Below are positions 1 to 64,000 of a stretch of 64,000 bases of DNA, one piece after another. The stretch is taken from assembly GCA_016177575.1 (NCBI GenBank), contig JACOVA010000030.1, positions 6,054 through 70,053 on the forward strand, written 5' to 3'. Below the pieces are notes generated by a model that was not told the origin of the DNA, did not search any database, and was given only the letters and a program-made list of their open reading frames with translations. This DNA comes from Betaproteobacteria bacterium (GTDB lineage: Bacteria; Pseudomonadota; Gammaproteobacteria; Burkholderiales; SG8-39). The position numbers and the translations under genes are program-made. Within the stretch, counting starts at the first letter, position 1. Every line of letters begins with the position of its first letter.

Positions 1-983
<983 letters not shown>

Positions 984-990
984 ACCCGGC

Positions 991-1422
991 TTGACGACGA
1001 TCGACTTCTATTTCAACGCCCAGGACCGCCTGGGCGTCGCCTGCCGGCTCGCGGGCAAGGCCGTGCAGCAGCAAAAGCGCGTTCTCGTGTACGCGCCGCA
1101 GCCGGAGCTTGCGCAGCGCATCGACCGCATGCTCTGGACGTGGCAGGCGGTGTCCTTCGTTCCGCATTGCTACGCCGACGACCCGCTTGCCGCCGAGACC
1201 CCGGTGCTGATCGCCGCGGGCGAGGCTGCTGCGCCGGAATGCGAAATTCTGCTCAACCTCGCGTTCGATTGTCCGCCGTTTTTCGAGCGCCACGCGCGGC
1301 TGCTCGAAGTGGTGGCGCAGGATGACGAGGAGCGGCGTGCCGGCCGCGCGCGCTACGCCTTCTACCGCGACCGCGGCTACGCGATCCGCAGCCACGACCT
1401 CGCCGCCGGAGGGCGCGCATGA
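991..1422 (+). CDS. holC: DNA polymerase III chi subunit
   Basis: 143 aa with a TTG start. The N-terminus MTTIDFYFN...RVLVYAP and the overall size are chi-like. It sits between pepA and valS, the classical position. Confidence 0.8.
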   Translation: MTTIDFYFNAQDRLGVACRLAGKAVQQQKRVLVYAPQPELAQRIDRMLWTWQAVSFVPHCYADDPLAAETPVLIAAGEAAAPECEILLNLAFDCPPFFERHARLLEVVAQDDEERRAGRARYAFYRDRGYAIRSHDLAAGGRA

Positions 1423-1763
1423 GCGACAAGCCGGGCGAAGGACGCGAAGCGAACCCGCTCATACAGCGCGTCGATGCGCTGATGCGGCGCCAGCAGGAGG
1501 ACTCGCAGCGCGCGGTGCAGGAGGTACCGCTGCTCACCGAGGTCGTAGAGCCCGAGGCCGCAGCCGCGGCGCCCGAAGCGCGGCCGGGCGACGAGGCGCT
1601 GGTCGAGGACATCGAGCGCGTGCTGGTGGTGCGGCTGGTACCGGAGCTCAATCGCCAGATCGCCGGGTTGCGCTCCGAGCTCGAGAAGGAGCTGCGCCGC
1701 GCCGTGCGCGAGGCGGTCGCGCACGCTATCGCGGTGCGCAAGGTCAAGCCAGGCAAGTCCTAG
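1419..1763 (+). CDS. Hypothetical 114-aa protein with an acidic, coiled-coil-like C-terminus
   Basis: The ATG overlaps the holC stop (ATGA). The stop lies 1 nt before the valS ATG. Codon bias is native. I recognised no motif. Confidence 0.5.
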
Positions 1764-1764
1764 C

Positions 1765-4527
1765 ATGCTCGATAAAAGTTTCGATCCGCGCGCGGTCGAG
1801 AGCCACTGGTACGCGCGTTGGGAATCCGCCGGCTGGTTCGCCGCTCGTCCCGATGCGAGCGGGCCCGCCTACTGCATCCAGCTGCCGCCTCCCAACGTCA
1901 CCGGCACGCTGCACATGGGGCACGCCTTCCAGCAGACCCTGATGGACGCGCTCATCCGCTACCACCGCATGCGCGGCTTCAACACCAACTGGGTCATGGG
2001 CACCGACCACGCGGGCATCGCGACGCAGATCGTGGTCGAGCGCCAGCTGCAGGCGGAAGGCCGCAGCCGCCACGACCTCGGGCGTGAGAAGTTCATCGAG
2101 CGCGTCTGGCAATGGAAGAAGCAGTCGGGCGACACGATCACGCGCCAGATGCGCCGCCTCGGCGCCTCGGGCAACTGGACTTTCGCCGACACCGACGGAC
2201 AGAAGGCCGGCTACTTCACGATGGACGCGCAGATGTCGCGCGCGGTGGTCGAGGTCTTCGTCCGGCTCTACGAGGAGGGACTGGTTTATCGCGGCAAGCG
2301 TCTCGTCAACTGGGATCCGGTGCTCGGCACCGCCGTCTCCGACCTCGAGGTCGACAGCGAGGAGGAGGACGGCAGGATCTGGGAGATCCGCTACCCGGGC
2401 GAGGGCTTCAGCGTCACGGTCGCCACGACGCGCCCGGAAACCATGCTCGGCGATGTCGCCGTCGCGGTCAATCCGAAGGATGAGCGTTTCAGCTCTCTGG
2501 TCGGCAAGCATGTGACGCTTCCTCTTGTGAGCAGAAAGATTCCGGTCATCGCCGACGACTACGTCGACCCGGCGTTTGGCACCGGCTGCGTCAAGATCAC
2601 GCCGGCGCACGATTTCAACGACTACGCGGTGGCGCAGCGTCACAAGCTGCCGATGATCCCGATCCTGACGCTGGATGCGCGGATTGAGGGCACGGCGTAC
2701 GCAGGGCTCGACCGCTTCGAGGCGCGCGACCGGGTCCTTGCAGACCTGAGGAAGCAGGGCCTGCTCGTCTCCGAAAAGCCCTACAAGCTCCGCGTGCCGC
2801 GCTCCGGGCGCACTGGCGTCGTCGTCGAGCCGATGCTGACCGACCAGTGGTTCGTCAAGATGGAGGGCCTCGCGAAAGCAGGCCTCGACGCGGTGGCGAA
2901 AGGCGAGGTGAAATTCTTCCCCGAGCACTGGGTCAGTACCTACAACCACTGGCTCGAGAATATCCAAGACTGGTGCATCTCGCGCCAGCTCTGGTGGGGG
3001 CATCAGATCCCCGCCTGGTACGACGACCAGGGAAATGTTCTCGTCGGCAGGTCCGAAGACGAGATCCGCGGAAAATACAAGATCAGAACTCCCTTGCACA
3101 GGGATCCGGACGTGCTCGACACGTGGTTCTCGTCGCAGCTGGTGCCGTTCTCCTCGCTCGGCTGGCCGGAACAGACGAAGGAGCTGCAGACTTTCCTGCC
3201 CTCCTCGGTGCTGGTCACCGGTTTCGACATCATCTTCTTCTGGGTCGCGCGCATGATCATGGCGAGCTTGCATTTCACCGGCAAGGTGCCGTTCCGCCAC
3301 GTCTACATCAACGCCATTGTGCGCGACGCCGAAGGCGAGAAGATGTCGAAGTCGAAAGGCAACACGCTCGACCCGATCGACCTGATTGACGGGATTGATT
3401 TTGCTTCCCTGCTGGCGAAATCGACGACCGGGCTGCTCAAGGCAGAGCACAAGCAGAAAATCGAAACCTATATCCGCAGTCACTATCCGCAGGGCATCCC
3501 GGCGTTCGGCGCCGACGCGCTGCGCTTCACCTTCGCCTCGCTCGCGGGCTTCGCGCGCACGCTCAATTTCGACCTCGGCCGCTGCGAGGGCTACCGCAAC
3601 TTCTGCAACAAGCTGTGGAACGCGACCCGCTTCGTCCTCATGAACAGCGAGGGCAAGGACTGCGGGCAGGACGAAGGCGCGCCGGTCGAGCTGTCGGCAT
3701 GGGACCGCTGGATCGTCAGCGCGCTGCAGCGCACCGAGGCCGAGGTCGAGGCCGGGTTCGCCGAATACCGCTTCGACAACGTCGCCGGCGCGATCTACCG
3801 CTTCGTCTGGGACGAGTACTGCGACTGGTACCTCGAGATCGCGAAGGACCAGCTCGCAAAAGGCAACGAAGCGCAGCAGCGTGGCACGCGCGGGACGCTG
3901 GTACGCGTTCTCGAAGCCGCCCTGAGGCTCGCACACCCGGTCATGCCGTTCATCACCGAGGAGCTGTGGCAGAGGGTCGCACCGCTCGCCGGCCGCAAGG
4001 GCGAAACGATCATGCTCGCGCCCTACCCCAGGTGCCAGCCGGAGAAAATAGACGAAGCGGCGGAGAAACAGATTGCGATGGAGAAGGAGACGATCAACGC
4101 CCTTCGAAATCTGCGCAGTGAGATGAAAATTTCGCCATCGCTGAAGGTATCGGCGATTAGTGCCGGACCAGTGATGGGGGTCACGCTATCGACAATTATG
4201 TCATTGGCAAAATTGTCTGAACTGAGATACGTGACTGAGGAAGAGCTAAATAGGACGGACGCGCCACTGAAGGTAGTGCGCGATACAAAATATAAGCTAA
4301 GAGTGGAAATTAACGTGGCTGCCGAGCGCCAAAGAATTGCCAAGGAAATTTCGAGGCTCGAAGGCGAAATTGCCAAGGCGCGTACCAAGCTGGAAAATTC
4401 GTCGTTCGTCGACCGCGCCCCTGCCAAGGTGGTGGAGCAGGAGCGCGCGCGGCTGGCCGGGTTCGAGGCGACGCTCGCTAAGCTGCGGCCGCAGCTCGAC
4501 AAGCTGGCGGCGCGCGTCGCGCACTGA
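1765..4527 (+). CDS. valS: Valine--tRNA ligase
   Basis: 920 aa with the class I motifs [14 protein letters not shown] and KMSKSKGN, plus a C-terminal coiled coil ([18 protein letters not shown]). Confidence 0.97.
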
Positions 4528-4540
4528 GCGCAGCGGCGGG

Positions 4541-5230
4541 TCAGTAGTAGCGCCCGGGCTGGTAGCCGGGCTGCGCGAGGAACGGCGGCTTGCGGCCGAC
4601 CAGCGCCTCCAGCAGGGTCAGCTCGGCGTCGGTGTGATTGACCACGGGCGCCTTCATCAGCATCTGCGGCGCGCCCTTGGCCATGATGTAGCGCGGCTCG
4701 TCGTGGTGGCGCGTGGTGACGACTTCGCGCGCGCCGGGATCGGCCGCGGCCGCCAGCTCCGCCGTGCCGTAGCAGGTGCAGACGTAGGTCCTGTGTTTCT
4801 CCGCCTCGACATAAATGCCGGTGCCGCGGATGCCGATGGTGGCGGTCGGGGTCTGCAGTCGCTTGCCCGCGCCGGGCGCGAACACCGAGAGGATCGCGCC
4901 GGTCAGCACCCGCAAGCCGGCGGCGACCAGCGCGCCCTTTTCGCCCTGCACTTCGATGCGCGAGTTGCGACGCAGCAGCATGGCGTCGCGACCGACCACG
5001 AATACCAGCTCGCCCTTGGCATCGGTCGTGACCGTGTCGCCCGCTCGCACCGGCATGCCCGGTTTCACGTCCCTGCCGTTGACCAGCGGCCGGCCCTTTA
5101 CGCCGTGCACGCCCTTGGCAATCGCGTCCTGGGCGAGCGCTGCGCGCAGGACGGCGAACTGCGCGCCCAGCTGCGCGGCGAGCGCGGCGGCGGTCGCGCC
5201 ACGCAGCCAGGCCCTGCGCTCACTTCGCAT
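4541..5230 (-). CDS. FecR-domain protein with a twin-arginine-like signal peptide
   Basis: I chose the internal ATG at 5230 (MRSERRAWLRGATAAALAAQLG), which reads as Tat-like RRxWL followed by a hydrophobic stretch. The FecR-like core is VRAGDTVTTDAKGELVFVVGRDAMLLRRNSRIEV. The longer ORF start at 5377 is Arg-rich and non-native looking. Confidence 0.55.
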   Translation of the reverse strand: MRSERRAWLRGATAAALAAQLGAQFAVLRAALAQDAIAKGVHGVKGRPLVNGRDVKPGMPVRAGDTVTTDAKGELVFVVGRDAMLLRRNSRIEVQGEKGALVAAGLRVLTGAILSVFAPGAGKRLQTPTATIGIRGTGIYVEAEKHRTYVCTCYGTAELAAAADPGAREVVTTRHHDEPRYIMAKGAPQMLMKAPVVNHTDAELTLLEALVGRKPPFLAQPGYQPGRYY

Positions 5231-5714
5231 CGAGCGCCTCCAGCGCCAGCGCGTCCTCGATCGCGGAGCGCTCCGCGGCCGACGGCCATGAATGATCGAA
5301 TTGCCAGGCGTGCTGCGATTCGATGCGGCAGCGCAGAGCGTCCAGCATCGCATCCTGAGGCAGCGCGACCATGGCAACGACGATCACGCAGGCGCCGATC
5401 ACGCCCGCCTCGCTGCGCGCGACGCTGCGGCCGCCCAGGCAGACGCCATCCCCGTCCAGGTAGGCGCGCATGCCGAACTGGCGATAGGTCGCGATCAAGG
5501 GCGCGAGCGCCCACGAGCTCCAGCGCCTTGCGCGCCCCGGCGCGAATTTCAGAGGTGCGATCAGCGCAATCACGAGGTCCTCGCCGGCCGGGCGCGCCCA
5601 GAGCACGGCGGGCGCCGAACGTGCCGATTGCGCCCGGGCGAACCCCGTGCATGCGGCGCGCCACGTCACAGCACGGTCCGATTCCAGACGTATCCAGCGC
5701 GCCGCGATCACCAT
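5220..5714 (-). CDS. Hypothetical 164-aa protein
   Basis: Its stop region overlaps the downstream FecR-like start by 11 nt. The weak motif LGGRSVARSEAGVIG is reminiscent of the biotin/lipoate ligase GRK(I/V)(A/S)G motif but lacks the Lys. No firm assignment. Confidence 0.4.
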   Translation of the reverse strand: MVIAARWIRLESDRAVTWRAACTGFARAQSARSAPAVLWARPAGEDLVIALIAPLKFAPGRARRWSSWALAPLIATYRQFGMRAYLDGDGVCLGGRSVARSEAGVIGACVIVVAMVALPQDAMLDALRCRIESQHAWQFDHSWPSAAERSAIEDALALEALDAK

Positions 5715-5749
5715 GGCGAAAGCCTAGCAGAACAGCGCTGGCGTGGCGG

Positions 5750-7273
5750 CTATTTCTTCTTCTTGTTCTTCTTGCCCGCCTTGCCGGCGCGCTCGAGCGC
5801 GCCCTCGAGCGCGCGGCACAGGGTCTTGATCACCTTGATGCGCGCATGGTACTTGTTGTTCGCCTCCACCAGCGTCCACGGCGCGAGCGAGGTCGAGGTG
5901 CGGTCGACCATGTCACACACCGCCGTTTCATAAGCGTCCCACTTCTTGCGGTTGCGCCAGTCCTCGTCGGTGATCTTGAAGCGCTTGAAGGCGATCTTCT
6001 CGCGCTGCTTGAAGCGGCGGAACTGCTCGTCCTTGCTGATGGTGAGCCAGAATTTGACCATCACCACGCCGTGGCGCAGCAGCGCGCCTTCGAAATCGTT
6101 GATTTCGGTGTAGGCGCGCATCCAGTCCGCCTCGGAGCAGAAGCCCTCGACCCGCTCGACCAGCACGCGCCCGTACCACGAGCGGTCGAAAAACGTGAAC
6201 TTGCCGTGCCGCGGAAGGTGGCGCCAGAAGCGCCACAGGTAAGGCTGCGCGCGTTCCTCCTCGGTCGGCGCCGCGATCGAGACGTTGCGGTAGCTGCGCG
6301 AGTCGAGCGCGCCGGTGACGCGGCGCAGCGCGCCGCCCTTGCCGGCCGCGTCGTTGCCCTCGAACACCGCGACTACCGACATCGATCTGAAGCGCGCATC
6401 GCGCGAGGCGACGTTGAGGCGGCCCTGCCACTTCTCGAGCTCCTTCGCATACTCGGCCTTGGTCATCGGCTGGTCGAGCTCGAGCGCGCGCAGCACGTTC
6501 AGCCGGTCGGCCGGCGGCGGCGCAAGCGGCGGCGTCTTGTCGGGCTGGCGCTTGACCGGCTTTTCGGCGAGCCGCTCGCGCATGGCCGCGAGCAGGTGCC
6601 GGCCGACCGTGAGCGCACGATAGCGGGCATTCGCGCCGGGCACCACGATCCAGGGGGATTCCCCGGTCGAGGTCTTGCGCAGGAACGGGTCGCAGACTTT
6701 GACGAATTTCTTGTAGAGCTTGAAGTATTGCCAGTCGCGCTCGGTGACGCGCCAGCGGGTCTTGGGGTCGGAGGCAAGCTCCTTGAGGCGCTTGCGCTGC
6801 TGGCCTTTCGACAGGTGGAACCAGTACTTGAGCAGCAGCACGCCCTCGTCGCACAGCATTTTCTCGAGGCGCTGGATCTCGGCGATCTCGCGCGCGAATT
6901 CCCCCTCGTTGATCTCGCCCATGACGCGCTGGATGATCGGCATCGTGTGCCAGGCGCCGAAGAAGATGCCGATCTTGCCCTTGGGCGGCAGCGCCCGCCA
7001 GAAGCGCCACTGCGCCGGGCGCTCGCGCTCCTCGTCGGAGGGCTCGAAGAACCCGCTGGTGATGACGTGGCGCGGGTCCATCCATTCGTTGAGCAGGTTC
7101 ACCGTCTCGCTCTTACCGGCACCCTCGACGCCAGCGATCAGCATCAGCACCGGAAAGCGGCCGTTCTGCATCAGGTCGTACTGCGCGTTGAGCAGCTCCT
7201 GGCGCAGCTTCGCCGCCTCGCGCCGGTAGACCGCCTTGTCAACGTAGTGCTTCAGGCTCGCGGATTCGAACAT
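5750..7273 (-). CDS. Two-domain polyphosphate kinase 2 family protein (polyphosphate:AMP phosphotransferase-like)
   Basis: Two PPK2 P-loop-like motifs are present: IAGVEGAGKSETVN and FEGNDAAGKGGALR. I chose the start at ATG 7273 (MFESASLKHY). Confidence 0.85.
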   Translation of the reverse strand: MFESASLKHYVDKAVYRREAAKLRQELLNAQYDLMQNGRFPVLMLIAGVEGAGKSETVNLLNEWMDPRHVITSGFFEPSDEERERPAQWRFWRALPPKGKIGIFFGAWHTMPIIQRVMGEINEGEFAREIAEIQRLEKMLCDEGVLLLKYWFHLSKGQQRKRLKELASDPKTRWRVTERDWQYFKLYKKFVKVCDPFLRKTSTGESPWIVVPGANARYRALTVGRHLLAAMRERLAEKPVKRQPDKTPPLAPPPADRLNVLRALELDQPMTKAEYAKELEKWQGRLNVASRDARFRSMSVVAVFEGNDAAGKGGALRRVTGALDSRSYRNVSIAAPTEEERAQPYLWRFWRHLPRHGKFTFFDRSWYGRVLVERVEGFCSEADWMRAYTEINDFEGALLRHGVVMVKFWLTISKDEQFRRFKQREKIAFKRFKITDEDWRNRKKWDAYETAVCDMVDRTSTSLAPWTLVEANNKYHARIKVIKTLCRALEGALERAGKAGKKNKKKK

Positions 7274-7386
7274 GGCTTGAGGATGCTGCTGCAGAAGGGG
7301 GCGGGGCGATCTGATCTGGATCAAGTCCCGCCATTCGGCGGTGGGGGCCAATCTACCATGCTCGGGGCTGGGCTATCATCGCCGCC

Positions 7387-8346
7387 ATGAGCAAGCCGCA
7401 GCCGACCGAGCGCGATCGCTGGCTCGCGCTGATCGCCAACCTGCCGATCGAGGATCCGGCCGCGCGCATGCGCATGCTGCGCACGCTCGAATCGCTCGGC
7501 GCCGCGGTCATGCGCGAAGGCGCCTACCTGCTCCCCGGTACGCCGACCTGCCGGCAGGGGCTCGAGCATCTGGCCGAATACATCGTCAAGGGCGGCGGCA
7601 CCGCCCAGGTGCTGGAGGTCGTGCCGATGTCCGAGGCGCAGCAGCGCGCGTTTCGCGGCCTGTTCGACCGCTCGGCGCGCTACACCGAGCTGATCAAGGT
7701 GGTCGATAGCCTCAAGGTCGGCTTCGGCATCGCCGATCCGAGCGCGATCTCGCGCGTGCTGCACAAGCAGCGCCGCGAATTCGAGGCCATCGACGCGCTC
7801 GATTTCTTCCCCAGCGGGGTGCAGGAGCGCGCCAAGAGCGCGCTTGCCGAGGCGGAGGCGGAGGTGCACAAGCTGCTTTTCCCGATCCAGACGCGCTCCG
7901 GCCTCAGCGCGGACGAGCCGCTACAGTGCCGGACCTGGGCTACGCGCAGGCCCGCCTGGGCCGACCGCCTCGCCTGCGCCTGGCTGATCCGGCGCTTCGT
8001 CGACCCGGAGGGCAGCGTGACCTGGCTCGACAAGGTGCAGGAATGCCCGGCGGGCGCGCTCGGCTTCGCGTTCGAGGGCGCGCGCTTCGGCAACAGCGCG
8101 ACACGCGTCACTTTCGAGGAGATGCTGCAGCAGTTCGGGCTGGCGGAAAGCGCAGCGCTCGCCAAGATCGGCGGCATCGTCCATTTTCTCGAGGTGCGGG
8201 ACACGCAGGTGCCCGAAGCCGCGGGCGTGCAGACTCTGCTGCAGGGCGCTGCGCGACGCTCGACCAGCGACCAGGAGCTGCTCGGCGAGGCGGAAAAGAC
8301 CTTCGACCTGCTCTACGAGGCCTACTACGAGGCGCCGAAGCGATAA
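7387..8346 (+). CDS. ChrB-like (chromate resistance regulator family) protein
   Basis: The N-terminus RWLALIANLPIEDPAARMRMLRTLESLGAAVMREGAYLLP and the C-terminal ADRLACAWLIRRFVDPEG motif are typical of ChrB N- and C-domains. No chrA lies nearby. Confidence 0.7.
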   Translation: MSKPQPTERDRWLALIANLPIEDPAARMRMLRTLESLGAAVMREGAYLLPGTPTCRQGLEHLAEYIVKGGGTAQVLEVVPMSEAQQRAFRGLFDRSARYTELIKVVDSLKVGFGIADPSAISRVLHKQRREFEAIDALDFFPSGVQERAKSALAEAEAEVHKLLFPIQTRSGLSADEPLQCRTWATRRPAWADRLACAWLIRRFVDPEGSVTWLDKVQECPAGALGFAFEGARFGNSATRVTFEEMLQQFGLAESAALAKIGGIVHFLEVRDTQVPEAAGVQTLLQGAARRSTSDQELLGEAEKTFDLLYEAYYEAPKR

Positions 8347-9795
8347 TCAGCGCTTGCGCGCGTCCTGCAACTCGAGCGCGTGCTCGGCACGCAACTCCTT
8401 GAGGCGTGCCTCCACCACCGAGAGCTCATAGAAATTGCCTTCACCCGAGCCCTGCGCGAGCTGCAGCTGCTCGATCGCGGCCGGCAGGCTTCCCTGCAGG
8501 ACGTAGACCTCCGCCTGCGCCTGGTGCTGCAGCAGGCGCTTGCCCTGGCCCGCGTAGGCCTTGGCGCGCGCCTCGTGCAGGCGCGCATCCCTCGGGTAGA
8601 GCCGCAGCGGCTCGGCGAGCGTCGCGAGCACCTCGTCGTCGCGTCCCATCTCGTGCAGCGATTCGAGGGTCGCGTACAGGACCGGCCTGCGGTGCGGATA
8701 GCGCGTCCTCGCCGCCTTGAGCAGCGCGAGCGCACCCGCCCGGTCGCCGAGGGCGATGCGGATGCGCGCGGCGAGCGTTTCGATCATGGAGTTCGCGACG
8801 CCGGCCGCGCGCAGGCGCGCGAGCTCGGCTTCGGCCCGCTTCGGCTCGTTGACGCGCAGCAGCGCGGTCGCGAAGCCGTAGCGCGCGCCGGGCTCGTTGG
8901 CGAAGCGCCGGTCGCTCACCGCGGCACTGAAGATCTTCACCGCTTCGCGCGCATCCGCCGCTTCGGCGCGCACCTTGGCGCGCACCAGGTGAAACTCCAG
9001 GCTGTCGGCGCGCTGCCGGTAGGGCAGCGCTGCGGCGCGGCTCTCGGCATCGGTGATGCGCTCGGTGGTCAAGGGGTGGGTGCGCAGGTAGCCGGGAAAG
9101 GTGCCGTCATCCATGACGCGCGCGTGGCGCTGCATCTTCTCGAAGAACGTGCCCATGGCGCGCACGTCGAACCCCGACCCGGCGAGGGTCTGGAAGCCGA
9201 TGCGGTCGGCCTCGCGCTCGAAGTCCCGGCTGTAGCTGAGCTGCGACTGGACGGCGCCTCCCTGCGCGGCGATCGCCGCGCCGCCGGCAAGATCCGGCCG
9301 CGAGCGGCCGAGCAGGATCGCCGCCGCCATCGCCACCATCATCGGCAGCTGCATCTGCTTCTGCATGCCCATCTGGCGCGCGATGTGGCGCTGCGTGACG
9401 TGGCCCATTTCGTGGCCGAGCACCGAGGCGAGCTCGGATTCGTTGTCGGTGGCGCTGATCAGCCCGGTGTGCACGCCGATGAATCCACCGGGCAGCGCGA
9501 ACGCGTTGATCGACGCATCGCGCAAGGCGAAGAACTCGAAATCCTGCCGCAGTCCGGGCACCGCCGCCGCGAGCTTGGCGCCGAGTTGATTCAGGTAATC
9601 GGCGATCTCCGGGTCGTCGAGATAGGTCGGCTCGCGCAGCCGGATGTCGCGCACCACCGCCTCGCCGATGCGGCGCTCGGTCTGCAGCGGCAGATCCGAA
9701 GCGGTCGCGTCGCCGAGGTCGGGCAGCTGCGACTGCGCCAGCGCCTGCGGCAGAAATGCAAGCAGGCACGCAAGCAGGCACGCAACGAAACGCAT
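8347..9795 (-). CDS. bepA: Periplasmic M48 metalloprotease with C-terminal TPR repeats (BepA/YfgC-like)
   Basis: Signal peptide [21 protein letters not shown] (start chosen at 9795). Zinc motif [10 protein letters not shown], plus [10 protein letters not shown]. The C-terminal half is TPR-like. Confidence 0.8.
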
Positions 9796-9842
9796 GCAGT
9801 TATGATACCGTCCCGACCCGCGAGTTCCCGCCGGAGGACGCC

Positions 9843-10349
9843 TTGGCACGCAAGCTTTCGCCGCAATTGACCCATTTCGACCGCAAAGGCCGCGCGCACA
9901 TGGTGGATGTGGGCGCGAAAGGCGAGACCCTGCGCGTCGCAGTCGCCTCGGGGCGCATCGCCATGCGCCCTGCGACCTTCCGCATGGTGGTCGAGGGCAG
10001 CGCGGCGAAGGGTGACGTGCTCGGCGTCGCGCGCATCGCCGCCATCCAGGCCGCGAAGCACGCTTCCGCGCTGATACCGCTCGCGCACCCGATCGCGATC
10101 ACGCGCGCCACGGCCGAGTTCAGGCTCGACGCAGCGCGCAGCGAGATCGCGCTCGTCGCAAGCGTCGAGTGCCGCGGCCGGACCGGCGTCGAGATGGAGG
10201 CGCTCGCCGCGGCCGCGGTCGGCCTGCTCACCATCTACGACATGGTGAAAGCCGTCGACCGGGGCATGACGATCCGCGACCTGCGGCTCGAGGAAAAGCG
10301 CGGCGGCAGATCGGGACATTACCGGCGCGCGGCTGCGGCCGCCAGGTAA
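9843..10349 (+). CDS. moaC: Cyclic pyranopterin monophosphate synthase
   Basis: [23 protein letters not shown] and the downstream region match the MoaC pattern. I chose the in-frame TTG at 9843 to avoid overlap with bepA; the exact start is uncertain. Confidence 0.85.
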
Positions 10350-10412
10350 CGTTTTGTTACCAACCCGGTCCGGCCGCCGGATGCCGGACTGCTATGATCG
10401 TCCAGCCGTTAC

Positions 10413-11971
10413 ATGAAGCTGAGCCCCGTCAGGACCGTTGCCGTTCTCGCCATGCTCGCCGCCGCAGCGGGCGGCTGGGGATGGTACGCGGTGCGCAATT
10501 CCGGCGGCGAGGCGAGATACCGCCTCGCCAAGGTGGAGCGCGGCCCGCTGCAGGCGGTGGTGGTGGCGAGCGGCACGCTGAACGCCGTCACCACGGTGCA
10601 GGTCGGATCGCAGATCTCCGGGCAGATCCTCGAGATCTTCGCCGACTTCAATACCCAGGTGAAGAAGCACCAGATCATCGCGCGCATCGACCCGCAAAGC
10701 TTCGAGCTGCGCGTCAACCAGACGCGCGCCGACGTCGACGCGGCCAGGAGCGCGGTGGCGGTGGCGACCTCGACGCTCGCCGCGCAGAAGGCCGAGGCCG
10801 GTCGCGTCAAGGTCAACCTGGCCGACGCCGAGCGTGATCTGAACCGCAAGAAGCTGCTGGTCGACAAGAAATTCATTTCGCCCGCCGAGCTGGACAAGGC
10901 AAAGACGCTGTACGACGCGACACGTGAGCAGCTCAAGTCGGTCGAGGCGCAACTGGAGGTCAATGCCTCGCAGATCCGCAGCGCGCAGGCGGCGGTCAAG
11001 CAGCGCGAGGCGCTGCTCAGGCAGGCGCAGGTGGATCTGGAGCGCACCATCATCCGCGCGCCGGTGGATGGCACCGTGATCCTGCGCAATGTGGATGCCG
11101 GGCAGACCGTCGCCGCCAGCCTCCAGGCGCCGGTGCTGTTCACCATCGCGCGCGATCTGCGCGACATGCAGGTCGAGGCGGCGATCGACGAAGCCGACGT
11201 CGGCCGCCTGCGGGTCGGCCAGCTGGTGAGCTTCACGGTGGACGCCTTTCCCCGGCGCGACTTCGGCGGCGAGATCAGGCAGATCCGCAAGTCGCCGGTC
11301 AACGTGCAGAACGTGATCAGCTATACGGTGGTGATCTCCGCGGCCAACCCCGACCAGACGCTGCTGCCGGGCATGACCGCCAATGTCCGCGTGGTCGTCG
11401 ATCGCCGCGACAACGTGCTCAAGGTGCCGAATGCGGTGCTGCGCTTCCGGCCAAGCGGCGCGGGCGAGAGCAAGCCGGCCGCCGAAGCCCAGGCCGCGCC
11501 ACAGGCGGGCGGCCAGGCGCCGGCGCGGTTCCGCCAGCGCGTCTACGCCGAGCTCAAGCCCGACGAGTCCCAGAAGGCGAAGCTGGAGCAGATTTTCGAC
11601 GACGTGCGCGAGCAGATGGTGCGGCTGCGCGACATGCCGAAGGACGCGGACCGGCGCAAGCTCGGCGAGCGGTTGCGCGTCGAGTCGCGGGCGCGCGTGC
11701 TGGCGGTCCTGACCGAGGCGCAGAAGCCGGTCTACGAGCGCCTGCTCGCCGAGCTCGGCGGGGCGCGCGCGGCGGCCTCCGGCAGCGGGCGGGTGTGGGT
11801 GCCCGGCGCCGACGGCCAGCCGCGCCAGGTCGACGTGCGCACCGGGCTCACCGACGGCACCAGCACCGAAATCGCCGAGGGCGCGCTCAAAGAGGGCGAC
11901 CCGGTGATCGTGGGGCTGGGCGACGCCGCGGCGACGAAGAGGGCCGGTCCTGCCGGGCCGCGAATGTTCTA

Positions 11972-11972
<1 letters not shown>
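10413..11972 (+). CDS. Periplasmic adaptor (HlyD/MacA family) of a tripartite ABC efflux pump
   Basis: N-terminal TM/signal, a lipoyl/barrel-sandwich motif (VQVGSQISGQILEIFADFNTQVKKHQIIARIDP), a long coiled-coil hairpin and a Pro/Ala-rich C-terminal extension. Confidence 0.85.
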
Positions 11973-12709
<737 letters not shown>

Positions 12710-12728
12710 ACGCCGTCAAGGAGAACGC

Positions 12729-13961
12729 TTGAACGTTCTGGGCCTGCTGCGGGTCGCGCTGCGCGCGCTGGCGGTCAACAAGCTGCGCAGCGCGCTCACC
12801 ATGCTCGGCATCATCATCGGCGTGGCGGCGGTAATCGTCATGATCGCCGTCGGCGGCGGCGCGCAGGCGCGCGTCGAGGAGCAGATCCGCGCGCTCGGCT
12901 CCAATCTGCTGCTGATCCTGTCGGGAGCGCGCACCCAGAGCGGCGTGCGCCTCGGCGTAGGCTCGAACTACACCCTGTCGGAGGACGACGCCATCGCCAT
13001 CAACCGCGAGATCCCCGAGGCGATCGCGGCGCCGGCGCTGCGCGGCGGCGCGCAGGTGATCTGGGGAAACTCCAATTGGGCGACGCAGATCTACGGCACC
13101 ACCAACCACTACTTCGACGTCCGGCAGTGGCAGCTTGCCGACGGACGTGTGTTCGAGCCCGCCGAATTGAGCGGCGCGGGCAAAGTCTGCATCGTCGGCC
13201 AGACCGTCGTGCGGCAGCTGTTTGCCGATGCCAACCCCATCGGTCAGGTGATCCGCATCAAGCGCGTCCCCTTCACTGTCATCGGCGTGCTCGAGAACAA
13301 GGGCCAGAGCATGATGGGAACCGACCAGGACGACATCATCGTGGTGCCCATCGCCACCGCACGCGGCCGCGTGCTCGGATCGGCGAACCTCGCCAAGCAG
13401 AGGGCGGTAAGCACGATATGGGTAAAGGTGGCCGACGACCTGGACACCAAGGCGGTCGAGGAGCAGGTGCGCGCCCTGCTGCGCCAGCGGCACCGGCTGC
13501 AGGCCGACGCCGAGGACGATTTCTCCCTGCGCAACCTTGCCGAGATCATGGCCGCCCGCGAAGCCTCCAGCCGCGTGCTGGCGCTGCTGCTCGCGGCGGT
13601 CGCCTCGGTGTCGCTGGTGGTGGGCGGCATCGGCATCATGAACATCATGCTGGTCTCGGTCACCGAGCGCACGCGCGAGATCGGGCTGCGCATGGCGGTC
13701 GGCGCGCGCACGCGCGACATCCTCGGCCAGTTCCTGGTCGAGGCGGTGACGCTGTCGCTGATCGGCGGCCTCGCCGGCATCGCCATCGGCGTCGGCGCGG
13801 CCGTCGCCATCGCGCAGGTGGCGGGCTGGCGAATCCTGCTCTCGCCCGAGTCGGTGCTGCTCGCGGTCGCCTTCGCCTTCGCAATCGGGGTGTTCTTCGG
13901 CTTCTACCCGGCGCGCAAGGCGGCGAACCTCAACCCGGTCGAGGCGCTCAGGTTCGAGTGA
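12729..13961 (+). CDS. ABC transporter permease (MacB-type, FtsX family with periplasmic domain)
   Basis: TTG start gives [32 protein letters not shown]. The C-terminus has the FtsX helices and ends in NPVEALRFE. Confidence 0.85.
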
Positions 13962-14935
13962 ACGTTCTGGTCACCGGCGGCGCGGGCTACATCGGCTCGC
14001 ACATGGTGAAGATGCTGCTCGCGCACGGCAGGAACGTGACCGTGCTCGACGACCTCTCGACGGGCCACCGCGACGCCGTTGCGGGCGCGCGTCTGGTCGA
14101 AGGCGACATCGGCGACGAGGCGCTCGTCGCGCAGCTGCTCGCCGCCGAGGCAATCGGCGCGCTGATCCACTTTGCGGCGTTCAGCCTGGTCGCCGAGTCG
14201 GTCGCCGACCCCGAGAAGTATCGCCGCAACAACGTCGTCAAGGCCGAGGCGCTGCTGCGCGCGATGCGCGCCGCCAAGGTCGACCGCCTGGTCCATTCCT
14301 CCACTGCCGCGGTCTACGGCGAGCCGCAGTACCAACCGATCGACGAGGCGCACCCGGCGCAGCCGGTCAATCCCTACGGCGCCACGAAGCTCGCCGTAGA
14401 GCGCATGCTCGAGGCGGCGCACGCCGACTACGGCCTGCACTCGGTGAGCCTGCGCTACTTCAACGCCGCCGGCGCCGACCCCGAGGGGCGCCTCGGCGAG
14501 CGCCACGACCCGGAAACGCACCTGATCCCGCTCGTCCTGCAAGCCGCCTCCGGCCGGCGCAAATCGGTGCAGGTGTTCGGTGGCGACTTTGCGACGCGCG
14601 ACGGCACCTGCGTGCGCGACTACGTCCACGTCAACGACCTGTGCGAGGCGCACCTGCGCGCGCTCGACTGGCTCGCCGGCGGCGGCGGGCGCGAAGCGAT
14701 CAACCTCGGCACCGAGCACGGCGCCACCGTGCTCGAGGTGATCGAGGCGGCCTGCCGCGAGACGGGCATCGACATCCCGAAGGTCATGGCGCCGCGGCGC
14801 CCGGGCGACCCGGCCGCGCTGGTGGCGAGCACCGCGCGCGCCGAGCGCATCCTCGGCTGGCGGCCGACGCGCTCGGACCTGCCGACGATCATCCGCGACG
14901 CCTGGCGCTGGGAGCGGCGAAGCGTCGCGTCGTGA
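13958..14935 (+). CDS. galE: UDP-glucose 4-epimerase
   Basis: The GTG start overlaps the permease stop (GTGA). Rossmann motif VLVTGGAGYIGSH, catalytic YGATK, and the motif DGTCVRDYVHVNDL. Confidence 0.9.
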   Translation: MNVLVTGGAGYIGSHMVKMLLAHGRNVTVLDDLSTGHRDAVAGARLVEGDIGDEALVAQLLAAEAIGALIHFAAFSLVAESVADPEKYRRNNVVKAEALLRAMRAAKVDRLVHSSTAAVYGEPQYQPIDEAHPAQPVNPYGATKLAVERMLEAAHADYGLHSVSLRYFNAAGADPEGRLGERHDPETHLIPLVLQAASGRRKSVQVFGGDFATRDGTCVRDYVHVNDLCEAHLRALDWLAGGGGREAINLGTEHGATVLEVIEAACRETGIDIPKVMAPRRPGDPAALVASTARAERILGWRPTRSDLPTIIRDAWRWERRSVAS

Positions 14936-15915
14936 GGTGCTTGCACCCTCTGCTCGCGATCTTGCTCGCCGCATGCGCCACCGTTCCCGAGCCAGCCTAC
15001 ATGAACCCGGTGCTGGACCGCGATTTTCCCGATCCCGCCGTGCTGCGGACGCCCGGCGGCTGGTTCTACGCCTATGCGACTCAGGGCCAAGCCGACGGCC
15101 GCGTGCTGAACATCCAGGTCGCCCGCTCGGCCGATCTGGTGCGCTGGGAGCATCTCGGCGAGGCGCTGCCCGCGAAGCCTCGCTGGGCCGCGCGGAAGCA
15201 GAATTTCTGGGCACCGCATGTCACCTACGATGCGGCGAGCGGCCGCTATCTCATGTACTACTCGGCCGAGCCCGATCAGGCCACAGGCATGTGCCTCGCC
15301 GTCGCGACCGCGCGCGCTCCATCCGGGCCGTTCGTGGATTCCGGAGCGCCCCTGCGCTGCGGCGAAAGCATGGAGCACATCGACCCGATGGCATTCGACG
15401 ATCCGCGCACCGGTCGGCGCTTCCTCTACTGGGGCGCGGGACCGATCCGCGCCCAAGAACTCGCCGCCGATCGCATGGGCTTCCTGTCCGGAAGCGCGCC
15501 GGTTGACCTCATCGTCCCCGAGCAAAGCCGGCCTTATCGCACGCTGGTGGAAGGGGCCTGGATCACGGTCCGCGACGGCTTCTACTACCTCTTTTTCTCC
15601 GGCGACAGGTGTTGCGCGCGCGCGCCACGCTATGCGGTCATGGTCGCCCGATCGCGCGACGCGCTCGGGCCGTTCGAGCAGCTGGACCGGCCGATCCTCG
15701 AGCGCAGCAGTTTCTGGATCGCGCCCGGCCACAACAGCGTCGTTGCCGATGACGACGGCAACGACTGGATGCTCTACCACGCGCTCAGGGCCGGCCGGGA
15801 AAGCCGCGCCCGCGTGATGCTGCTCGAACGCATCGTCTACCGGGACGGCTGGCCGCGCGTCGAGGGCGGCGAACCGTCGGCGGCGCCGCAGAGGGCGCCC
15901 ATCGCGGGGCGGTAG
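14932..15915 (+). CDS. Glycoside hydrolase family 43-like lipoprotein
   Basis: The GTG start overlaps the galE stop (GTGA). Lipobox LLAAC in VRCLHPLLAILLAACAT. The mature N-terminus NPVLDRDFPDPAVLR plus FWAPHV and DPMAFDD resemble GH43 five-bladed propeller motifs. Confidence 0.75.
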   Translation: MRCLHPLLAILLAACATVPEPAYMNPVLDRDFPDPAVLRTPGGWFYAYATQGQADGRVLNIQVARSADLVRWEHLGEALPAKPRWAARKQNFWAPHVTYDAASGRYLMYYSAEPDQATGMCLAVATARAPSGPFVDSGAPLRCGESMEHIDPMAFDDPRTGRRFLYWGAGPIRAQELAADRMGFLSGSAPVDLIVPEQSRPYRTLVEGAWITVRDGFYYLFFSGDRCCARAPRYAVMVARSRDALGPFEQLDRPILERSSFWIAPGHNSVVADDDGNDWMLYHALRAGRESRARVMLLERIVYRDGWPRVEGGEPSAAPQRAPIAGR

Positions 15916-15924
15916 AATCCGCCC

Positions 15925-16791
15925 ATGCGTCCCGATCCCGCCGCGCGCGGTGAAACGCGTATCTACTCGCCGGCGCCCGCGCTTCGCAACCCGGGCCTCC
16001 TGCTGCGCGACATGGCCAGCGACGCGCGATTGTCGATCGGGCTCGCCTGGCAGCTCGCCGCACGTGACCTCAAGAGCCAGTACCGGCATAGCCTGTTCGG
16101 CTACCTGTGGGCGCTGCTGCCGCCCCTGCTGGTGGCGGGGAGCTTCATGGTGCTGCGGGCCGGGGGCGTATTCTCGGGCGGTGCGATCCCGGTCGCGTAC
16201 GGCGCGTATGTCATCATCGGTGCCCTGCTCTGGCAGATCTTCGCCGACGCCGTGGTCACGCCGCTGCGCCTGGTGACCGCCAGCCGGGAGATGCTGGTGC
16301 GGGTGAACTTTCCGCGCGAAGCGATCGTGCTGGCGGGAATTCTGACGACGTTCTTCGGCGCGCTGGTGCGGCTCGCCGTGATCGTGCCGGTGCTGCTCTT
16401 CTACCAGATCGCGCCGACGCTGCAGATCGGCTTCCTGCCCTGCGGCGTGCTCTCGCTCATTCTCGCCGGGACCTGCGTCGGGTTGCTCGCGACCCCGATC
16501 GGCGTGCTCTACCGCGACATCGAGAAAGTGCTGCCCTCGGTCCTCATGCTCTGGATGCTGCTGACGCCGGTCGCCTATCCGATTGCGACGCTCGGCGGCG
16601 AGACCGCCTGGCTGGCGTTCAACTTCGTCGCGCCGCTCCTGGAGGCGAGCCGCAGCTCGATCATCGGCAGCGCGCCCATTCCCTGGGCCGCGGTGGCCGC
16701 GGTGGACGGCGGGGTGCTGCTCGCCCTGCTCGCCGGCTGGCTGCTGCTGCGCCTCGCCGCACCGCACCTGGTCGCGCGCCTGGGCATCTGA
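15925..16791 (+). CDS. wzm: ABC-2 type polysaccharide exporter permease (Wzm/TagG-like)
   Basis: ARDLKSQYRHSLFGYLWALLPPLL motif followed by six hydrophobic segments. The cognate ATPase lies directly downstream. Confidence 0.8.
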   Translation: MRPDPAARGETRIYSPAPALRNPGLLLRDMASDARLSIGLAWQLAARDLKSQYRHSLFGYLWALLPPLLVAGSFMVLRAGGVFSGGAIPVAYGAYVIIGALLWQIFADAVVTPLRLVTASREMLVRVNFPREAIVLAGILTTFFGALVRLAVIVPVLLFYQIAPTLQIGFLPCGVLSLILAGTCVGLLATPIGVLYRDIEKVLPSVLMLWMLLTPVAYPIATLGGETAWLAFNFVAPLLEASRSSIIGSAPIPWAAVAAVDGGVLLALLAGWLLLRLAAPHLVARLGI

Positions 16792-16801
16792 GGCCCTCGC
16801 G

Positions 16802-18031
16802 ATGACTGAGCCGCTGATCTGCGCGCGCGGCCTCGCCAAGAAGTACTGCAAGAACCTCCGCCGCTCCCTCTACTACGGGGTGCAGGACGTGCTCGCCGAA
16901 GTCTTCTGCCGCGACGGTACGACGGAGCGGCTGCGTGCCGGCGAATTCTGGGCGCTCGAGGACGCGAGCTTTGACCTTCACCCCGGCGAAAGCCTGGGCA
17001 TCGTCGGCCGCAACGGCGCGGGCAAGAGCACGCTGCTGAAGCTCGCCGCGGGCATCATCAAGCCGGATCGCGGGCGGCTGGCGATCCGCGGCCGGGTCGG
17101 CGCGCTGATCGCGCTCGGAGCGGGGTTCAATCCGCTGCTCACGGGACGGGAGAACATCTACGTGAGCGGCATGGTGCTCGGCCATACGCGGCGCGAGATC
17201 GACGCGCTGGTCGACGAGATCATCGATTTCTCCGGCCTGCAGGAATTCATCGACATGCCCGTGCAGAACTACAGCAGCGGGATGTACGTTCGCCTCGGCT
17301 TCGCGGTCGCGGTGCAGATGCAGCCCGACATCATGCTGGTCGACGAAGTGCTGGCGGTCGGCGATTCGGCATTCCAGCGCAAGTGCTACGACCGCATCTA
17401 CAGGATGCAGGCGAGGGGGACATCGTTCGTGGTCGTCTCGCACAACCCCTACCAGATCGAGCGCCTGTGCCAGAAGGCGACGGTGCTGAATCGCGGGCGG
17501 CTCTCGCCGCTGCTCGACGGCAAGGACGCCGTCGCGCTCTACCACGAGGAGAGCCAGGCGGACCTGGCGCCGGGTGCGAGCACCGCGCTGACGTCGCGCG
17601 AGGGCACGCACGAGCTCCACTTCGAGCGCATCAGAATCGAGGGCTCCGGGGTCACGCCCGAAGGCGCGGTCGTCTCGATGGACTCGCTCAGCATCGTCGC
17701 CGACGTCGTCTCGAGCCGCAGCATGAGGGACGTGCGCTTCCGCTTCGAGATCTGCGCCATCGACAATTCCGTGGTCAGCATGGTGACCACCATCGGCCTT
17801 TGCGAGGACATGACGTTCCATGGCGCGCATCGCGTGACGTTCACCCTCACGCCCTGCCAGCTGACCTCGGGCTGGTACTACCTGAACGCGGTTGCCCTGG
17901 ACCGCAACCTGCGCCTGGACGTCTGGCAAAGGGCGGTGGAGTTCAGGGTCCTGCTCAGAGACGCGAAGGCCCGCAACCTGACCTCCGACAACGGGACTTT
18001 CGTCTGTTCGGGTCACTGGACGTTCAGCTGA
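16802..18031 (+). CDS. wzt: ABC polysaccharide exporter ATPase with a C-terminal glycan-binding-type extension (Wzt/TagH-like)
   Basis: Start at ATG 16802 (MTEPLICARGL). Walker A GRNGAGKSTLLK, signature YSSGMYVRLGFAVA, Walker B MLVDEVLAVGD. A ~160-aa beta-rich C-terminal domain occupies the position of Wzt carbohydrate-binding modules. Confidence 0.85.
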   Translation: MTEPLICARGLAKKYCKNLRRSLYYGVQDVLAEVFCRDGTTERLRAGEFWALEDASFDLHPGESLGIVGRNGAGKSTLLKLAAGIIKPDRGRLAIRGRVGALIALGAGFNPLLTGRENIYVSGMVLGHTRREIDALVDEIIDFSGLQEFIDMPVQNYSSGMYVRLGFAVAVQMQPDIMLVDEVLAVGDSAFQRKCYDRIYRMQARGTSFVVVSHNPYQIERLCQKATVLNRGRLSPLLDGKDAVALYHEESQADLAPGASTALTSREGTHELHFERIRIEGSGVTPEGAVVSMDSLSIVADVVSSRSMRDVRFRFEICAIDNSVVSMVTTIGLCEDMTFHGAHRVTFTLTPCQLTSGWYYLNAVALDRNLRLDVWQRAVEFRVLLRDAKARNLTSDNGTFVCSGHWTFS

Positions 18032-18037
18032 GCCGCA

Positions 18038-18766
18038 ATGAGCTCCGACAGCCGGCGCTACTGCATCAAGCCGGAGTACCGGCCGAATCTCGCCGCGGGC
18101 CATGCCGGCGCGGCGGGCGAGCCGGACTACTGGACGCCAGAGCGGATCGCGCTCGCATCGCGATACCAGTACGACGTCTACAGGATCGCGGCGGAGCTGA
18201 TGGGAGGAGCGGAGGTCGCTTCGGTCCTGGACGTCGGCTCGGGCCCGCCCGTGAAGCTGAAAGCCCTGCTCCCCGAGAAGCCGCTCGTGCTGCATCTCGT
18301 CGACCAGGCGCAGAGCGCGCTGCTCGCAGCGAAGCTGCTGCCGCAGGCGGTCTTCACCGCCGCCGATCTGGAGACCATCGACCTCGATCTCGGCCGGCGC
18401 TTCGACCTTGCGATCTGCGCGGACGTGATCGAGCACCTGCGCGACCCCGATCCCTGCCTCGCGTTCATCCGCCGCCACCTGGCGCCCGGCGGCGCGCTGC
18501 TCATTTCGACGCCGGAACGCGACATCCTGCGCGGGCTCGATTGCCGGTCCTGTCCGCACCCGATGCACGTGCGCGAATGGAATCGCGACGAGTTCGCGCG
18601 CTTTCTGCAGAGCAGGAATTGGCAGGTCCTCAGCCACGGCAACCTGCCCCAGCAGCGCACCGCGGCGCCGCTGCGCCTGCTCGGTCGCGTGCTCGAGCGG
18701 CTCGGGCACGCGCCGAAATGGTATTCCTGCCAGCTCGCCCTCTGCCGGCGCGACGGCGGCACGTGA
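18038..18766 (+). CDS. Class I SAM-dependent methyltransferase
   Basis: Motif I VLDVGSGPP and the post-motif DLAICADVIEHLRDP. Confidence 0.75.
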   Translation: MSSDSRRYCIKPEYRPNLAAGHAGAAGEPDYWTPERIALASRYQYDVYRIAAELMGGAEVASVLDVGSGPPVKLKALLPEKPLVLHLVDQAQSALLAAKLLPQAVFTAADLETIDLDLGRRFDLAICADVIEHLRDPDPCLAFIRRHLAPGGALLISTPERDILRGLDCRSCPHPMHVREWNRDEFARFLQSRNWQVLSHGNLPQQRTAAPLRLLGRVLERLGHAPKWYSCQLALCRRDGGT

Positions 18767-19725
18767 TCGGTTTCGTCGACCCTCGCGACCGGGTCCCGCT
18801 GCAGCTCACCGGCGACCGCTACGTCAACCCGGTGAGCGGCGCAACGGTGGCGAGCGTGCGCCTCGGCATCGCGCGCTTCGTCGGGCCGGAGCCGAGCTAC
18901 GCGGAGAGCTTCGGCTATCAATGGAAAAAGTGGCACAGCATCCGCAGCGACGGGCGCAATCCCGGGCACAATCTGCGCGAGCTGATCCTCGAGCGAACGC
19001 ATTTCGGCGAATTCGACATCGCCGGCAAGACCTTGCTCGAATGCGGCATGGGCGGCGGCGACGACACCGAGGTCCTGCTCGGACTGCCGTTCTCGGAGAT
19101 CCACTCCTTCGATTTGAGCAGCGCCGTCGAGCGGGCCGCCCGCTTCCTGCGCGACGACAGGCTGCGCGTCTTCCAGGCGTCGATCTACGACATCCCCTAC
19201 CCGGACGCTGCTTTCGACGTGGTCTTCTGCCACCGCGTCCTGCAGCACACGCCCGATCCCGCCGAGGCGCTGCGGCGCGTCTGCGCCAAGGTCAGGCCCG
19301 GCGGGCTGCTGTTCGCCCACTCGTACAAGCGGTCGCGGCGCCATATGGCGGAGTGGCGCTACAAGTACCGCTGGCTCACGAAGCGCCTGCCGTGGCGCTG
19401 GATCGACGCCTACGTGGAGCACGCCGGCCCGCTGCTGCACCGCCTCAACCGCCACCTGTACGCGCATGGCCTGACGCGCGAATTCGCCTATCGTTTCGTT
19501 CCCTTCTACAATCTGCCCGCCGTCGGCGAAGGCAGCGCCACGACGCGCGAATCCATCCTCGAGCTCGAAAAGCAGATCACCTTCGACGCGCTGACTCCGT
19601 GGCACGATCACCCGATGCAAAGCGCCGAATTCCGCGCCACCATCGAAGGCGCGGGCTTCGAGATCACGCATTTCTTCGATCCCGACACCTCCCCGGTGTT
19701 TGCCACCGCCGTGCGCAGGAAGTGA
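18763..19725 (+). CDS. Class I SAM-dependent methyltransferase with an N-terminal extension
   Basis: The GTG start overlaps the upstream stop (GTGA). Motif I LLECGMGGGDDTE, FDVVFCHRVLQHTPDP and VRPGGLL. Confidence 0.7.
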   Translation: MIGFVDPRDRVPLQLTGDRYVNPVSGATVASVRLGIARFVGPEPSYAESFGYQWKKWHSIRSDGRNPGHNLRELILERTHFGEFDIAGKTLLECGMGGGDDTEVLLGLPFSEIHSFDLSSAVERAARFLRDDRLRVFQASIYDIPYPDAAFDVVFCHRVLQHTPDPAEALRRVCAKVRPGGLLFAHSYKRSRRHMAEWRYKYRWLTKRLPWRWIDAYVEHAGPLLHRLNRHLYAHGLTREFAYRFVPFYNLPAVGEGSATTRESILELEKQITFDALTPWHDHPMQSAEFRATIEGAGFEITHFFDPDTSPVFATAVRRK

Positions 19726-19735
19726 CGCCCCGACG

Positions 19736-21601
19736 ATGTGCGGGATCCTCGGCAGCGTCGATTCCGGCACACCGGTGCCTGCGGAGGTCTTCGAAGGGAT
19801 GCTCGACACCCTTTCGCACCGCGGTCCGGACGGGCGCGGCGTGCGCAGCTTCGACGACGGGCGCGTGCGCCTGGGCCACCGGCGCCTCGCCATCATCGAC
19901 CTGTCCGCGGCGGCCGCCCAGCCCATGGCGAGCGCCGACGCGAGCCTGTGGCTCACCTTCAACGGCGAGATCTACAACTTCCGCGAGCTGCGCGAACAGC
20001 TGACGCGGCGCGGCCGCCACTTCCGCACCCAGTCCGACTCCGAGGTGCTGCTTGGCGCCTACGAGGAATGGGGCGAGCGCTGCGTCGAGAGGCTGCGAGG
20101 CATTTTCGCGTTCGGCATCTGGAACGCCAGGGCGCGCAGCCTTTTCCTCGCGCGCGACCATTTCGGCGTCAAGCCGCTCTACTACGCGCGCTACGGCGCT
20201 CGCTTCTGCTTCGCCTCCCAGCCCAAGGCGATCCTCGCCGATCCCGCTTTCCGGCGCGCGATCGACCCGCAGGGCCTGCGCGACTTCTTTGCCTACGGCT
20301 TCGTGCCCCACGACCGCTGCGCCTTCGAGGGAATCCGCAAGCTGCCCGCCGGGCACAGCGCGACGCTCAAGGAAGATTCGCTCGAGCTGCGCCGCTACTG
20401 GCGGCTGAAATACGAGCCCGATCTCGTCGACCCGGCAGAGGCCGCGGCGCGGCTGCGCGGCGGCCTAGTCGACGCCGTGCGCTCGAACCTGGTCTCGGAC
20501 GTGCCGGTAGGGTGCTTCCTGAGCGGCGGGATCGATTCGAGCCTGCTGGTCGGCCTGGCGCACGAGAGCCTGCCTGGCCTGCGGACTTTCACGGTGGGTT
20601 TTCACGAGAGATACAGCGACGAGCGCGACTACGCGCGCCTCATCGCGCGCCATTTCGGCACGCTGCACGAGGAAAGCGTCCTCGAGCACGAGGGGCTCGC
20701 GCAGCGGCTGTGGGACATGCAGGAGTACTACGACGAGCCCTTCGACCCGGACGGCCCCCTGCCCGCCATGGAGGTGGCGCGTCTCGCGCGGCGCAGCGAC
20801 ACCGTGGTGGCGCTGGGGGGCGATGGCGCGGACGAGATGTTCGCCGGTTACTTGCGCTACGACGACTTCAATCGCCCGGACTGGGTGCCGGCTGGAATCC
20901 CCGCGGCGCTCTGGCGCCGCTTCGCCAGGCTGGGCGGCCTGCCGTTGCGGGCTGCGAAGGCCTCCGATCCGGCGCGATACTTCGGCTATGACGGCTGCCT
21001 GTCCGACGCGCTGCAGCGACACCTGTTCACCGACGGATTCGCGGGCCGCGTGCCCGACCGGGCGACGGATCTCATCAACGCGTTCTTTCCGCTCGACGCG
21101 CCCGCGGTGACGGCCGCCCAGTACACCGACATGCACCTGTACCTGGTCGATCACATCCTGTGCAAGGTCGACCGCGCCTCGATGGCGCACGGCGTCGAAG
21201 CGCGCGTCCCCTACCTCGACCCGGAGCTGGCGTCGATCGCGTTCCGCATCCCGCTCTCGATCCAGTACCGGAACGGGGAGCGCAAAGCGCTCCTCAAGGC
21301 GGTGGCGGCCGAGCGCCTGCCCGCGGCGGCGGTCACCAGCCGCAAGAAGGGGTTCAGCGCCCCGCTGCTCGCCTGGTTCGAGCCGCATCTGGACCGATGG
21401 AACAGCGAACTCCTTCGCGACGGCCTGCTGCAGCAGCTGGACATCCTGCGGCCCGACTGGATGCCGCGCCTCGCTGGCCTTCGCGAGCGGCACCCGCTCG
21501 CGGGGGCGCGCGCCCGCTGGCTGCTGCTCGCCGGCGAGCTGTGGGCGCGCCGCTGGATCTCTGGCGCCAAATCCAACCCGATCCCGGGCGCGGCGGCCTG
21601 A
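19736..21601 (+). CDS. Asparagine synthase (glutamine-hydrolysing) family amidotransferase
   Basis: N-terminal nucleophile MCGILG, HRGPDG, and the PP-loop FLSGGIDSS. Confidence 0.9.
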   Translation: MCGILGSVDSGTPVPAEVFEGMLDTLSHRGPDGRGVRSFDDGRVRLGHRRLAIIDLSAAAAQPMASADASLWLTFNGEIYNFRELREQLTRRGRHFRTQSDSEVLLGAYEEWGERCVERLRGIFAFGIWNARARSLFLARDHFGVKPLYYARYGARFCFASQPKAILADPAFRRAIDPQGLRDFFAYGFVPHDRCAFEGIRKLPAGHSATLKEDSLELRRYWRLKYEPDLVDPAEAAARLRGGLVDAVRSNLVSDVPVGCFLSGGIDSSLLVGLAHESLPGLRTFTVGFHERYSDERDYARLIARHFGTLHEESVLEHEGLAQRLWDMQEYYDEPFDPDGPLPAMEVARLARRSDTVVALGGDGADEMFAGYLRYDDFNRPDWVPAGIPAALWRRFARLGGLPLRAAKASDPARYFGYDGCLSDALQRHLFTDGFAGRVPDRATDLINAFFPLDAPAVTAAQYTDMHLYLVDHILCKVDRASMAHGVEARVPYLDPELASIAFRIPLSIQYRNGERKALLKAVAAERLPAAAVTSRKKGFSAPLLAWFEPHLDRWNSELLRDGLLQQLDILRPDWMPRLAGLRERHPLAGARARWLLLAGELWARRWISGAKSNPIPGAAA

Positions 21602-22278
21602 TGAGCCTGCTCGATGCTCTGGCCGCGTTCTCCAAGCGCCGTTCGCGGCGCAACCTCTATCCGTGGCTGCGCGAGACGATCGCGGCGCACCGCCTCGCGC
21701 AGGCCGGCCGCGTGCTCAACGTGGGCGCCGGCGGTGAGATCGCCGAGGAGCTCGCCCGCAGCGGGGTCCGCGCCAGCGCCATCGACGTCGATCCCGAGCG
21801 GCATCCCGACGTGCTCGCCGACGTCGAGACGCTGCAAGGCATCGGCGAGGGCACGGTCGACGCGGTCTTCTGCCTCGAGGTGCTGGAGCACGTGCGCCGG
21901 CCCGATGCGGCGGCGGCCGCGATCCGGCGCGTGCTGCGGCCCGGAGGGCTGCTGGTCGGCTCGACGCCGTTCCTGCTCGGCATCCACGATCAGCCGCACG
22001 ACTACTATCGGTACACGTCGCACGGGCTGCAGCATCTGTTCAGCGCCTTCGAAATGCTCGAGCTCAGGGAGCGCAACGGCTACTTCGCGGCGGCAGCGGT
22101 TCTGGTGACCCGGCGCTTCGCCATCGGCACGACGGCGCAGCGCAGGCTGGCGGCGCTGCTCTCGCCGATCCTGCTGCCGCTCGCGTTCGCGCTCGAGGCC
22201 CTGGACCGGGTCTTTCCCGGCAAGGACGGCACCACCGGCTACGTCTTCGTTTTCCGCAAGCCCGCTGCGGGGGCGTGA
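21601..22278 (+). CDS. Class I SAM-dependent methyltransferase
   Basis: The ATG shares 1 nt with the upstream TGA. Motif I VLNVGAGGE, VDAVFCLEVLEHVRRPD and LRPGGLLV. Confidence 0.75.
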   Translation: MSLLDALAAFSKRRSRRNLYPWLRETIAAHRLAQAGRVLNVGAGGEIAEELARSGVRASAIDVDPERHPDVLADVETLQGIGEGTVDAVFCLEVLEHVRRPDAAAAAIRRVLRPGGLLVGSTPFLLGIHDQPHDYYRYTSHGLQHLFSAFEMLELRERNGYFAAAAVLVTRRFAIGTTAQRRLAALLSPILLPLAFALEALDRVFPGKDGTTGYVFVFRKPAAGA

Positions 22279-23201
22279 GCATGGTCGCGCCAGCCCTCGA
22301 CCGGTTCACCATCATCGTGCGCCATTGCGGGGAGCGGACGACCGAGGCTTGCGCCCAGTTGCTGCAGGCGCTCGCTCCCGGCAACAAGATCCACCGCGTA
22401 TCGGCGCAGCCGTTCCAGGAGGCGCTGCGGCAGTCGCTCGAGCTCGGCATCGCCGAGGGGCGGCCATGGACGCTGTGCATCGACGCCGACGTACTGGTCC
22501 TGCCCGGGCTCGCCGGCTTCCTTGCCGCGGTCGACGGCTTCCCCTCCGGCTTCTTCGAGGCCCAGGCACTCGTGCTCGACAAGCTGCTGCCGGCGCGCCG
22601 ACCCGCCGGCAATCACCTCTACCGCACCGAGCTGATCGCGCGCGCGTTGCCGAGGATTCCGGCCGGCAAATCGCTGCGGCCCGAGAGCGACATGATCCTC
22701 GCCATGGCCGGGATGGGCTACCGCGCGCATCAGTCTGCGCTGCTCGTCGGCCTGCACGATTTCGAGCAGGCATACGACGACATCTACCTGAAAGCGTTCC
22801 TGCACGCGCACAAGCACCGCTTCCTCGCACCGCTGCTGCGCCCGCTCTGGGAGGCGCTGGGCCGCGAGGACGACGATTTTCGGGTTGCGCTAATGGCGCT
22901 GGAGGACGGCCTGCAGCATGGCCCAGGCCCGGAGGTCAGCCGCAGCTTCCGCCGGGAGCGGGTGCAAGGGGCGCTGGCCGTCCTGAGCCTCGCGCCCAAG
23001 AAACCGCTCGCCGCCGTTACTCCGGCGCAGGTTTCCGCCATGCTGCGCACCGCAGCCGCGAAGCCGGGTGGCGGCATGCGGAGCCTGGTGGAGGAGATCC
23101 AGACGAAGATCGATGCGGCAGTATTCCCGTCGCTCGCGGCGCGCGGCGCCGCGCTGCTCGCCGGATTCCTGGCCGGCCTGTCATGGCGCAGGAACCGCTG
23201 A
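22275..23201 (+). CDS. Hypothetical protein, possible GT-A-fold nucleotide-sugar transferase
   Basis: 4-nt overlap with the upstream gene. An N-terminal beta-alpha pattern FTIIVRHCGERT and a DxD-like CIDADVLV. The family assignment is weak. Confidence 0.4.
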   Translation: MSMVAPALDRFTIIVRHCGERTTEACAQLLQALAPGNKIHRVSAQPFQEALRQSLELGIAEGRPWTLCIDADVLVLPGLAGFLAAVDGFPSGFFEAQALVLDKLLPARRPAGNHLYRTELIARALPRIPAGKSLRPESDMILAMAGMGYRAHQSALLVGLHDFEQAYDDIYLKAFLHAHKHRFLAPLLRPLWEALGREDDDFRVALMALEDGLQHGPGPEVSRSFRRERVQGALAVLSLAPKKPLAAVTPAQVSAMLRTAAAKPGGGMRSLVEEIQTKIDAAVFPSLAARGAALLAGFLAGLSWRRNR

Positions 23202-24370
23202 TCGTCTTTGTCGGCCACGACGGCGGCCGCACGGGCGCGCCCCTGTCGCTGCTCCGGCTCGTGGAGTGGTTTGCCTCGCACGCGCCGTGTCCAATCGAGG
23301 TGATCCTGAGGAACGGCGGACCGCTCGAAGCTGACTATCGCAAGCATGCGCCGGTGCACGTCTGGAACGAGCCCTACCCGAACCCGCTGGATGCACGCCG
23401 GCTCCTCAACAGGGCACTGCGGCGGCTCGGCCACGTCGACGAAGCGCTGCTGTCGCGGCGCCAGCGCGCGATCGTCCGCGGGCTTGCGCAGCGGCGCGTG
23501 GGTGCGGTCTTCGGCAACACCGGTCTCGCCGGACACATCCTCGGTACGCTCAAGTCCGCGCTCGGCGTGCCGGTGGTGACTCGAATTCCCGAGCTCGAAG
23601 CGTACATGCGCAGGAACAACCTGGACGGCAGCGCCGGCCGGGCGCTCGCGCTGTCGGATCATTTCGTGGCGGTGTCGCAGGCGGTCAGGGAAAACCTCGT
23701 ACGTCGCCACGGCGTGGCCGCCGAGCGCATCACGGTGATCCATGGTGCCTGCGCCGTCCCGCGCCTCGCGCGCGGTGTCGGTGGGCTGCGCGACAAGCTC
23801 GGCATTCCGGGCGATGCATTCGTCGTCGGTGGCTGCGGGACGATGGACTGGCGCAAAGGCATCGACCTCTTCATCCAAGTGGCGAACCGGGTCGCCAAGA
23901 GCCGGGATTGCGCCGGCATCTACTTCTGCTGGATCGGCAGCTGCGTGTCGGAGTCGAGCTGCCTCGAGCTGCACTACGAGATCGAGCTGCATGGCCTGCG
24001 CGAGCGCCTGTTCTTCCTTGGCGAAGTGCCGGACGCCGCGCCGTACCTCGCCGACCTGGACCTGTTCCTGCTGACCTCGCGCGAGGACCCGTTTTCGCTC
24101 GCCATGATCGAAGCCGCGCGCCAGGGCGTGCCGGTGGTGCGCTTCGAAGGCAGCGGCGGGGCGACCGAGTTCGTCGACAATACGGTCGGCGTCGCAGTTC
24201 CGATGCTGGATGTGGGCGCCATGGCGCGAGCGGTGAGGGACCTGAAGGCAAGCCCCGGGCGCCGCGCCGCGCTTGCAGAAGGCGCCTACCGGATGTCTCT
24301 TCGCTACACGCCCGAGCGCATGGGCGAGGCGACTTACGCCGTCCTCAAGTCCGTGATGAAGAGCGGCTGA
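23183..24370 (+). CDS. Glycosyltransferase, GT-B fold (GT4-like)
   Basis: Start MAQEPLIVFVGHDGGRTGAPLSLL. The C-terminal motif LLTSREDPFSLAMIEAARQGVPVV is an EX7E-type motif. Confidence 0.8.
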   Translation: MAQEPLIVFVGHDGGRTGAPLSLLRLVEWFASHAPCPIEVILRNGGPLEADYRKHAPVHVWNEPYPNPLDARRLLNRALRRLGHVDEALLSRRQRAIVRGLAQRRVGAVFGNTGLAGHILGTLKSALGVPVVTRIPELEAYMRRNNLDGSAGRALALSDHFVAVSQAVRENLVRRHGVAAERITVIHGACAVPRLARGVGGLRDKLGIPGDAFVVGGCGTMDWRKGIDLFIQVANRVAKSRDCAGIYFCWIGSCVSESSCLELHYEIELHGLRERLFFLGEVPDAAPYLADLDLFLLTSREDPFSLAMIEAARQGVPVVRFEGSGGATEFVDNTVGVAVPMLDVGAMARAVRDLKASPGRRAALAEGAYRMSLRYTPERMGEATYAVLKSVMKSG

Positions 24371-24380
24371 CCCGCCGCGG

Positions 24381-25688
24381 TCAGTCCGCGAGGCCGAGCA
24401 GCCGCGCCATTGGCAGCACCGCGCGCCGCAATCTTGGCCGAGACTCGACCTTGCGCCGCAGGTTCGCCAATGCCCAGGCTAGGCGCGGCGGCGGAACGCT
24501 CTCGTCACGGCACTTCGCCAGGTCCTGCAGGAGCTGCTCGAGCGGCGCACCGGCGAGCCGCTGCTCCTCCGCTGGCGCCAGTTCCGGCAGCCGCATCCCG
24601 AATCGACCCCAGAGCCGCGCGTCGCGCACAGCATCCGCCCGCGCCTCGCGGGTCGCCTCCAGCCAGGCCGTGCCGTATTCGCGGTCGGGCTCCAGGTGGC
24701 ACCCCTCGGCCCATTCGTTCCAGGCGTTGATGAAGACCATCGGCTCGGCGAGGCGCGCGTCGTCGCTCGCTGCGCGTATGGCCTCCGCCAGCCAGGCGCG
24801 GTAGCGAAGCGGCGTGCCGCCGTGATAGACGTGCGCGCGCGCACCCTTGCGCGCGGTGTTATCCCAGCTCGGCATGACGCCCGGATAGTTCGGCAGCGGC
24901 CCGCGCGACAGGGGGTAGCGATACAAAGCATCGCGCACGAGGTCGCGATAGTCGAAGATGCGCCCCCCGAATTCGCTGTCCCGGGCGCGCATGCCGCGCG
25001 TCAGCTCGGCGGCGATGAGGCCGTGCGGCGGGAAATCCACCATGGCGTCGAATCCGGATGCTCCGTGCGGCGGCATGTCGAAACGACGCACCAGGCAGAG
25101 CTGAATCTCGCCGATCCCGGCGCGGCGGCATTCCTCGCGCCAGCGCTGCACGGTGGCGCGCGAGTCGGGCAGGCGGTCGGTCCGGTAGACGATCAGCAGC
25201 GGCTTGCCGTCCACCTGGATGTAGCGCGGGTCGCGGAAATGCCTGATCAGATCCCGGATCATCGCGATGTCGTCCTCGGGCGAATGGTGCTGGGCGATCA
25301 GGATCTCGTCGTCCTTGCCGTCCCAGCGCCGCGTCCAGCTCTCGTTCGCCCAGCAAAGGCAGAACGGCAGGTGCGGCGAGCCGCCCGCGAGCATTGCCTC
25401 GACCGGCCCCTCGAGCAGCCGCTTGCCGCCGAACCAGTAGTAGTAGTAGCAGAAGCCGTCGATCCCGAAGCGCCGGGCGAGCGCTTCCTGCGCGGCGCGC
25501 GCCGCCTCGTCGCGCAGGTCGTAGAAGCCGAGCTCGCCCGGCAGCTGCGGCTGCCGATGCCGCGCATAGAGCGGTCGCCCGCGCAGCGCGTTGGTCCACT
25601 CGGTGAATCCCTCGCCCCACCAGGCGTCGTTCTCCGGAATCGCGTGGAACTGGGTGAGGTGGAAGGCGATGAGCTTGACGGATTTCAC
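24381..25688 (-). CDS. WbsX-family glycan-processing protein (GH99-like fold family)
   Basis: GTG start at 25688. The sequence KLIAFHLTQFHAIPENDAWWGEGFTEWTN...FCYYYYWFGGKRLLE is characteristic of the WbsX family. Confidence 0.75.
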   Translation of the reverse strand: MKSVKLIAFHLTQFHAIPENDAWWGEGFTEWTNALRGRPLYARHRQPQLPGELGFYDLRDEAARAAQEALARRFGIDGFCYYYYWFGGKRLLEGPVEAMLAGGSPHLPFCLCWANESWTRRWDGKDDEILIAQHHSPEDDIAMIRDLIRHFRDPRYIQVDGKPLLIVYRTDRLPDSRATVQRWREECRRAGIGEIQLCLVRRFDMPPHGASGFDAMVDFPPHGLIAAELTRGMRARDSEFGGRIFDYRDLVRDALYRYPLSRGPLPNYPGVMPSWDNTARKGARAHVYHGGTPLRYRAWLAEAIRAASDDARLAEPMVFINAWNEWAEGCHLEPDREYGTAWLEATREARADAVRDARLWGRFGMRLPELAPAEEQRLAGAPLEQLLQDLAKCRDESVPPPRLAWALANLRRKVESRPRLRRAVLPMARLLGLAD

Positions 25689-26770
25689 GCGCCGGCCGGC
25701 TCCTCGCGCTCGGGCCTGAATGCGACGCAGGTGAGGAATTCGCGCTCGTCGGGCCGCAACGCCTCGCAGAGCTCCGCGACGTGAACACCGAGCGCGAAAG
25801 ACAGCAGCTTGCGACGCATGCCCCGGGCGCTCCGGCCGGACGCGCGAGCGATCATTCGACTCTGCTCCCACATGAAGACCGTGACGCCGGGGTGCGCGCG
25901 AAACTCGATGCCCGAAAATCCCGTGCCGGCGAGCGCTGCGGTCAGCGAGGCCCGGTCGAACAATACCAGGTGCCGCGGCGGCTCGAGTCCGCGCCACGCA
26001 GGGCCGAACACGTCGTGGCCGAAGCTGCGCAAATTCGGCGTCTGCAGCCACAGCCGGCCGCCCGGCGCGAGCAGCTCGAAGCATTGCCTGAGGAGCTTCA
26101 GCGGCTCATGCACGTGCTCGATCACGTGGCTGAGGGTGAGGTGCCGGTAGCGGCCCGCGCCGAAGGGCAGCTCGTCCAGGCTCCCATGGCTCACCCGGCA
26201 CCCTGCCGCGTGCGCCGCGGCGACGGCCGCCGCGTCGTTGTCGATGCCCTCGGCTGTCCACCCCAGGTGCGCCGCGAACTGCAGGAACGCGCCGTTGCCG
26301 CAGCCGACGTCGAGCAGCAGCCGGTTGTCGCCCGTCGCCGGACCGAGATGGCGCGCATAGCTCACGTCGAGATAGGCGCGGCGCCTCGGAAACAGCCTGG
26401 CGATATGCTGCCCGCCCGGAAAGGCATTCGGGTACGACATTCCGTATCGGGCGTTGAGGTACGCCTCGGCGACGCGGCGCCTCAGGCGAGCGAAATCCGA
26501 CTCGGTCGGACCGCCTTCGTTGCCGTGCGTGTAGTAGCGCTCGTAGGCACGAGCGATCGTCGCCGCATCCGGGCGCGGGTCGAGGTAGGCGCAGCCGCAA
26601 TCCTCGCAGCGCTGCAGCACCCATTCCCCCGGCGCGGTCCTGAAGGCGTGGTCGCGCAGCCCGGCATGAAGGATCGAGCGCTTGCCGCCGCCGCACAGAG
26701 GGCACGCCGGCACCCGCTCGAGCCCGTGCGTGGGCCACTCGCCGAAATCGCTTCGCTGGAAAGAAGTCAT
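25685..26770 (-). CDS. SAM-dependent methyltransferase with an N-terminal Cys4 zinc ribbon
   Basis: CPLCGG...CEDCGCAY zinc ribbon, motif I LLDVGCGNGAF, and LTLSHVIEHVHEP. Its stop overlaps the downstream GTG (GTGA). Confidence 0.8.
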   Translation of the reverse strand: MTSFQRSDFGEWPTHGLERVPACPLCGGGKRSILHAGLRDHAFRTAPGEWVLQRCEDCGCAYLDPRPDAATIARAYERYYTHGNEGGPTESDFARLRRRVAEAYLNARYGMSYPNAFPGGQHIARLFPRRRAYLDVSYARHLGPATGDNRLLLDVGCGNGAFLQFAAHLGWTAEGIDNDAAAVAAAHAAGCRVSHGSLDELPFGAGRYRHLTLSHVIEHVHEPLKLLRQCFELLAPGGRLWLQTPNLRSFGHDVFGPAWRGLEPPRHLVLFDRASLTAALAGTGFSGIEFRAHPGVTVFMWEQSRMIARASGRSARGMRRKLLSFALGVHVAELCEALRPDEREFLTCVAFRPEREEPAGA

Positions 26771-26805
26771 CCCAGGGAAAAACCTCCGAGTCGGTATGAT
26801 GAGCC

Positions 26806-28503
26806 ATGCAGAACGTCCTGCAAACCGCCGCGGGCCGCGTGCTGCTCTGGAGCTTCGCGGGCGCGGCGCTGGCGCAGGCGCTCATCTGGCGCGCGGGTGC
26901 AGGCAACCCGGACGGCTTCAGCCCGATCTTCGCGCTTATGCTGGCGGCCTACGACGGGCACGGCAACCTGCTGCTGCTCGTGCTGGCGCTCTGCGCCTAT
27001 CTCCTGCGCAGCCGGCCGGGCGCGCTCGCGGCGATCAGGCTGGCTGCCGACAGGCCGTGGCTCACGGCCGCGGCCGCCTTCCCGCTGCTGTGCGCGGGTT
27101 CGCTCTTCGTCTATCACGCCTATCCGCTGTCGATGGACGAGTATCTCGCCGTGTTCCAGGCCGAAGCCTTCGCGGCGGGAAGGCGCGCGGGCACATTCCC
27201 TCCGGAACTGCTCGACCTCCTGATTCCGCGCGTGTTCCAGAATTACTTCTTCACCGTCGCGCGCGCCACCGGCGAGGTGTCGGCGAGCTATTGGCCCGGC
27301 TTCGCGCTGCTGCTTGCGCCGTTCGCCGCGCTCGGCATCCCCTGGGCGGCGAATCCCGCGATCGGCGCGCTCACCCTGCCCGCGCTGCATCGGCTGACGC
27401 TGCAGGTCAGCGGATCGCGCGAAGCCGCGGGCTGGGCGCTGGCGATCGCGCTCGCCTCGCCCGCCTTCGTCGTGACGTCGATCTCGTACTACTCGATGCC
27501 TGCGCACCTGCTGAGTAACCTGCTGTATGCGCTGTTGCTGCTCCAGCCGACGGTCCCGCGCGCCCTGCTCGCCGGCCTGATCGGGTCGCTCGCGCTCACC
27601 CTGCACAATCCGGTGCCGCATCTGCTCTTCGCCGCCGCATTCTTCGTCTGGCTGTGTACGCGGCGCGGCGCCGCCTCGCTCCTTGCCGCCCTGGTCGCGG
27701 GCTACCTGCCGCTTGCCCTGCTGCTGGGCGTGGGCTGGCACGGGCACCTGCCCGAGCTCGCACGCGCGGCGGGCCAGGCCGCGGGCCCGGCGGCGGCCGC
27801 GGCAGTGCAGCCGGCCCTGCCGGAGGTGATCGCGACCCATTTGCGCAGCGTGCTCTCGCTTCCGGACGCGCGCGTAGTGCTGGCGCGGCTTTCCGGGCTC
27901 GCCAAGCTCTGGACCTGGGGCGCGGCCTGCCTGCTGGTGCTCGCGGCCCTCGGCTTCTGGGCAGCGCGCCGGCGCACGGGCGTGCGGCTGCTTGCCGCCG
28001 CGCTCGCAACGATGTTTCTCGGCTACTTCCTGGTGCCGTTCGATCAAGGTCACGGCTGGGGCTACCGCTATCTCCACCCGGCCTGGTTCGTCCTGCCGCT
28101 GCTCGCGGCGCTCGCGCTCGCGGGCAGCGATGCGCGCAGGGAGGATGACTTGCGCCGCATGGCCGCCTGGGCCGTCGTTCTCTCGGTGATCCTGGCGACC
28201 GGGCTGCGGCTGATCCAGGTCGATACCTTCATCTCGCGCCAGCGCGCGCAGGTGCCGCCGCTCGCCACGACCGCGGGCGCGGATCGTCCACAGGTAGTGT
28301 TCGTCAACATCCGCACCGGCTTCTACACGCGCGACATGGTCCAGAACGATCCGTTCCTGCGCGGTCCGCGCGTTACCATGGTGTACGAGGGCGCCGAGCC
28401 CACCGCCGCGCTGATGGCCGCGCGCTTTCCGGCGTATCGCAAGAGCGCGCAGGGGGAGTGGGGGGAGCTGTGGACGGCGGCGCGCCGGAATCCTACGAAC
28501 TGA
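26806..28503 (+). CDS. Polytopic membrane protein, GT-C-like putative glycosyltransferase
   Basis: 565 aa with more than 10 hydrophobic segments and a C-terminal soluble domain. An acidic motif LSMDEY follows the early helices, as in GT-C enzymes. Family not confirmed. Confidence 0.5.
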   Translation: MQNVLQTAAGRVLLWSFAGAALAQALIWRAGAGNPDGFSPIFALMLAAYDGHGNLLLLVLALCAYLLRSRPGALAAIRLAADRPWLTAAAAFPLLCAGSLFVYHAYPLSMDEYLAVFQAEAFAAGRRAGTFPPELLDLLIPRVFQNYFFTVARATGEVSASYWPGFALLLAPFAALGIPWAANPAIGALTLPALHRLTLQVSGSREAAGWALAIALASPAFVVTSISYYSMPAHLLSNLLYALLLLQPTVPRALLAGLIGSLALTLHNPVPHLLFAAAFFVWLCTRRGAASLLAALVAGYLPLALLLGVGWHGHLPELARAAGQAAGPAAAAAVQPALPEVIATHLRSVLSLPDARVVLARLSGLAKLWTWGAACLLVLAALGFWAARRRTGVRLLAAALATMFLGYFLVPFDQGHGWGYRYLHPAWFVLPLLAALALAGSDARREDDLRRMAAWAVVLSVILATGLRLIQVDTFISRQRAQVPPLATTAGADRPQVVFVNIRTGFYTRDMVQNDPFLRGPRVTMVYEGAEPTAALMAARFPAYRKSAQGEWGELWTAARRNPTN

Positions 28504-29542
28504 CGATCCCGGCGCCGGGCTTGCGCTTCCCGAGGCCGCGCTCGCGCGCTAGAACTCCGAATTGTCCCCAGTCGTACGCCCAACTGAGGCCGGCGAGCAG
28601 CCGGAAGTCCCCCACTCGGCGCAGCTTCGCCGCGAGCCGCCTGCGCTCGCGGATCTGTTGCCGATGCGCAATCGCCCAGCCGTAAGAGCGCCATTTCGCG
28701 CCGCGGAATCCGTGGCGTCGCATGATGGCGTAACCCCAGGCGAGCAGCTCCGTGAAAATCAGCACCGGCAGCAGCGCCAGCAGCGTGCCGGGCCTGAGAT
28801 AAGCCATGAGCATGGCGATGCGATTCCTCTCGAGAAGGTGGAACTTGTCGGCGTGCATCGAAAGGAAATAATCGTGACGTACGCGCGAGGCCGGCACGCA
28901 ACACAGCTCGTATCCGGCGAGTCGCAGCAACCACGAGCTGTTCACGTCTTCGTGATAGAGGAAGCCGGTCGCGTCGAAGCCGCCGACCCGTTCGTAGGTC
29001 GAGCGTTTCATGGCGAAGAACGCGCCGTGGATTCCGTCCACCGCGAACATTCGATTGCCGAATTTTCCGGCTGGCTCGCCCAGGCCGTGGTTGAAGCCGA
29101 GGCCCGTAACGTGGATCCTTTGCCCTGCGGCGTTGACCGACAGGCCATCCATCAGCAGCAGCAGGGGGTTGACGGCCGCGACCTGTGGATTCTCCCGCAG
29201 CGCGCTCGCCAGCGGTTCGAGCCATCCAGGCTCCGGGACAGTGTCCATATTGGCGAAGACCAGGAGCCCGCCGCTCGACGCGTCGGCCCCCTGATTCAAG
29301 CCCGCCGCGTAGCCGACGTTGACGGCGTTGCGAATGACGCGAATCCGGGAGGCGAGCGGAGACGGAATCTCAGCGCTGCCGTCGCTCGACGCGTTGTCAA
29401 CCACGACGATCTCGGCCTCGGCGGCAGTCGCGAGCATGGCTTGCAGGCATCTGCGCAGCTTCTCGCCGCCGTTGAAGTTGACGACGATGATCGAAACCCC
29501 GCCGCGCGTTGCAGCTGGCAGCGCGCTGGCCGGGCTTAGCAC
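28493..29542 (-). CDS. Glycosyltransferase family 2
   Basis: VSIIVVNFNGGEKLRRCL...VVVDNASSDGS and the DxD region FANMDTV. Confidence 0.85.
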   Translation of the reverse strand: MLSPASALPAATRGGVSIIVVNFNGGEKLRRCLQAMLATAAEAEIVVVDNASSDGSAEIPSPLASRIRVIRNAVNVGYAAGLNQGADASSGGLLVFANMDTVPEPGWLEPLASALRENPQVAAVNPLLLLMDGLSVNAAGQRIHVTGLGFNHGLGEPAGKFGNRMFAVDGIHGAFFAMKRSTYERVGGFDATGFLYHEDVNSSWLLRLAGYELCCVPASRVRHDYFLSMHADKFHLLERNRIAMLMAYLRPGTLLALLPVLIFTELLAWGYAIMRRHGFRGAKWRSYGWAIAHRQQIRERRRLAAKLRRVGDFRLLAGLSWAYDWGQFGVLARERGLGKRKPGAGIVSS

Positions 29543-30540
29543 AGCGGCCCGTCCTTGATCTCTCTGCTGCGCCGGATTTGATCCGCTATCGTCTGGAGGT
29601 TCGCGTCGAGCTCGCGGAAGCGCTGAGCGATGACATGCAGGATGACGCCCATCACGATGCTGATGAAACCCGCCAGGACCGTGCCGACGGCGAGGATCGC
29701 CGAGGGAATCCTGAGTATGAGCCCGGTGCGGAAGAAATCGGCGATCACGATTCCGCCAGGGATCAGCCCCAGCCCGATCAGGACGAGGCCGATGCCGCCG
29801 AAGAACGCAAGCGGCTTGTAGTCCCGGAACAGCGCGAACATGCTCTTGAGGATCGTGAAGCCGTCGCGGATGATCCGGATCTTCGATGAGCTGCCCGCCC
29901 TGCGGTTTCGCAGGTCGACGGGAATTTCCGTGACACGGAATCGTCGCGTGAGCGCACGGATCGTCATTTCGGCCTCGGTTTCGAAGCCGCCGCCGAACAG
30001 CGGAGTGCCGAGGACGAATCTCCGGCTGAACGCGCGGTAGCCCGACAGCAGGTCGCTGATTCGGATCCCGAACATGCTGCGCAGGAAGAAAAGGTACATG
30101 CGATTCCCGAGCCGGTTGAGCGCGCGGAACTCGCTCTTCGAGGCCTCCTGCAGACGCGAGCCGATCACCATGTCGGCTTCACCGGCGCGGATCGGCGCGA
30201 TCAGCCGATGAACCGCTTCCGCCGGATACGTGTCGTCGCCATCGACCATCACGTAGACGTCGGAATCGACCTGCCGGAACATCGCCTGAACGACATTTCC
30301 CTTGCCCAGTCTCGGCTCCTGGATCACGGTCGCACCGGCCTCGCGCGCAACGGCGGCGGTCTCGTCCGCCGAGTTGTTGTCGAACACGTAAATGCGCGCA
30401 GCAGGCAGCTCCAGCCGGAACGCCTCGATGACGCGTTTGATCGTGGACGCTTCGTTGTGGCACGGAACGAGAACTGCGACTCGCACCTCGGCAGGCCGAT
30501 CGCCTGCCGGCTCCAGAGATCTCGAAGCGGACGTGATCAT
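29536..30540 (-). CDS. GT2 polyprenyl-phosphate glycosyltransferase-type enzyme (ArnC/GtrB/Dpm1-like architecture)
   Basis: I chose the start at ATG 30540 (MITSAS). VLVPCHNEASTIKRVIE, VFDNNSADET, DGDDTYP, and two C-terminal TM helices (PLAFFGGIGLVLIGLGLI, SAILAVGTVLAGFISIVMGVIL). Confidence 0.8.
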   Translation of the reverse strand: MITSASRSLEPAGDRPAEVRVAVLVPCHNEASTIKRVIEAFRLELPAARIYVFDNNSADETAAVAREAGATVIQEPRLGKGNVVQAMFRQVDSDVYVMVDGDDTYPAEAVHRLIAPIRAGEADMVIGSRLQEASKSEFRALNRLGNRMYLFFLRSMFGIRISDLLSGYRAFSRRFVLGTPLFGGGFETEAEMTIRALTRRFRVTEIPVDLRNRRAGSSSKIRIIRDGFTILKSMFALFRDYKPLAFFGGIGLVLIGLGLIPGGIVIADFFRTGLILRIPSAILAVGTVLAGFISIVMGVILHVIAQRFRELDANLQTIADQIRRSREIKDGPLC

Positions 30541-30592
30541 CGCAATGCATTGTAGAACCAAACCTCGGGATCGCGCCGCGGCCGCCCGTGCG

Positions 30593-32182
30593 CTAGCGGC
30601 TCTCCTCGAGGTAGTCGTCATCGATGTTGACGGCCCAGATCGCCGACTTGTCCGGGCTGCGCGCGAGGATCGCCTCGACCGCCTTCTTCGCGGATAGCAT
30701 CGAGTGGTCCTGGTTGTTGTAGCGGTGCATGCCGTTGCGGCCGACCAGGTACAGGTTGGCGTGGCCGTCCAGCCAGGCGCGCAGCTCGTCGAAGCGCGCA
30801 TAGCTGCCGAAATAGGCCGGGTAGGCTTTCGGCATGCGGATCACCACGCTATCGAGGCGCTCGGCGGGGTCGGCCAGCTTCAGCTGCTGCATCTCGCGCA
30901 TCGCGAGCTCCTTCATCTCGGCGTCCGGCGTATTCCACAGCGCGTCGCCTTCGCTGCAGAAATACTCCAGGCCGATCCAGATCGTGTCCGGATCGCGCAC
31001 CAGGTAGGGGCTCCAGTTGTTGAAGATCTGCAGCCGCCCGACCTTGACGCCGGGCTCCTGGACGTAGATCCAGTTGTCGGGCACCAGGTTGAGCGGCCCG
31101 CGCGCCGAGGGGTTGCGCATCAGGCGCCGGTAAAGCAGCCCGACGATGACGAAGTCCCGGTATTGCAGGCCGGCGGCGATCTCGCGCACCGGCTGCGGCG
31201 CCGGCGGCTCCATGCCGAGCACCAGGTCGCGCACCGGCATCGAGGAGATGAAGAAATCCGCCTCGTAACGCCGATCCACGCCGTCGCGTTCCGAGGCGTG
31301 GACCGCGGCGACGCGACCCGCGCCCCAGTCGATGCGCTTGACCCGCGATTCATTGATCAGGCGCACTCCCATCTCGCCGAGCCGCCCCGCGGTCACCTCC
31401 CACATCTGCCCGGGCCCGAGCTTGGGGTAGAGAAAGCGCTCGATGAGCGAGGTCTGCGCCGCGCCGCCGAGCCCGCTGCCACGGCGGAACGGCTTGCGCA
31501 GAGCATGCAGCAGCGCCTTGCCGATCGACAGGCTCTTGACGCGCTGCGCGCCCCATTCGGCGCTGATGCGGTCGCACGACGTGCCCCAGACCTTCTCGGT
31601 GTATTCCTTGAAGAACCGCAGATACAGGCGCCGGCCGAAGCGGTTGATGAAGAAATCCTCGAGGCTGCGCTCCGGCCGGCGCGGAAAGAGCTTGGACCAT
31701 GCGTAGCTCGCGCCGAACGCCACGCAGCGCGCCAGGCCCAGCTTGAGCGCGGTCTCGAAATTGGCCTTCAAGGGGTAGTCGAAGAACTTGCCGTCGAAAT
31801 AGATACGCGACAGGCGGTTGCGCACCAGCATGACGTCGCGCTCGGACTCGCTCGCAGTCGCGCCCTGGTACAGCTCGCGCCACTTGCCCTGATAGTCGAT
31901 GCGCAGCGCGCCCTCGCCCGCGTCCCGCGCCCGCGGGGCGGCGAGCGGCAGCATGCGCAGCCACCAGTCCATCACCCAGTCCGACTTGGAGAAGAAGCGG
32001 TGGCCGCCGATGTCGATGCGGTTGCCGTTGAACTCGACCGATTGCGCGAGCCCGCCGACGCTGCGCGTCGCCTCGAGCACGACGATGTCCTTCACGCCGG
32101 CCTGCGCAAGCTCGTACGCCGCGGTCAGCCCGGCCGGACCGGCGCCGACGATGATCACCCGCGCGCGCACGATTTCGCTCAT
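30593..32182 (-). CDS. FAD/NAD(P)-dependent oxidoreductase (amine-oxidase/UDP-galactopyranose-mutase-like superfamily)
   Basis: N-terminal dinucleotide fold [21 protein letters not shown]...[11 protein letters not shown] and GGHRFFSK. It lies in an operon with GtrA and GT2. Confidence 0.8.
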
Positions 32183-32571
32183 TTCGAATAGCGCGTGAAA
32201 AGAAGCAGCTTGCGCAGCGCGTAGTTGAAGCAGAAGACGACGCCGGCGGAAGCGACTTTGGCCATCTCGTAGGAAAGCGACAGGAGCTCCACGCCGACGT
32301 ATAGCACGAGCTGGTTGAGCGCCAGCCCCGCGAGCCCGATGAGGGTAAACACGCCGAACTCGAGGCGCGCGTCGGCGAGCCGCCGCTGGCTGAAGACCCA
32401 GCCGATCGACAGCGCGTAGATGGTCGCGAGGCCGAGCGCGAATCCGATCGGCGCCGCCGCCAGGTAGTACACGCCGCCGAGCCGGATCAGCCCCACGTAG
32501 ACGCCGAAATCCACGCCGAGCGCGATCGCGGATGCGACGAAATAGCGCGCTCCCTCGCGTGCCAGGCTCAT
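32179..32571 (-). CDS. GtrA-family small membrane protein
   Basis: 130 aa from ATG 32571, four hydrophobic helices, and [16 protein letters not shown]...[10 protein letters not shown] typical of GtrA. It overlaps both neighbours by 4 nt. Confidence 0.85.
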
Positions 32572-34145
32572 TGTTCCGCTTTCAGCAGGAGCGAGGTGGC
32601 GGCGCTGCCGGGCGTCGCGCGCGCATGCACGGTGGCTCCCCGATTCGCCAGCGCACGCGCCCCCGCCTGCCACGCCGCATCGCTGAGCGTGTCCCGCGGG
32701 TGGTACCTGCTCAGGAAGACGTAGTCGGCGCCCGATTCGCGCACCGCGCGCCGATACGCCTCGGGCGCAAGCCCGGAGGCGGGCGCGGCGACTCCGCGCC
32801 GGTCTGCAAGCAGCGCAACATAGGAGGGGGCGACCCACATGACGCGGTCCGCGGGCCGGGTGAGCGCGCGGATCGCCTCCATGTCCGCAAACAGATCGAG
32901 CTGCACCTGGGCGCGCGCGCGCGCCGCGACGAGGTCGGGCGTGCGGTACCAGTCGGTAATCGCGGCGAACGGCGCCCCGGCGCGCGCGCGCTGCTGGATG
33001 AACGCGAGGGCAGGCAGCGTCAGGCTGAGCATCAGCAGCGTGAGCAGCGCATGGCCGAACCCGGGCGCGCGCCGCGCGGCCTGCAGTGCCCTGCCCGCCG
33101 CCAGGAAAGCGTACAGGATCAGCACCGGCACGATCGGGAACAGGAAGCGCCCCATCTGGTCGTAAAACGGCCAGGCGAGGAACATCGCCAGGTAGGCGGC
33201 GGCGATCCAGGCATCGGCCTTCCCCGCACGCAGCCGCAGCGCCATGCCCGCTAGCGCAAGGCAGCCGACCACTCCCGCCAGTACAGCGCGCACCGGTCGC
33301 CCTTCGACCCAGAAGATCAGCAGCGAGCCAACCCAGCCCTCGGTCACCGCGTTCATCTGCCTGAGCAGGCTCGCGCCGAGGGCCGTCAGCGGAGCCTCGC
33401 TACCCAGAAGGGCGCGCGCATGCTCGGCCACGATGCGCGCATAGCTGTCGGCGCTCTCGGCAGGTCGCAGCAGCACCCAGGCGGCATAAGCGCCCGCGGC
33501 GGCGAGCGCGGGAATTAGCGCCTGCGCGCGCGCCGCCGCGGATTGCGCGCGCTGCATCGCCGCCCAGATCGCGTACACCGCGATCAGCGGCAGCGCAGCG
33601 GTTCGCGTCAGCGCCATGGCGCAGAGCAGAAGCGCGAGCATGAGCTGCCTGCGCCAGCCGGCCGCGCTCGAATCGAGAACGTGCAGCGTCGCCAGCAGCA
33701 GCGCGCAAAACAGCGGCTCGCTGAGAATTCCCTTGGCATTGATCCAGACCGTCGGCAGCAGGACGACCGACAGGGAGGCTGCAGCCGCCGCGCCCCGGCT
33801 TTCGAGCCAGCGGACTCCGAGCCCATAAACCAGGGGCACCGATGCGGCAAGGATCAGCGCGGTAAGCACATGCGCCCGCGCCAGGTCGTGCGCGGCGCCG
33901 GCCAGCGCGAGTATCAGCGGGAACAGGGGCGGATAGGACGTCTCGCGCGCGAACGCTGACGCAACCGCCGGCGACGCCGGCTGAAACGGCGAGAACACCT
34001 GTGCCATGACGAGGTAGCTCACGCTGTCGTCGGCAAAGGTGGCAAGCGTCGTCTGCCGCACGAACGTCGCGCAGGCCAGCGCGAATGCCAGGGTCAAGGC
34101 CCCGACCGCGATCCACGGCAGCGCCGGCTGCCCGCGCGAGGTCAC
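32568..34145 (-). CDS. Polytopic membrane protein, GT-C-like putative glycosyltransferase (ArnT/PMT-like architecture)
   Basis: 525 aa with about 11 hydrophobic segments followed by a soluble C-terminal domain. An acidic first-loop motif [14 protein letters not shown]. Family not confirmed. Confidence 0.55.
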
Positions 34146-34151
34146 GACGCG

Positions 34152-37040
34152 TCAACCGCCATCGGGCGCGCTTTCGGCAACCGCTTCCGTGGCAACCTCG
34201 GTCAGCACCCCCGCCACGGTCCGCGCCATTCGTTCCCAGGTGAACAGCCGGGCGCGCTCGAGGCCCCTTGCCACCAGCCGGCTTCGCACCTCGGGGTTCT
34301 GGATTTCGTCCATTGCGCTCGCCAGGCCGATGTAGTCCATGGGCTTGACGTAGATTGCCGCATCCGCCGCGACCTCGGGGAGGGAAGCTCGCATGGTCGT
34401 GATGACCGGGCAGCCGCTCGCCATCGCTTCGGCGACGGGCATGCCGAAGCCTTCGTAGATCGAGGGGTAGGCGAGTGCGATCGCGCCGCAGTAGGCGAGC
34501 CTCAGCTCTTCGTCGTCCAGCCGCAGCATGTAGCGCTCGCCTTCCGCGCGCAGCGCCTGCAGCTCCGGCTCGAGGTCGCGCTCCCCGCCCACGCACACCA
34601 CGGCGAATTGATGCCGGTCGCGCAGGGCGGCGAAGGCGCGCAAGAAGGTTTCCGCGTTCTTGTAGGTCTTGCGCGAGCCGACGACGAGGAAATAGGGGCG
34701 CTTAATTCCGTGCCGGCGCTTGAAGCCCTCGATCTCGGTAGCAGCGGCGGGCCGGAACAGCGGGCTGACGCCGCAATGCGCAACCGTGACCCGGGCGGGA
34801 TCGAGCGCGGGATAGAAGCCGCACAGATCGCGCGCCGTGCTGGCCGAAATCGCGACAAAGCGGCTCGCGTGGCGGATGCAGGACTCCTTCTCGCGCCACA
34901 TCGGATCGTTGAAGTCCGACCCCGCGACTTCCGGAATCATGTCATAGGCCATCATCACGCTGGGTGTCTCAAGCGGGCTCGTGTAGTAGGTCGAGGCAAA
35001 GACCGCCGCACCCTCCTCATCGCAAATCCGCTGCAGCATCGCGCGGTCCTCGGCAAGCCGGTCGTAGCAGTGCCTAGGCACCACTCGCCGCTTGACGCCC
35101 GGGATCGGCGGCGCCGTCTGCTCCCGGTCCAGCAAGATTACGCGATCGGCGAAGCCGCTCGCCACCCAGTGCTGAAGCAGCGACTGCCAGACGCGCGAGA
35201 TGCCGGTGTTGAATTCCTGGAAGAAAACGCCGTCGACGATCACCCGCTGCGCCCGTGCGCCTGCGCTCGCCCTGCGCACCGGGCGCGGCGCTGCGGTGCG
35301 CGGTCCGGAGGCAGGCGGCTCGATCTGCATCGGCCGCGCCTGCTCCCCGGCACACCAGGCGCGCCACATGCGGCGATACGCGGTCTCCAAGCTGCGCGCG
35401 CAATGCTCCGCATCCATCAGCGCCGAGCGCTCGAGGCGCCCGCGCAACTCGCCGCGCAGCTTGAGAAGCCTCTCGCGATCGCTCGCCAGCGCGGCAGCGG
35501 TCTGCACATAGCGGACTTCGCTCTCGGCGACCAGCTCGCGCATGCCGACGGTTTCCAGAATGCCTGCCGCGTTCCGCGATGCGGATGTGGCTCCCCGCAG
35601 GGTCACGACCGGCACGCCCATCCACAGCGAATCGAGCGCAGCCGCGGCCCCGGAGCAAGGATGGGCGTCGAGGCTGATATCGATCCGCCCGTGCAGCGCG
35701 TGCCGCGCCGGCGCGGAAAGCTCTCCGAGCACTTCGATACAGCCCGCGTCCGTCCCCGCGGAGGCGAACTTCCCGGCAATGCGCGCGGCGAGCCGGTCGG
35801 CACCGCGTGCTGCGACGACGAGCTTCGATCCCGGCACGCTGCAGAGGACCCGGGCCCAGAGCGCAATGGCCTCCGGCGTCAGCGCCTGCAGCTCATGCAG
35901 CGCGCCGAACGTGATCGTCCGTTGCGCGACCGAGGGCGGCGACCCCACCTCAGGCGCTCCAAACTCCGGCCGGTAGCACAGCTGGCCGCCCGCCAGGCGG
36001 ACCAGGCGCTCGCTGTAAAAGCGCTCCATGCCCTCCGGGCAGGCGTGGATGTCGGTGATGCGGTAATCCATCGCATCGAGCCCGGTCGTGCACGGGTAGC
36101 CGAGCCAGCCAACCTGGATAGGCGCAGGCTTGGCCGCAAATGCCGGCATGCGCAGCCCGCCAGCGGCGTGGCCGGCGAGATCCACCAGAAGATCGATGCG
36201 GTCGGCACGAAGCCCTTCGCTGAACTGCGCGTTGCTCAAGCCCGTAGTCGCGCGCCAGGTGACGTCGCGCGCGCGCAGCCGCCAGCTCACCGGGTCTTCC
36301 GCCGCCGCGTCCGAGTAGCAGAAGATCTCGAACCCGGACCGGTCGTGCCATGCCAGCACGGGCTGCAGGCAGAAGCCGACCGAGGAGTCCCTGAAATCCG
36401 CGGCGACGTAGCCTATCCTGAGTCGGCGTTCGGGCTGCCGGTCATTCTCGTGTCCCTGAAAGCGCGGTCCCCCGGCATGGCGCAACGCCCACGCCTTGTG
36501 CTCCTCATGCAGGCTTTGCGGGGTCAGATCCGGTATTGAATTGAGCGCCTGGAGCATCTCGCTGTGCGCCCGGTGCATCGAGGGATCGAGCTGCAGCGCG
36601 GTTCGAAGGCTCTGCACGGCATCGCGCGGCGACCCCGTCTCGCGCAATGCAGAGCCGAGCGCGGCGTGCCAATCCGCCCGGCCCGGATCGAGTTTCAGCG
36701 CCGAGCGCAGGGGCTCCCCGGCGTCGGCCGGCTGCCCGCGCTCGAGCAGCAGCGCGCCGAGGTTGAACCAGGCCTGCGCCAGAGCGGGCTCGCACGCCAC
36801 TGCATCGCGGTAGCACCGCAGCGCCTCGTCGCCTCTGCCGGCATGCTGCAGGACGAGGCCGAGATTGACGCTTGCCTTCGCGTGCCGGGGATCGAGGGCG
36901 AGCACCTTGCGCCAGCAGGATTCCGATTGCTCCAGCAGCCCCGCGTCCAGGCGCGCAACGCCGAGCAGGTACCACAGTCCGGCGTCGTCCGGCCGCGCCG
37001 CCACGGCGCGCTCGGCGGCGTCCAGGTCGGCGGACGTCAT
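34152..37040 (-). CDS. Tripartite TPR / GT41 (OGT-like) / GT4 glycosyltransferase fusion, 962 aa
   Basis: The start at ATG 37040 overlaps the upstream stop (ATGA). It has N-terminal TPRs and a GT41-like core (RLRIGYVAADF..., PIQVGWLGYPCTTGLDAMDYRITD, DAHPCSGAAAALDSLWMGVPVVTL). A C-terminal GT4 domain follows (YPSIYEGFGMPVAEAMASGCPVI). Confidence 0.85.
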   Translation of the reverse strand: MTSADLDAAERAVAARPDDAGLWYLLGVARLDAGLLEQSESCWRKVLALDPRHAKASVNLGLVLQHAGRGDEALRCYRDAVACEPALAQAWFNLGALLLERGQPADAGEPLRSALKLDPGRADWHAALGSALRETGSPRDAVQSLRTALQLDPSMHRAHSEMLQALNSIPDLTPQSLHEEHKAWALRHAGGPRFQGHENDRQPERRLRIGYVAADFRDSSVGFCLQPVLAWHDRSGFEIFCYSDAAAEDPVSWRLRARDVTWRATTGLSNAQFSEGLRADRIDLLVDLAGHAAGGLRMPAFAAKPAPIQVGWLGYPCTTGLDAMDYRITDIHACPEGMERFYSERLVRLAGGQLCYRPEFGAPEVGSPPSVAQRTITFGALHELQALTPEAIALWARVLCSVPGSKLVVAARGADRLAARIAGKFASAGTDAGCIEVLGELSAPARHALHGRIDISLDAHPCSGAAAALDSLWMGVPVVTLRGATSASRNAAGILETVGMRELVAESEVRYVQTAAALASDRERLLKLRGELRGRLERSALMDAEHCARSLETAYRRMWRAWCAGEQARPMQIEPPASGPRTAAPRPVRRASAGARAQRVIVDGVFFQEFNTGISRVWQSLLQHWVASGFADRVILLDREQTAPPIPGVKRRVVPRHCYDRLAEDRAMLQRICDEEGAAVFASTYYTSPLETPSVMMAYDMIPEVAGSDFNDPMWREKESCIRHASRFVAISASTARDLCGFYPALDPARVTVAHCGVSPLFRPAAATEIEGFKRRHGIKRPYFLVVGSRKTYKNAETFLRAFAALRDRHQFAVVCVGGERDLEPELQALRAEGERYMLRLDDEELRLAYCGAIALAYPSIYEGFGMPVAEAMASGCPVITTMRASLPEVAADAAIYVKPMDYIGLASAMDEIQNPEVRSRLVARGLERARLFTWERMARTVAGVLTEVATEAVAESAPDGG

Positions 37041-40000
37041 GCGGGTGCGCGCAGCCGTTTTTCCCCCATCTCGCGGTACGCATCCTCCAGCGCGCGCGTG
37101 AAGCGCGCCGCATCCAGCAGCGGCGAGGCGCGCATGCGCTCGCGCATTCCGGCGCGCAGCGCCCGCCGCTCGTCGAGCTGCCCCGCCAGGCGTAGCACGA
37201 TCGCGGCGTACTGCTCGGGTGTCGTGGCGACAAGCTCGGCGAGGCCGATGCTGCTCAGGATACTTGCGCCGGTCCTGGATGCGCAGGTCCGTCCGGCAAG
37301 CGTAACCACGGGCACGCCCATCCAGAGCGCCTCGCACGTAGCGCTCATGCCGGCGTACGGGAAGACATCCAGCGCGATGTCGATCTCGCGGTATGCCGCC
37401 AGTCGTCCGGCCGGTGAGAAATCCGGGACGTGCAGATCGAAGCGCTGCTCGGCAATGCCGTGGGCGAGCAGTTGTGCGCCCATATCGCGCCGCGCGCTCG
37501 CCGCGCTCAGGCCGTAACTGCCCAGAACCAGCCGCGCCTGCGGCTGCGCGAGCAGGATCTGCGCCCAGAGCGCGATCATGTGCGGCGTCATCGCCGCCAG
37601 CTCGTTGAAGCTGCCGAACGTGACGTGGCCGCTGCGCGACTGCGGGACCTCGCCCGCCTCGAGGCAATCGGGCTCGGGCTGATAGCAGAGAAAGCTTGCC
37701 GGCAGGCGAAGCAGTTTCTCGGCATGAAAGCGCTCGCTCTCCCCGCGCGGGTCCGCAACCGGATCGGTCAACCGATAGTCGATGGCATCCAGCCCCGTCG
37801 TGTCCGGGTAGCCGAGCCAGGTCGCCTGGACCGGGGCCGGCCTGCGGGCAAAAAGCAGCAGCCTGCCCCCGGCGGCATGGCCGGCCAGGTCGACGAGGAT
37901 GTCGATTCCGTCTGCGCGCACCTGGTCGGCCGCCTGCTCGTTGGCAAAACGCGAGATGTCGCGCCAGTGCGCGCACATGCCCCGCAGCCGCCGCGTCACC
38001 TCGTCTTCCTGCCCTCCGGTCGCGTAGCAGAACACCTGGAAAGCGGCTCGATCATGCGCCGCCAGCACCGGCTCGATAAAGGCGGCCAGCGGCCGGCGCG
38101 CGAAGTCCGGCGAAACGTAGCCGATATTCAGCCGCCGGCCGGGGCCCGTGTCCCGCAGCCGATGCGCGGTCGCGCGCAGCAATCCGCGCGCGTGCCGGTC
38201 CCGCCAGGAAACGTGCCGGTCTAAAAGCAGCTGCGCATCTTCGCCCTCGCGGAAATGCAGCGCCAGCAGCGACCGGGATTCCACGTCGGCGAGTCCCGGG
38301 TCGAGCTCGAGTGCCTTCGCCCAGGCGGCGCGCGCCTCCTCCACCCGTCCCGCGACCAGCAGCGCGCCCCCCAGGTCCGCATGCGCGCGCTCATAACCGG
38401 GGGCGATCTCGATGGCGGCGCGGAAATCCGCGATCGCCTCATCCAGTTGCAGCTCGCGGTAACGCAGGCTGCCCAGGTTGCAGCGCCAGTCCGCATGCCG
38501 GGTTTCGATGGCAAGCGCCCGGCTGACGTAGTCGATCGCCTGCTTCGTGTCGCCGAGCTGGCCGTAGACGTTGCCGAGATTGTAGAGCGCCTGCGCCATG
38601 GCCGGGTCGCGGCCGATCGCGCCGCGATAGCAGTCCACCGCCGCGGCAAGATTCCCGGCCGCCTCGAGCGCACAGCCAAGGTTGTTATGGGTCTTCGCCT
38701 GCGAATCGTCGAGCTCGAGCGCGCGGCGAAACGATGCGATCGCGTCCTCCGTCCTGCCCACGGCCTGGAGCGCGCATCCCAGCATGTAGTGAAAGGCGGC
38801 GACCCGGGGGTCGGCGGCGATCGCCCTGTTGATCCAGTCGATCGCCGCGCCGGGCGCATCGCCGTCAAAAGCGAGATCCCACTGCAGCGTCAGCGCATCG
38901 GGATGAGCAGGCGTTCCCGCCAGGATCTTTTCGCAGCGCGCGCGCGCTTCCGCCAGCCGTCCCGCGGCGCGCAGCCGGCGCGCCTGGCCGATCAGCTCGT
39001 TGTCCGACTCCTCGCCCGTGGCGCCGGGAACCGCCTCCGACCGCTTGCGCGTTTCCCACAGCTCGAGGTAGCAGCGCTCGAGCACGCGCGCGAACCCCTG
39101 CTCGTCCAGGAGCGGCGAGCTCCGCATCCGCTCGCGCAGGCCGCGGCGCAATTCCGCCAGATGCTCGATGTTGCCAGCGAGGCGGACGCTGGTCGCGATA
39201 TAAGCGTCGACCTCGTGCGTCAGGTACTGCTCGAGCCCCATGGCGTGCAGCAGGCTGGCGCCCATTCGTGCCGCGTGGCGGTCTCCGGCGAGCGAGACCA
39301 CCGGCACGCCCATCCACAGCGCCTCGCAGGTCGTGGTGGCGCCGTTGTACGGAAAGCTGTCGAGCGCGATATCGACCGAGTTGTAGATCGCGAGATGGTC
39401 CTTCACTCCCGCTTCCCATCCGCGCAGCTCGACCCGGGCCGGATCGATTCCGGCGTGCCGGAATCTGCCGCGCACCGAATCGGCGACGCTCTCGACCGAC
39501 AGCGGCCGGCCCTTCAGGATGAGGCGCGACCCGGGCACCTGCGCCAGCGTGCGGGCCGCGGCGTCCAGGAACGGCGCGGACAGTTTCGCGAAGTTGTTGA
39601 AGCAGCCGAACGTCACCGTGCCCTTGCTCAGCGCCGGCAGGGACGCGACCGCCGGACTGTCCGGCTCGGGCCGGTAGCAGAAATAACTCCTCGGCAGGCG
39701 CACCAGCCGCTCCGCCGTGTAGCGGTCCGCCTCGCCCGGCGGATCGGCCCAGGCGTCGGTAATGCGGTAGTCGACCGCGCCCAGCCCGGTGGTGTTCGGG
39801 TAGCCGAGATAGGTCGCCTGCAGCGAGGCCGGCTTCATCGCCAGCACCGGCATGCTGTTGCCAGCCGTATGCCCGGCAAGATCCACCAGGATGTCGATGC
39901 GATCCGCCCTGATGCGCTCGGCCAGCTCGCGCTCCGAAAGATCGTCGGCGTCGACCCAGTGCTCGGCCAGGGCGCGCAGCCTCCCGGTGACCGCATCCCT

Positions 40001-40846
40001 GCGGGGATTGGTGTGGTAGCAGGTGACCTCGAATCGGCCACGGTCGTGCCGCGCCAGTATCGGCTCCATGAACCGCATCACGACGTGCTCGCGGAAATCC
40101 GGCGACAGGTAGCCGAGGCGAAGCCTGCGCGGCCACGCCGGATCCGGCGCCGGCGCTTCGTAGCGCCGCGCGAAGCGCGCCCCGAAGCGCTGGTGCTCCG
40201 CGAAAATCGCCGCGGCATCCTCGTTGCAGCTGTAGTTCAGCTCGAGCAGGAGGTTGCTGTGGGTCGGCGCGTGGTCGGGCACCAATGCCAGGGCGCGCCG
40301 GTAGGTGGCGATGGCCTCGTCGGTCCTGCCGAATTCGCGATAGATGCCGGCGAGGTTGAAATGGACTTCCGGCACGTTCGGCAGAAGCGCCTGCAGCCGC
40401 TCCAGCTCGGGGAGCGCCTCCGGCCTGCGATTGAGCTCGATCAACGCTACCGCGTAGTTGTTGCGCAGCCTCGTGCAATCGGGTTGCAGGCCGAGGCAGA
40501 CACGATAGACCTCGATGGCTTCTTCAAAGCGGCGCGCATCGAGGAGCGCGGCGCCGAGCTCGAGCTGGTACAACGCCTCTCCGGGTCGCAGATCCACCGC
40601 CTGCTGAAAAAGCGCGATCGCCTCCTGCTGCCTGCGGTCGCGCACCGCCATGCGGCCGAGGAAATAGAGCGCGTCGGTGTGCGCCGGATCGCTCTCGAGC
40701 ACGCGGCGGTACAGGCGATCGGCGCCCGCGGGATCTCCCCTGCACTCGCATTCATAACCCGCGCGCAGCCACTCTTCCGGTCCTTCGGGCCCGGCAGCGC
40801 GCGCAGGCGACGGCTCGGCGCGAAGCACCCGCTTCAACCAGTTCAT
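37037..40846 (-). CDS. Tandem (TPR-GT41)x2 protein, 1269 aa
   Basis: Two colinear copies of a TPR array plus GT41-like core. Module 1 has LGYLSPDFREH..., LQATYLGYPNTTGLGAVDYRITD and FPYNGATTTCEALWMGVPVVSL. Module 2 has IGYVSPDFARR..., VQATWLGYPDTTGLDAIDYRLTD and FPYAGMSATCEALWMGVPVVTL. Confidence 0.85.
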   Translation of the reverse strand: MNWLKRVLRAEPSPARAAGPEGPEEWLRAGYECECRGDPAGADRLYRRVLESDPAHTDALYFLGRMAVRDRRQQEAIALFQQAVDLRPGEALYQLELGAALLDARRFEEAIEVYRVCLGLQPDCTRLRNNYAVALIELNRRPEALPELERLQALLPNVPEVHFNLAGIYREFGRTDEAIATYRRALALVPDHAPTHSNLLLELNYSCNEDAAAIFAEHQRFGARFARRYEAPAPDPAWPRRLRLGYLSPDFREHVVMRFMEPILARHDRGRFEVTCYHTNPRRDAVTGRLRALAEHWVDADDLSERELAERIRADRIDILVDLAGHTAGNSMPVLAMKPASLQATYLGYPNTTGLGAVDYRITDAWADPPGEADRYTAERLVRLPRSYFCYRPEPDSPAVASLPALSKGTVTFGCFNNFAKLSAPFLDAAARTLAQVPGSRLILKGRPLSVESVADSVRGRFRHAGIDPARVELRGWEAGVKDHLAIYNSVDIALDSFPYNGATTTCEALWMGVPVVSLAGDRHAARMGASLLHAMGLEQYLTHEVDAYIATSVRLAGNIEHLAELRRGLRERMRSSPLLDEQGFARVLERCYLELWETRKRSEAVPGATGEESDNELIGQARRLRAAGRLAEARARCEKILAGTPAHPDALTLQWDLAFDGDAPGAAIDWINRAIAADPRVAAFHYMLGCALQAVGRTEDAIASFRRALELDDSQAKTHNNLGCALEAAGNLAAAVDCYRGAIGRDPAMAQALYNLGNVYGQLGDTKQAIDYVSRALAIETRHADWRCNLGSLRYRELQLDEAIADFRAAIEIAPGYERAHADLGGALLVAGRVEEARAAWAKALELDPGLADVESRSLLALHFREGEDAQLLLDRHVSWRDRHARGLLRATAHRLRDTGPGRRLNIGYVSPDFARRPLAAFIEPVLAAHDRAAFQVFCYATGGQEDEVTRRLRGMCAHWRDISRFANEQAADQVRADGIDILVDLAGHAAGGRLLLFARRPAPVQATWLGYPDTTGLDAIDYRLTDPVADPRGESERFHAEKLLRLPASFLCYQPEPDCLEAGEVPQSRSGHVTFGSFNELAAMTPHMIALWAQILLAQPQARLVLGSYGLSAASARRDMGAQLLAHGIAEQRFDLHVPDFSPAGRLAAYREIDIALDVFPYAGMSATCEALWMGVPVVTLAGRTCASRTGASILSSIGLAELVATTPEQYAAIVLRLAGQLDERRALRAGMRERMRASPLLDAARFTRALEDAYREMGEKRLRAPA

Positions 40847-40903
40847 TGCATCGCCCCGACGGCTGGTAACATTGAAATCGAGGACGTCAACCAGAGGTCA
40901 GAC

Positions 40904-41197
40904 ATGTCCAAAGGGCCAGGCTCCCGCGACGTGGCGGATTTTGCCACCGAACTGGTGCTGGAGTTTTCCAAGCGCTGCCCGCCCGAGCTCGCCGAGCGCT
41001 CGACGATGGCCGTCGCGCGCGCGATTGACGAAATCTGCAACCGCGCGGCGGCGCTTCAGCGCGAGCAGCACCTCGGCATCTACGGCAGGGCGAAGTTCGG
41101 CACCGAGTTCAAGCTCCGGCTCAAGGACGCCGGATACGTGCCGGAGTTCGTGGACGAGCTTACCACCAAGCTGCTGATCAGCATGTCGGGAAAATAG
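40904..41197 (+). CDS. Hypothetical 97-aa protein
   Basis: This is the only plausible part of the long antisense ORF 38255..41197. ATG at 40904 with AGAGG 8 nt upstream. Native codon bias, non-low-complexity sequence, and 18 nt upstream of the FkbM gene. No motif recognised. Confidence 0.45.
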   Translation: MSKGPGSRDVADFATELVLEFSKRCPPELAERSTMAVARAIDEICNRAAALQREQHLGIYGRAKFGTEFKLRLKDAGYVPEFVDELTTKLLISMSGK

Positions 41198-41215
41198 CCG
41201 TCCCAGCAGTCCTGA

Positions 41216-42097
41216 ATGAATTCCGACAAGCTCCACCGCGTCGGGCCGTTCGAGCTGATCCTGCCGCCCGATCACATGCTCGACCGGTATCAGAAGCAAT
41301 ATCACCTCTACGACTGGGTCCTCGGCGAGCTCGCCGTCCTGCTGCTGGCAAAATATCCGGACGCGGCGGCGATCGATATCGGCGCCAACGTCGGCGACAC
41401 GGCTGCGGTACTCTGCCGCAAGCAGGAAATCCCGGTGCTGTGCGTCGAGGGCCATCCGCATTTTGTCGCCTACCTGCGCCGCAATCTGGCGCGCCTTCCC
41501 GCCTGCATCGAATTCGCCGAATGCCTGGTGGGCGCTCGCTCCGGCTCGATATCGGCGGCGAGCTTCATCGCCGACCACGGCACCGCCGCTATCGACAGCG
41601 CCGCCGGCGGGCGCGAAAACGATCGGCGCATTCCGGTGCGCCCTCTTGCCGATATCCTTCGCGAGCACCCTCGCTTCCAGCGCTCGCGGCTGCTGAAGAC
41701 CGATACCGACGGCTCCGATTTCGAGATCCTGGGATCGTCGCTCGACGCGTTGCGCGATACCCACCCGGTGCTTTTCTTCGAGTACGACCCGACCCTGCGC
41801 CCGGACGGTGCGAAAGCCGCAGCCGACACGATCTCCGGGCTAGTGCAGGCGGGCTACGGGCGCTTCCTGCTGCATGACAACTACGGCCACTTTGCCGGCA
41901 GCATCGACGCGGACTGCAGGGAGAAATTCCTCTCCCTCGATCGCTACCTGTTCTCGAACCTCTATTTCGGCAGGCGCATCTACTACTACGATGTCTGCGC
42001 GTTCTGCCCGGCCGACTTCGACCTGTGCGGCGAGCTGGAGACCACGCACCGTCTTCTGATCGAGGCGGCGTTGCGCGAGGACGGCAGAGTTTTCTAA
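41216..42097 (+). CDS. FkbM-family methyltransferase
   Basis: AIDIGANVGDTAAV and LLKTDTDGSDFEIL motifs typical of the FkbM family. Confidence 0.85.
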   Translation: MNSDKLHRVGPFELILPPDHMLDRYQKQYHLYDWVLGELAVLLLAKYPDAAAIDIGANVGDTAAVLCRKQEIPVLCVEGHPHFVAYLRRNLARLPACIEFAECLVGARSGSISAASFIADHGTAAIDSAAGGRENDRRIPVRPLADILREHPRFQRSRLLKTDTDGSDFEILGSSLDALRDTHPVLFFEYDPTLRPDGAKAAADTISGLVQAGYGRFLLHDNYGHFAGSIDADCREKFLSLDRYLFSNLYFGRRIYYYDVCAFCPADFDLCGELETTHRLLIEAALREDGRVF

Positions 42098-42103
42098 CCG
42101 CGC

Positions 42104-50618: not shown

Positions 50619-52994
50619 TCACTTGATGCAGACCGAGCGCACTTCCTTGATGTTGGTGACGCCCGAGAGGCACTTCTCCATGCCGTCCTGCTTCAGGGTG
50701 CGCATACCCTCCTCCAGCGCCACCGCGAGCATCTCGGCCACGCGCGCCTTCTCGGCGATCAGCTTCTTGAGCGGGTCGGTGGCGATCAGCAGCTCGTGCA
50801 GGCCGCAGCGGCCCTTCATGCCGCTGCCGCCGCATTTGTCGCAGCCGACGGGCTTGTAGAACGTCAGCTGGCCCTTTTCGTTGCCGTAGGTCTTCACCCA
50901 GTCGCGATAGACGTTTTCCATCGCCGACTTGGGGTCTTTCTTGAAGGTCGAGGTGTTCTGCAGTTCGTCGCAGTACTCCTGCAGGAACGCTTTGATTTCC
51001 GCCCCTTCCGGGTTGTACGCCTGCTTGCAGCTGCACATGCGCCGCGCCAGGCGCTGCGCCAGGATGCCGAGCAGCGCGTCGGAGAAGTTGAACGGGTCCA
51101 TGCCCATGTCGAGCAGGCGGATGATCGACTCCGGCGCCGAGTTGGTGTGCAGCGTCGCGAACACCAGGTGGCCGGTGAGCGAGGCTTCGATGCCGGTGCC
51201 GGTGGTCTCCTTGTCGCGCATCTCGCCGACCATGATGATGTCCGGGTCGGCGCGCAGGAAAGCCTTCATCACCGCCGCGAAATCCAGGCCCGCCTTCTTG
51301 TTCACCTGCACCTGGCGCAGGCCCTTCTGCGTGATTTCGACCGGGTCTTCCGCGGTCCAGATCTTGGTGTCGGGCGTGTTCAGGTACTTGAGCACGGAGT
51401 GCAGTGTCGTCGTCTTGCCCGAGCCGGTCGGGCCGCAGACGAAGAACAGGCCGTAGGGCTTGCCGACCGCTTTCTGCAGCTCGTCGAGGTTGTGGGCCGT
51501 AAACCCCATCTTCTCGAGCGGGATCGGCTCGCCCGCGGCGAGGATCCGCATCACCACGTCTTCCACCCCGCCGGCGGTAGGGATGGTGGCGACCCGCAGC
51601 TCGATGTCCAGGGGCCCGAATTTCTTGAATTTGATCTTGCCGTCCTGGGGCTTTCTCTTCTCCGAGATATCCAGGTCGCACATGATCTTGAGGCGGGCGG
51701 CGAGCGCGTTGCGGTAGCTCGCCGGCACCTCGATGTAGGGCTGCAGGTTGCCGTCGCGCCGGAAGCGGATCTCGGTCTTGGCCTTGCCGGGATAGGGCTC
51801 GATGTGGATATCCGACACGCCCTGGTTGTAGGCGTCGATGATGATCTTGTTGACCAGCTTCACCAGCTCGTTGTCCGCGGCCGCCGAGACGTCGTCGGCC
51901 ACCGAGCCTTCCATCGCCTCGCCGCCGCCCTCCTCGTCGCCGAGGGTCGCCAGCATGTCGCCGATGTCGCCGCTATCGACCGCCTCCTGGCCGTAGAACT
52001 GGTTGACCGTTTCCTTGAACTCCTTCTGCGTCGTCACCTTGTACAGCAGGCGGGACTTGGGGAACACGTTCGATGCAATGCGCGAGCTGCGGATGCGCTC
52101 CGGGTCGAGGCACAGGACCGAGAGCCCTTCCTTCGCCTCGTCGATCGGCAACCAGTGGTTTCCCTCCACGTACTCGCGCTTGAGGTTCTTCAGCAGATCC
52201 ATCGGCTTGACGCGATCGGCCTTGAACGGCTCGTAGGGCACGCCGAAGAATTTCGACAGCGCCGCGCCGATGGCGGGAATCTTGACCTGGAACTCGTCGG
52301 TGAGCACCGCCTCGATATCGATCGCCTTCTTGCGCGCCTGGCGCGAGGCGAGCTCGAACTCGCCCGCCGACAGCACCGCGTCGGAAATCAGGTAGTCGTA
52401 TTTCGTCTTGACGAGCTGCGGCTTCTGCCGCTGCTTGAATGCGATCGCCAGGGTCTGCGCGAGCTCGTTGACGCCCTCCTCGGTGAGCGGGCCGAAAGGC
52501 GAGCCGGCCTTGTTGTTGATGATCTGGATCACGCCGATCAGCTCGGCGCCCCCCTGCTCGACGATCGGCGCGACCAGCTGCTGCTTGGTGCGGTAGCCGG
52601 TGCGCTTGTCGACCTCCTGCAGGAAGCGCAGGTTCGGATTGATCGCCTTCAGCTCGGCCTCGTCGTAGACGTCCTTGATGTTGGTCAGCTTGCGCGACAT
52701 CGCGACGTAGCCCGCGATCGAATGCTCCGCGATCGGCAGCTTGAGGTCCTTGAAGGAGTTGAGGCCGGTCTTGACCTTGGAGACGATCGACTGCTTGTCC
52801 TCGCCGACCGAATAGATCGTCAGCCGATCGGCGTTGAACAGCTGGCAGATGTCCGAGCTCACCTCCAGCATGATCTCGTCGATGTTGCTGGTGGCGTGGA
52901 TCTTGTTCGTCACCAGCTGCAGCTGCTTCTGGAACGCGAGCCGGATATTGACGTCCGTCTGCGTCGCTGCTGGATGGCTGAGTACCGCGCTCAT
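50619..52994 (-). CDS. GAF-fused GspE/PilB-family secretion ATPase (791 aa)
   Basis: N-terminal GAF (LTIYSVGEDKQSIVSK...GVIQIINNK). A T2SS-E N-domain-like segment. Walker A CGPTGSGKTTTL, Walker B IMVGEMRD, His box GHLVFATLHTN, and a Cys4 cluster CSCK...CDKCGGSG. Confidence 0.9.
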   Translation of the reverse strand: MSAVLSHPAATQTDVNIRLAFQKQLQLVTNKIHATSNIDEIMLEVSSDICQLFNADRLTIYSVGEDKQSIVSKVKTGLNSFKDLKLPIAEHSIAGYVAMSRKLTNIKDVYDEAELKAINPNLRFLQEVDKRTGYRTKQQLVAPIVEQGGAELIGVIQIINNKAGSPFGPLTEEGVNELAQTLAIAFKQRQKPQLVKTKYDYLISDAVLSAGEFELASRQARKKAIDIEAVLTDEFQVKIPAIGAALSKFFGVPYEPFKADRVKPMDLLKNLKREYVEGNHWLPIDEAKEGLSVLCLDPERIRSSRIASNVFPKSRLLYKVTTQKEFKETVNQFYGQEAVDSGDIGDMLATLGDEEGGGEAMEGSVADDVSAAADNELVKLVNKIIIDAYNQGVSDIHIEPYPGKAKTEIRFRRDGNLQPYIEVPASYRNALAARLKIMCDLDISEKRKPQDGKIKFKKFGPLDIELRVATIPTAGGVEDVVMRILAAGEPIPLEKMGFTAHNLDELQKAVGKPYGLFFVCGPTGSGKTTTLHSVLKYLNTPDTKIWTAEDPVEITQKGLRQVQVNKKAGLDFAAVMKAFLRADPDIIMVGEMRDKETTGTGIEASLTGHLVFATLHTNSAPESIIRLLDMGMDPFNFSDALLGILAQRLARRMCSCKQAYNPEGAEIKAFLQEYCDELQNTSTFKKDPKSAMENVYRDWVKTYGNEKGQLTFYKPVGCDKCGGSGMKGRCGLHELLIATDPLKKLIAEKARVAEMLAVALEEGMRTLKQDGMEKCLSGVTNIKEVRSVCIK

Positions 52995-53044
52995 CGGATC
53001 CCCCCGTGCATTGCGTAGCCTATCTTAGCGCCTGATCGAAAACC

Positions 53045-53073
53045 ATTCTACACCCACCCTCATGATTTTTAAC
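53045..53073 (-). promoter_or_regulatory. Putative sigma-70 promoter for the ATPase gene (weak call)
   Basis: The minus strand has GTTAAA, a 17-nt spacer, then TAGAAT, about 45 nt upstream of ATG 52994. It lies in the only sizeable (113 nt), AT-richer gap of the operon. Confidence 0.25.
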
Positions 53074-53107
53074 CTTCTTTTCTGGAATTACGTCACTGAA
53101 AGAGCCA

Positions 53108-54193
53108 TCAGCGGCCGCGGCCGGCGGCCCACAGGCCGCCGGCGAGCAGACACACCTTGAAGCCGCGCTGGGCGAACAGAAAGGCGGCCGCGGAGCTGCG
53201 CCGCCCGCTCTGGCAGTAGACGATGTACTCGCGCCCCGGCTCGAGCACCGCGAAGCTGTTGCGCACCTCGTTGAGCGGGACATTGATCGCGCCGGGCAGC
53301 TTGTCGTAGCGGTATTCCGAGGGGTAGCGCACGTCGAGCCAGGTCGCGCCGCGCTGCACGCGCTCGAGTCCCTCCTCGTAGCCGACGCGCTGCAGGAGCG
53401 GCTCGCCGAGGAGCTCGTTGAAGTCGCGCTTGCCCAGGCGCAGCAGCTGGCCGTCGCTCGCCATGCTCACGGTCGCGTTGCGCTTGGCCTCGGAAGCGAG
53501 CGCCTCCTCGCCGAACGCGTCCCCGCTCTTCAGCTCGGCGAGGGCGACCTTGACGCCGCCGACCATGCGCTCGACATGGCAGCGTCCGGACTCGATCACA
53601 TAGTAGTAGTCGCCCTCCTCGCCTTCGCGGATCACGACATCGCCGCGGTGCGCGGCGACGCGCTCGAAGCGCGCCAGCAGCTCTTCGATGCGCGCCGCCG
53701 GCAGCCGCGCGAACACGCCATGACGCAGGTTGGAGAGGGAGAACACGCCGCGGCCGAGGCGTGCGTCGGAGCGCACCGCGCGCCCCATCACGCTGCCCGC
53801 GGCGGCGTCGCCCGCGGCAACCTGGTCGAACGTGACCAGGATGTCGAGCACTTCGTCGTCCAGCGTCAGAAGATCGAGGTCGCTGATCGCCCGCGCACGC
53901 GCGATCGGGGCGCCGCGCCGGTTGAGCGGAAAGCGGCCGTCGCCGGTCCCCCCCACCACGACCAGCGTGCCGCCGCCGGCGTACATGAGCAGAATCTCGC
54001 CGCGCAGCAGGAACACCGATAGCCCGTCGAGCTTGCGTCCGGAGAGCGGATCGCGGCCGCGCGCCGTGCTTTCCACCAGCGCGACCTCCGCCAGCTCGCG
54101 CAGCCGCTCGGCCGAAAGCGCGCCCAGCGGCGCGAACACGGAGAGCTGCTCGACGGTGGCGCGCTGCGGCAATGCCCGTGGCGTCGTGTCCAC
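53108..54193 (-). CDS. Tandem cyclic-nucleotide-binding domains fused to a rhodanese domain
   Basis: The second CNB domain has GDAFGEEALASEAKRNATV; the first is more degenerate. The C-terminal rhodanese has the active-site loop YCQSGRRS. Confidence 0.8.
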   Translation of the reverse strand: MDTTPRALPQRATVEQLSVFAPLGALSAERLRELAEVALVESTARGRDPLSGRKLDGLSVFLLRGEILLMYAGGGTLVVVGGTGDGRFPLNRRGAPIARARAISDLDLLTLDDEVLDILVTFDQVAAGDAAAGSVMGRAVRSDARLGRGVFSLSNLRHGVFARLPAARIEELLARFERVAAHRGDVVIREGEEGDYYYVIESGRCHVERMVGGVKVALAELKSGDAFGEEALASEAKRNATVSMASDGQLLRLGKRDFNELLGEPLLQRVGYEEGLERVQRGATWLDVRYPSEYRYDKLPGAINVPLNEVRNSFAVLEPGREYIVYCQSGRRSSAAAFLFAQRGFKVCLLAGGLWAAGRGR

Positions 54194-54196
54194 GGC

Positions 54197-54964
54197 TCAG
54201 AACTCGAACGTCTGCCCGTTCTGCAGCATGCGCGGCCGGCGGCTGGCCGAGCATTCCTCGACCTCCTGCATCGTCAGCTCGATCTCCCCGGGCTTGAGGT
54301 GCGTGATCCAGATCTCGGGATCGCGCTCGAGCTTGGCCAGCTCGTCGGCGAGCATCGAGGGGCACAGGTGCTTGGACACTTCCGCCAGCTGGCGCTCCTT
54401 GTTCGAGAAAGCGGTCTCGATGATCAGCACGCGCAGGTTCTCGATCTGATTCACGATGTGCCACAGCTCGTCGTTCGGCCCGGTGTCGCCGGAAAAGACC
54501 AGGCTGCCCGTGCCGCTGCGAAGGTGGTAGCCGACCGCAGGCACGGTATGGATCGCCGGCAGCGGCGTGAAATCGCGCCCGCCCAGCGTCACCGTCCTGC
54601 CGAGCTCGATTTCCTGGTAACGCAGGAACGGCGCCTCCGCGCTCGGGATCTCGGTGAAGTCCGGCCAGATCGCCCAGTTGAACAGATGGTTCTTCAGGAT
54701 CTCGATGGTCGCGCCGGTCGCGTGGACGGTGATCGGCCGGGCGCGCATGCCGCCGACCGTGTCGACGAGAAACGGGATCGAGGTGACATGGTCGAGATGC
54801 GAGTGCGTGACGAAGATATGGTCGATCTGGGTCAGCTCGGCGAGCGACAGGTCGCCGACCCCCGAACCGGCATCGATCAGCACGTCGCTGTCGACGAGAA
54901 AGGAGGTGGTGCGCAGATGGCGCCCGCCGATACCCCCGGAGCAGCCCAGGACGCGCAGGCGCAT
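54197..54964 (-). CDS. Class II 3',5'-cyclic-nucleotide phosphodiesterase (MBL fold)
   Basis: Start at ATG 54964 (MRLRVLGCSGG). Metal motif FVTHSHLDHV. Size is ~255 aa. Confidence 0.8.
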   Translation of the reverse strand: MRLRVLGCSGGIGGRHLRTTSFLVDSDVLIDAGSGVGDLSLAELTQIDHIFVTHSHLDHVTSIPFLVDTVGGMRARPITVHATGATIEILKNHLFNWAIWPDFTEIPSAEAPFLRYQEIELGRTVTLGGRDFTPLPAIHTVPAVGYHLRSGTGSLVFSGDTGPNDELWHIVNQIENLRVLIIETAFSNKERQLAEVSKHLCPSMLADELAKLERDPEIWITHLKPGEIELTMQEVEECSASRRPRMLQNGQTFEF

Positions 54965-54972
54965 CGCCGGGC

Positions 54973-57198
54973 CTATTTCTCGTGAAACACGGTAACGCCG
55001 TCCCAGTCGTCCGGCAGCGCGGCATCCCGCATGGTGTCGACTCTCTCGGCATACGCCTGATACAGCCCGCACTCCGGGTTCATGCCTTGCAGCTTGGCGA
55101 GGCCGGCCTCGGCCTCGTCCCAGCGTTGCGCGCGGTATGCGGCGAGCGCGTCGTCCCAGAGATCGAGCTCGTTGCGCGCCCCCTGGTCCACTTCGGACTC
55201 CAGACCGAGCGGCTCGTAGATCGCGATCGCCTCGTCCTTGCCCTTGACCTTGATGCGGTCGATTTCCCTGAACAGCACGTCCTTGACCGCGGCGCGGGTC
55301 GCCTCGCCGACCAGGATGCCGATGCCGTAGGTCTTGGTGCGACCCTCGAGGCGCGAGGCAACGTTCACCGGATCTCCCATCACCGTATAGGCGCGCCGCA
55401 CCTGGGAGCCCATGTCGCCTACACGCACGCCGCCGGTGTTGACGCCCACCCCGATCTTGAGCGCCGGCCAGCCGCGTGCGGTGAACTTGTCATTCAGCAC
55501 CTTGCACTCCCCTTGCATCTCCAGCGCGGCGAGCACGCCGTTGCGCGCATGCTGCGGATCCTCGACCGGAGCCCCCCAAAACGCCATGATCGCGTCGCCG
55601 ATGTACTTGTCAAGAGTCCCGTTGTACCTGGCGCGGATGATGCCGCTCATCGTGGTCAGGTACTGGTTGATGTACTCGCGCAGCTCCTCGGGCTTGAGCG
55701 CCTCGGAGATGCTGGTGAAGCCGCGCACGTCCGAGAACAGGATCGTCAACTCGGCGGCCTTGGGCTCCATGGTGTACTTCTCCGGGTCGGCCGCCATCCG
55801 GTCGACCAGCTCGGGCGGAACGTATTGCCCGAAGAGCTCGGTGAACTGACGCTTCGAGCGGCTCTCGACGAAGTAGCCGTAGGCCATGTTCACCGTGTAC
55901 ATGGCGCCTACCATCAGGATCGAGGTCGCGAGCGGCAGCACCAGATCCGCCATGGACCAGACCATGAAATCGATTGCCGTCACCAGCGCGACGCCGAGGA
56001 GCACGCTGGCGGTCGCCCACAGCGCCGACAGCATGGGAATCAGGATCGAGAGCGCCACGCCGCCGACCAGCAGCAGGAGCACCTCGGCACCGAGCATGTA
56101 CGGCGGCTTGCTCTTGAGGGTCCCGTCGAGGACGCCGGTGATCATGTTGGCGTGGATCTCGACGCCGGGATAGACGCTGCCGACGGGCGTCGAGCGCTGA
56201 TCGAGCAATCCCGGGGCGGTGGTGCCGACGATCGCGATCCTCCCCTTCAGCTGGCCGGGATCGACGCGGTCTTTCAGGACGTCGGCGAGCGCGATGTAGG
56301 GATAGCTGAACTTGCGGCCGCGATAGGGGATCAGCACCGCCGCCCGCTCGTCCACCGGAATGACATAGTCGGCGACCTTCAGCCATTCCAGGCCAGGGTA
56401 ATCGAATGAGGGCGGTACGAGGCCGGGCTCGACCCTGGGGGCAGCGCCAGTCTGCAGCGCGATCAGAGCGCGCAGCATCGCGAGGGAGAGCGCTTCGTAA
56501 TATTCTCCCTCGAATTCCAGGATCATCGGCACGCGGCGCGACACGCCGTCGTCGTCGACCAGCGGGTTGAAATGGCCTGCCCCCGCCGCGTTCTTCACGT
56601 ATTCGGACAGGTTTCCGGTATAGCCCTTCCAGCGCGGGAAGTTGATCGCCCGTCCGGCGAAGGTCTCCCTGGAAAGCACGGGCGGTGGAATGGCATTCGC
56701 CTTGACCGCGTTTTCCTCGGCGTTGAAGTAATAGCCGAGCACCACGGGGCGATCCTTGATGCTCGCCGCGAACATGCCGTCGAAATCGAGCTGCGGGCGT
56801 AGCCGCTTGAAGGCCGACTGGAACCCGGACACCTCCTTCAGCTCCTGACGCGCGAGCGCCTCGAGCGTGTCCATGCCCGAGCTGGTATCCCGCTCCGCCC
56901 ATACCACGTCGAAACCGACCAGCAGCACGCCGTACTTGCCGAACAGCTTGTCCATCAGCTGCGCCATGACGTTGCGGCTCCAGGGCCAGCGTCCGACCTC
57001 GCCCAGGCTCTTCTCGTCGATGTCCAGAATGACGACGCGCGGATCGACGCCTCCCGGCATCGTCATGTTCAGCCGCGCGTCGAAGATGATGTTGTCGAGC
57101 TGGGTGATCAGCCCGATCTCGTACCAGCGCAGGGTATGGCCCAGGAAGAAGAAGACGATCGCCAGGCCGATCACGATCCTGACGAGGTGCTGTTTCAC
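54973..57198 (-). CDS. CHASE2 sensor / class III nucleotidyl cyclase (probably adenylate cyclase)
   Basis: N-terminal TM followed by CHASE2 (VVILDIDEKSLGEVGRWPWSRN), then TM helices. The cyclase core has ILFSDVRGFTSISE, KYIGDAIMAFWG and GDPVNVASRLEG. The Lys in DKYIGD is the adenine-type specificity residue. Confidence 0.9.
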   Translation of the reverse strand: MKQHLVRIVIGLAIVFFFLGHTLRWYEIGLITQLDNIIFDARLNMTMPGGVDPRVVILDIDEKSLGEVGRWPWSRNVMAQLMDKLFGKYGVLLVGFDVVWAERDTSSGMDTLEALARQELKEVSGFQSAFKRLRPQLDFDGMFAASIKDRPVVLGYYFNAEENAVKANAIPPPVLSRETFAGRAINFPRWKGYTGNLSEYVKNAAGAGHFNPLVDDDGVSRRVPMILEFEGEYYEALSLAMLRALIALQTGAAPRVEPGLVPPSFDYPGLEWLKVADYVIPVDERAAVLIPYRGRKFSYPYIALADVLKDRVDPGQLKGRIAIVGTTAPGLLDQRSTPVGSVYPGVEIHANMITGVLDGTLKSKPPYMLGAEVLLLLVGGVALSILIPMLSALWATASVLLGVALVTAIDFMVWSMADLVLPLATSILMVGAMYTVNMAYGYFVESRSKRQFTELFGQYVPPELVDRMAADPEKYTMEPKAAELTILFSDVRGFTSISEALKPEELREYINQYLTTMSGIIRARYNGTLDKYIGDAIMAFWGAPVEDPQHARNGVLAALEMQGECKVLNDKFTARGWPALKIGVGVNTGGVRVGDMGSQVRRAYTVMGDPVNVASRLEGRTKTYGIGILVGEATRAAVKDVLFREIDRIKVKGKDEAIAIYEPLGLESEVDQGARNELDLWDDALAAYRAQRWDEAEAGLAKLQGMNPECGLYQAYAERVDTMRDAALPDDWDGVTVFHEK

Positions 57199-57242
57199 TC
57201 AATCCTCCGGCGGTCGGGCCGGGCCGGGGGACCTGCCGGCCA

Positions 57243-58097
57243 TCAGGACTTGTGGAAGAACTCCATCTTGATGCCGGCGATCTCGACCAGATCGTGGTCC
57301 TTGAGGGGATGCGGCGCGGCGCCGATCGGCTGGCCGTTGACGGTCGGGCGCTGGGCGCCTTCGACGTGGGTGATGAAGTAGCCCTGCGGGCGCCGCGTCA
57401 GCACCGCGACCTGCACGCCCGGCTTGCCGAGCGTGGTGAGTGGCTTGGAGAGCTCCAGCTCCTTGCCGGCGTTGCCACCCGAAAGCAGCTGTATGGCGCC
57501 GAGGGGCTGGGCGGGCTTGGGCGCGGCCGGCGCGGCGGCGGCCGGCGCGGGCGCGGCCGGCGCGGGCGCGGCCGGTGCGGGCGCGGCGGCCGGCGCGGTT
57601 GCCGGCGCCGGCCTTTCCGCGATGCCGCTCACCTGGGCGGCGGCACCCACCGCCTGGATTGCCGCCTGGCGCGCCGCCTGGGCGGCCTGCGCCGCCTGCG
57701 CGCCGCCCATCGGCATGGTCCGCGCTTGCTCGGCGGCGGCCTTCATCGCCGAGGGCCGCAGCACCATCGTCTTCTCGAAGTCGGCCGCAGCCGCCGCGGG
57801 CTGGGCGCCGGCTTCCTGGATGAACTTCAGCTTGTACTTGCCGAGCTCGATGATGTCGTTGTTCTGCAGGAAGTGCTTCTTGACCGGGTTGCCGTTCACC
57901 AACGTGCCGTTGGTGCTGCCCAGATCCTCCATGAAGGAATCGTTCAGGATGGTGACGATCACGGCGTGCTCGCCGCTCACCGCCAGATTGTCGATCTGGA
58001 TGTCGTTGTGCGCCTTGCGGCCGATGGTCGTGCGCTCCTTGGAGAGCGGAATCTCCTTGAGCACTAGGCCGTCCATGCTGAGTATCAGTTTCGCCAT
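57243..58097 (-). CDS. Double FHA-domain protein with an Ala/Pro-rich linker
   Basis: N-terminal FHA TIGRKAHNDIQIDNLAVSGEHA...GSTNGTLVNG. The C-terminal divergent FHA-like domain is TTLGKPGVQVAV...PTVNGQPI. The linker is APAPAAPAPAAPAPAAAAPAAP. Confidence 0.85.
   Translation of the reverse strand: MAKLILSMDGLVLKEIPLSKERTTIGRKAHNDIQIDNLAVSGEHAVIVTILNDSFMEDLGSTNGTLVNGNPVKKHFLQNNDIIELGKYKLKFIQEAGAQPAAAAADFEKTMVLRPSAMKAAAEQARTMPMGGAQAAQAAQAARQAAIQAVGAAAQVSGIAERPAPATAPAAAPAPAAPAPAAPAPAAAAPAAPKPAQPLGAIQLLSGGNAGKELELSKPLTTLGKPGVQVAVLTRRPQGYFITHVEGAQRPTVNGQPIGAAPHPLKDHDLVEIAGIKMEFFHKS
57541..57585. repeat. Three tandem copies of a 15-bp unit inside the FHA-protein linker
   Basis: GCCGGCGCGGGCGCG at 57541-57555 and 57556-57570. 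GCCGGTGCGGGCGCG at 57571-57585. The repeat is in-frame and encodes the Ala/Pro repeats. Confidence 0.8.
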
Positions 58098-58112
58098 CGC
58101 CGATCCCTGACC

Positions 58113-58925
58113 TTATTTAAACCAGCCCAAAAAGCCGCGAGGGGCGGGGTATTCGCGCAGGACGCGCACGAGTATAACCGATACGTTGTCCTTGCCCCCG
58201 TTGTCGTTGGCCATCTGCACCAGCTGCTGGGCGGCGAGCTTGAGGTTGCCGCCGAGCGCCTGCAGCGTCATCCCCATGTCCTCGTCCTCGACCATGTCGC
58301 ACAGGCCGTCGGAGCAAAGCAGGTAGACGTCCCCCGGCCGGGTTGCGTACTCGCGCACCTCGGGCTCGACCGACGGATCGATGCCGAGCGCCTTGGTGAC
58401 CAGGTTCTTGTGCTGCGCGTGCTTCGCCTGTTCGGCGGTGATGATGCCGCTGTCGATCTGCTCCTGGAGCAGCGAATGGTCGCGCGTCACCTGCGAAAAT
58501 TTTCCGTCACGCAGCATGTAGAGCCGCGAATCGCCCAGGTGCCCGACCATCATCTTGTTGTCGTAGAACAGGCAGACGACCAGGGTCGTGCCCATTCCCG
58601 CGTACTGGGGCTGGCTCTGCGCCGCCTGGTAGATCGAGGTGTTCGCCTTCAGCACCTGCTCGCGGATCATGCGCTCGGCGAGCGTCTTCTTGGTCTCCTG
58701 GTCGACCTGGTAGGGCTGCGCCCTGGCGAGCAGCTGCTGCAGCTCGGTGGTGATCACCGTGGTCGCCATCCCGCTCGCGACTTCGCCGGCGTTGTAGCCG
58801 CCCATGCCATCGGCGAGCACCACCAGACCGTTGGCCGGGTCCGAGGCGATCGAGTCCTCGTTGTGCGAGCGCACCATGCCCGGATCGGTGCAGCTCGCGA
58901 TTTCGAGCACCTGGCTGTAGTTCAT
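58113..58925 (-). CDS. PP2C-family Ser/Thr protein phosphatase
   Basis: SCTDPGMVRSHNEDS, VLADGMGGYNAGEVAS, LCSDGL and NGGKDNVSVILV motifs. Confidence 0.9.
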   Translation of the reverse strand: MNYSQVLEIASCTDPGMVRSHNEDSIASDPANGLVVLADGMGGYNAGEVASGMATTVITTELQQLLARAQPYQVDQETKKTLAERMIREQVLKANTSIYQAAQSQPQYAGMGTTLVVCLFYDNKMMVGHLGDSRLYMLRDGKFSQVTRDHSLLQEQIDSGIITAEQAKHAQHKNLVTKALGIDPSVEPEVREYATRPGDVYLLCSDGLCDMVEDEDMGMTLQALGGNLKLAAQQLVQMANDNGGKDNVSVILVRVLREYPAPRGFLGWFK

Positions 58926-59165
58926 GCGTTACCGAGCTTCCTCATGCAGCTGTTCGAGCGCTCCGAGATCTTGCGCATTCCAAGCGGGCGGGCGCAAAAA
59001 TTCTACGCCAGCCCCGCACCTGGCACGCGGATTCGAGACCTATCCTTCCCCCAAGGAAAGCAGCTTCCCCGGGGCGCATTTTTGCAGCTAAGTGTCTGCT
59101 ACGTCAAATATTTGCGCGCGCTGGGGCGGTGCGCCGCGCGTCCGGTCCGGCGGGTCTTGCAGGCG

Positions 59166-60098
59166 TCAGCTGCCGAGCAGTTGCCCGGCCTTGATGCTGC
59201 CCGCGCCGGTAAGCTCGCCCGCGGCGACCTTCTTGCCCTCGCCGAGCTTGGCGCGCAGCACCTCGATGCGGCCGCCCTGCGTGGTCACCTGGAAACTCGC
59301 GGCGCCGGCCTCGACGACCTCGCCGATCTTTCCCTTCACGGCGCCGAAGCTGCGCACCGGATGCTTCCTGCAGTCGAAGATCTGCAGCTTCGTCCCGTTC
59401 AGCGTGGTCCAGGCGCCCGGCGCGGGATTGCTGCCCCGGATCAGGTTGTAGACGACGTCGACGTGGTTCGCCCAATTGACGCGCGCCTCGGCGTCGCGGA
59501 ACCAGCCTTCGTAGCTCGCCAGCGATTCGTCCTGCGCCAGCTCGCGCTGCCTTCCGGAGACGACCATGTCCGCGGCCTCGAGCATGGCCTGCACGCCCAT
59601 CGGAAAGAGGCGGTCGAAATACAACGTCCCGAGCGTGTCGTCGGGGCCGATGCGGGTCTCCTTCTGCAGCACCACCGGGCCCTCGTCCAGGCCGTCGGTG
59701 GGGCGGAAGATGGTCAGCCCGGTTTTCGTGTCGCCGCGGGTAATCGGCCAGTTGATCGAGCTCGGGCCGCGGTATTTCGGCAGCAGCGACGGGTGGTACT
59801 GGATGGTGCCGTGCTTCGGGATGCCGACGAAATCCTGCGGCGCGAACTGCAGCACGAAAGCCATGATGCCGAGCTCTGCGCCCAGATCGCGCATCGCCTT
59901 TTTCGCGTCATCGCTCTTCAGGGAAGCAAACTGAAAAACCTTGATCCCCTTCTCCTGCGCCGCAAGCTTGAGCGCATCGGGCCGCGCGCCCGGCTTCTCC
60001 GGCGCGCAGAACACCCCCGCCACCTCGTCGCCGCGCGCGAGGAAAGCCTCGAGCACGGCCTTGCCGAAATCCTGCTGCCCTACGATCGCGACCCTCAT
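59166..60098 (-). CDS. Formyltransferase-family protein (Fmt-like N- and C-domains)
   Basis: The ATG shares 1 nt with the frc stop (TGATGA). MRVAIVGQQDFG, and HPSLLPKYRGPSSINWPI, which matches the formyltransferase HxSLLPxxRG motif. It also has a C-terminal Fmt-like beta-barrel domain. Confidence 0.8.
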   Translation of the reverse strand: MRVAIVGQQDFGKAVLEAFLARGDEVAGVFCAPEKPGARPDALKLAAQEKGIKVFQFASLKSDDAKKAMRDLGAELGIMAFVLQFAPQDFVGIPKHGTIQYHPSLLPKYRGPSSINWPITRGDTKTGLTIFRPTDGLDEGPVVLQKETRIGPDDTLGTLYFDRLFPMGVQAMLEAADMVVSGRQRELAQDESLASYEGWFRDAEARVNWANHVDVVYNLIRGSNPAPGAWTTLNGTKLQIFDCRKHPVRSFGAVKGKIGEVVEAGAASFQVTTQGGRIEVLRAKLGEGKKVAAGELTGAGSIKAGQLLGS

Positions 60099-61369
60099 CA
60101 CGCCGCCTTTTTGGGCGGGACCGAGAACGCCCCGGCGTTCTTCAGCGAAGCGATCTTCGCCTCCTCGTAGCCGAGCACGTCCTTGAGGATCTCCTCCGTG
60201 TGCTCGCCGAGCAGCGGCGAGCGCTCGATGCGGGCGGGAGAGTCGGAAAGCTTGATCGGCATGCCGACGTTCCACCATTTTCCGCGCTGCGGGTGGTCGA
60301 GCTCGACCCACATGTCGCGCCCGCGCACGTGCTCGTCGTGGGTGAGATCCTCGGTGCCCATGACCGGACCGCAGGGCACCTCGAGCGGGTTGAGGATCGC
60401 CATCAGTTCGCGCTTGGTGTATTTCTCGGCGAACTTGTTGAGGAGCGTCCACATGAGCTGCTGATTGTTGCGCCGGTCCGCGATCGAGGCGAGCCGAGGG
60501 TCGCTCGCCATGTCGGGCATCCCGACCTCGCGGCCGATACGTTTGGCAAGCGCCCCCCATACGGCTTCCTGCACCACCACGTAGAGCCAGTCGTTCGCGC
60601 CGTGCGGCTTGCAGTGGATGGCGTTGCCGAGCTGCCCCCCGCCCGAGTCGTTGCCGGCGCGCGGCACGTCGCCAATGCCCTGGTAGGTGGGCACCGAATA
60701 TTCCGGCAGCGGGCCGCGCGTGAGGCGCTGGTGATCGCGGAACTTGACCCGGCACAGGTTCATGATGCCGTCCATCATCGCCACCTCGACGTACTGGCCC
60801 TTGCCGGTGCGGTCGCGCTGGCGCAGCGCGGCAAGCAGGCCGATCGCGAGGTGCAGCCCGGTGCCGGTGTCGCCGATCTGCGCACCCGTGACGAACGGCG
60901 GGCCGTCGGGCACGCCGGTGGTGCTCATCGCGCCGCCCATGGCCTGAGCGACGTTCTCGTAAGCCTTGAAATCGGCGTACGGACCGCTCGAGCCGAAACC
61001 CTTGATCGACCCCATCACGATCTTCGGGTTGAGCTCGCGGATCCTCTCCCAGCTGAAGCCGAAGCGGTCCAGCACGCCGGGGCCGAAGTTCTCCATGACG
61101 ATGTCGCACTTCTTCAGCAGGTCGACGAACACCTGCTTGCCCTCGGCGGTCTTCATGTTGACCGTGATCGAGCGCTTGTTGCAGTTGAGCATCGTGAAAT
61201 ACAGGCTGTCGGCGTTCGGCACGTCGCGCAGCTGTCCCCGCGTCGCGTCGCCCGCGGGATTCTCGAACTTGATCACCTCGGCCCCCATCCACGCCAGCAG
61301 CTGCGAGCAGGTCGGCCCTGCCTGCACGTGCGACATGTCGAGGATGCGGACTCCTTTGAGCGCTTCCAT
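60098..61369 (-). CDS. frc: Formyl-CoA:oxalate CoA-transferase (family III CoA-transferase)
   Basis: MEALKGVRILDMSHVQAGPTCSQLLAWMGAEVIKFE and overall colinearity with Frc. The adjacent gene is oxc. Confidence 0.92.
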   Translation of the reverse strand: MEALKGVRILDMSHVQAGPTCSQLLAWMGAEVIKFENPAGDATRGQLRDVPNADSLYFTMLNCNKRSITVNMKTAEGKQVFVDLLKKCDIVMENFGPGVLDRFGFSWERIRELNPKIVMGSIKGFGSSGPYADFKAYENVAQAMGGAMSTTGVPDGPPFVTGAQIGDTGTGLHLAIGLLAALRQRDRTGKGQYVEVAMMDGIMNLCRVKFRDHQRLTRGPLPEYSVPTYQGIGDVPRAGNDSGGGQLGNAIHCKPHGANDWLYVVVQEAVWGALAKRIGREVGMPDMASDPRLASIADRRNNQQLMWTLLNKFAEKYTKRELMAILNPLEVPCGPVMGTEDLTHDEHVRGRDMWVELDHPQRGKWWNVGMPIKLSDSPARIERSPLLGEHTEEILKDVLGYEEAKIASLKNAGAFSVPPKKAA

Positions 61370-61385
61370 TCTGATCTCCAGAAAC

Positions 61386-63143
61386 CTATTTTTTCTTCGC
61401 CGCCGGGTTCAAGCTCGTAATGCGGCCGCTCTCGGTGCCGGCGGTTTCGTCGATCGCGGCATTGACGAGCGTGGGCTTGCGCGAGCGTACGGCTTCCTCC
61501 ATCGCCTGGCGCAGCTCCGCCGGGGTCGTGGCGTGCGCGCCCACCCCGCCGAAGGCCTCCATCAGCCTGTCGTAGCGTGCGCCCTTGACGAACACCGTCG
61601 GTGCCACATCGGCGCCGCCGGTCGGATTGACATCCGTGCCGCGGTAAACGCCACTGTTGTTGAAAATGACCACGCACACCGGCAGGTTGTAGCGGCAGAT
61701 CGTCTCCACTTCCATGCCGGAGAAGCCGAAGGCGCTGTCACCCTCGATCGCGATCACCTGCTCGCCACTGACCACCGCGGCCGCGACGGCAAAGCCCATG
61801 CCGATGCCCATCACGCCCCAGGTGCCGACGTCCAGGCGCTTGCGCGGCTTGTACATGTCGACGATGCTGCGCGTGAAGTCGAGCGCGTTGGCGCCTTCGT
61901 TGACCAGCATCGTATCCGGGTTGGCCTTGACGATGTCGCGCACCACGGCGAGCGCGCTGTGGAAACTCATCGGCGCAGTATTCTTCGCCAGCGTCTCCGC
62001 CATCCTGGCGATGTTCCTGGTCCTGCGCTCGTTGATGGCATTCAGCCAGTCCGCGGGCGGTTTCGGCCAGGTCGAACCGATCCCGGCGAGCAGGGCCGAT
62101 ACGCAGGAGCCGATGTCGCCGACCACCGGCGCATCGATGCGCACGTTGCTGTCCGCCTCCTGCGGCGAGATGTCGATCTGGATGAACCTCTGGCCGCCCC
62201 AGTTCTTGTGGCTCTTGCCGCCCCAGGTCTTGCCCTTGCCGTGCGAGAGCAGCCAGTTGAGGCGTGCGCCGATCAGCATCACCACGTCGGCCTCGGGCAG
62301 CACGTAGGAGCGGGCCGCAGCCGCGGACTGCTCGTGCGTATCGGGCAGCAGGCCCTTGGCCATGGACATCGGCAGGTAGGGAATGCCGGTCTTCTCCACC
62401 AGCGCGCCGATGTCCGCGTCCGCTTGCGCGTATGCCGCGCCCTTGCCGAGGATGACCAGCGGACGCTTGGCGCTCCCAAGCAGCTGCAGGGCGCGCTGCA
62501 CCGCTTCCGGGGCCGGAATCTGGCGCGGCGCCGGGTCGACTACCTGGATCAACGATCCCTTCCCCGCTGCCGCATCCAGGGTCTGGGCGAAAATCTTGCC
62601 CGGCAGGTCGAGATAGACCCCGCCCGGCCGCCCGGAGACGGCGGCGCGGATGGCGCGCGCGATGCCCACGCCGATGTCCTCGGCGTGCAGCACGCGGAAG
62701 GCGGCCTTGCACAGGGGCTTGGCGATGGCGAGCTGGTCCATCTCCTCGTAGTCGCCCTGCTGCAGGTCGACGATCTCGCGCTCGCTGGAGCCGCTGATCA
62801 GGATCATCGGGAAGCAGTTGGTGGTAGCGTTGGCGAGCGCCGTCAGGCCGTTGAGGAAGCCGGGGGCGGACACCGTCAGGCAGATGCCCGGCTTTTGCGT
62901 CATGAAGCCGGCGATGGCCGCGGCGTTGCCGGCGCTCTGCTCGTGACGGAACGAAATCACGCGCATGCCCGCGGCCTGCGCCATGCGGGTGAGGTCGGTA
63001 ATCGGGATACCGGGCAGGCCGAAGATCGTGTCGATGCCATTGAGCCTGAGGGCATCGATGACCAGGTGAAAGCCGTCGGTCACCTGCGATTGCGCATCGG
63101 CTGTCACGTTGGCGGTAGCGACTTGAGGTTCGACGGTGCCCAT
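61386..63143 (-). CDS. oxc: Oxalyl-CoA decarboxylase (ThDP-dependent)
   Basis: ThDP enzyme layout with [24 protein letters not shown] and [14 protein letters not shown]. It is paired with frc. Confidence 0.92.
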
Positions 63144-63241
63144 GCGGGACTCCCTCGGAAATGGTCGAAAATGATAGTAAGCGCCACCCGCAGGCGACCT
63201 TGACTGCGGTCAAGCTTTTTCAGTCTAATCAACGGCTCCGC

Positions 63242-63853
63242 ATGACCGCCATCGCCAATCACCCACAGCGCAACACGATTCGCATGCAGCTGCGCCAGAA
63301 CCTGCTCCTGCGCGACCTGCAGGCGGGGCAATGGGAGGCGCTGGAGCCCCTGCTGGCGGTGGTCGAGTACCGCAAGGGCGATCCGCTGGTGCGCCAGGGC
63401 GACGAGGAGATGGAGCAGATCTTCATCCTCGAGGGAATGGTCAAGCGCGTGGTCTCGAACCCCGAGGGGCACGAGATGATCCTGCGCTTCGCCGCCGAGA
63501 CGGAGATGGATACGTCGTACGCGGCGTGGCGCCTGCGCACGCCGACGCCCTACTCGATCGTCGCCGTGACCAAGGTGCGCGTGGCCGAGCTGCCGATGCC
63601 GCTGTGGGCCGAGTTCCTCGAGCGCTACCCCGAGATCAAATCGCGCTTCGAGTACGACCTGATGAAGCTGATGTCGGAGGTAATGGCGCATACCATCACG
63701 CTGCACCTGCTCGACGCCCCGGGGCGGCTGTCGCGCTTTCACCGCAAGCACCCGGACCTCGCCGCGCGCATCCCGAAGAAGGAGCTCGCCGCCTACCTCA
63801 ACCTGACGCCCGAGACGCTCTCGCGCCTGAAGCAGAAGCTCGGCCGGGCCTAG
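63242..63853 (+). CDS. Crp/Fnr-family transcriptional regulator
   Basis: I chose the start at ATG 63242. An N-terminal cNMP-binding-like beta-barrel (GDPLVRQGDEEMEQIFILEGMVK). A C-terminal HTH KKELAAYLNLTPETLSRLKQKL. It is divergent from oxc. Confidence 0.8.
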   Translation: MTAIANHPQRNTIRMQLRQNLLLRDLQAGQWEALEPLLAVVEYRKGDPLVRQGDEEMEQIFILEGMVKRVVSNPEGHEMILRFAAETEMDTSYAAWRLRTPTPYSIVAVTKVRVAELPMPLWAEFLERYPEIKSRFEYDLMKLMSEVMAHTITLHLLDAPGRLSRFHRKHPDLAARIPKKELAAYLNLTPETLSRLKQKLGRA

Positions 63854-64000
63854 GCGCTGCGCAGCCGCGCCAGCACCCACGGAACGAGCGGCCAGAAGAG
63901 CATCACCAGGGCAAGCACCGTCATGCCACCGACCAGCGCATTGGCGAAGAATATCGACAATCCGCCCTGCGACATGATCATCGCCTGGCGGAACGACGCC
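63850..64000 (-). CDS. C-terminal 49 codons of a membrane protein; the gene continues beyond the window
   Basis: The minus-strand translation ASFRQAMIMSQGGLSIFFANALVGGMTVLALVMLFWPLVPWVLARLRSA ends at a TAG that overlaps the Crp/Fnr stop. Hydrophobic, with native codon bias. Family unknown. Confidence 0.3.
   Translation of the reverse strand, partial: ASFRQAMIMSQGGLSIFFANALVGGMTVLALVMLFWPLVPWVLARLRSA

Follow-up and report, generated by a model that had tools for sequence, protein, structure and literature searches.

Two members of the GT41 family, OGT and SPINDLY (SPY), rank among the best-known intracellular glycosyltransferases of proteins, while the bacterial members are numerous and, to our knowledge, almost entirely uncharacterised. 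The stretch of 64,000 nucleotides analysed here (the window) encodes two giant GT41 proteins in addition to one of ordinary architecture, and two of the four GT41 modules depart from the family at residues needed for catalysis. This raises the question of what such proteins act on and what a GT41 module may contribute when it no longer transfers sugar. The reading that we favour, with a probability of about 0.5, is an island for pilin-associated glycosylation in the cytoplasm, in which live enzymes are combined with pseudo-GT41 scaffolds. The three GT41 genes are:

Gene A, 37037..40846, minus strand: 1269 aa, TPR-GT41-TPR-GT41 (TPR1 at residues ~25-200; GT41 module 1, A1, ~205-605; TPR2 ~640-860; GT41 module 2, A2, ~865-1265)
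Gene B, 34152..37040, minus strand: 962 aa, TPR-GT41-GT4 (TPR at residues 1-165; GT41 ~190-570; disordered linker 579-595; GT4 ~600-950)
Gene C, 47019..48818, minus strand: at least 599 aa, TPR and XcOGT/hOGT-type GT41

A first-pass annotation had described ORF 37037-40846 as two TPR-plus-GT41 units in one chain and ORF 34152-37040 as a TPR-GT41 unit with an appended GT4 domain; Pfam matches and coordinates bear out both descriptions. The profile PF13844 (Glyco_transf_41) matched A at 3.5e-102 (342.8 bits, in four stretches over the two modules), B at 4.4e-50 (170.9 bits), and C at 2.9e-95 (320 bits), all far above the cutoff of 25 bits. TPR families matched the three proteins at E values of 1e-19 to 1e-47, placing a TPR superhelix N-terminal to each catalytic domain. 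The GT4 part of B matched Glycos_transf_1 (PF00534, 1.4e-20) and Glyco_transf_4 (PF13439, 9e-08). Its EX7E motif, EGFGMPVAE, is intact, and E863, G864, F865, P868, and E871 are invariant in 47 homologues. We also considered whether this domain is a copy of the neighbouring stand-alone GT4s and rejected this (25% and 23% identity, E values of 0.82 and 2e-4). No transmembrane segments were predicted in A, B, or C by a hydropathy scan.

The reported ATGA overlap of A and B, at 37037-37040, was confirmed by direct reading (...gca TGA / ATG acg...). In the ORF listing the B frame is open upstream to a GTG at 37976; since B homologues are about 953 aa long, translation probably starts at the ATG at 37040. 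The best explanation, at roughly even odds when taken as a whole, is that A and B are transcribed together, are coupled in translation, and act in the cytoplasm as glycosyltransferases of the SPINDLY/TtOGT branch of GT41. A protein 100% identical to A is on record from a Betaproteobacteria MAG (P0001). The source organism is known only as a MAG.

Catalytic residues of the four GT41 modules

Among relatives of solved structure, SPY gave the best matches to A1, A2, and B (phmmer E values of 1e-75 to 1e-92), and gene C matched XcOGT at 4e-89. By sequence, A1, A2, and B fall within the SPY/TtOGT branch and gene C is XcOGT-like. The first-pass annotation had judged all modules against OGT catalytic residues; this frame suits gene C and is wrong for the other three of the four modules, because among solved structures A1, A2, and B are closest to SPINDLY, which is an O-fucosyltransferase, and to TtOGT. 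The intervening domain of hOGT is absent from all GT41 proteins of the window.

Motifs were aligned pairwise (HMMER) to SPY, TtOGT, hOGT, and XcOGT and in a MAFFT L-INS-i alignment, which recovered the published equivalence of SPY D491/H495/A664/K665/Y744 with hOGT D554/H558/Y841/K842/C917 (PMC9715652). All four domains are real GT41 domains, and the four motif pairs listed earlier are present and align as had been stated by eye. The label His498 given with them was wrong: the His of SSDFGNH is hOGT H558 (SPY H495), and H498 corresponds to SPY L439 (PMC9715652). The residues at the deciding sites are:

Active-site His (hOGT H558, SPY H495): H254 in A1, H244 in C; R918 in A2, S219 in B
Phosphate-binding Lys (hOGT K842, SPY K665): K421 in A1, K413 in C; A1085 in A2, A386 in B
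Guanine-binding Lys (SPY K689): K445 in A1; G1109 in A2, A410 in B; Leu in C, as in hOGT
SPY H728: H484 in A1, His in B, His in C, as in hOGT; R1148 in A2
SPY Y744: Y500 in A1; C462 in B
Phosphate/ribose Thr pair (hOGT T921-T922, SPY T748-T749): T-T in A1 (T504-T505) and C; S-A in A2, A-A in B
SPY T747-749: M1167-S1168-A1169 in A2, A465-A466-A467 in B

In SPY, H495A/F and K665 mutants are dead and T748A, S496A, and Y744A have reduced activity (PMC9715652), while K665A, K689A, E752A, and Y744A were reported to abolish activity (PMC10027727). The SPY-type signature of A1 is intact (D250, H254, N417, K421, K445, H484, Y500, T504, T505, and E508), with equivalents of SPY D491, H495, N661, N662, K665, K689, H728, Y744, T748, T749, and E752. 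Since every residue individually essential in SPY is kept, including K445, which is invariant in 44 homologues, A1 is predicted to be an active protein O-glycosyltransferase, probably dependent on a GDP-sugar. At the fucose-contact sites A1 has V255 (SPY S496), Y500 (Y744), A503 (T747), and V256/L347 (the V497/I592 pocket), so that A1 retains the Tyr and the pocket but has Val for S496 and Ala for T747. These contacts would suit a small or 6-deoxy GDP-sugar as donor. No GDP-sugar synthesis genes were found in the island within the window, and among the orthologous loci examined an NDP-sugar epimerase/dehydratase-family gene occurs only in L005 and L009.

Gene C likewise has an intact signature (H244, N409, Q410, Y412, K413, H472, Y488, and H491-T492-T493). 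Like XcOGT (PDB 2JLB, 2VSN) and hOGT, from whose branch A1, A2, and B are excluded, it keeps the equivalents of H558, Q839, Y841, K842, H901, and H920-T921-T922, and it shares with XcOGT a Tyr at the position of hOGT C917. It is predicted to be an active XcOGT/OGT-type enzyme. The GT4 domain of B is intact.

The claim that two of the four modules lack both His and Lys held up under proper alignment: neither A2 nor the GT41 module of B has an equivalent of either residue. Further losses beyond those first listed affect the K689 site (A2 and B), the H728 site (A2), the Y744 site (B), and the T747-749 sites (A2 and B); B additionally carries H382 and D470 within its degenerate signature. As aligned, each of the two modules is missing at least three donor-binding or active-site residues that are individually essential in SPY, and we infer that both are catalytically inactive. 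A TtOGT structure with the motif 'FNRLSM' (PDB 5DJS) was considered as a natural Lys-less GT41 and rejected, as it is an engineered K341M mutant.

Structure prediction with AF2 gave confident SPY-like models that include both degenerate modules and show the helical repeats of the TPRs. For residues 200-1269 of A, the model had a pLDDT of 91.0 and a pTM of 0.81, and its best Foldseek superposition was on SPY (8dti_A, target TM 0.90, rmsd 3.5 Å). For B (pLDDT 87.7, pTM 0.82), the top Foldseek matches were SPY (1e-45 to 1e-47, target TM 0.61-0.74), and TtOGT had a target TM of 0.86.

Tandem and fusion families and the fate of their degenerate modules

Both architectures are widespread rather than rare. 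The tandem form occurs in at least 108 clusters, mostly from Burkholderiales MAGs, and the fusion form in 47 sequences. A scan with very generic patterns (E[AS][LM]WMGVP) found multi-module GT41 proteins in many phyla among the matches listed, L010 being the only ortholog among them; a scan of genome contigs with a single protein as query gave no matches. In agreement with the earlier remark that the architecture was not known to be characterised, literature searches found no paper describing a TPR-GT41 tandem or a GT4 fusion, and nothing relevant on pilin with SPINDLY or on GT41 with pseudoenzyme; a paper on PEP-CTERM turned out to have no bearing on the subject.

The 108 homologues of the tandem family show essentially no variation in the module 1 signature HHNKTTTE. 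Of their second modules, 68 are intact and the remaining 40 carry many different replacements, with R, G, C, S, N, E, D, F, L, or P at the His site and A, V, T, M, I, L, S, N, or R at the Lys site. According to a neighbour-joining tree with Fitch parsimony, module 2 was ancestrally intact and has lost the His and/or the Lys on 10 or more occasions. Since both modules are intact in 68 of the 108 homologues, the degeneracy seen in A2 is lineage-specific. The earlier proposal that active and degenerate GT41 modules are paired thus applies to this A, where module 1 is intact and module 2 is not, and fails as an intrinsic trait of the tandem. A link between module 2 loss and the presence of a B-type fusion was rejected, since both intact (P0010, P0022, P0028) and degenerate module 2 forms co-occur with fusions on the same contigs.

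The fusion family is different in pattern. None of its 47 sequences has the GT41 His, and the Lys appears in only 3 of 48 alignment rows, while the EX7E motif of the GT4 domain is intact and that domain is more conserved than the GT41 module. Its GT41 module has a recurrent pattern of its own, with Pro at the His site and His, Arg, or Gln at the N661 site.

That the degenerate modules are functionless remnants heading for deletion would agree with the faster evolution of module 2, which diverges 1.36 times as fast as module 1 in degenerate pairs and 1.12 times in intact pairs. We nevertheless consider this very improbable. The reading frames are intact over ~400 aa each, column conservation is still 0.64-0.73 across dozens of lineages, none of the 47 fusion homologues, which range down to 45% identity, has dispensed with the degenerate GT41, and the models reach a pLDDT of ~90. 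The Asn-ladder positions of the TPRs are invariant or nearly so (N722, N756, and N790 in A; N59 and N93 in B). A check for a pattern of N-lobe kept and C-lobe lost in the degenerate modules gave only small differences in column conservation (0.70 versus 0.64 in B, 0.73 versus 0.67 in A2), and no such pattern is claimed. Family evidence and AF2 models are consistent with a loss of catalysis in A2 and B with the fold retained.

Pseudoenzymes sometimes keep activity via relocated residues. A2 and the GT41 module of B might accordingly still be catalytic with a different donor or chemistry, other residues (e.g., R917/R918 and R1148 in A2) having taken over phosphate and base binding. Good conservation and confident folding of both modules, the Arg at two of the lost positions in A2, and the fusion family's own pattern at the His and N661 sites would fit such a role, which we nonetheless regard as improbable. 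The replacements in the tandem family are heterogeneous and have arisen at least 10 times, indicating no new conserved catalytic set in module 2; P0003, the closest relative, carries Gly in place of the Arg of A2; and B has lost the whole phosphate/ribose T-T-T loop together with the K665, K689, and Y744 equivalents. With A2 and the B module read as inactive, the one operon would offer a natural series of a live, a recently dead, and an anciently dead GT41 module. More than 100 homologues would then record repeated loss of catalysis, which makes the role of a GT41 fold without sugar transfer testable.

The pilin gene and its conserved neighbourhood

The genes around A, B, and C are:

30593..32182, minus strand: FAD-dependent amine-oxidase-like protein, conserved in L001, L003, L004, L006, L007, and L009
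32179..32574, minus strand: GtrA-family small membrane protein (PF04138, 4e-18)
32568..34145, minus strand: polytopic membrane protein, GT-C-like candidate, 525 aa, at least 9 predicted TM segments and a soluble C-terminal part; directly downstream of B
40904..41197, plus strand (opposite to pilin and A): soluble, conserved orphan protein, 97 aa
41216..42097, plus strand: FkbM-family methyltransferase, candidate sugar O-methyltransferase (PF05050, 5.5e-10)
42171..42602, minus strand: type IVa major pilin, 143 aa (Pfam Pilin 1.5e-19, N_methyl 2.7e-10)
42853..44292, minus strand: TPR protein with a weak GT9-like (heptosyltransferase-like) C-terminal domain (PF01075, E 1e-3, below the gathering score)
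44330..45946, plus strand: TPR protein, C-terminal half without assigned domain
45943..47016, minus strand: stand-alone GT4, directly downstream of C, ~357 aa by comparison with L003 (the listed ORF runs to 47325)
48914-50599, minus strand: GAF-HD-GYP protein, island flank
50619-52994, minus strand: GAF-MshEN-T2SSE pilus-type ATPase, island flank

The pilin gene lies 1.3 kb upstream of A. Its product has the leader MKQLQKG, a C-terminal Cys-Cys loop, and 28% Ser+Thr in the globular part. Neither this gene nor its conserved synteny figured in the first-pass annotation; they provide the most likely biological role. All nine orthologous loci have a pilin gene upstream of their tandem GT41 gene, with one or two orthologous pilin genes immediately upstream in L001 and L003-L010, and the core that is invariant across these nine loci consists of pilin, small ORF, and tandem GT41. 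The 97-aa orphan is found in every orthologous locus (76 clusters, all annotated 'hypothetical') and had no Pfam match. The FkbM gene occurs in 8 of the 9 loci checked (L001, L003, and L005-L009, plus a fusion in L006), and a homologue of ~520 aa of the 525-aa membrane protein, both without Pfam match, follows in 7 of 9. L003, L005, L007, L008, and L009 have a single TPR-GT41 gene upstream of the pilin gene; in L003, L007, and L008 it comes right after the gene for the GAF-HD-GYP protein. The pair of GAF-HD-GYP and GAF-MshEN-T2SSE genes also flanks L003, L004, L006, L007, and L008. The best explanation, an even call as a whole, is a variable glycosylation island at ~14-48.8 kb of the window that is built around the type IVa pilin gene.

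The same neighbourhood allows a different reading, in which the GT41s do not modify pilin and act on another cytoplasmic protein or on a lipid-linked polysaccharide (O-antigen/EPS-like) exported by Wzm/Wzt or the GtrA/GT-C set; pilin would be nearby through clustering of surface-structure genes or through later periplasmic ligation of the glycan. The genes of the island in the window also include those for Wzm, a Wzt that has a Wzt_C domain, WbsX, GT2s, GtrA, and two polytopic membrane proteins. The GtrA, polytopic membrane protein, and GT2 set is encoded in the same operon as A and B and could glycosylate pilin in the periplasm without the GT41s, the globular domain of pilin being periplasmic. 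We judge this reading rather unlikely, as the core common to the nine loci is made up of pilin, small ORF, and tandem GT41. In addition, the minimal island L008 consists essentially only of GT41 genes, pilins, and methyltransferases; the 8 kb covered to either side contain neither Wzm/Wzt nor GtrA or GT-C genes. Moreover, the GT41s characterised so far act on proteins, and their TPRs bind protein substrates (PMC9715652); a GT41-pilin precedent exists in cyanobacteria (PMC9306852). On the pilin-associated reading, the conserved synteny offers a concrete candidate substrate.

Proposed role and comparison with known systems

In the proposed mechanism, A1 and gene C would start O-glycans on Ser/Thr residues of pilin before its export; because the globular domain of pilin is periplasmic, Sec/SRP insertion sets the latest point at which an enzyme in the cytoplasm could act. 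The GT4 domain of B and other glycosyltransferases would extend these glycans, and the methyltransferases would decorate them. A2 and the GT41 module of B would serve as pseudo-glycosyltransferases, still folded and conserved, whose TPR superhelix and empty GT-B cleft may bind the acceptor or the part-glycosylated acceptor and present it to the live domains. More tentatively, and clearly short of even odds, this could be an undescribed betaproteobacterial pilin route in which SPY-like GT41s act on cytoplasmic pre-pilin, dead GT41 scaffolds (in cis in A, fused to GT4 in B) hold pilin or read glycopilin, and the 97-aa orphan is an accessory.

The established pilin glycosylation routes (PilO/TfpO, PglL, TfpW) are periplasmic, and the proposed mechanism, if true, would add a cytoplasmic one beside them. 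It would also extend the cyanobacterial link between Ogt and pilin to Proteobacteria and to the SPY branch. On the more tentative reading, GT41 would gain its first pseudo-glycosyltransferase system, and protein O-glycosylation of the SPY type (GDP-sugar) would be used by bacteria on a subunit of a secreted filament.

Among known systems, the Arabidopsis GT41 protein O-fucosyltransferase SPINDLY (PDB 7Y4I, 8DTF-8DTI) resembles A and B in combining TPRs with a GT-B fold that lacks the OGT intervening domain. Unlike SPINDLY, A and B are bacterial, comprise two units per chain (A) or a GT4 fusion (B), and adjoin a pilin gene; A2 and B lack essential residues, and A1 has Val and Ala at the S496 and T747 positions.

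For the scaffold role of the dead modules, GtfA/GtfB and FlmG may serve as models by analogy. GtfB is said, in work by Chen et al. in PNAS in 2016, to have a GT-B fold, to be non-catalytic, and to bind substrate. The GtfA/GtfB system of Gram-positive serine-rich-repeat adhesins likewise consists of a cytoplasmic O-glycosyltransferase and a GT-like partner that act cooperatively on a later-exported protein (PMC7661464), but it is GT4 rather than GT41, comprises two separate proteins without TPRs, and involves accessory Sec export. In Caulobacter FlmG, the TPR domain binds the filament subunit and the GT-B domain adds sugar in the cytoplasm before export (PMC7591256); the differences are that the substrate is flagellin rather than pilin, the donor is pseudaminic acid, and there is one live module.

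The closest parallel in genetic context is Ogt/OgtA of the cyanobacteria Synechococcus elongatus and Nostoc punctiforme, a cytoplasmic TPR GT41 with a genetic link to type IV pilin genes. Glycosylation of PilA depends on Ogt, whose catalytic Lys is required, and ogt adjoins pilin genes in 38% of 201 genomes (PMC9306852). For direct transfer to the pilin, Ogt is a candidate there, as the GT41 proteins are here. The cyanobacterial enzymes belong to another phylum and differ in being single-module, OGT-type, and UDP-GlcNAc-dependent, with no tandem, pseudo-module, or GT4 fusion described.

GT41 domain architecture and catalytic residues

In the window, whose GC content is about 65–71%, the two large ORFs of the first-pass annotation were present as described, with the stop codon of A and the start codon of B overlapping in an ATGA:

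37037–40846, minus strand: ORF A, 1269 aa, TPR-GT41-TPR-GT41 (GT41 modules A1 and A2)
34152–37040, minus strand: ORF B, 962 aa, TPR-GT41-GT4 fusion
47019–48818, minus strand: ORF C, single TPR-GT41

Pfam searches matched Glyco_transf_41 in A (3.5e-102, in four stretches corresponding to two modules), B (4.4e-50) and C (2.9e-95), along with many TPR repeats in each protein; B additionally matched Glycos_transf_1 (1.4e-20) and Glyco_transf_4. From these matches we concluded that the domain architecture is real, far beyond chance. No membrane segments were predicted in A, B or C.

A phmmer search against all PDB chains identified Arabidopsis SPINDLY (SPY; E 1e-75 to 1e-92) and Thermobaculum OGT (TtOGT) as the nearest solved relatives of A1, A2 and the B module. 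The match of these modules to human OGT (hOGT) was weaker and split in two pieces, since all three lack the OGT intervening domain. C was nearest to Xanthomonas campestris OGT (XcOGT; 4e-89) and also matched hOGT. By sequence similarity, A1, A2 and the B module are SPY-type, not OGT-type. The deposited sequence of TtOGT (PDB 5DJS) carries the engineered substitution K341M; PDB sequence searches thus show a Met at the catalytic Lys, which is artificial but can be mistaken for a natural variant.

When SPY, hOGT and the four modules were aligned with MAFFT L-INS-i, the result was concordant with the pairwise alignments and recovered the published equivalence of D491/H495/A664/K665/Y744 in SPY with D554/H558/Y841/K842/C917 in hOGT (PMC9715652). 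This agreement, together with the residues listed below, bears out the first-pass motif comparison, in which two modules kept the His and Lys and two did not. The label H498 given there to the motif His was wrong: the residue is hOGT H558, and H498 corresponds to SPY L439.

Residues of the four GT41 modules at aligned SPY positions
SPY H495: A1 H254; A2 R918; B S219; C H244
SPY N661: A1 N; A2 N; B H382; C N
SPY K665: A1 K421; A2 A1085; B A386; C K413
SPY K689 (binds guanine): A1 K445; A2 G1109; B A410; C L, as in hOGT
SPY H728: A1 H; A2 R1148; B H; C H
SPY Y744: A1 Y; A2 Y; B C462; C Y
SPY T747-T748-T749: A1 A-T-T; A2 M-S-A; B A-A-A; C H-T-T
SPY E752: A1 E; A2 E; B D; C D

SPY mutants H495A/F and those in K665 are dead (PMC9715652), and SPY activity is abolished by K665A, K689A, E752A and Y744A (PMC10027727).

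Tandem and fusion families

A survey of tandem and fusion forms, as the first-pass annotation had proposed, yielded at least 108 full-length tandem homologue clusters (50–85% identity, mostly Burkholderiales MAGs and metagenomes) and 47 full-length homologues of the TPR-GT41-GT4 fusion, down to about 45% identity. A record 100% identical to the A protein itself comes from a Betaproteobacteria MAG. About a third of the tandem homologues (~37 orthologues) have a SAM methyltransferase added at the C-terminus. Homologues of 1860–2160 aa also exist (P0048, P0054, P0065, P0070, P0071, P0096, P0108, P0115 and P0120); they gave full-length matches to A at 36–42% identity, suggesting at least three TPR-GT41 units per chain.

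The signature of module 1 (H, H, N, K, T, T, T, E) was essentially invariant in the 108-sequence alignment. Module 2 kept both His and Lys in 68 sequences and had lost one or both in 40, with many different residues as replacements. By parsimony on an NJ tree from which module 2 was left out, the ancestor of this module was intact and at least 10 losses followed. Divergence of module 2 relative to module 1 was 1.36-fold among degenerate pairs versus 1.12-fold among intact pairs. Among the fusion homologues, the GT41 His position was never His and mostly Pro, and the Lys was kept in three sequences only. Their GT4 domain is better conserved than the GT41 domain, and its EX7E motif is invariant. 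The unit of B is most like the second unit of A (catalytic domains 44% identical; TPR E 8e-28).

The Asn ladder of the TPR domain has an established substrate-binding role in OGT. In the degenerate units, the ladder positions are invariant or nearly so, and column conservation amounts to 0.64–0.73; these units remain constrained. For SPY, substrate binding by the ladder has been modelled (PMC10027727). AlphaFold modelling, likewise proposed earlier, gave confident AF2 models of B (pLDDT 87.7, pTM 0.82) and of A residues 200–1269 (pLDDT 91.0, pTM 0.81), both of which superpose on SPY with a target TM of up to 0.90. The degenerate modules had been proposed to be scaffolds or to use an altered donor. 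Varied and repeated replacement of catalytic residues with a retained fold reads as the signature of a pseudoenzyme, not of a new donor specificity.

Gene neighbourhood and orthologous loci

A and B share a minus-strand gene string with a 525-aa polytopic membrane protein, GtrA, an FAD amine-oxidase-like protein and two GT2s. Reading upstream from A, the order is a 97-aa ORF, an FkbM methyltransferase, a pilin, two TPR proteins, a GT4, C, a GAF-HD-GYP protein and a GAF-MshEN-T2SSE ATPase. Individual features are:

26806–28503, plus strand: polytopic membrane protein, 565 aa, at least 6 TM segments
32568–34145, minus strand: polytopic membrane protein, 525 aa, at least 9 TM segments, followed by GtrA and kept in most orthologous loci
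40904–41197, plus strand: 97-aa soluble orphan protein (…ARAIDEICNRA…LGIYGRAKFGTEFK…FVDELTTKLLISMSGK), conserved in every orthologous locus
42171–42602, upstream of A: type IVa major pilin gene (Pilin 1.5e-19, N_methyl 2.7e-10)
42853–44292, minus strand: TPR protein between pilin and C, C-terminal half weakly GT9 (heptosyltransferase)-like (E 1e-3)
44330–45946, plus strand: TPR protein between pilin and C, C-terminal half unassigned

The globular part of the pilin consists of 28% Ser+Thr. In each of the nine orthologous loci compared (L001, L003–L010), the tandem gene is directly preceded by one or two orthologous pilin genes. The 97-aa ORF is located between pilin(s) and tandem gene in every locus but L004, which has it upstream of its pilins; its homologues form 76 clusters, every one 'hypothetical', and no Pfam family was found for it. 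Several contigs encoding this protein match, in length, contigs on which tandem GT41 genes occur. The weak GT9 match of the TPR protein at 42853–44292 is reminiscent of protein heptosyltransferases.

L008 represents a minimal island of a single GT41, two pilins, a tandem GT41-methyltransferase and FkbM. Its flanking MacB/HlyD/M48/ChrB genes are the same as those at 7.4–14 kb of the window, and the other flank is the GAF-HD-GYP/MshE-like ATPase region (window 48.9–53 kb). Based on these common flanks, we concluded that 14–48.8 kb of the window is a variable island, which holds, beyond the L008 content, GH43, Wzm/Wzt (with Wzt_C), four methyltransferases, AsnB, WbsX, GT2s and GT4s. A signalling block (48914–58925, minus strand) adjoins the island and encodes GAF-HD-GYP, the GAF-MshEN pilus-type ATPase, a cNMP-binding/rhodanese protein, a class II phosphodiesterase-like metallo-beta-lactamase, a CHASE2 adenylate/guanylate cyclase, an FHA protein and a PP2C phosphatase; parts of it recur beside the islands in L003, L004, L006, L007 and L008.

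Among the matches listed, many phyla have distant multi-module GT41 proteins, and no pilin was found within 6 kb of their genes save in the Geobacter-type loci L016 and L020. Pilin-GT41 adjacency may recur outside the Burkholderiales. In L016, from a Geobacter MAG, 5228–5847 holds a short Geobacter-type pilA-N gene plus a 106-aa ORF, directly upstream of a multi-module GT41 (6001–10743); L020 has a similar short pilin at ~472, about 2.5 kb upstream of the GT41 match.

A possible pilin-associated glycosylation system

As the best-supported reading, we propose a pilin-associated glycosylation system in which live cytoplasmic enzymes would be partnered with TPR/pseudo-GT41 units whose role would be to bind the acceptor and present it. 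Predicted to be live are A1 (SPY-type, probably with a GDP-sugar), C (XcOGT-type), the GT4 of B, and others. We put the probability of this combined explanation at about one half; within it, the claim that A2 and the GT41 module of B lack catalysis yet keep a function is firmer than that of the pilin as acceptor. The pilin could instead be glycosylated in the periplasm, where its globular domain ends up, by the GtrA/GT-C-like set of the operon; the polytopic protein at 32568–34145, without Pfam match as is that at 26806–28503, could be a candidate GT-C-type periplasmic glycosyltransferase. Polysaccharide export genes, also located in the window, speak against the pilin-glycosylation reading.

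The whole finding derives from sequence analysis of an uncultured organism. This locus type is common in environmental Burkholderiales and provides a natural series ranging from live to dead modules. The ingredients (GT41 enzymes, pseudoenzymes, pilin glycosylation) are known individually; literature searches found neither a tandem nor a fused pseudo-GT41 described, nor any pilin-linked GT41 of the SPY branch. GtfB is a non-catalytic GT-B protein, and HMW1C-type adhesin glycosylation occurs in the cytoplasm. Precedents for the proposed system are FlmG, whose TPR domain binds flagellin (PMC7591256), GtfA and GtfB, which act cooperatively on serine-rich adhesins (PMC7661464), and the HMW1C-type GT41 enzymes, which add sugars to an adhesin destined for later secretion (PMC3012730).

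Follow-up and report, generated by a model that had tools for sequence, protein, structure and literature searches.

The region from approximately 15.9 to 48.9 kb of the window (the whole 64,000-nucleotide stretch of DNA analysed here) is best read as a single surface-glycosylation supercluster, conserved in its clade, with positions 34152–48917 as the variable heart. The host belongs to an uncultured Burkholderiales-type clade of Betaproteobacteria, represented by metagenome-assembled genomes from soil or groundwater. The island, a fast-evolving block of soluble, repeat-fused enzymes around the pilin gene, most likely sugar-coats the pilus in a way for which genetic work in cyanobacteria is so far the only description. 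Judging from its genes, we tentatively favour, with slightly less than even confidence, a pilin-directed multi-enzyme O-glycosylation supercluster in which the pilin is the substrate on which the TPR–glycosyltransferases (TPR-GTs) act. The variable heart and its upstream flank comprise the following features:

34152–37040, minus strand: ORF1, 962 aa; TPR, degenerate GT41 and apparently intact GT4 (Pfam)
37037–40846, minus strand: ORF2, 1269 aa; two TPR-GT41 units (Pfam, 3.5e-102)
40904–41197, plus strand: conserved 97-aa soluble protein, function unassigned; divergent from ORF2
41216–42097, plus strand: FkbM-family methyltransferase (Pfam Methyltransf_21, 5.5e-10; TIGR01444, 3.7e-17)
42113–42144, minus strand: intrinsic terminator of pilA; 12-bp stem with 8 GC pairs, then a T-run
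42171–42602, minus strand: pilA, type IVa major-pilin-like, 143 aa (Pfam Pilin, 1.5e-19; N_methyl, 2.7e-10)
42676–42691, minus strand: putative sigma-54-type −24/−12 promoter of pilA, TGGCCTGAGGCTTGCA (sequence motif)
42853–44292, minus strand: ORF6, 479 aa, TTG start; TPR and GT9-fold domain
44330–45946, plus strand: ORF7, 538 aa, paralogue of ORF6; TPR (Pfam) and GT9-fold domain
45943–47016, minus strand: GT4 glycosyltransferase, 357 aa (Pfam Glyco_trans_1_4, 1.6e-14)
47019–48917, minus strand: ORF9, TPR and OGT(SEC)-type GT41 (Pfam GT41, 3.5e-95); 5′ end uncertain
48914–50599, minus strand: GAF–HD-GYP protein (Pfam HD_5 and GAF), immediately upstream of ORF9 in the same orientation
50619–52994, minus strand: GAF–MshEN–PilB/GspE-like ATPase (Pfam T2SSE, 4.8e-112; MshEN; GAF)

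Five ORFs with TPR arrays at the N-terminus and GT-B domains at the C-terminus surround a type IVa pilin gene, as the initial annotation had described, with Pfam scores far above the cut-offs. All four of the GT41 modules that it counted are present, but only two have kept the OGT catalytic residues, and an additional C-terminal GT4 domain in ORF1 had been missed (Pfam E-values 1e-49 for GT41 and 2e-20 for GT4/Glycos_transf_1). The island holds up to eight GT-B modules: SPINDLY (SPY)-type and OGT-type GT41, GT9-fold and GT4. Module 1 of ORF2 is SPINDLY-type (SPY match 4e-91), with FNNFAK, NGATTT and the His unchanged across six loci or orthologues; ORF9, whose best relatives are human OGT (1e-85) and XcOGT (3e-78), retains the full catalytic signature (FNQAYK, NAHTT and the His residues). 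The GT41 module of ORF1 and module 2 of ORF2 are probably inactive; the residues corresponding to K842, H498, H901 and the H920-T921-T922 (HTT) motif of human OGT are gone from both. Module 2 is variable among the six loci and degenerate in this lineage, and the ORF1 orthologue in L001 and L005 is GT4-only or TPR-GT4. Sequence comparison supports the assignment of the GT41 modules to two protein-directed branches, OGT-type (ORF9) and SPINDLY-type (ORF2 module 1); their HMW1C matches reach only 1e-6 to 5e-8, and the NGT NCBIfam scores of the window proteins are 36–73 bits against a cut-off of 1000. To our knowledge, every characterised GT41 enzyme (OGT, SPY, HMW1C) acts directly on protein, none uses a lipid-linked acceptor and none builds a polysaccharide. 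The protein-directed multi-enzyme system proposed earlier gains from the two branches and from the predicted solubility of the TPR-GTs (no TM or signal-like segments were predicted in them, or in the GT4, FkbM and small proteins), but loses two of its modules to probable inactivity.

For the two modules previously called GT9-like, in ORF6 and ORF7, modelling supports the assignment at fold level only. The Pfam GT9 match of ORF6 (PF01075) is weak, at 17.9 bits against a 22-bit cut-off, and the C-terminal domain of ORF7, 42% identical to that of ORF6, has no Pfam match. The AF2 model of the GT9-like domain (pLDDT 91.5) has GT9 protein 3tov, WaaC and WaaF as top Foldseek PDB matches (E 7e-9 to 5e-7, TM 0.52–0.61), followed by TibC. 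Motifs GFGD and DTATAHLAGALG of ORF6 are near-invariant. The TPR-GT9-fold family has more than 7900 homologues, and its association with pilin does not extend to the family as a whole: among 80 distant loci, one has a prepilin-type gene, five have true flagellin genes and 74 have neither. GT9-fold genes are missing from islands L126, L128, L148 and L154.

Within the clade, neighbourhood mining bore out the association of TPR-GTs with pilin. In a set of 66 metagenome loci found via the adjacent 97-aa gene (43 scored for pilin, 35 for TPR-GT41), the pilin is a near-invariant neighbour, lying on one side of this gene in 39/43 loci, and a TPR-GT41 gene occupies the other side in 33/35. L001–L009 and L090–L092 likewise combine a pilin gene with the small ORF and a double TPR-GT41. 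The arrangement is not due to chance, because it is seen again in dozens of independent metagenome contigs; part of the synteny reflects shared ancestry, since many loci come from close relatives (ATPase 85–95% identical). The distant locus L161 again unites a pilin, a TPR-GT9-fold enzyme and the small ORF (34% identical) with a GT4 and an FkbM-like region, the latter fused to a TPR-GT9-like domain. Median identity across loci is 60% for pilin, 65% for GT41, 89% for the HD-GYP protein and 94% for the flanking ATPase; the island is hypervariable beside a conserved ATPase, as expected for a surface-antigen locus. The FkbM gene recurs in islands, some loci having a longer (462–495 aa) Methyltransf_21 protein, and the exact GT4 protein of the window is present in NCBI, named GT4, with orthologues 66–86% identical. 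The 97-aa protein has no match in Pfam, 71 close homologues and 419 remote representative clusters. Its gene adjoins TPR-GT genes in L160, L161 and L162, with no pilin nearby in L160 and L162. The initial annotation had not recognised this small partner protein.

PilA carries a KG↓FTLIE cleavage motif and a C-terminal Cys pair, and its gene has its own ribosome-binding site (AAGGAG). The promoter element TGG-N9-TGC is found at −68 to −95 in 44/52 distinct pilin upstream regions, against 3.2 (maximum 9) in shuffles. The pilin had been described as Ser/Thr-rich; the S+T content in the pilins of the loci is only moderately high (16–25%). No conserved sequon was found in the island pilins, and NxS/T sequons are not conserved. 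Nor is the pilin truly an orphan, as 8 kb away there is a gene for a conserved PilB-like ATPase, whose PilB score of 475 bits falls short of the 675-bit cut-off. This ATPase gene forms a tight one-strand array with those for HD-GYP, ORF9 and GT4. The first canonical start of ORF9 is GTG 48818, and CTG 48917 overlaps the TGA of the upstream gene; this junction, with its 4-nt HD-GYP/ORF9 overlap, is kept in L003.

The claim that such a system was undescribed overlooked a cyanobacterial precedent, in which the TPR-GT41 enzyme Ogt, encoded beside pilA, is required for PilA glycosylation via a catalytic Lys, ogt–pilin adjacency being found in 77/201 genomes (PMC9306852). The Ogt/OgtA–PilA systems (Synechococcus elongatus Synpcc7942_0051; Nostoc punctiforme OgtA) and the island share a soluble TPR-GT41 near the major pilin gene, one hypothetical gene between the two (Synpcc7942_0050 in S. 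elongatus), a conserved catalytic Lys and, with a secretion signal absent, an equal topology puzzle. However, the cyanobacterial systems consist of one enzyme and are backed by genetic data, whereas the betaproteobacterial island, from a different phylum, has up to eight GT-B modules together with FkbM, a GT-C/GtrA/GT2 triad and Wzm/Wzt. In Caulobacter crescentus FlmG, a soluble cytoplasmic enzyme, the TPR domain binds flagellin and the GT-B domain selects the donor and glycosylates flagellin (PMC7591256). Its N-terminal TPR followed by a C-terminal GT-B of about 300 aa resembles ORF6 and ORF7 in architecture, but its partner filament is flagellin (flagellar T3SS) and that of the island a type IV pilin (Sec/prepilin route). 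No nonulosonic-acid pathway, relevant to the FlmG comparison, was identified among the scanned window ORFs.

The initial annotation also raised a topology problem, which stands insofar as the pilin globular domain is periplasmic and the TPR-GTs are cytoplasmic. Soluble HMW1C/NGT (GT41-fold) and the BAHT enzymes TibC/Aah (GT9-fold) work in the cytoplasm, where they glycosylate surface proteins that have yet to leave through Sec (PMC3012730, PMC4358343); they show that an exported protein can be modified in this compartment. The island differs from these systems in the low NGT/HMW1C scores of its GT41s, in a TibC fold match weaker than those to WaaC/WaaF, in the absence of a TPS or autotransporter substrate nearby and in the unconserved pilin NxS/T sequons. 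The problem is weakened because co-operonic GT-C/GtrA/FAD-oxidase/GT2 genes and a conserved Wzm/Wzt exporter, missed because the initial annotation stopped at 34152, offer a periplasmic route:

15925–16791, plus strand: Wzm-type ABC-2 permease (Pfam ABC2_membrane)
16802–18031, plus strand: Wzt-type ABC ATPase with Wzt_C glycan-cap-binding domain (Pfam ABC_tran and Wzt_C)
26806–28503, plus strand: second polytopic membrane protein, putative GT-C-like transferase; at least six TM-like segments
28493–29542, minus strand: GT2 glycosyltransferase (Pfam Glycos_transf_2, 4.7e-24)
29536–30540, minus strand: GT2, polyprenyl-phosphate-sugar synthase-like (GtrB/AglJ/ArnC type); two C-terminal TM segments
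30593–32182, minus strand: FAD-dependent amine-oxidase-fold oxidoreductase (Pfam Amino_oxidase/NAD_binding_8; NCBIfam NF005546, 705 bits)
32179–32571, minus strand: GtrA-family small membrane protein; three TM-like segments, orthologues matching PF04138 GtrA_DPMS_TM
32568–34145, minus strand: island-specific GT-C-fold glycosyltransferase; nine TM-like segments, AF2 pLDDT 84

The GT-C enzyme at 32568–34145 has only 353 homologues, some with PMT PF02366 or PMT_2, and is island-associated wherever checked; an FADDSVSY motif with its DD is invariant in the first loop, and Foldseek matches its model to STT3, AglB, PglB, DPY19, ArnT and PMT. The GT2 at 29536–30540 has NCBIfam matches to AglJ (2.7e-69), dolichyl-P-hexose transferase (1.5e-28), PpgS and ArnC, and its orthologues match GT2_TM_C. 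The FAD oxidoreductase follows GtrA in L001, L090, L091 and L092 as well, an ABC2_membrane gene is among the neighbours within the GT-C-anchored loci L090–L092 too, and L091 has a Wzt orthologue bearing Wzt_C. The protein of 26806–28503 has no Pfam match, and in NCBIfam it weakly matches (2.5e-10) a family of putative glycosyltransferases, LA_3751/LA_3752; L090 and L092 have Pfam-less genes of 549–568 aa in the equivalent position, the likeness being one of size and place. WbsX glycosyltransferases, several methyltransferases and an AsnB-like gene are also present in the window.

TfpW, the arabinosyltransferase of Pseudomonas aeruginosa group IV pilin, is a pilin-dedicated GT-C with Asp-Asp in its first periplasmic loop; it has a GtrA-like partner and takes its sugar from a polyprenyl-phosphate donor (bioRxiv 2020.04.19.049825). 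The island likewise has a GT-C with invariant DD, GtrA and a polyprenyl-P-sugar synthase-like GT2; unlike TfpW, its GT-C is not encoded beside pilA and lacks a periplasmic TPR domain, DprE1/DprE2/UbiA-type D-Araf genes are absent, and many soluble TPR-GTs, absent from TfpW systems, accompany it. In the slg clusters of Geobacillus and Paenibacillus, the structural-protein gene has wzm/wzt for neighbours, along with methyltransferase-GTs and genes for a TPR protein and an AsnB homologue (PMC2943079). These clusters and ABC-dependent Gtr-type O-antigen loci resemble the window in its Wzm, Wzt/Wzt_C, methyltransferases, AsnB-like gene and GtrA/GT2/GT-C; they differ from it in that neither an initiating phosphoglycosyltransferase nor a Wzy_C-type O-oligosaccharyltransferase was found among the window ORFs. 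We know of no GT41 enzyme in S-layer glycan (slg) or ABC-dependent O-antigen pathways.

The invariant core of the island consists of a sigma-54-transcribed type IVa major-pilin gene, the soluble protein of approximately 97 aa and the double TPR-GT41 with SPINDLY-type module 1 always intact, around which lineage-specific soluble enzymes (OGT-type TPR-GT41, GT9-fold TPR of FlmG-like architecture, GT4s, FkbM) are gained and lost. We infer a substrate, compartments and an order of steps: the pilin would be the substrate, and the TPR arrays would bind (pre)pilin at the cytoplasmic face, the small protein possibly serving as adaptor. A GT41 module would then place the first sugar on Ser/Thr, and the remaining GT-B modules and FkbM would extend and methylate the glycan. 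Finally, the GT-C/GtrA/GT2 triad may use a polyprenyl-phosphate donor to add periplasmic sugar to the pilin or to a Wzm/Wzt-exported glycan. Several observations weigh against the pilin as substrate of the TPR-GTs: the small protein pairs with TPR-GTs in the pilin-less L160 and L162, and the triad with Wzm/Wzt could glycosylate pilin without TPR-GT contact, or serve LPS O-antigen. To these come the periplasmic location of the globular pilin domain, the share of common ancestry in the synteny, the weak pilin link of TPR-GT9-fold enzymes at large (1 of 80 loci), with GT9-fold genes missing from some islands, and the pilin sequences themselves, with no conserved sequon and moderate S+T content.

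The membrane-bound components could carry more of the work. Soluble GTs, the TPR-fused ones included, may build a glycan, capped by methylation, on undecaprenyl (pyro)phosphate along the inner side of the membrane, Wzm/Wzt would export it, and an oligosaccharyltransferase-like GT-C would move the glycan or single sugars to periplasmic pilin; by this S-layer glycan/TfpW logic, TPRs would assemble an enzyme complex instead of capturing substrate. We consider this unlikely, although the conserved neighbours include Wzm, several methyltransferases and Wzt (bearing Wzt_C both here and in L091), the rare GT-C has an STT3/AglB/PglB/ArnT/PMT-like fold with invariant loop-1 DD, and GtrA and the AglJ/ArnC-like GT2 are adjacent. 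Synechocystis kpsM also affects PilA glycosylation, and both TfpW with its GtrA-like partner (bioRxiv 2020.04.19.049825) and the S-layer clusters uniting wzm/wzt, methyltransferase-GT and TPR protein beside a structural gene (PMC2943079) provide parallels. Against it speak the missing initiating phosphoglycosyltransferase and Wzy_C enzyme in the window, the distance of the GT-C gene from pilA, the TPR-free periplasmic domain and the identity of the invariable pilin neighbour, which is TPR-GT41, not GT-C. The strictly protein-directed record of characterised GT41s points the same way. An ordinary ABC-transporter-dependent LPS O-antigen or exopolysaccharide locus with periplasmic Gtr-type side-branching, the pilin being a bystander in a hypervariable region, seems similarly improbable. 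Wzm/Wzt with GT2, GT4, WbsX, methyltransferases and the triad is its classical architecture, TPR-GT9-fold and TPR-GT41 genes are common without pilin or flagellin (74/80 loci; L160, L162), and the synteny is largely among relatives. Yet the pilin stays between small ORF, TPR-GT41 and other GTs despite gain, loss and inversion, and this partnership is found again in L161; cyanobacteria show an independent, genetically proven GT41–pilin adjacency, and no GT41 is known to build a polysaccharide.

Eukaryotic OGT and SPY modify cytoplasmic proteins, and the OGT- and SPY-type enzymes of the island might similarly tune pilus assembly and leave the pilin itself undecorated. Candidate targets would be the co-transcribed PilB-like ATPase, HD-GYP, the 97-aa protein and the signalling proteins of FHA/PP2C/cyclase type. 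The tight one-strand packing of ATPase, HD-GYP, ORF9 and GT4 with its 4-nt overlap, the signalling genes that accompany the island (PP2C and FHA genes flank the L161 pilin) and the pairs of small protein and TPR-GT where pilin is absent are consistent with such regulation. We nevertheless regard it as very improbable: the ORF9 type is missing from many islands, while the pilin-adjacent ORF2 type is constant, and in L007, where pilin and TPR-GTs are retained, the ATPase is missing from its usual upstream flank, the other side of the locus being the contig end. Moreover, a complex glycan at the surface, not a switch-like monosaccharide, is what the GT4s, FkbM, GT-C and exporter point to, and hypervariability is typical for exposed structures.

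The island of TPR-glycosyltransferase genes around pilA is wider than was at first outlined. All ORFs that the initial annotation listed in the flagged region were recovered; its outline of the island missed the left-hand GT-C/GtrA/FAD oxidase/GT2 genes and Wzm/Wzt. The window belongs to a MAG from an uncultured member of the Betaproteobacteria. Its products have exact protein matches in NCBI (MBI1942451-61), and the GC content is 65-71%. A megablast search of the island against plasmids returned short TPR matches only. The features around pilA are as follows:

34152-37040, minus strand: ORF1, TPR array, GT41 module and C-terminal GT4 domain
37037-40846, minus strand: ORF2, two successive TPR-GT41 units (modules 1 and 2)
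40904-41197, plus strand: small ORF, 97 aa
41216-42097, plus strand: FkbM
42171-42602, minus strand: pilA
42691-42676, minus strand: sigma-54 -24/-12 element of pilA
42853-44292, minus strand: ORF6, TPR array and ~300-aa C-domain, 479 aa, TTG start
44330-45946, plus strand: ORF7, TPR array and ~300-aa C-domain, 538 aa
45943-47016, minus strand: GT4
47019-48917, minus strand: ORF9, TPR array and GT41 module

Five genes trail ORF2 and ORF1 on the same strand with tiny gaps. They encode a polytopic GT-C-fold protein (GT-C, 525 aa), GtrA, an FAD oxidoreductase and two GT2 proteins, the first of which is AglJ/dolichyl-P-hexose-transferase/ArnC-like, with C-terminal TM segments. Right of pilA, the genes for an ATPase (GAF-MshEN-PilB-like), a GAF-HD-GYP protein, ORF9 and GT4 follow one another on one strand in tight packing, and upstream of the ATPase gene lie cNMP-binding/rhodanese, CHASE2-cyclase, FHA and PP2C genes. 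The island is accompanied by a signalling block (48914-58928, minus strand: PP2C, FHA, CHASE2 adenylate/guanylate cyclase, cNMP-binding plus rhodanese, ATPase, GAF-HD-GYP), which may represent a cyclic-nucleotide-controlled pilus ATPase.

The product of pilA is a typical type IVa major pilin (KG|FTLIE, Pilin domain, C-terminal Cys pair) carrying the class III signal residues G-1, F+1 and E+5. The gene has a strong RBS and its own terminator (42144-42113). The pattern TGG-N9-TGC occurs 68-95 nt before the ATG in 44 of 52 distinct pilin upstream regions, compared with 3.2 (maximum 9) in shuffles. Across the whole window the sigma-54 pattern is not enriched (12 matches versus 25.5 expected); it is the positional test across related loci that is decisive. 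Ser and Thr make up 16-25% of the compared pilins and 30% of the globular part of the window pilin, and NxS/T sequons show no conservation among them.

The initial annotation counted four GT41 modules. Their assignment to GT41 is confirmed, since Pfam PF13844 scores 169.7 bits for ORF1, 342.8 for ORF2 and 319.7 for ORF9 against a cut-off of 25, and the catalytic residues are kept in two modules only, those of ORF9 and ORF2 module 1. In human OGT, the nucleotide-sugar and catalytic residues are K842 in FNQLYK, H498, H901 and H920-T921-T922. The C-terminal half of ORF9, which matches human OGT best (1e-85; XcOGT 3e-78, SPINDLY 2e-50), retains FNQAYK (Q839/K842), NAHTT (H920-T922) and the His residues. 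No part of ORF2 is better conserved than module 1, which is of the SPINDLY type (SPY 4e-91 versus human OGT 5e-44) and shows FNNFAK, NGATTT and the His residues unchanged across six orthologues. Catalytic residues are lost from ORF2 module 2 (FNELAA, AGMSAT, His to Arg) and from the GT41 module of ORF1 (LHELQA, SGAAAA, His to Ser). Since module 2 is intact in two homologous loci (L001 and L007), its decay is lineage-specific. The ORF1 homologue in other loci is a GT4-only or TPR-GT4 protein. In the GT41 family a protein Ser/Thr acceptor is picked by the N-terminal TPR superhelix, a trait that the island enzymes may share; Pfam finds TPR arrays in these ORFs. TM-like or signal-like segments were found in none of the TPR-glycosyltransferases, the GT4s, FkbM or the small protein.

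HMW1C/NGT enzymes carry an AAD domain in place of TPRs and have an adhesin partner rich in NxS/T sequons. The island GT41 ORFs have TPR N-termini and score 72.8, 35.5 and 21.9 bits with NF049992, whose cut-off is 1000. As these scores are so low and the pilin sequons are not conserved, N-glycosylation by an NGT-like enzyme can be rejected.

The assignment of ORF6 and ORF7 as GT9-like stands as regards fold and fails as regards sequence: with PF01075, ORF6 reaches 17.9 bits, under the cut-off of 22, and ORF7 gives no match. Searched against PDB sequences, the full-length proteins produced TPR matches only and the C-domain alone none. The AF2 model of the C-domain (pLDDT 91.5) finds its nearest Foldseek neighbours among GT-B structures of the GT9 family, namely 3tov, WaaC and WaaF (E 7e-9 to 5e-7, TM 0.52-0.61). 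GT9 proteins are recognised by GD in the N-lobe and by a motif for nucleotide binding in the C-lobe; in the C-domain family the motifs GFGD and DTATAHLAGALG are nearly invariant. The BAHT heptosyltransferases TibC and Aah are characterised by an iron-finger dodecamer and an adjacent autotransporter substrate. BAHT identity was rejected, TibC being a weaker match to the C-domain (E 7e-5, TM 0.45-0.5) than WaaC or WaaF and no autotransporter gene occurring among the scanned window ORFs. ORF6 and ORF7 diverge with 37 nt between their start codons (44292-44330), which leaves two options, promoters inside the adjacent reading frames or misannotated starts. Orthologues of ORF6 have N-termini up to 20-45 aa longer.

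The GT9-fold TPR family has more than 7900 matches in many phyla. Because a prepilin-type gene lies within 10 kb in only 1 of 80 distant loci, these enzymes cannot be general pilin enzymes, and some islands lack GT9-fold genes. Pfam-confirmed flagellin genes lie within 10 kb in 5 of the 80 (L023, L038, L048, L077 and L079, the last with two flagellins; 39-47% identity), which is consistent with some members glycosylating flagellin as FlmG does. In FlmG, a protein of 596 aa, a TPR domain (residues 1-313) that binds flagellin precedes a GT-B domain (PMC7591256). ORF6 and ORF7, compared with it by architecture only, likewise combine TPRs with a GT-B domain of ~300 aa and lack TM segments; they differ in that no flagellin gene occurs among the scanned window ORFs.

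Mining of orthologue neighbourhoods did reveal recurring partners. All loci with ORF6 homologues (54-82% identity) contain one or more pilins among TPR-GT9-fold and TPR-GT41 genes, together with the small ORF, and genes around them have been gained, lost and inverted; L009, for example, has two pilins on the opposite strand, and L007 has no ATPase gene on the upstream flank where other loci have one. A profile scan of metagenomes with the small ORF yielded 66 loci, 43 of which extend at least 700 nt on the pilin side. A pilin is present in 39 of these 43, convergent with the small ORF at 39-137 nt in 28 of the 39; in three of the four exceptions a GT9-fold gene is interposed before the contig end. 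On the other side of the small ORF, a TPR-GT41 gene was found in 33 of 35 loci. ORF2 and pilA are 1.3 kb apart in the window, and in most loci the small ORF is the sole gene between them. Many of these loci come from related organisms, so that synteny is weaker evidence than the raw counts imply.

Independent support comes from L161, a locus from a lineage of 61% GC; its small ORF shares only 34% identity. It contains PP2C, FHA, pilin, TPR-GT9-fold, small ORF, GT4 and dTDP-sugar genes. [quoted passage not shown] The PP2C and FHA genes flank the pilin gene (4880-5350, on a long-read-derived contig), whose N-terminal half is normal and whose C-terminal half is Arg-rich nonsense, probably owing to an assembly frameshift. 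The linkage of TPR-glycosyltransferases with pilin holds for this clade and for L161 and does not extend to the GT9-fold TPR family at large.

The 97-aa protein has no Pfam or NCBIfam match and belongs to a family of ~100-aa members with 419 remote representative clusters (E<=1e-3). In L160 and L162, it is encoded beside a TPR-GT9-fold gene or TPR-GT41 genes with no pilin nearby. The general module thus seems to be the small protein plus a TPR-glycosyltransferase, the pilin being a constant companion in this clade and in L161.

GT-C has only 353 homologues, some of which match PMT families, and its FADDSVSY motif is invariant. A profile search against PDB sequences found nothing, and a fold search was consequently needed: the model (pLDDT 84) matches STT3, AglB and PglB, DPY19, ArnT and PMT. 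TfpW is a GT-C pilin glycosyltransferase working with a GtrA-like protein (bioRxiv 2020.04.19.049825). The island protein resembles it in fold, in an acidic motif in the first periplasmic loop and in its GtrA-like partner, confirmed by Pfam matches of orthologues. However, the TfpW gene lies immediately downstream of pilA and its product has a periplasmic C-terminal TPR domain, whereas GT-C is encoded ~8 kb from pilA, beyond ORF2 and ORF1, and its last ~100 aa are alpha/beta in the model, not TPR.

Loci anchored on GT-C (62-66% identity) share the order pilin(s), small ORF, TPR-GT41(s), FkbM, GT-C, GtrA and FAD oxidase; in L090 and L092 there follow GT2, an unassigned ~550-aa protein and more glycosyltransferases before Wzm/Wzt ends the block, and in L091 Wzm/Wzt comes directly after the FAD oxidase. 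ABC2_membrane and ABC_tran genes are present in all three, with Wzt_C detected in L091. This synteny makes ~15.9-48.9 kb of the window one conserved supercluster. Its part at 15925-28503 is an ABC-transporter-type glycan cluster (Wzm, Wzt with Wzt_C, three SAM methyltransferases, an AsnB-like amidotransferase and a WbsX-family glycosyltransferase) that also encodes a second polytopic membrane protein (LA_3751/LA_3752-like); a family search left ORFs 18921-20003, 22275-23201 and 22784-23992 without a match.

In Synechococcus elongatus, the gene for Ogt, a TPR-GT41 protein without a secretion signal, adjoins pilA with one hypothetical gene between, and the catalytic Lys of Ogt is needed for PilA glycosylation and normal piliation (PMC9306852). 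[quoted passage not shown] The island shares a TPR-GT41 gene near the major pilin gene and a retained catalytic Lys (ORF2); by analogy, glycosylation of its pilin may depend on GT41. Outside cyanobacteria, no literature was found that connects pilins to enzymes of the GT41 or SPINDLY type. To our knowledge, characterised proteobacterial pilin glycosylation is periplasmic (PglL/TfpO, TfpW), and the sole tie of a soluble OGT-like enzyme to a pilin comes from cyanobacterial genetics.

A multi-enzyme O-glycosylation system directed at the pilin is the best-supported reading, one that we hold with slightly less than even confidence. Its core would be the SPY-type TPR-GT41, with the small protein as a possible adaptor; glycan diversity would come from FkbM and the other soluble GT-B modules, and sugars would be attached on the periplasmic side by the GT-C/GtrA/GT2 triad. 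A transfer of the PglL/PilO/TfpO type is rejected because no Wzy_C protein was found near pilA: Wzy_C matched no scanned window ORF, even at E<=1 for the unassigned ones. A lipid-linked glycan could instead be exported by Wzm/Wzt and transferred to the pilin by GT-C. The fold of GT-C and the conservation with the island of Wzm and of Wzt with Wzt_C, a likeness to ABC-transporter-dependent glycan export, are consistent with this route; the window yielded no initiating transferase, and we judge the route unlikely.

We regard as similarly improbable that this is an ordinary O-antigen or EPS locus with the pilin as a bystander, to which the glycan cluster at 15925-28503 could belong; the pilin nevertheless recurs in nearly every related locus. 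S-layer glycan clusters, for comparison, combine a structural gene with wzm/wzt, methyltransferase-glycosyltransferases and a TPR protein (PMC2943079). Glycosylation that regulates the co-transcribed ATPase or the signalling proteins would suit the position of ORF9 and leaves aside the pilin beside ORF2; we consider it very unlikely.

Rather than a system of a new category, the island is a richer proteobacterial form of the Ogt-PilA theme of cyanobacteria, and the partnership of GT41 and pilin arises here in a phylum unrelated to cyanobacteria. To the cyanobacterial case it adds SPY- and OGT-type GT41, FlmG-like GT9-fold enzymes, decayed pseudo-GT41 modules, a conserved small partner protein and physically linked GT-C/GtrA/GT2 and Wzm/Wzt. 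It thereby supplies defined genes for heterologous reconstruction, which could settle how cytoplasmic TPR-glycosyltransferases reach an exported filament subunit and could give a function to very large bacterial TPR-glycosyltransferase families (>7900 homologues for the GT9-fold domain alone). A more far-reaching reading, which we consider less likely than not, is a third, cytoplasmic route of proteobacterial type IV pilin glycosylation, separate from TfpW and from the en bloc transfer of PglL/TfpO. Here SPINDLY-/OGT-type TPR-GT41 and FlmG-like GT9-fold enzymes, with a dedicated ~97-aa adaptor family, would assemble a methylated O-glycan on the prepilin itself, either ahead of its insertion into the membrane or in the course of it. 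The small protein plus TPR-glycosyltransferase would then be a module for protein glycosylation that is general in bacteria and has so far escaped notice.

Median identity to the window is 94% for the ATPase, 89% for HD-GYP, 72% for the FAD oxidase, 65% for GT41 module 1, 63% for GT-C, 60% for the pilin (range 44-91%) and 54% for the GT9-fold proteins. Like surface-antigen loci, the island is hypervariable while the genes beside it are conserved. Such variability next to so conserved an ATPase suggests that phages or predators drive the diversification of pilus surfaces.

Upstream of 48818, ORF9 offers none of the start codons ATG, GTG and TTG, yet a canonical (perfect) TPR is encoded there. 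The CTG at 48917 overlaps the HD-GYP stop TGA (cCTGA), a junction retained in the orthologous locus L003 (5430-5450). Together these features suggest a non-canonical start or termination-reinitiation coupling for ORF9.

The left end of the window (1-15915) carries genes for housekeeping and transport that are unrelated to the island (M17 aminopeptidase, ValRS, two-domain PPK2, ChrB, a HlyD/MacB-type efflux pair and a GH43 glycoside hydrolase). It also has an M48 peptidase gene with a TPR domain (BepA-like; 8347-9849, minus strand). A similar M48 plus TPR gene (6922-8358), a cNMP-binding kinase and a rhodanese occur in the unrelated locus L162 beside its pair of small ORF and TPR-GT41; the recurrence may be a coincidence.

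Follow-up and report, generated by a model that had tools for sequence, protein, structure and literature searches.

A GAF-fused PilB/GspE-type ATPase in a conserved cyclic-nucleotide signalling operon of Betaproteobacteria, a candidate cAMP-gated motor for type IVa pili

The 64-kb stretch of DNA that was analysed (the window) encodes, on its reverse strand, a 791-residue ATPase of the PilB/GspE type with an N-terminal GAF domain. The gene lies in a co-directional operon comprised of PP2C, FHA, CHASE2-adenylate cyclase, MBL, cNMP-binding/rhodanese, ATPase and GAF-HD-GYP genes, and a pilin gene is found 8 kb downstream of the ATPase. The features are as follows.

58113..58925, minus strand: PP2C Ser/Thr phosphatase, Stp1/IreP family (Pfam PP2C)
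57243..58097, minus strand: FHA-domain protein (Pfam FHA 1.3e-21)
54973..57198, minus strand: CHASE2 - class III nucleotide cyclase with adenylate-cyclase signature (Pfam CHASE2 and Guanylate_cyc)
54197..54964, minus strand: MBL-fold hydrolase of 255 aa, predicted 3',5'-cyclic-nucleotide phosphodiesterase (Pfam Lactamase_B_2 and PDEase_II 2.3e-12)
53108..54193, minus strand: cNMP-binding and rhodanese protein (Pfam cNMP_binding 2.4e-17, Rhodanese 4.4e-14)
50619..52994, minus strand: GAF-MshEN-like-T2SSE ATPase, 791 aa (ORF and Pfam domains)
52440..52883, minus strand: GAF domain of the ATPase (aa 38-185), cNMP-binding type by sequence and fold (PDB search, AF2/Foldseek)
51981..52403, minus strand: MshEN-like N-terminal domain in the ATPase (aa 198-338), its c-di-GMP motif degenerate (Pfam MshEN 250-338)
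50640..51878, minus strand: N2, hexameric ATPase core and putative Zn-Cys4 C-terminal domain of the ATPase (aa 373-785; T2SSE)
48914..50599, minus strand: GAF-HD-GYP protein, predicted c-di-GMP phosphodiesterase (Pfam GAF and HD_5/HD)
42853..48818, no single strand given: TPR / GT41 / GT1 glycosyltransferase genes between the HD-GYP and pilin genes (Pfam Glyco_transf_41, TPR, Glycos_transf_1)
42171..42602, minus strand: PilA-like major pilin of type IVa, probably the subunit of the substrate filament (Pfam Pilin and N_methyl)
42113..42144, minus strand: intrinsic-terminator-like hairpin 3' of the pilin gene (12-bp stem, 8 GC pairs, T-run)

Pfam assigns three domains to the ATPase, GAF at residues 38-185 (E 5e-8, 33.9 bits against a cutoff of 22.4), MshEN at 250-338 (E 1.7e-7, 31.6 bits against 23.1) and T2SSE at 373-785 (E 5e-112, 374.7 bits against 24.9). 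The Asp box, Walker A (GPTGSGKTTT, 521-530), Walker B (IMVGEMRD, 587-594) and the His box (ATLHTN, 613-618) show no change in 78/78 orthologues. The four-cysteine cluster, C654-x-C656...C718-x2-C721, is kept in 77-78 of the 78 and is atypical in that its first half reads CxC and its spacer is ∼61 residues long; the tetracysteine C-terminal subdomain is of a putative Zn-binding type. By these features the protein belongs to the GspE/PilB/PilT secretion ATPase superfamily, and the best explanation of its sequence is a hexameric ATPase of the PilB family, predicted to be catalytically competent, with a rewired regulatory N terminus. The protein is 100% identical to a 'GspE/PulE family protein' in NCBI from a Betaproteobacteria MAG. 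The GC3 of its gene (0.93) resembles that of the adjoining genes, in a region with a GC content of 0.65, and the composition is therefore native.

Much of the initial annotation of this DNA is borne out by these data, namely a 791-aa ORF with a GAF domain, a T2SS-E N-terminal-type segment and a full motor core, as well as native codon usage. It had also stated that PilC/GspF, PilD, PilMNOPQ and secretin genes are absent from the 64 kb, and Pfam scans of ∼50 ORFs, with some small ORFs outside the scan, likewise revealed no T2SSF/PilC, PilD peptidase, PilMNOPQ or secretin in the window. The initial annotation overlooked the pilin gene and the dense signalling operon.

In sequence and in modelled fold, the GAF domain is nearest to the cAMP/cGMP-binding GAF domains. 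The best PDB sequence match is CyaB2 (1YKD, E 5e-28), and the matches after it include PDE10A, 4MCW and PDE2A/5/6, with E values of 2e-10 for 2ZMF, 7e-9 for 1MC0 and 1e-7 to 1e-5 for PDE5/6; bilin-binding and other non-cNMP GAFs gave E > 0.1, save for one histidine-kinase GAF at 9e-5. The AF2 model of the ATPase has a pLDDT of 81 overall and 85-93 across the GAF, and the top Foldseek matches were 4MCW, 1YKD, PDE2A/5A/10A/6 and Lcd1-cAMP, with a probability of 1.00 to GAF structures, in agreement with the N-terminal GAF fold first proposed. Residues D129xxTGYRT136, N160 and F167 are unchanged in 78/78 orthologues, and TGYRT is common to CyaB2 GAF-A, GAF-B and 4MCW. Across the wide family, conservation is highest at the residues of the GAF pocket, which argues for the GAF being a functional sensor. 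In the NKFDE motif, N160 and F167 are accompanied by E172 in 63/78 orthologues and by K/R162, one position late, in 72/78; at the position of the aspartate (D171) the target has T, the betaproteobacterial clade A/V/T and the consensus of the wider family D. In PDE2 and PDE5, altering these residues abolishes or strongly lowers cGMP binding (PMC11977230), and the isolated CyaB2 GAFb binds cAMP and cGMP alike (PMC4411481). Compared with the GAFs of CyaB2 and PDE2-5-6-10-11, its best sequence and fold matches, the ATPase keeps TGYRT and the N...F...E positions and differs in having a single rather than a tandem GAF, a secretion-type ATPase as output and a partly kept NKFDE motif. The choice between cAMP and cGMP is beyond what the sequence can decide.

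c-di-GMP is known to tune PilB-family motors, by a direct route that uses MshEN or by way of PilZ/FimX adaptors. The MshEN-like domain of the ATPase is closest to the N-domains of M. xanthus and Geobacter PilB, with the best alignment to M. xanthus PilB, and its AF2 model retains four N-terminal helices and the α/β subdomain. The domain is without a c-di-GMP-binding motif: K198-Y199-D200 stands where RLG is expected, and neither the strict nor the relaxed MshEN pattern (from PMC5013675) was found in the target or in any of 105 family members. M. xanthus PilB, the positive control, fits the relaxed pattern. Furthermore, the structure of the MshE N-domain (5HTL) was not retrieved by the N-domain of the ATPase at E <= 10. 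On the motif tests and this search, c-di-GMP input through the MshEN domain, a route that the initial annotation had raised, was rejected as unsupported. MshE / PA14_29490 (V. cholerae, 5HTL; PMC5013675) embodies the same concept, an N-terminal second-messenger input to a PilB/GspE-family motor; the ATPase differs in that the 2 x 24-residue RLGxx..LxxxLxxQ motif is missing, with KYD for RLG, and in carrying a cAMP/cGMP-type GAF sensor instead.

The HD-GYP gene begins 19 bp downstream of the ATPase. Its translation shows HDCGK and GGHHERMDGKGYP, with the motif HHERMDGKGYP readable in agreement with HHExxDGxGYP, and HD_5 scores 146 bits, so that an enzyme is predicted; an insertion of ∼80 aa separates the HD and GYP halves. 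The GAF of this protein and that of the ATPase both carry DKxTGYR[TS]K. The architecture of the HD-GYP protein, with HD and GYP motifs intact, is that of Tlr0485 and PmGH, and the GAF of the ATPase is structurally closest to that of PmGH; Tlr0485, PmGH and Lcd1 are analogues of the ATPase or of its neighbor and are different proteins from it.

Upstream of the ATPase, the MBL-fold hydrolase is predicted to be a phosphodiesterase also by the NCBI name of an identical protein. Foldseek matches of its model were ELAC/YhfI, RNase Z, yeast PDE1 and Apyc1, placing the enzyme no nearer to PDE than to RNase Z-type hydrolases, and no NCBIfam equivalog or curated PDE model scored above its own cutoff. 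The mechanical ORF of this gene runs on to 55072. The PP2C protein scores 252.5 bits with NCBIfam NF033484, over the cutoff of 230. Class III adenylate cyclases have Lys and Asp/Thr as substrate-specifying residues, and guanylate cyclases have Glu and Cys/Gly. The best PDB match of the operon cyclase is P. aeruginosa CyaB (3R5G, 1e-34), and its signature comprises the Lys in GTLDKYIGD and the Thr in RAYTVMGD. In an alignment with 3R5G and 2W01, the E of Cya2 is matched by K in the operon cyclase and the G of Cya2 by T, at positions which we take to be the substrate-specifying sites.

The downstream pilin is a classical T4a pilin, with the leader present and a C-terminal Cys pair. The hairpin 3' of its gene is a doubtful terminator, because such sites are no commoner than in shuffles; the counts from promoter and terminator scans of the region were not above those of shuffles. 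The glycosyltransferase genes that precede the pilin gene are possibly a pilin glycosylation island, an uncertain association; in other loci the pilin gene comes immediately after the HD-GYP gene, with no glycosyltransferase genes between them.

The cAMP/c-di-GMP/phospho-Thr signalling cluster around the ATPase recurs in 80 betaproteobacterial genomes. MBL is the most constant neighbor (72 of the 80 loci), followed by HD-GYP (71), cyclase (60) and PP2C (58); an FHA gene (family f5) was found in 45 loci and the cNMP-binding/rhodanese gene in 36/80. Counted over loci of sufficient length, a prepilin gene lies downstream of the ATPase in 30/56 and upstream in 0/57, so that about half have no pilin near the ATPase. 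Among the 30 downstream genes, 28 are on the same strand and 24 are directly after HD-GYP. Glycosylation-type genes come after this recurrent neighbor, a PF00114 T4a pilin. The context thins out in some relatives: Nitrosomonas loci contain only Usp-MBL-ATPase, with no cyclase and with HD-GYP missing in 4/5, distant members sit among housekeeping genes and one is a complete orphan. A GAF/MshEN-like protein lacking the ATPase (P0121) also adjoins cyclase genes. The family is common in Betaproteobacteria of environmental importance, among them Burkholderiales of soil and groundwater, the iron oxidisers Gallionella and Sideroxydans, the ammonia oxidiser Nitrosomonas, and Rhodocyclaceae. The GAF + MshEN + T2SSE architecture is already in databases under the name "GspE/PulE family protein", catalogued in >120 near-identical database clusters, while clustering at 50% identity gives 278; it is uncharacterised and is not rare. 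The initial annotation had regarded the fusion as an uncharacterised architecture, which holds insofar as a literature search, with subscription journals outside it, found no paper characterising the GAF-PilB/GspE fusion or the cluster, and the survey speaks against rarity.

Taken together, these data suggest, with confidence that we would place midway between doubt and conviction, that the protein is a cAMP-gated motor of the PilB family that drives a type IVa pilus machine with genes at another site, and that it is probably paralogous to the canonical PilB. Ahead of an MshEN-like domain devoid of the c-di-GMP motif, a cAMP/cGMP-type GAF would have been added. The CHASE2 adenylate cyclase encoded upstream would convert an extracytoplasmic cue into cAMP, which the MBL-fold phosphodiesterase would clear. 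Binding of cAMP to the GAF of the ATPase may alter the activity of the motor or the way it engages the pilus platform and, in parallel, cAMP on the GAF of the HD-GYP protein may activate the hydrolysis of c-di-GMP, as it does in Tlr0485. The precedents are the cAMP-activated GAF-HD-GYP protein Tlr0485 and the cAMP-GAF-GGDEF protein Lcd1 (PMC8846402; bioRxiv 10.1101/2021.11.05.467447). The output would be a type IVa pilus polymerised from the pilin encoded downstream, with PilC/PilD/PilMNOPQ supplied from elsewhere. The earlier proposal of a ligand-gated assembly ATPase for a machine encoded elsewhere thus survives in part, in keeping with the cNMP-type GAF, the intact motor and the lack of a nearby platform or secretin gene both in the window and in the 80 loci; its alternatives of a T2SS or a co-opted motor are disfavoured by the genomic context, which favours type IV pili because the conserved cluster usually ends in a major pilin gene.

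A canonical pilB gene adjoins pilC and pilD. The ATPase resembles PilB (M. xanthus 3JC8, Geobacter 5TSG, Thermus PilF 5OIU) in its N2 and ATPase core motifs, its Zn-Cys4 cluster, its MshEN-type N-domain and the nearby major pilin gene, and differs in the extra N-terminal GAF, the lost c-di-GMP motif, the CxC first pair and the long spacer. In the PDB sequence search the core scored 344 bits with Thermus PilF, 332 with Mx PilB and 316 with Geobacter PilB, the PilF/PilB entries spanning 344-313 bits, and 305 with Vibrio GspE, below PilF/PilB. The top NCBIfam model was PilB (TIGR02538), with 475.4 bits against a cutoff of 675.65 in two stretches ending at profile position 471/564; GspE (TIGR02533) scored 440.1 bits, also below its cutoff (630.25). 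It is conceivable, though we think it unlikely, that the ATPase is simply the sole type IVa extension ATPase of the organism, a canonical PilB to which the GAF adds no more than minor modulation or dimerisation and whose pilC/pilD/pilMNOPQ genes lie elsewhere. Such a role would fit the PilB model as top hit, the PilF/PilB neighbors in the PDB, the alignment of the N-domain with M. xanthus PilB, the frequent downstream major pilin gene and the finding of no second PilB-like gene in any fetched locus, each covering ∼20 kb. However, the score is 200 bits short of the PilB equivalog cutoff, the C-terminal domain is divergent and the conserved GAF pocket points to a functional sensor. Moreover, pilC/pilD adjacency occurs in 0/80 loci, unlike the contiguous canonical pilBCD of Comamonas (PMC10781756), and several PilB paralogues are possible in Betaproteobacteria, Ramlibacter having three with one T4P machine (PMC3164672). 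No PilC/PilD-like family was found among the recurrent neighbors of the 80 loci, as judged by size and reading of representatives rather than by Pfam scan. Two families of fitting size (f18 and f41) read, again without a Pfam scan, as GT1 and GT2 glycosyltransferases, and two others (f17 and f26) as proteins of the membrane/TPR and O-antigen-ligase-like kinds. Because of the score below the PilB cutoff, the missing pilC/pilD neighbors and the Comamonas and Ramlibacter precedents, we infer that, in all likelihood, an accessory PilB paralogue is encoded here and not the housekeeping PilB.

The GAF of the ATPase could bind another ligand or none and act as a dimerisation or protein-interaction module, with the cyclase and phosphodiesterase working only via the cNMP-binding protein and HD-GYP. 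The incomplete NKFDE motif, with its shifted K and its D replaced by T/A/V, is consistent with this arrangement, as are the absence of a cyclase from the Nitrosomonas loci and the fact that PmGH (4MCW), the closest GAF by structure, has no known ligand (bioRxiv 10.1101/2021.11.05.467447). It appears improbable to us, given the match to cAMP-bound CyaB2 at E 5e-28, the higher ranking of cNMP-binding PDE GAFs over other GAF classes, the unchanged TGYRT, the persistent linkage of cyclase and PDE genes to the ATPase and the adjacency of cyclase genes even to the ATPase-less P0121.

The tightest partners of the ATPase are signalling enzymes and not pilus parts, and its distant members are orphaned among housekeeping genes, as might be expected of a motor co-opted for non-filament signalling or remodelling inside the kinase/PP2C/FHA/cyclase module, for example a phospho-Thr/FHA-regulated hexamer controlling the cyclase or HD-GYP; PADLOC matches of the cyclase and the cNMP-binding domain to PycC/PycTIR similarly raise a Pycsar-like defence cluster. 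Both are very unlikely. The motor motifs are all unchanged, as is the Zn cluster typical of filament-assembly ATPases, and the pilin association is directional, downstream only. The PADLOC matches reflect generic domain homology, PADLOC and Pfam revealed no TIR or TM effector in the cluster, where the cNMP protein bears a rhodanese domain instead, and the context is stable and chromosomal across families with native composition, unlike that of defence islands; a Pycsar or other defence system was thus rejected. Least probable of all is that the ATPase powers a T2SS, MSHA-like or other non-T4a filament, for although GspE scores only slightly under PilB (440 vs 475 and 305 vs 316-344 bits) and databases list the ATPase as a GspE/PulE family protein, pseudopilin, GspF, GspD and msh genes were found neither in the window nor in the 80 loci, and the recurrent neighbor is the T4a pilin followed by glycosylation-type genes.

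The cAMP-gated type IVa motor can be extended, more tentatively, to a dedicated second T4a extension motor, switched by cAMP through the fused GAF after c-di-GMP sensing was abandoned, and present within a self-contained operon in many Betaproteobacteria and in distant lineages. This operon would couple the CHASE2 sensor, a Ser/Thr kinase, the PP2C and FHA phospho-relay and cAMP turnover to pilin polymerisation, and would also feed cAMP-activated c-di-GMP hydrolysis into it. cAMP controls type IV pili via CyaB-Vfr in Pseudomonas and Cya1-SyCRP1 in cyanobacteria, in both cases transcriptionally through CRP-family regulators, and to our knowledge cAMP control of pili is known solely at the level of transcription. 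The operon would resemble the Pseudomonas CyaB-Vfr system in leading from class III cyclase cAMP to type IV pili, its cyclase being most similar to CyaB; a sensor fused to the motor itself would imply post-translational control, in contrast to the CRP route. If correct, the model would describe a post-translational cAMP-to-pilus pathway separate from the Vfr/CRP route, which is transcriptional. It would also provide the first ATPase of the secretion superfamily gated by a cyclic mononucleotide. A cAMP-type sensor next to a degenerate c-di-GMP site would show the regulatory N terminus of these ATPases to be a swappable input module, and the family would offer a direct biochemical handle on how a small ligand controls hexamer activity or platform engagement. 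The compact, conserved operon lends itself to studying how cAMP, c-di-GMP and Ser/Thr phosphorylation interact. In the groups that carry it, biofilm formation and the colonisation of minerals are influenced by twitching and attachment to surfaces.

The 791-residue ATPase contains three Pfam domains, GAF (38-185), MshEN (250-338) and T2SSE (373-785, E 5e-112), matching the GAF domain and T2SS-E N-terminal-type segment recognized in the initial annotation. Every motor motif quoted there is present; across an alignment of 78 orthologues the Walker A, Asp box, Walker B and His box never vary, and the cysteines C654-x-C656 ... C718-x2-C721 are kept in 77-78 of the 78. The GC3 of the gene (0.93) and the regional GC (0.65) are the same as for its neighbours, in line with the native composition proposed for it, and Pfam scans of ~50 ORFs across the 64-kb window found no PilC/GspF, PilD, PilMNOPQ or secretin, as had also been reported. 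As the ORF, domains, motifs, composition and missing partners all checked out, that first observation is confirmed. It overlooked a textbook type IVa major pilin gene in the window and a dense signalling operon enclosing the ATPase gene.

Genes of the cluster around the ATPase in the window (coordinates, strand, product)
58113-58925, -, PP2C phosphatase (Pfam; passes the Stp1/IreP cutoff)
57243-58097, -, FHA protein (Pfam)
54973-57198, -, CHASE2-class III cyclase (Pfam)
54197-54964, -, MBL-fold hydrolase (PDEase_II match)
53108-54193, -, cNMP-binding + rhodanese protein (Pfam)
50619-52994, -, ATPase, 791 aa (Pfam GAF, MshEN and T2SSE)
48914-50599, -, GAF-HD-GYP protein (Pfam; HD and GYP motifs intact)
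42171-42602, -, type IVa major pilin (leader; C-terminal Cys pair)

The genes from PP2C to GAF-HD-GYP share one strand with small intergenic gaps, and are followed by TPR/GT41/GT1 glycosyltransferase genes and then the pilin gene.

By sequence, the ATPase GAF is closest to that of cAMP-bound Anabaena CyaB2 (E 5e-28), followed by PDE10A, the GAF-HD-GYP protein PmGH, PDE2A, PDE5 and PDE6, with GAFs for other ligands scoring far lower than the cNMP type. An AlphaFold model of residues 1-372 (mean pLDDT 81; 85-93 in the GAF) retrieved the same proteins with Foldseek, and also the cAMP-bound structure of Lcd1, a diguanylate cyclase activated by cAMP (PMC8846402; bioRxiv 10.1101/2021.11.05.467447), and the N terminus is thus a GAF fold, as proposed. 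All 78 orthologues share D129xxTGYRT136, N160 and F167 without exception, conservation in the wide family peaks at GAF positions, and a DKxTGYR[TS]K pocket segment is common to the GAFs of the ATPase and the neighbouring HD-GYP protein. Of NKFDE, the diagnostic motif of cNMP-binding GAFs (PMC4411481, PMC11977230), the N, F and E are kept, the K is shifted by one position, and the D position is occupied by T in the ATPase and A/V/T across the clade. Because the motif is only partly retained, membership of the cNMP-binding subfamily is likely, not proven; that the GAF binds another ligand or none is rather improbable, given the distance from other-ligand GAFs.

The MshEN-like segment aligns best with the N-domains of Myxococcus xanthus and Geobacter PilB, and the MshE N-domain structure gave no match to it even at E <= 10. 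Neither the strict c-di-GMP motif nor the relaxed version with which its authors searched (PMC5013675) occurs in the ATPase or in any of the 105 family members tested, whereas a PilB control matches; the suggested c-di-GMP input through this segment is therefore not upheld. K-Y-D replaces R-L-G. The motif is lost, yet the segment is well conserved (mean identity 0.74) and its helices are retained in the model; consequently, its retention reflects a function different from canonical c-di-GMP binding.

The cyclase domain is closest to Pseudomonas aeruginosa CyaB (E 1e-34) and carries Lys for Glu and Thr for Gly relative to the guanylate cyclase Cya2, which we take to be the adenylate-cyclase signature among class III cyclases. 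The MBL protein is named 3',5'-cyclic-nucleotide phosphodiesterase by NCBI, and its model (pLDDT 85.5) groups with small ELAC/YhfI/RNase Z-like phosphodiesterases, its matches including yeast PDE1 (query TM-score 0.80) and Apyc1; the protein stays below the cutoff of every curated NCBIfam model, so this assignment stays a prediction. An ~80-residue insertion (aa ~331-408; Pfam HD_5 242-330 and 409-525) interrupts the HD-GYP domain and resembles the GAF-associated HD-GYP insertion of Leptospira LIC_11189 (PMC12943098). A Crp-like protein (63161-63853, +; cNMP_binding and a weak HTH_Crp_2 match), ~4 kb past the cluster, could relay the same cAMP signal to transcription.

An NCBI entry named "GspE/PulE family protein", from a Betaproteobacteria MAG, matches the ATPase at 100% identity, and the same three domains occur in >120 database clusters at 90-96% identity. 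Scanning species-representative genomes yielded at least 598 confirmed stretches, of which the best 80 loci were analysed; these cover residues 1-791 throughout at 66-91% identity and come from Burkholderiales MAGs, Gallionella, Sideroxydans, Nitrosomonas, Sulfuritalea, Methyloversatilis, Noviherbaspirillum, Chitinimonas viridis and Parachitinimonas caeni. Tblastn and ORF clustering gave the order [CHASE2-Ser/Thr kinase] - PP2C - FHA - CHASE2-cyclase - MBL - [cNMP-binding/rhodanese] - ATPase - GAF-HD-GYP - pilin(s), with MBL in 72/80 of these best loci, HD-GYP in 71/80, cyclase in 60/80, PP2C in 58/80 and cNMP-binding/rhodanese in 36/80. Among loci long enough to score, a prepilin gene lies within 8 kb downstream in 30 of 56 (28 on the same strand, 24 immediately after HD-GYP) and upstream in none of 57. 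The N-terminal GAF+MshEN half matched 278 clusters at 50% identity (E <= 1e-30), reaching beyond the clade, and 23 of 27 diverse full-length representatives of the wider family combine GAF with T2SSE.

Several loci depart from this arrangement. In most related loci PP2C-FHA is immediately preceded by a gene for a CHASE2 + Ser/Thr protein kinase of ~850 aa (e.g. L032:2624-5143); this gene is missing upstream of 58925 in the window and from L004, L005, L013, L019 and L022 of the same sub-lineage, leaving PP2C and FHA there without a cognate kinase in the cluster. In the Nitrosomonas/Nitrosomonadaceae loci L063, L066, L069, L071 and L074 the cluster is cut to TerC-like, Usp, MBL and ATPase genes, without cyclase, kinase, PP2C or FHA; HD-GYP and pilin are missing from four of the five and both kept in L063. 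The MBL-ATPase pair is the irreducible core of the cluster. The cyclase, HD-GYP and MBL block is inverted and divergent from the ATPase in L050, L053 and L068 (Noviherbaspirillum and relatives), its linkage surviving the rearrangement. At L082:10001-13012 and L083:7129-10140, a 1003-residue protein of repeated GAF + MshEN-like units without an ATPase domain, adjoining genes for class III cyclases and an ankyrin-repeat protein, may represent the sensor module in stand-alone form. Two ORFs divergent from PP2C (59092-59451 and 59566-59934, +; 119 and 122 aa) have no Pfam match and recur at 50-80% identity in 10 related loci.

Between HD-GYP and pilin, the window holds a TPR/GT41 (O-GlcNAc-transferase-like), GT1 and FkbM-methyltransferase island (37037-48818). 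Related loci place the pilin directly after HD-GYP and, behind it, a gene whose product, judged by reading sequences, resembles an O-antigen-ligase-like or membrane+TPR protein, which suggests variable pilin glycosylation cassettes. A polysaccharide locus at 15925-29542 (O-antigen-type Wzm/Wzt ABC transporter with WbsX, GT2, methyltransferase and asparagine-synthase-like genes) may supply glycan to the GT41/pilin region.

PilF/PilB (344-313 bits) match the ATPase core slightly better than GspE (~305 bits) does; NCBIfam gives 475 bits for PilB and 440 for GspE, both well under the equivalog cutoffs. That it is simply the sole ordinary PilB is unlikely, even with no second PilB-like ATPase in any of the loci, each of ~20 kb. 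The canonical pilB of betaproteobacteria adjoins pilC and pilD, as in Comamonas (PMC10781756), and Ramlibacter has three PilB paralogues for one pilus machine (PMC3164672). Neither pilC nor pilD occurs among the ~50 ORFs of the window scanned with Pfam or among recurring neighbour families of the best 80 loci by sequence reading, where families of PilC-/PilD-like size resemble glycosyltransferases. The sub-cutoff scores, Comamonas contiguity, Ramlibacter paralogues and pilC/pilD absence make an accessory paralogue the likelier reading. A role as a non-filament signalling motor is improbable, although one distant family member is a true orphan amid housekeeping genes, and so is a defence role for the cluster, as the PADLOC matches are generic domain homology. 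Service to a T2SS or other filament is also improbable: the GspE scores are nearly equal, but the gene recurring downstream is a pilin.

The preferred reading is a PilB-family motor with an exchanged second-messenger input module. The gene and domain anatomy, its conservation, the motif loss and the cyclase signature are demonstrated here; the ligand, the sign of regulation and the output are inferred. In the proposed mechanism, the CHASE2 sensor-cyclase would make cAMP and the MBL enzyme remove it; cAMP bound by the ATPase GAF would gate ATPase activity or docking to a PilC/PilM platform encoded elsewhere, and in parallel activate HD-GYP, lowering c-di-GMP. The output filament would be the type IVa pilus of the downstream pilin, and the kinase/PP2C/FHA module, incomplete in the window, probably adds a phospho-threonine input. 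Databases already catalogue the GAF-MshEN-T2SSE combination under a generic name, and a search of the freely accessible literature found no paper describing or testing it, in keeping with the view that this fusion is uncharacterised. The family is real, abundant and mechanistically suggestive, with a function that we infer throughout, and its cultured carriers, Chitinimonas and Parachitinimonas, make it directly testable.
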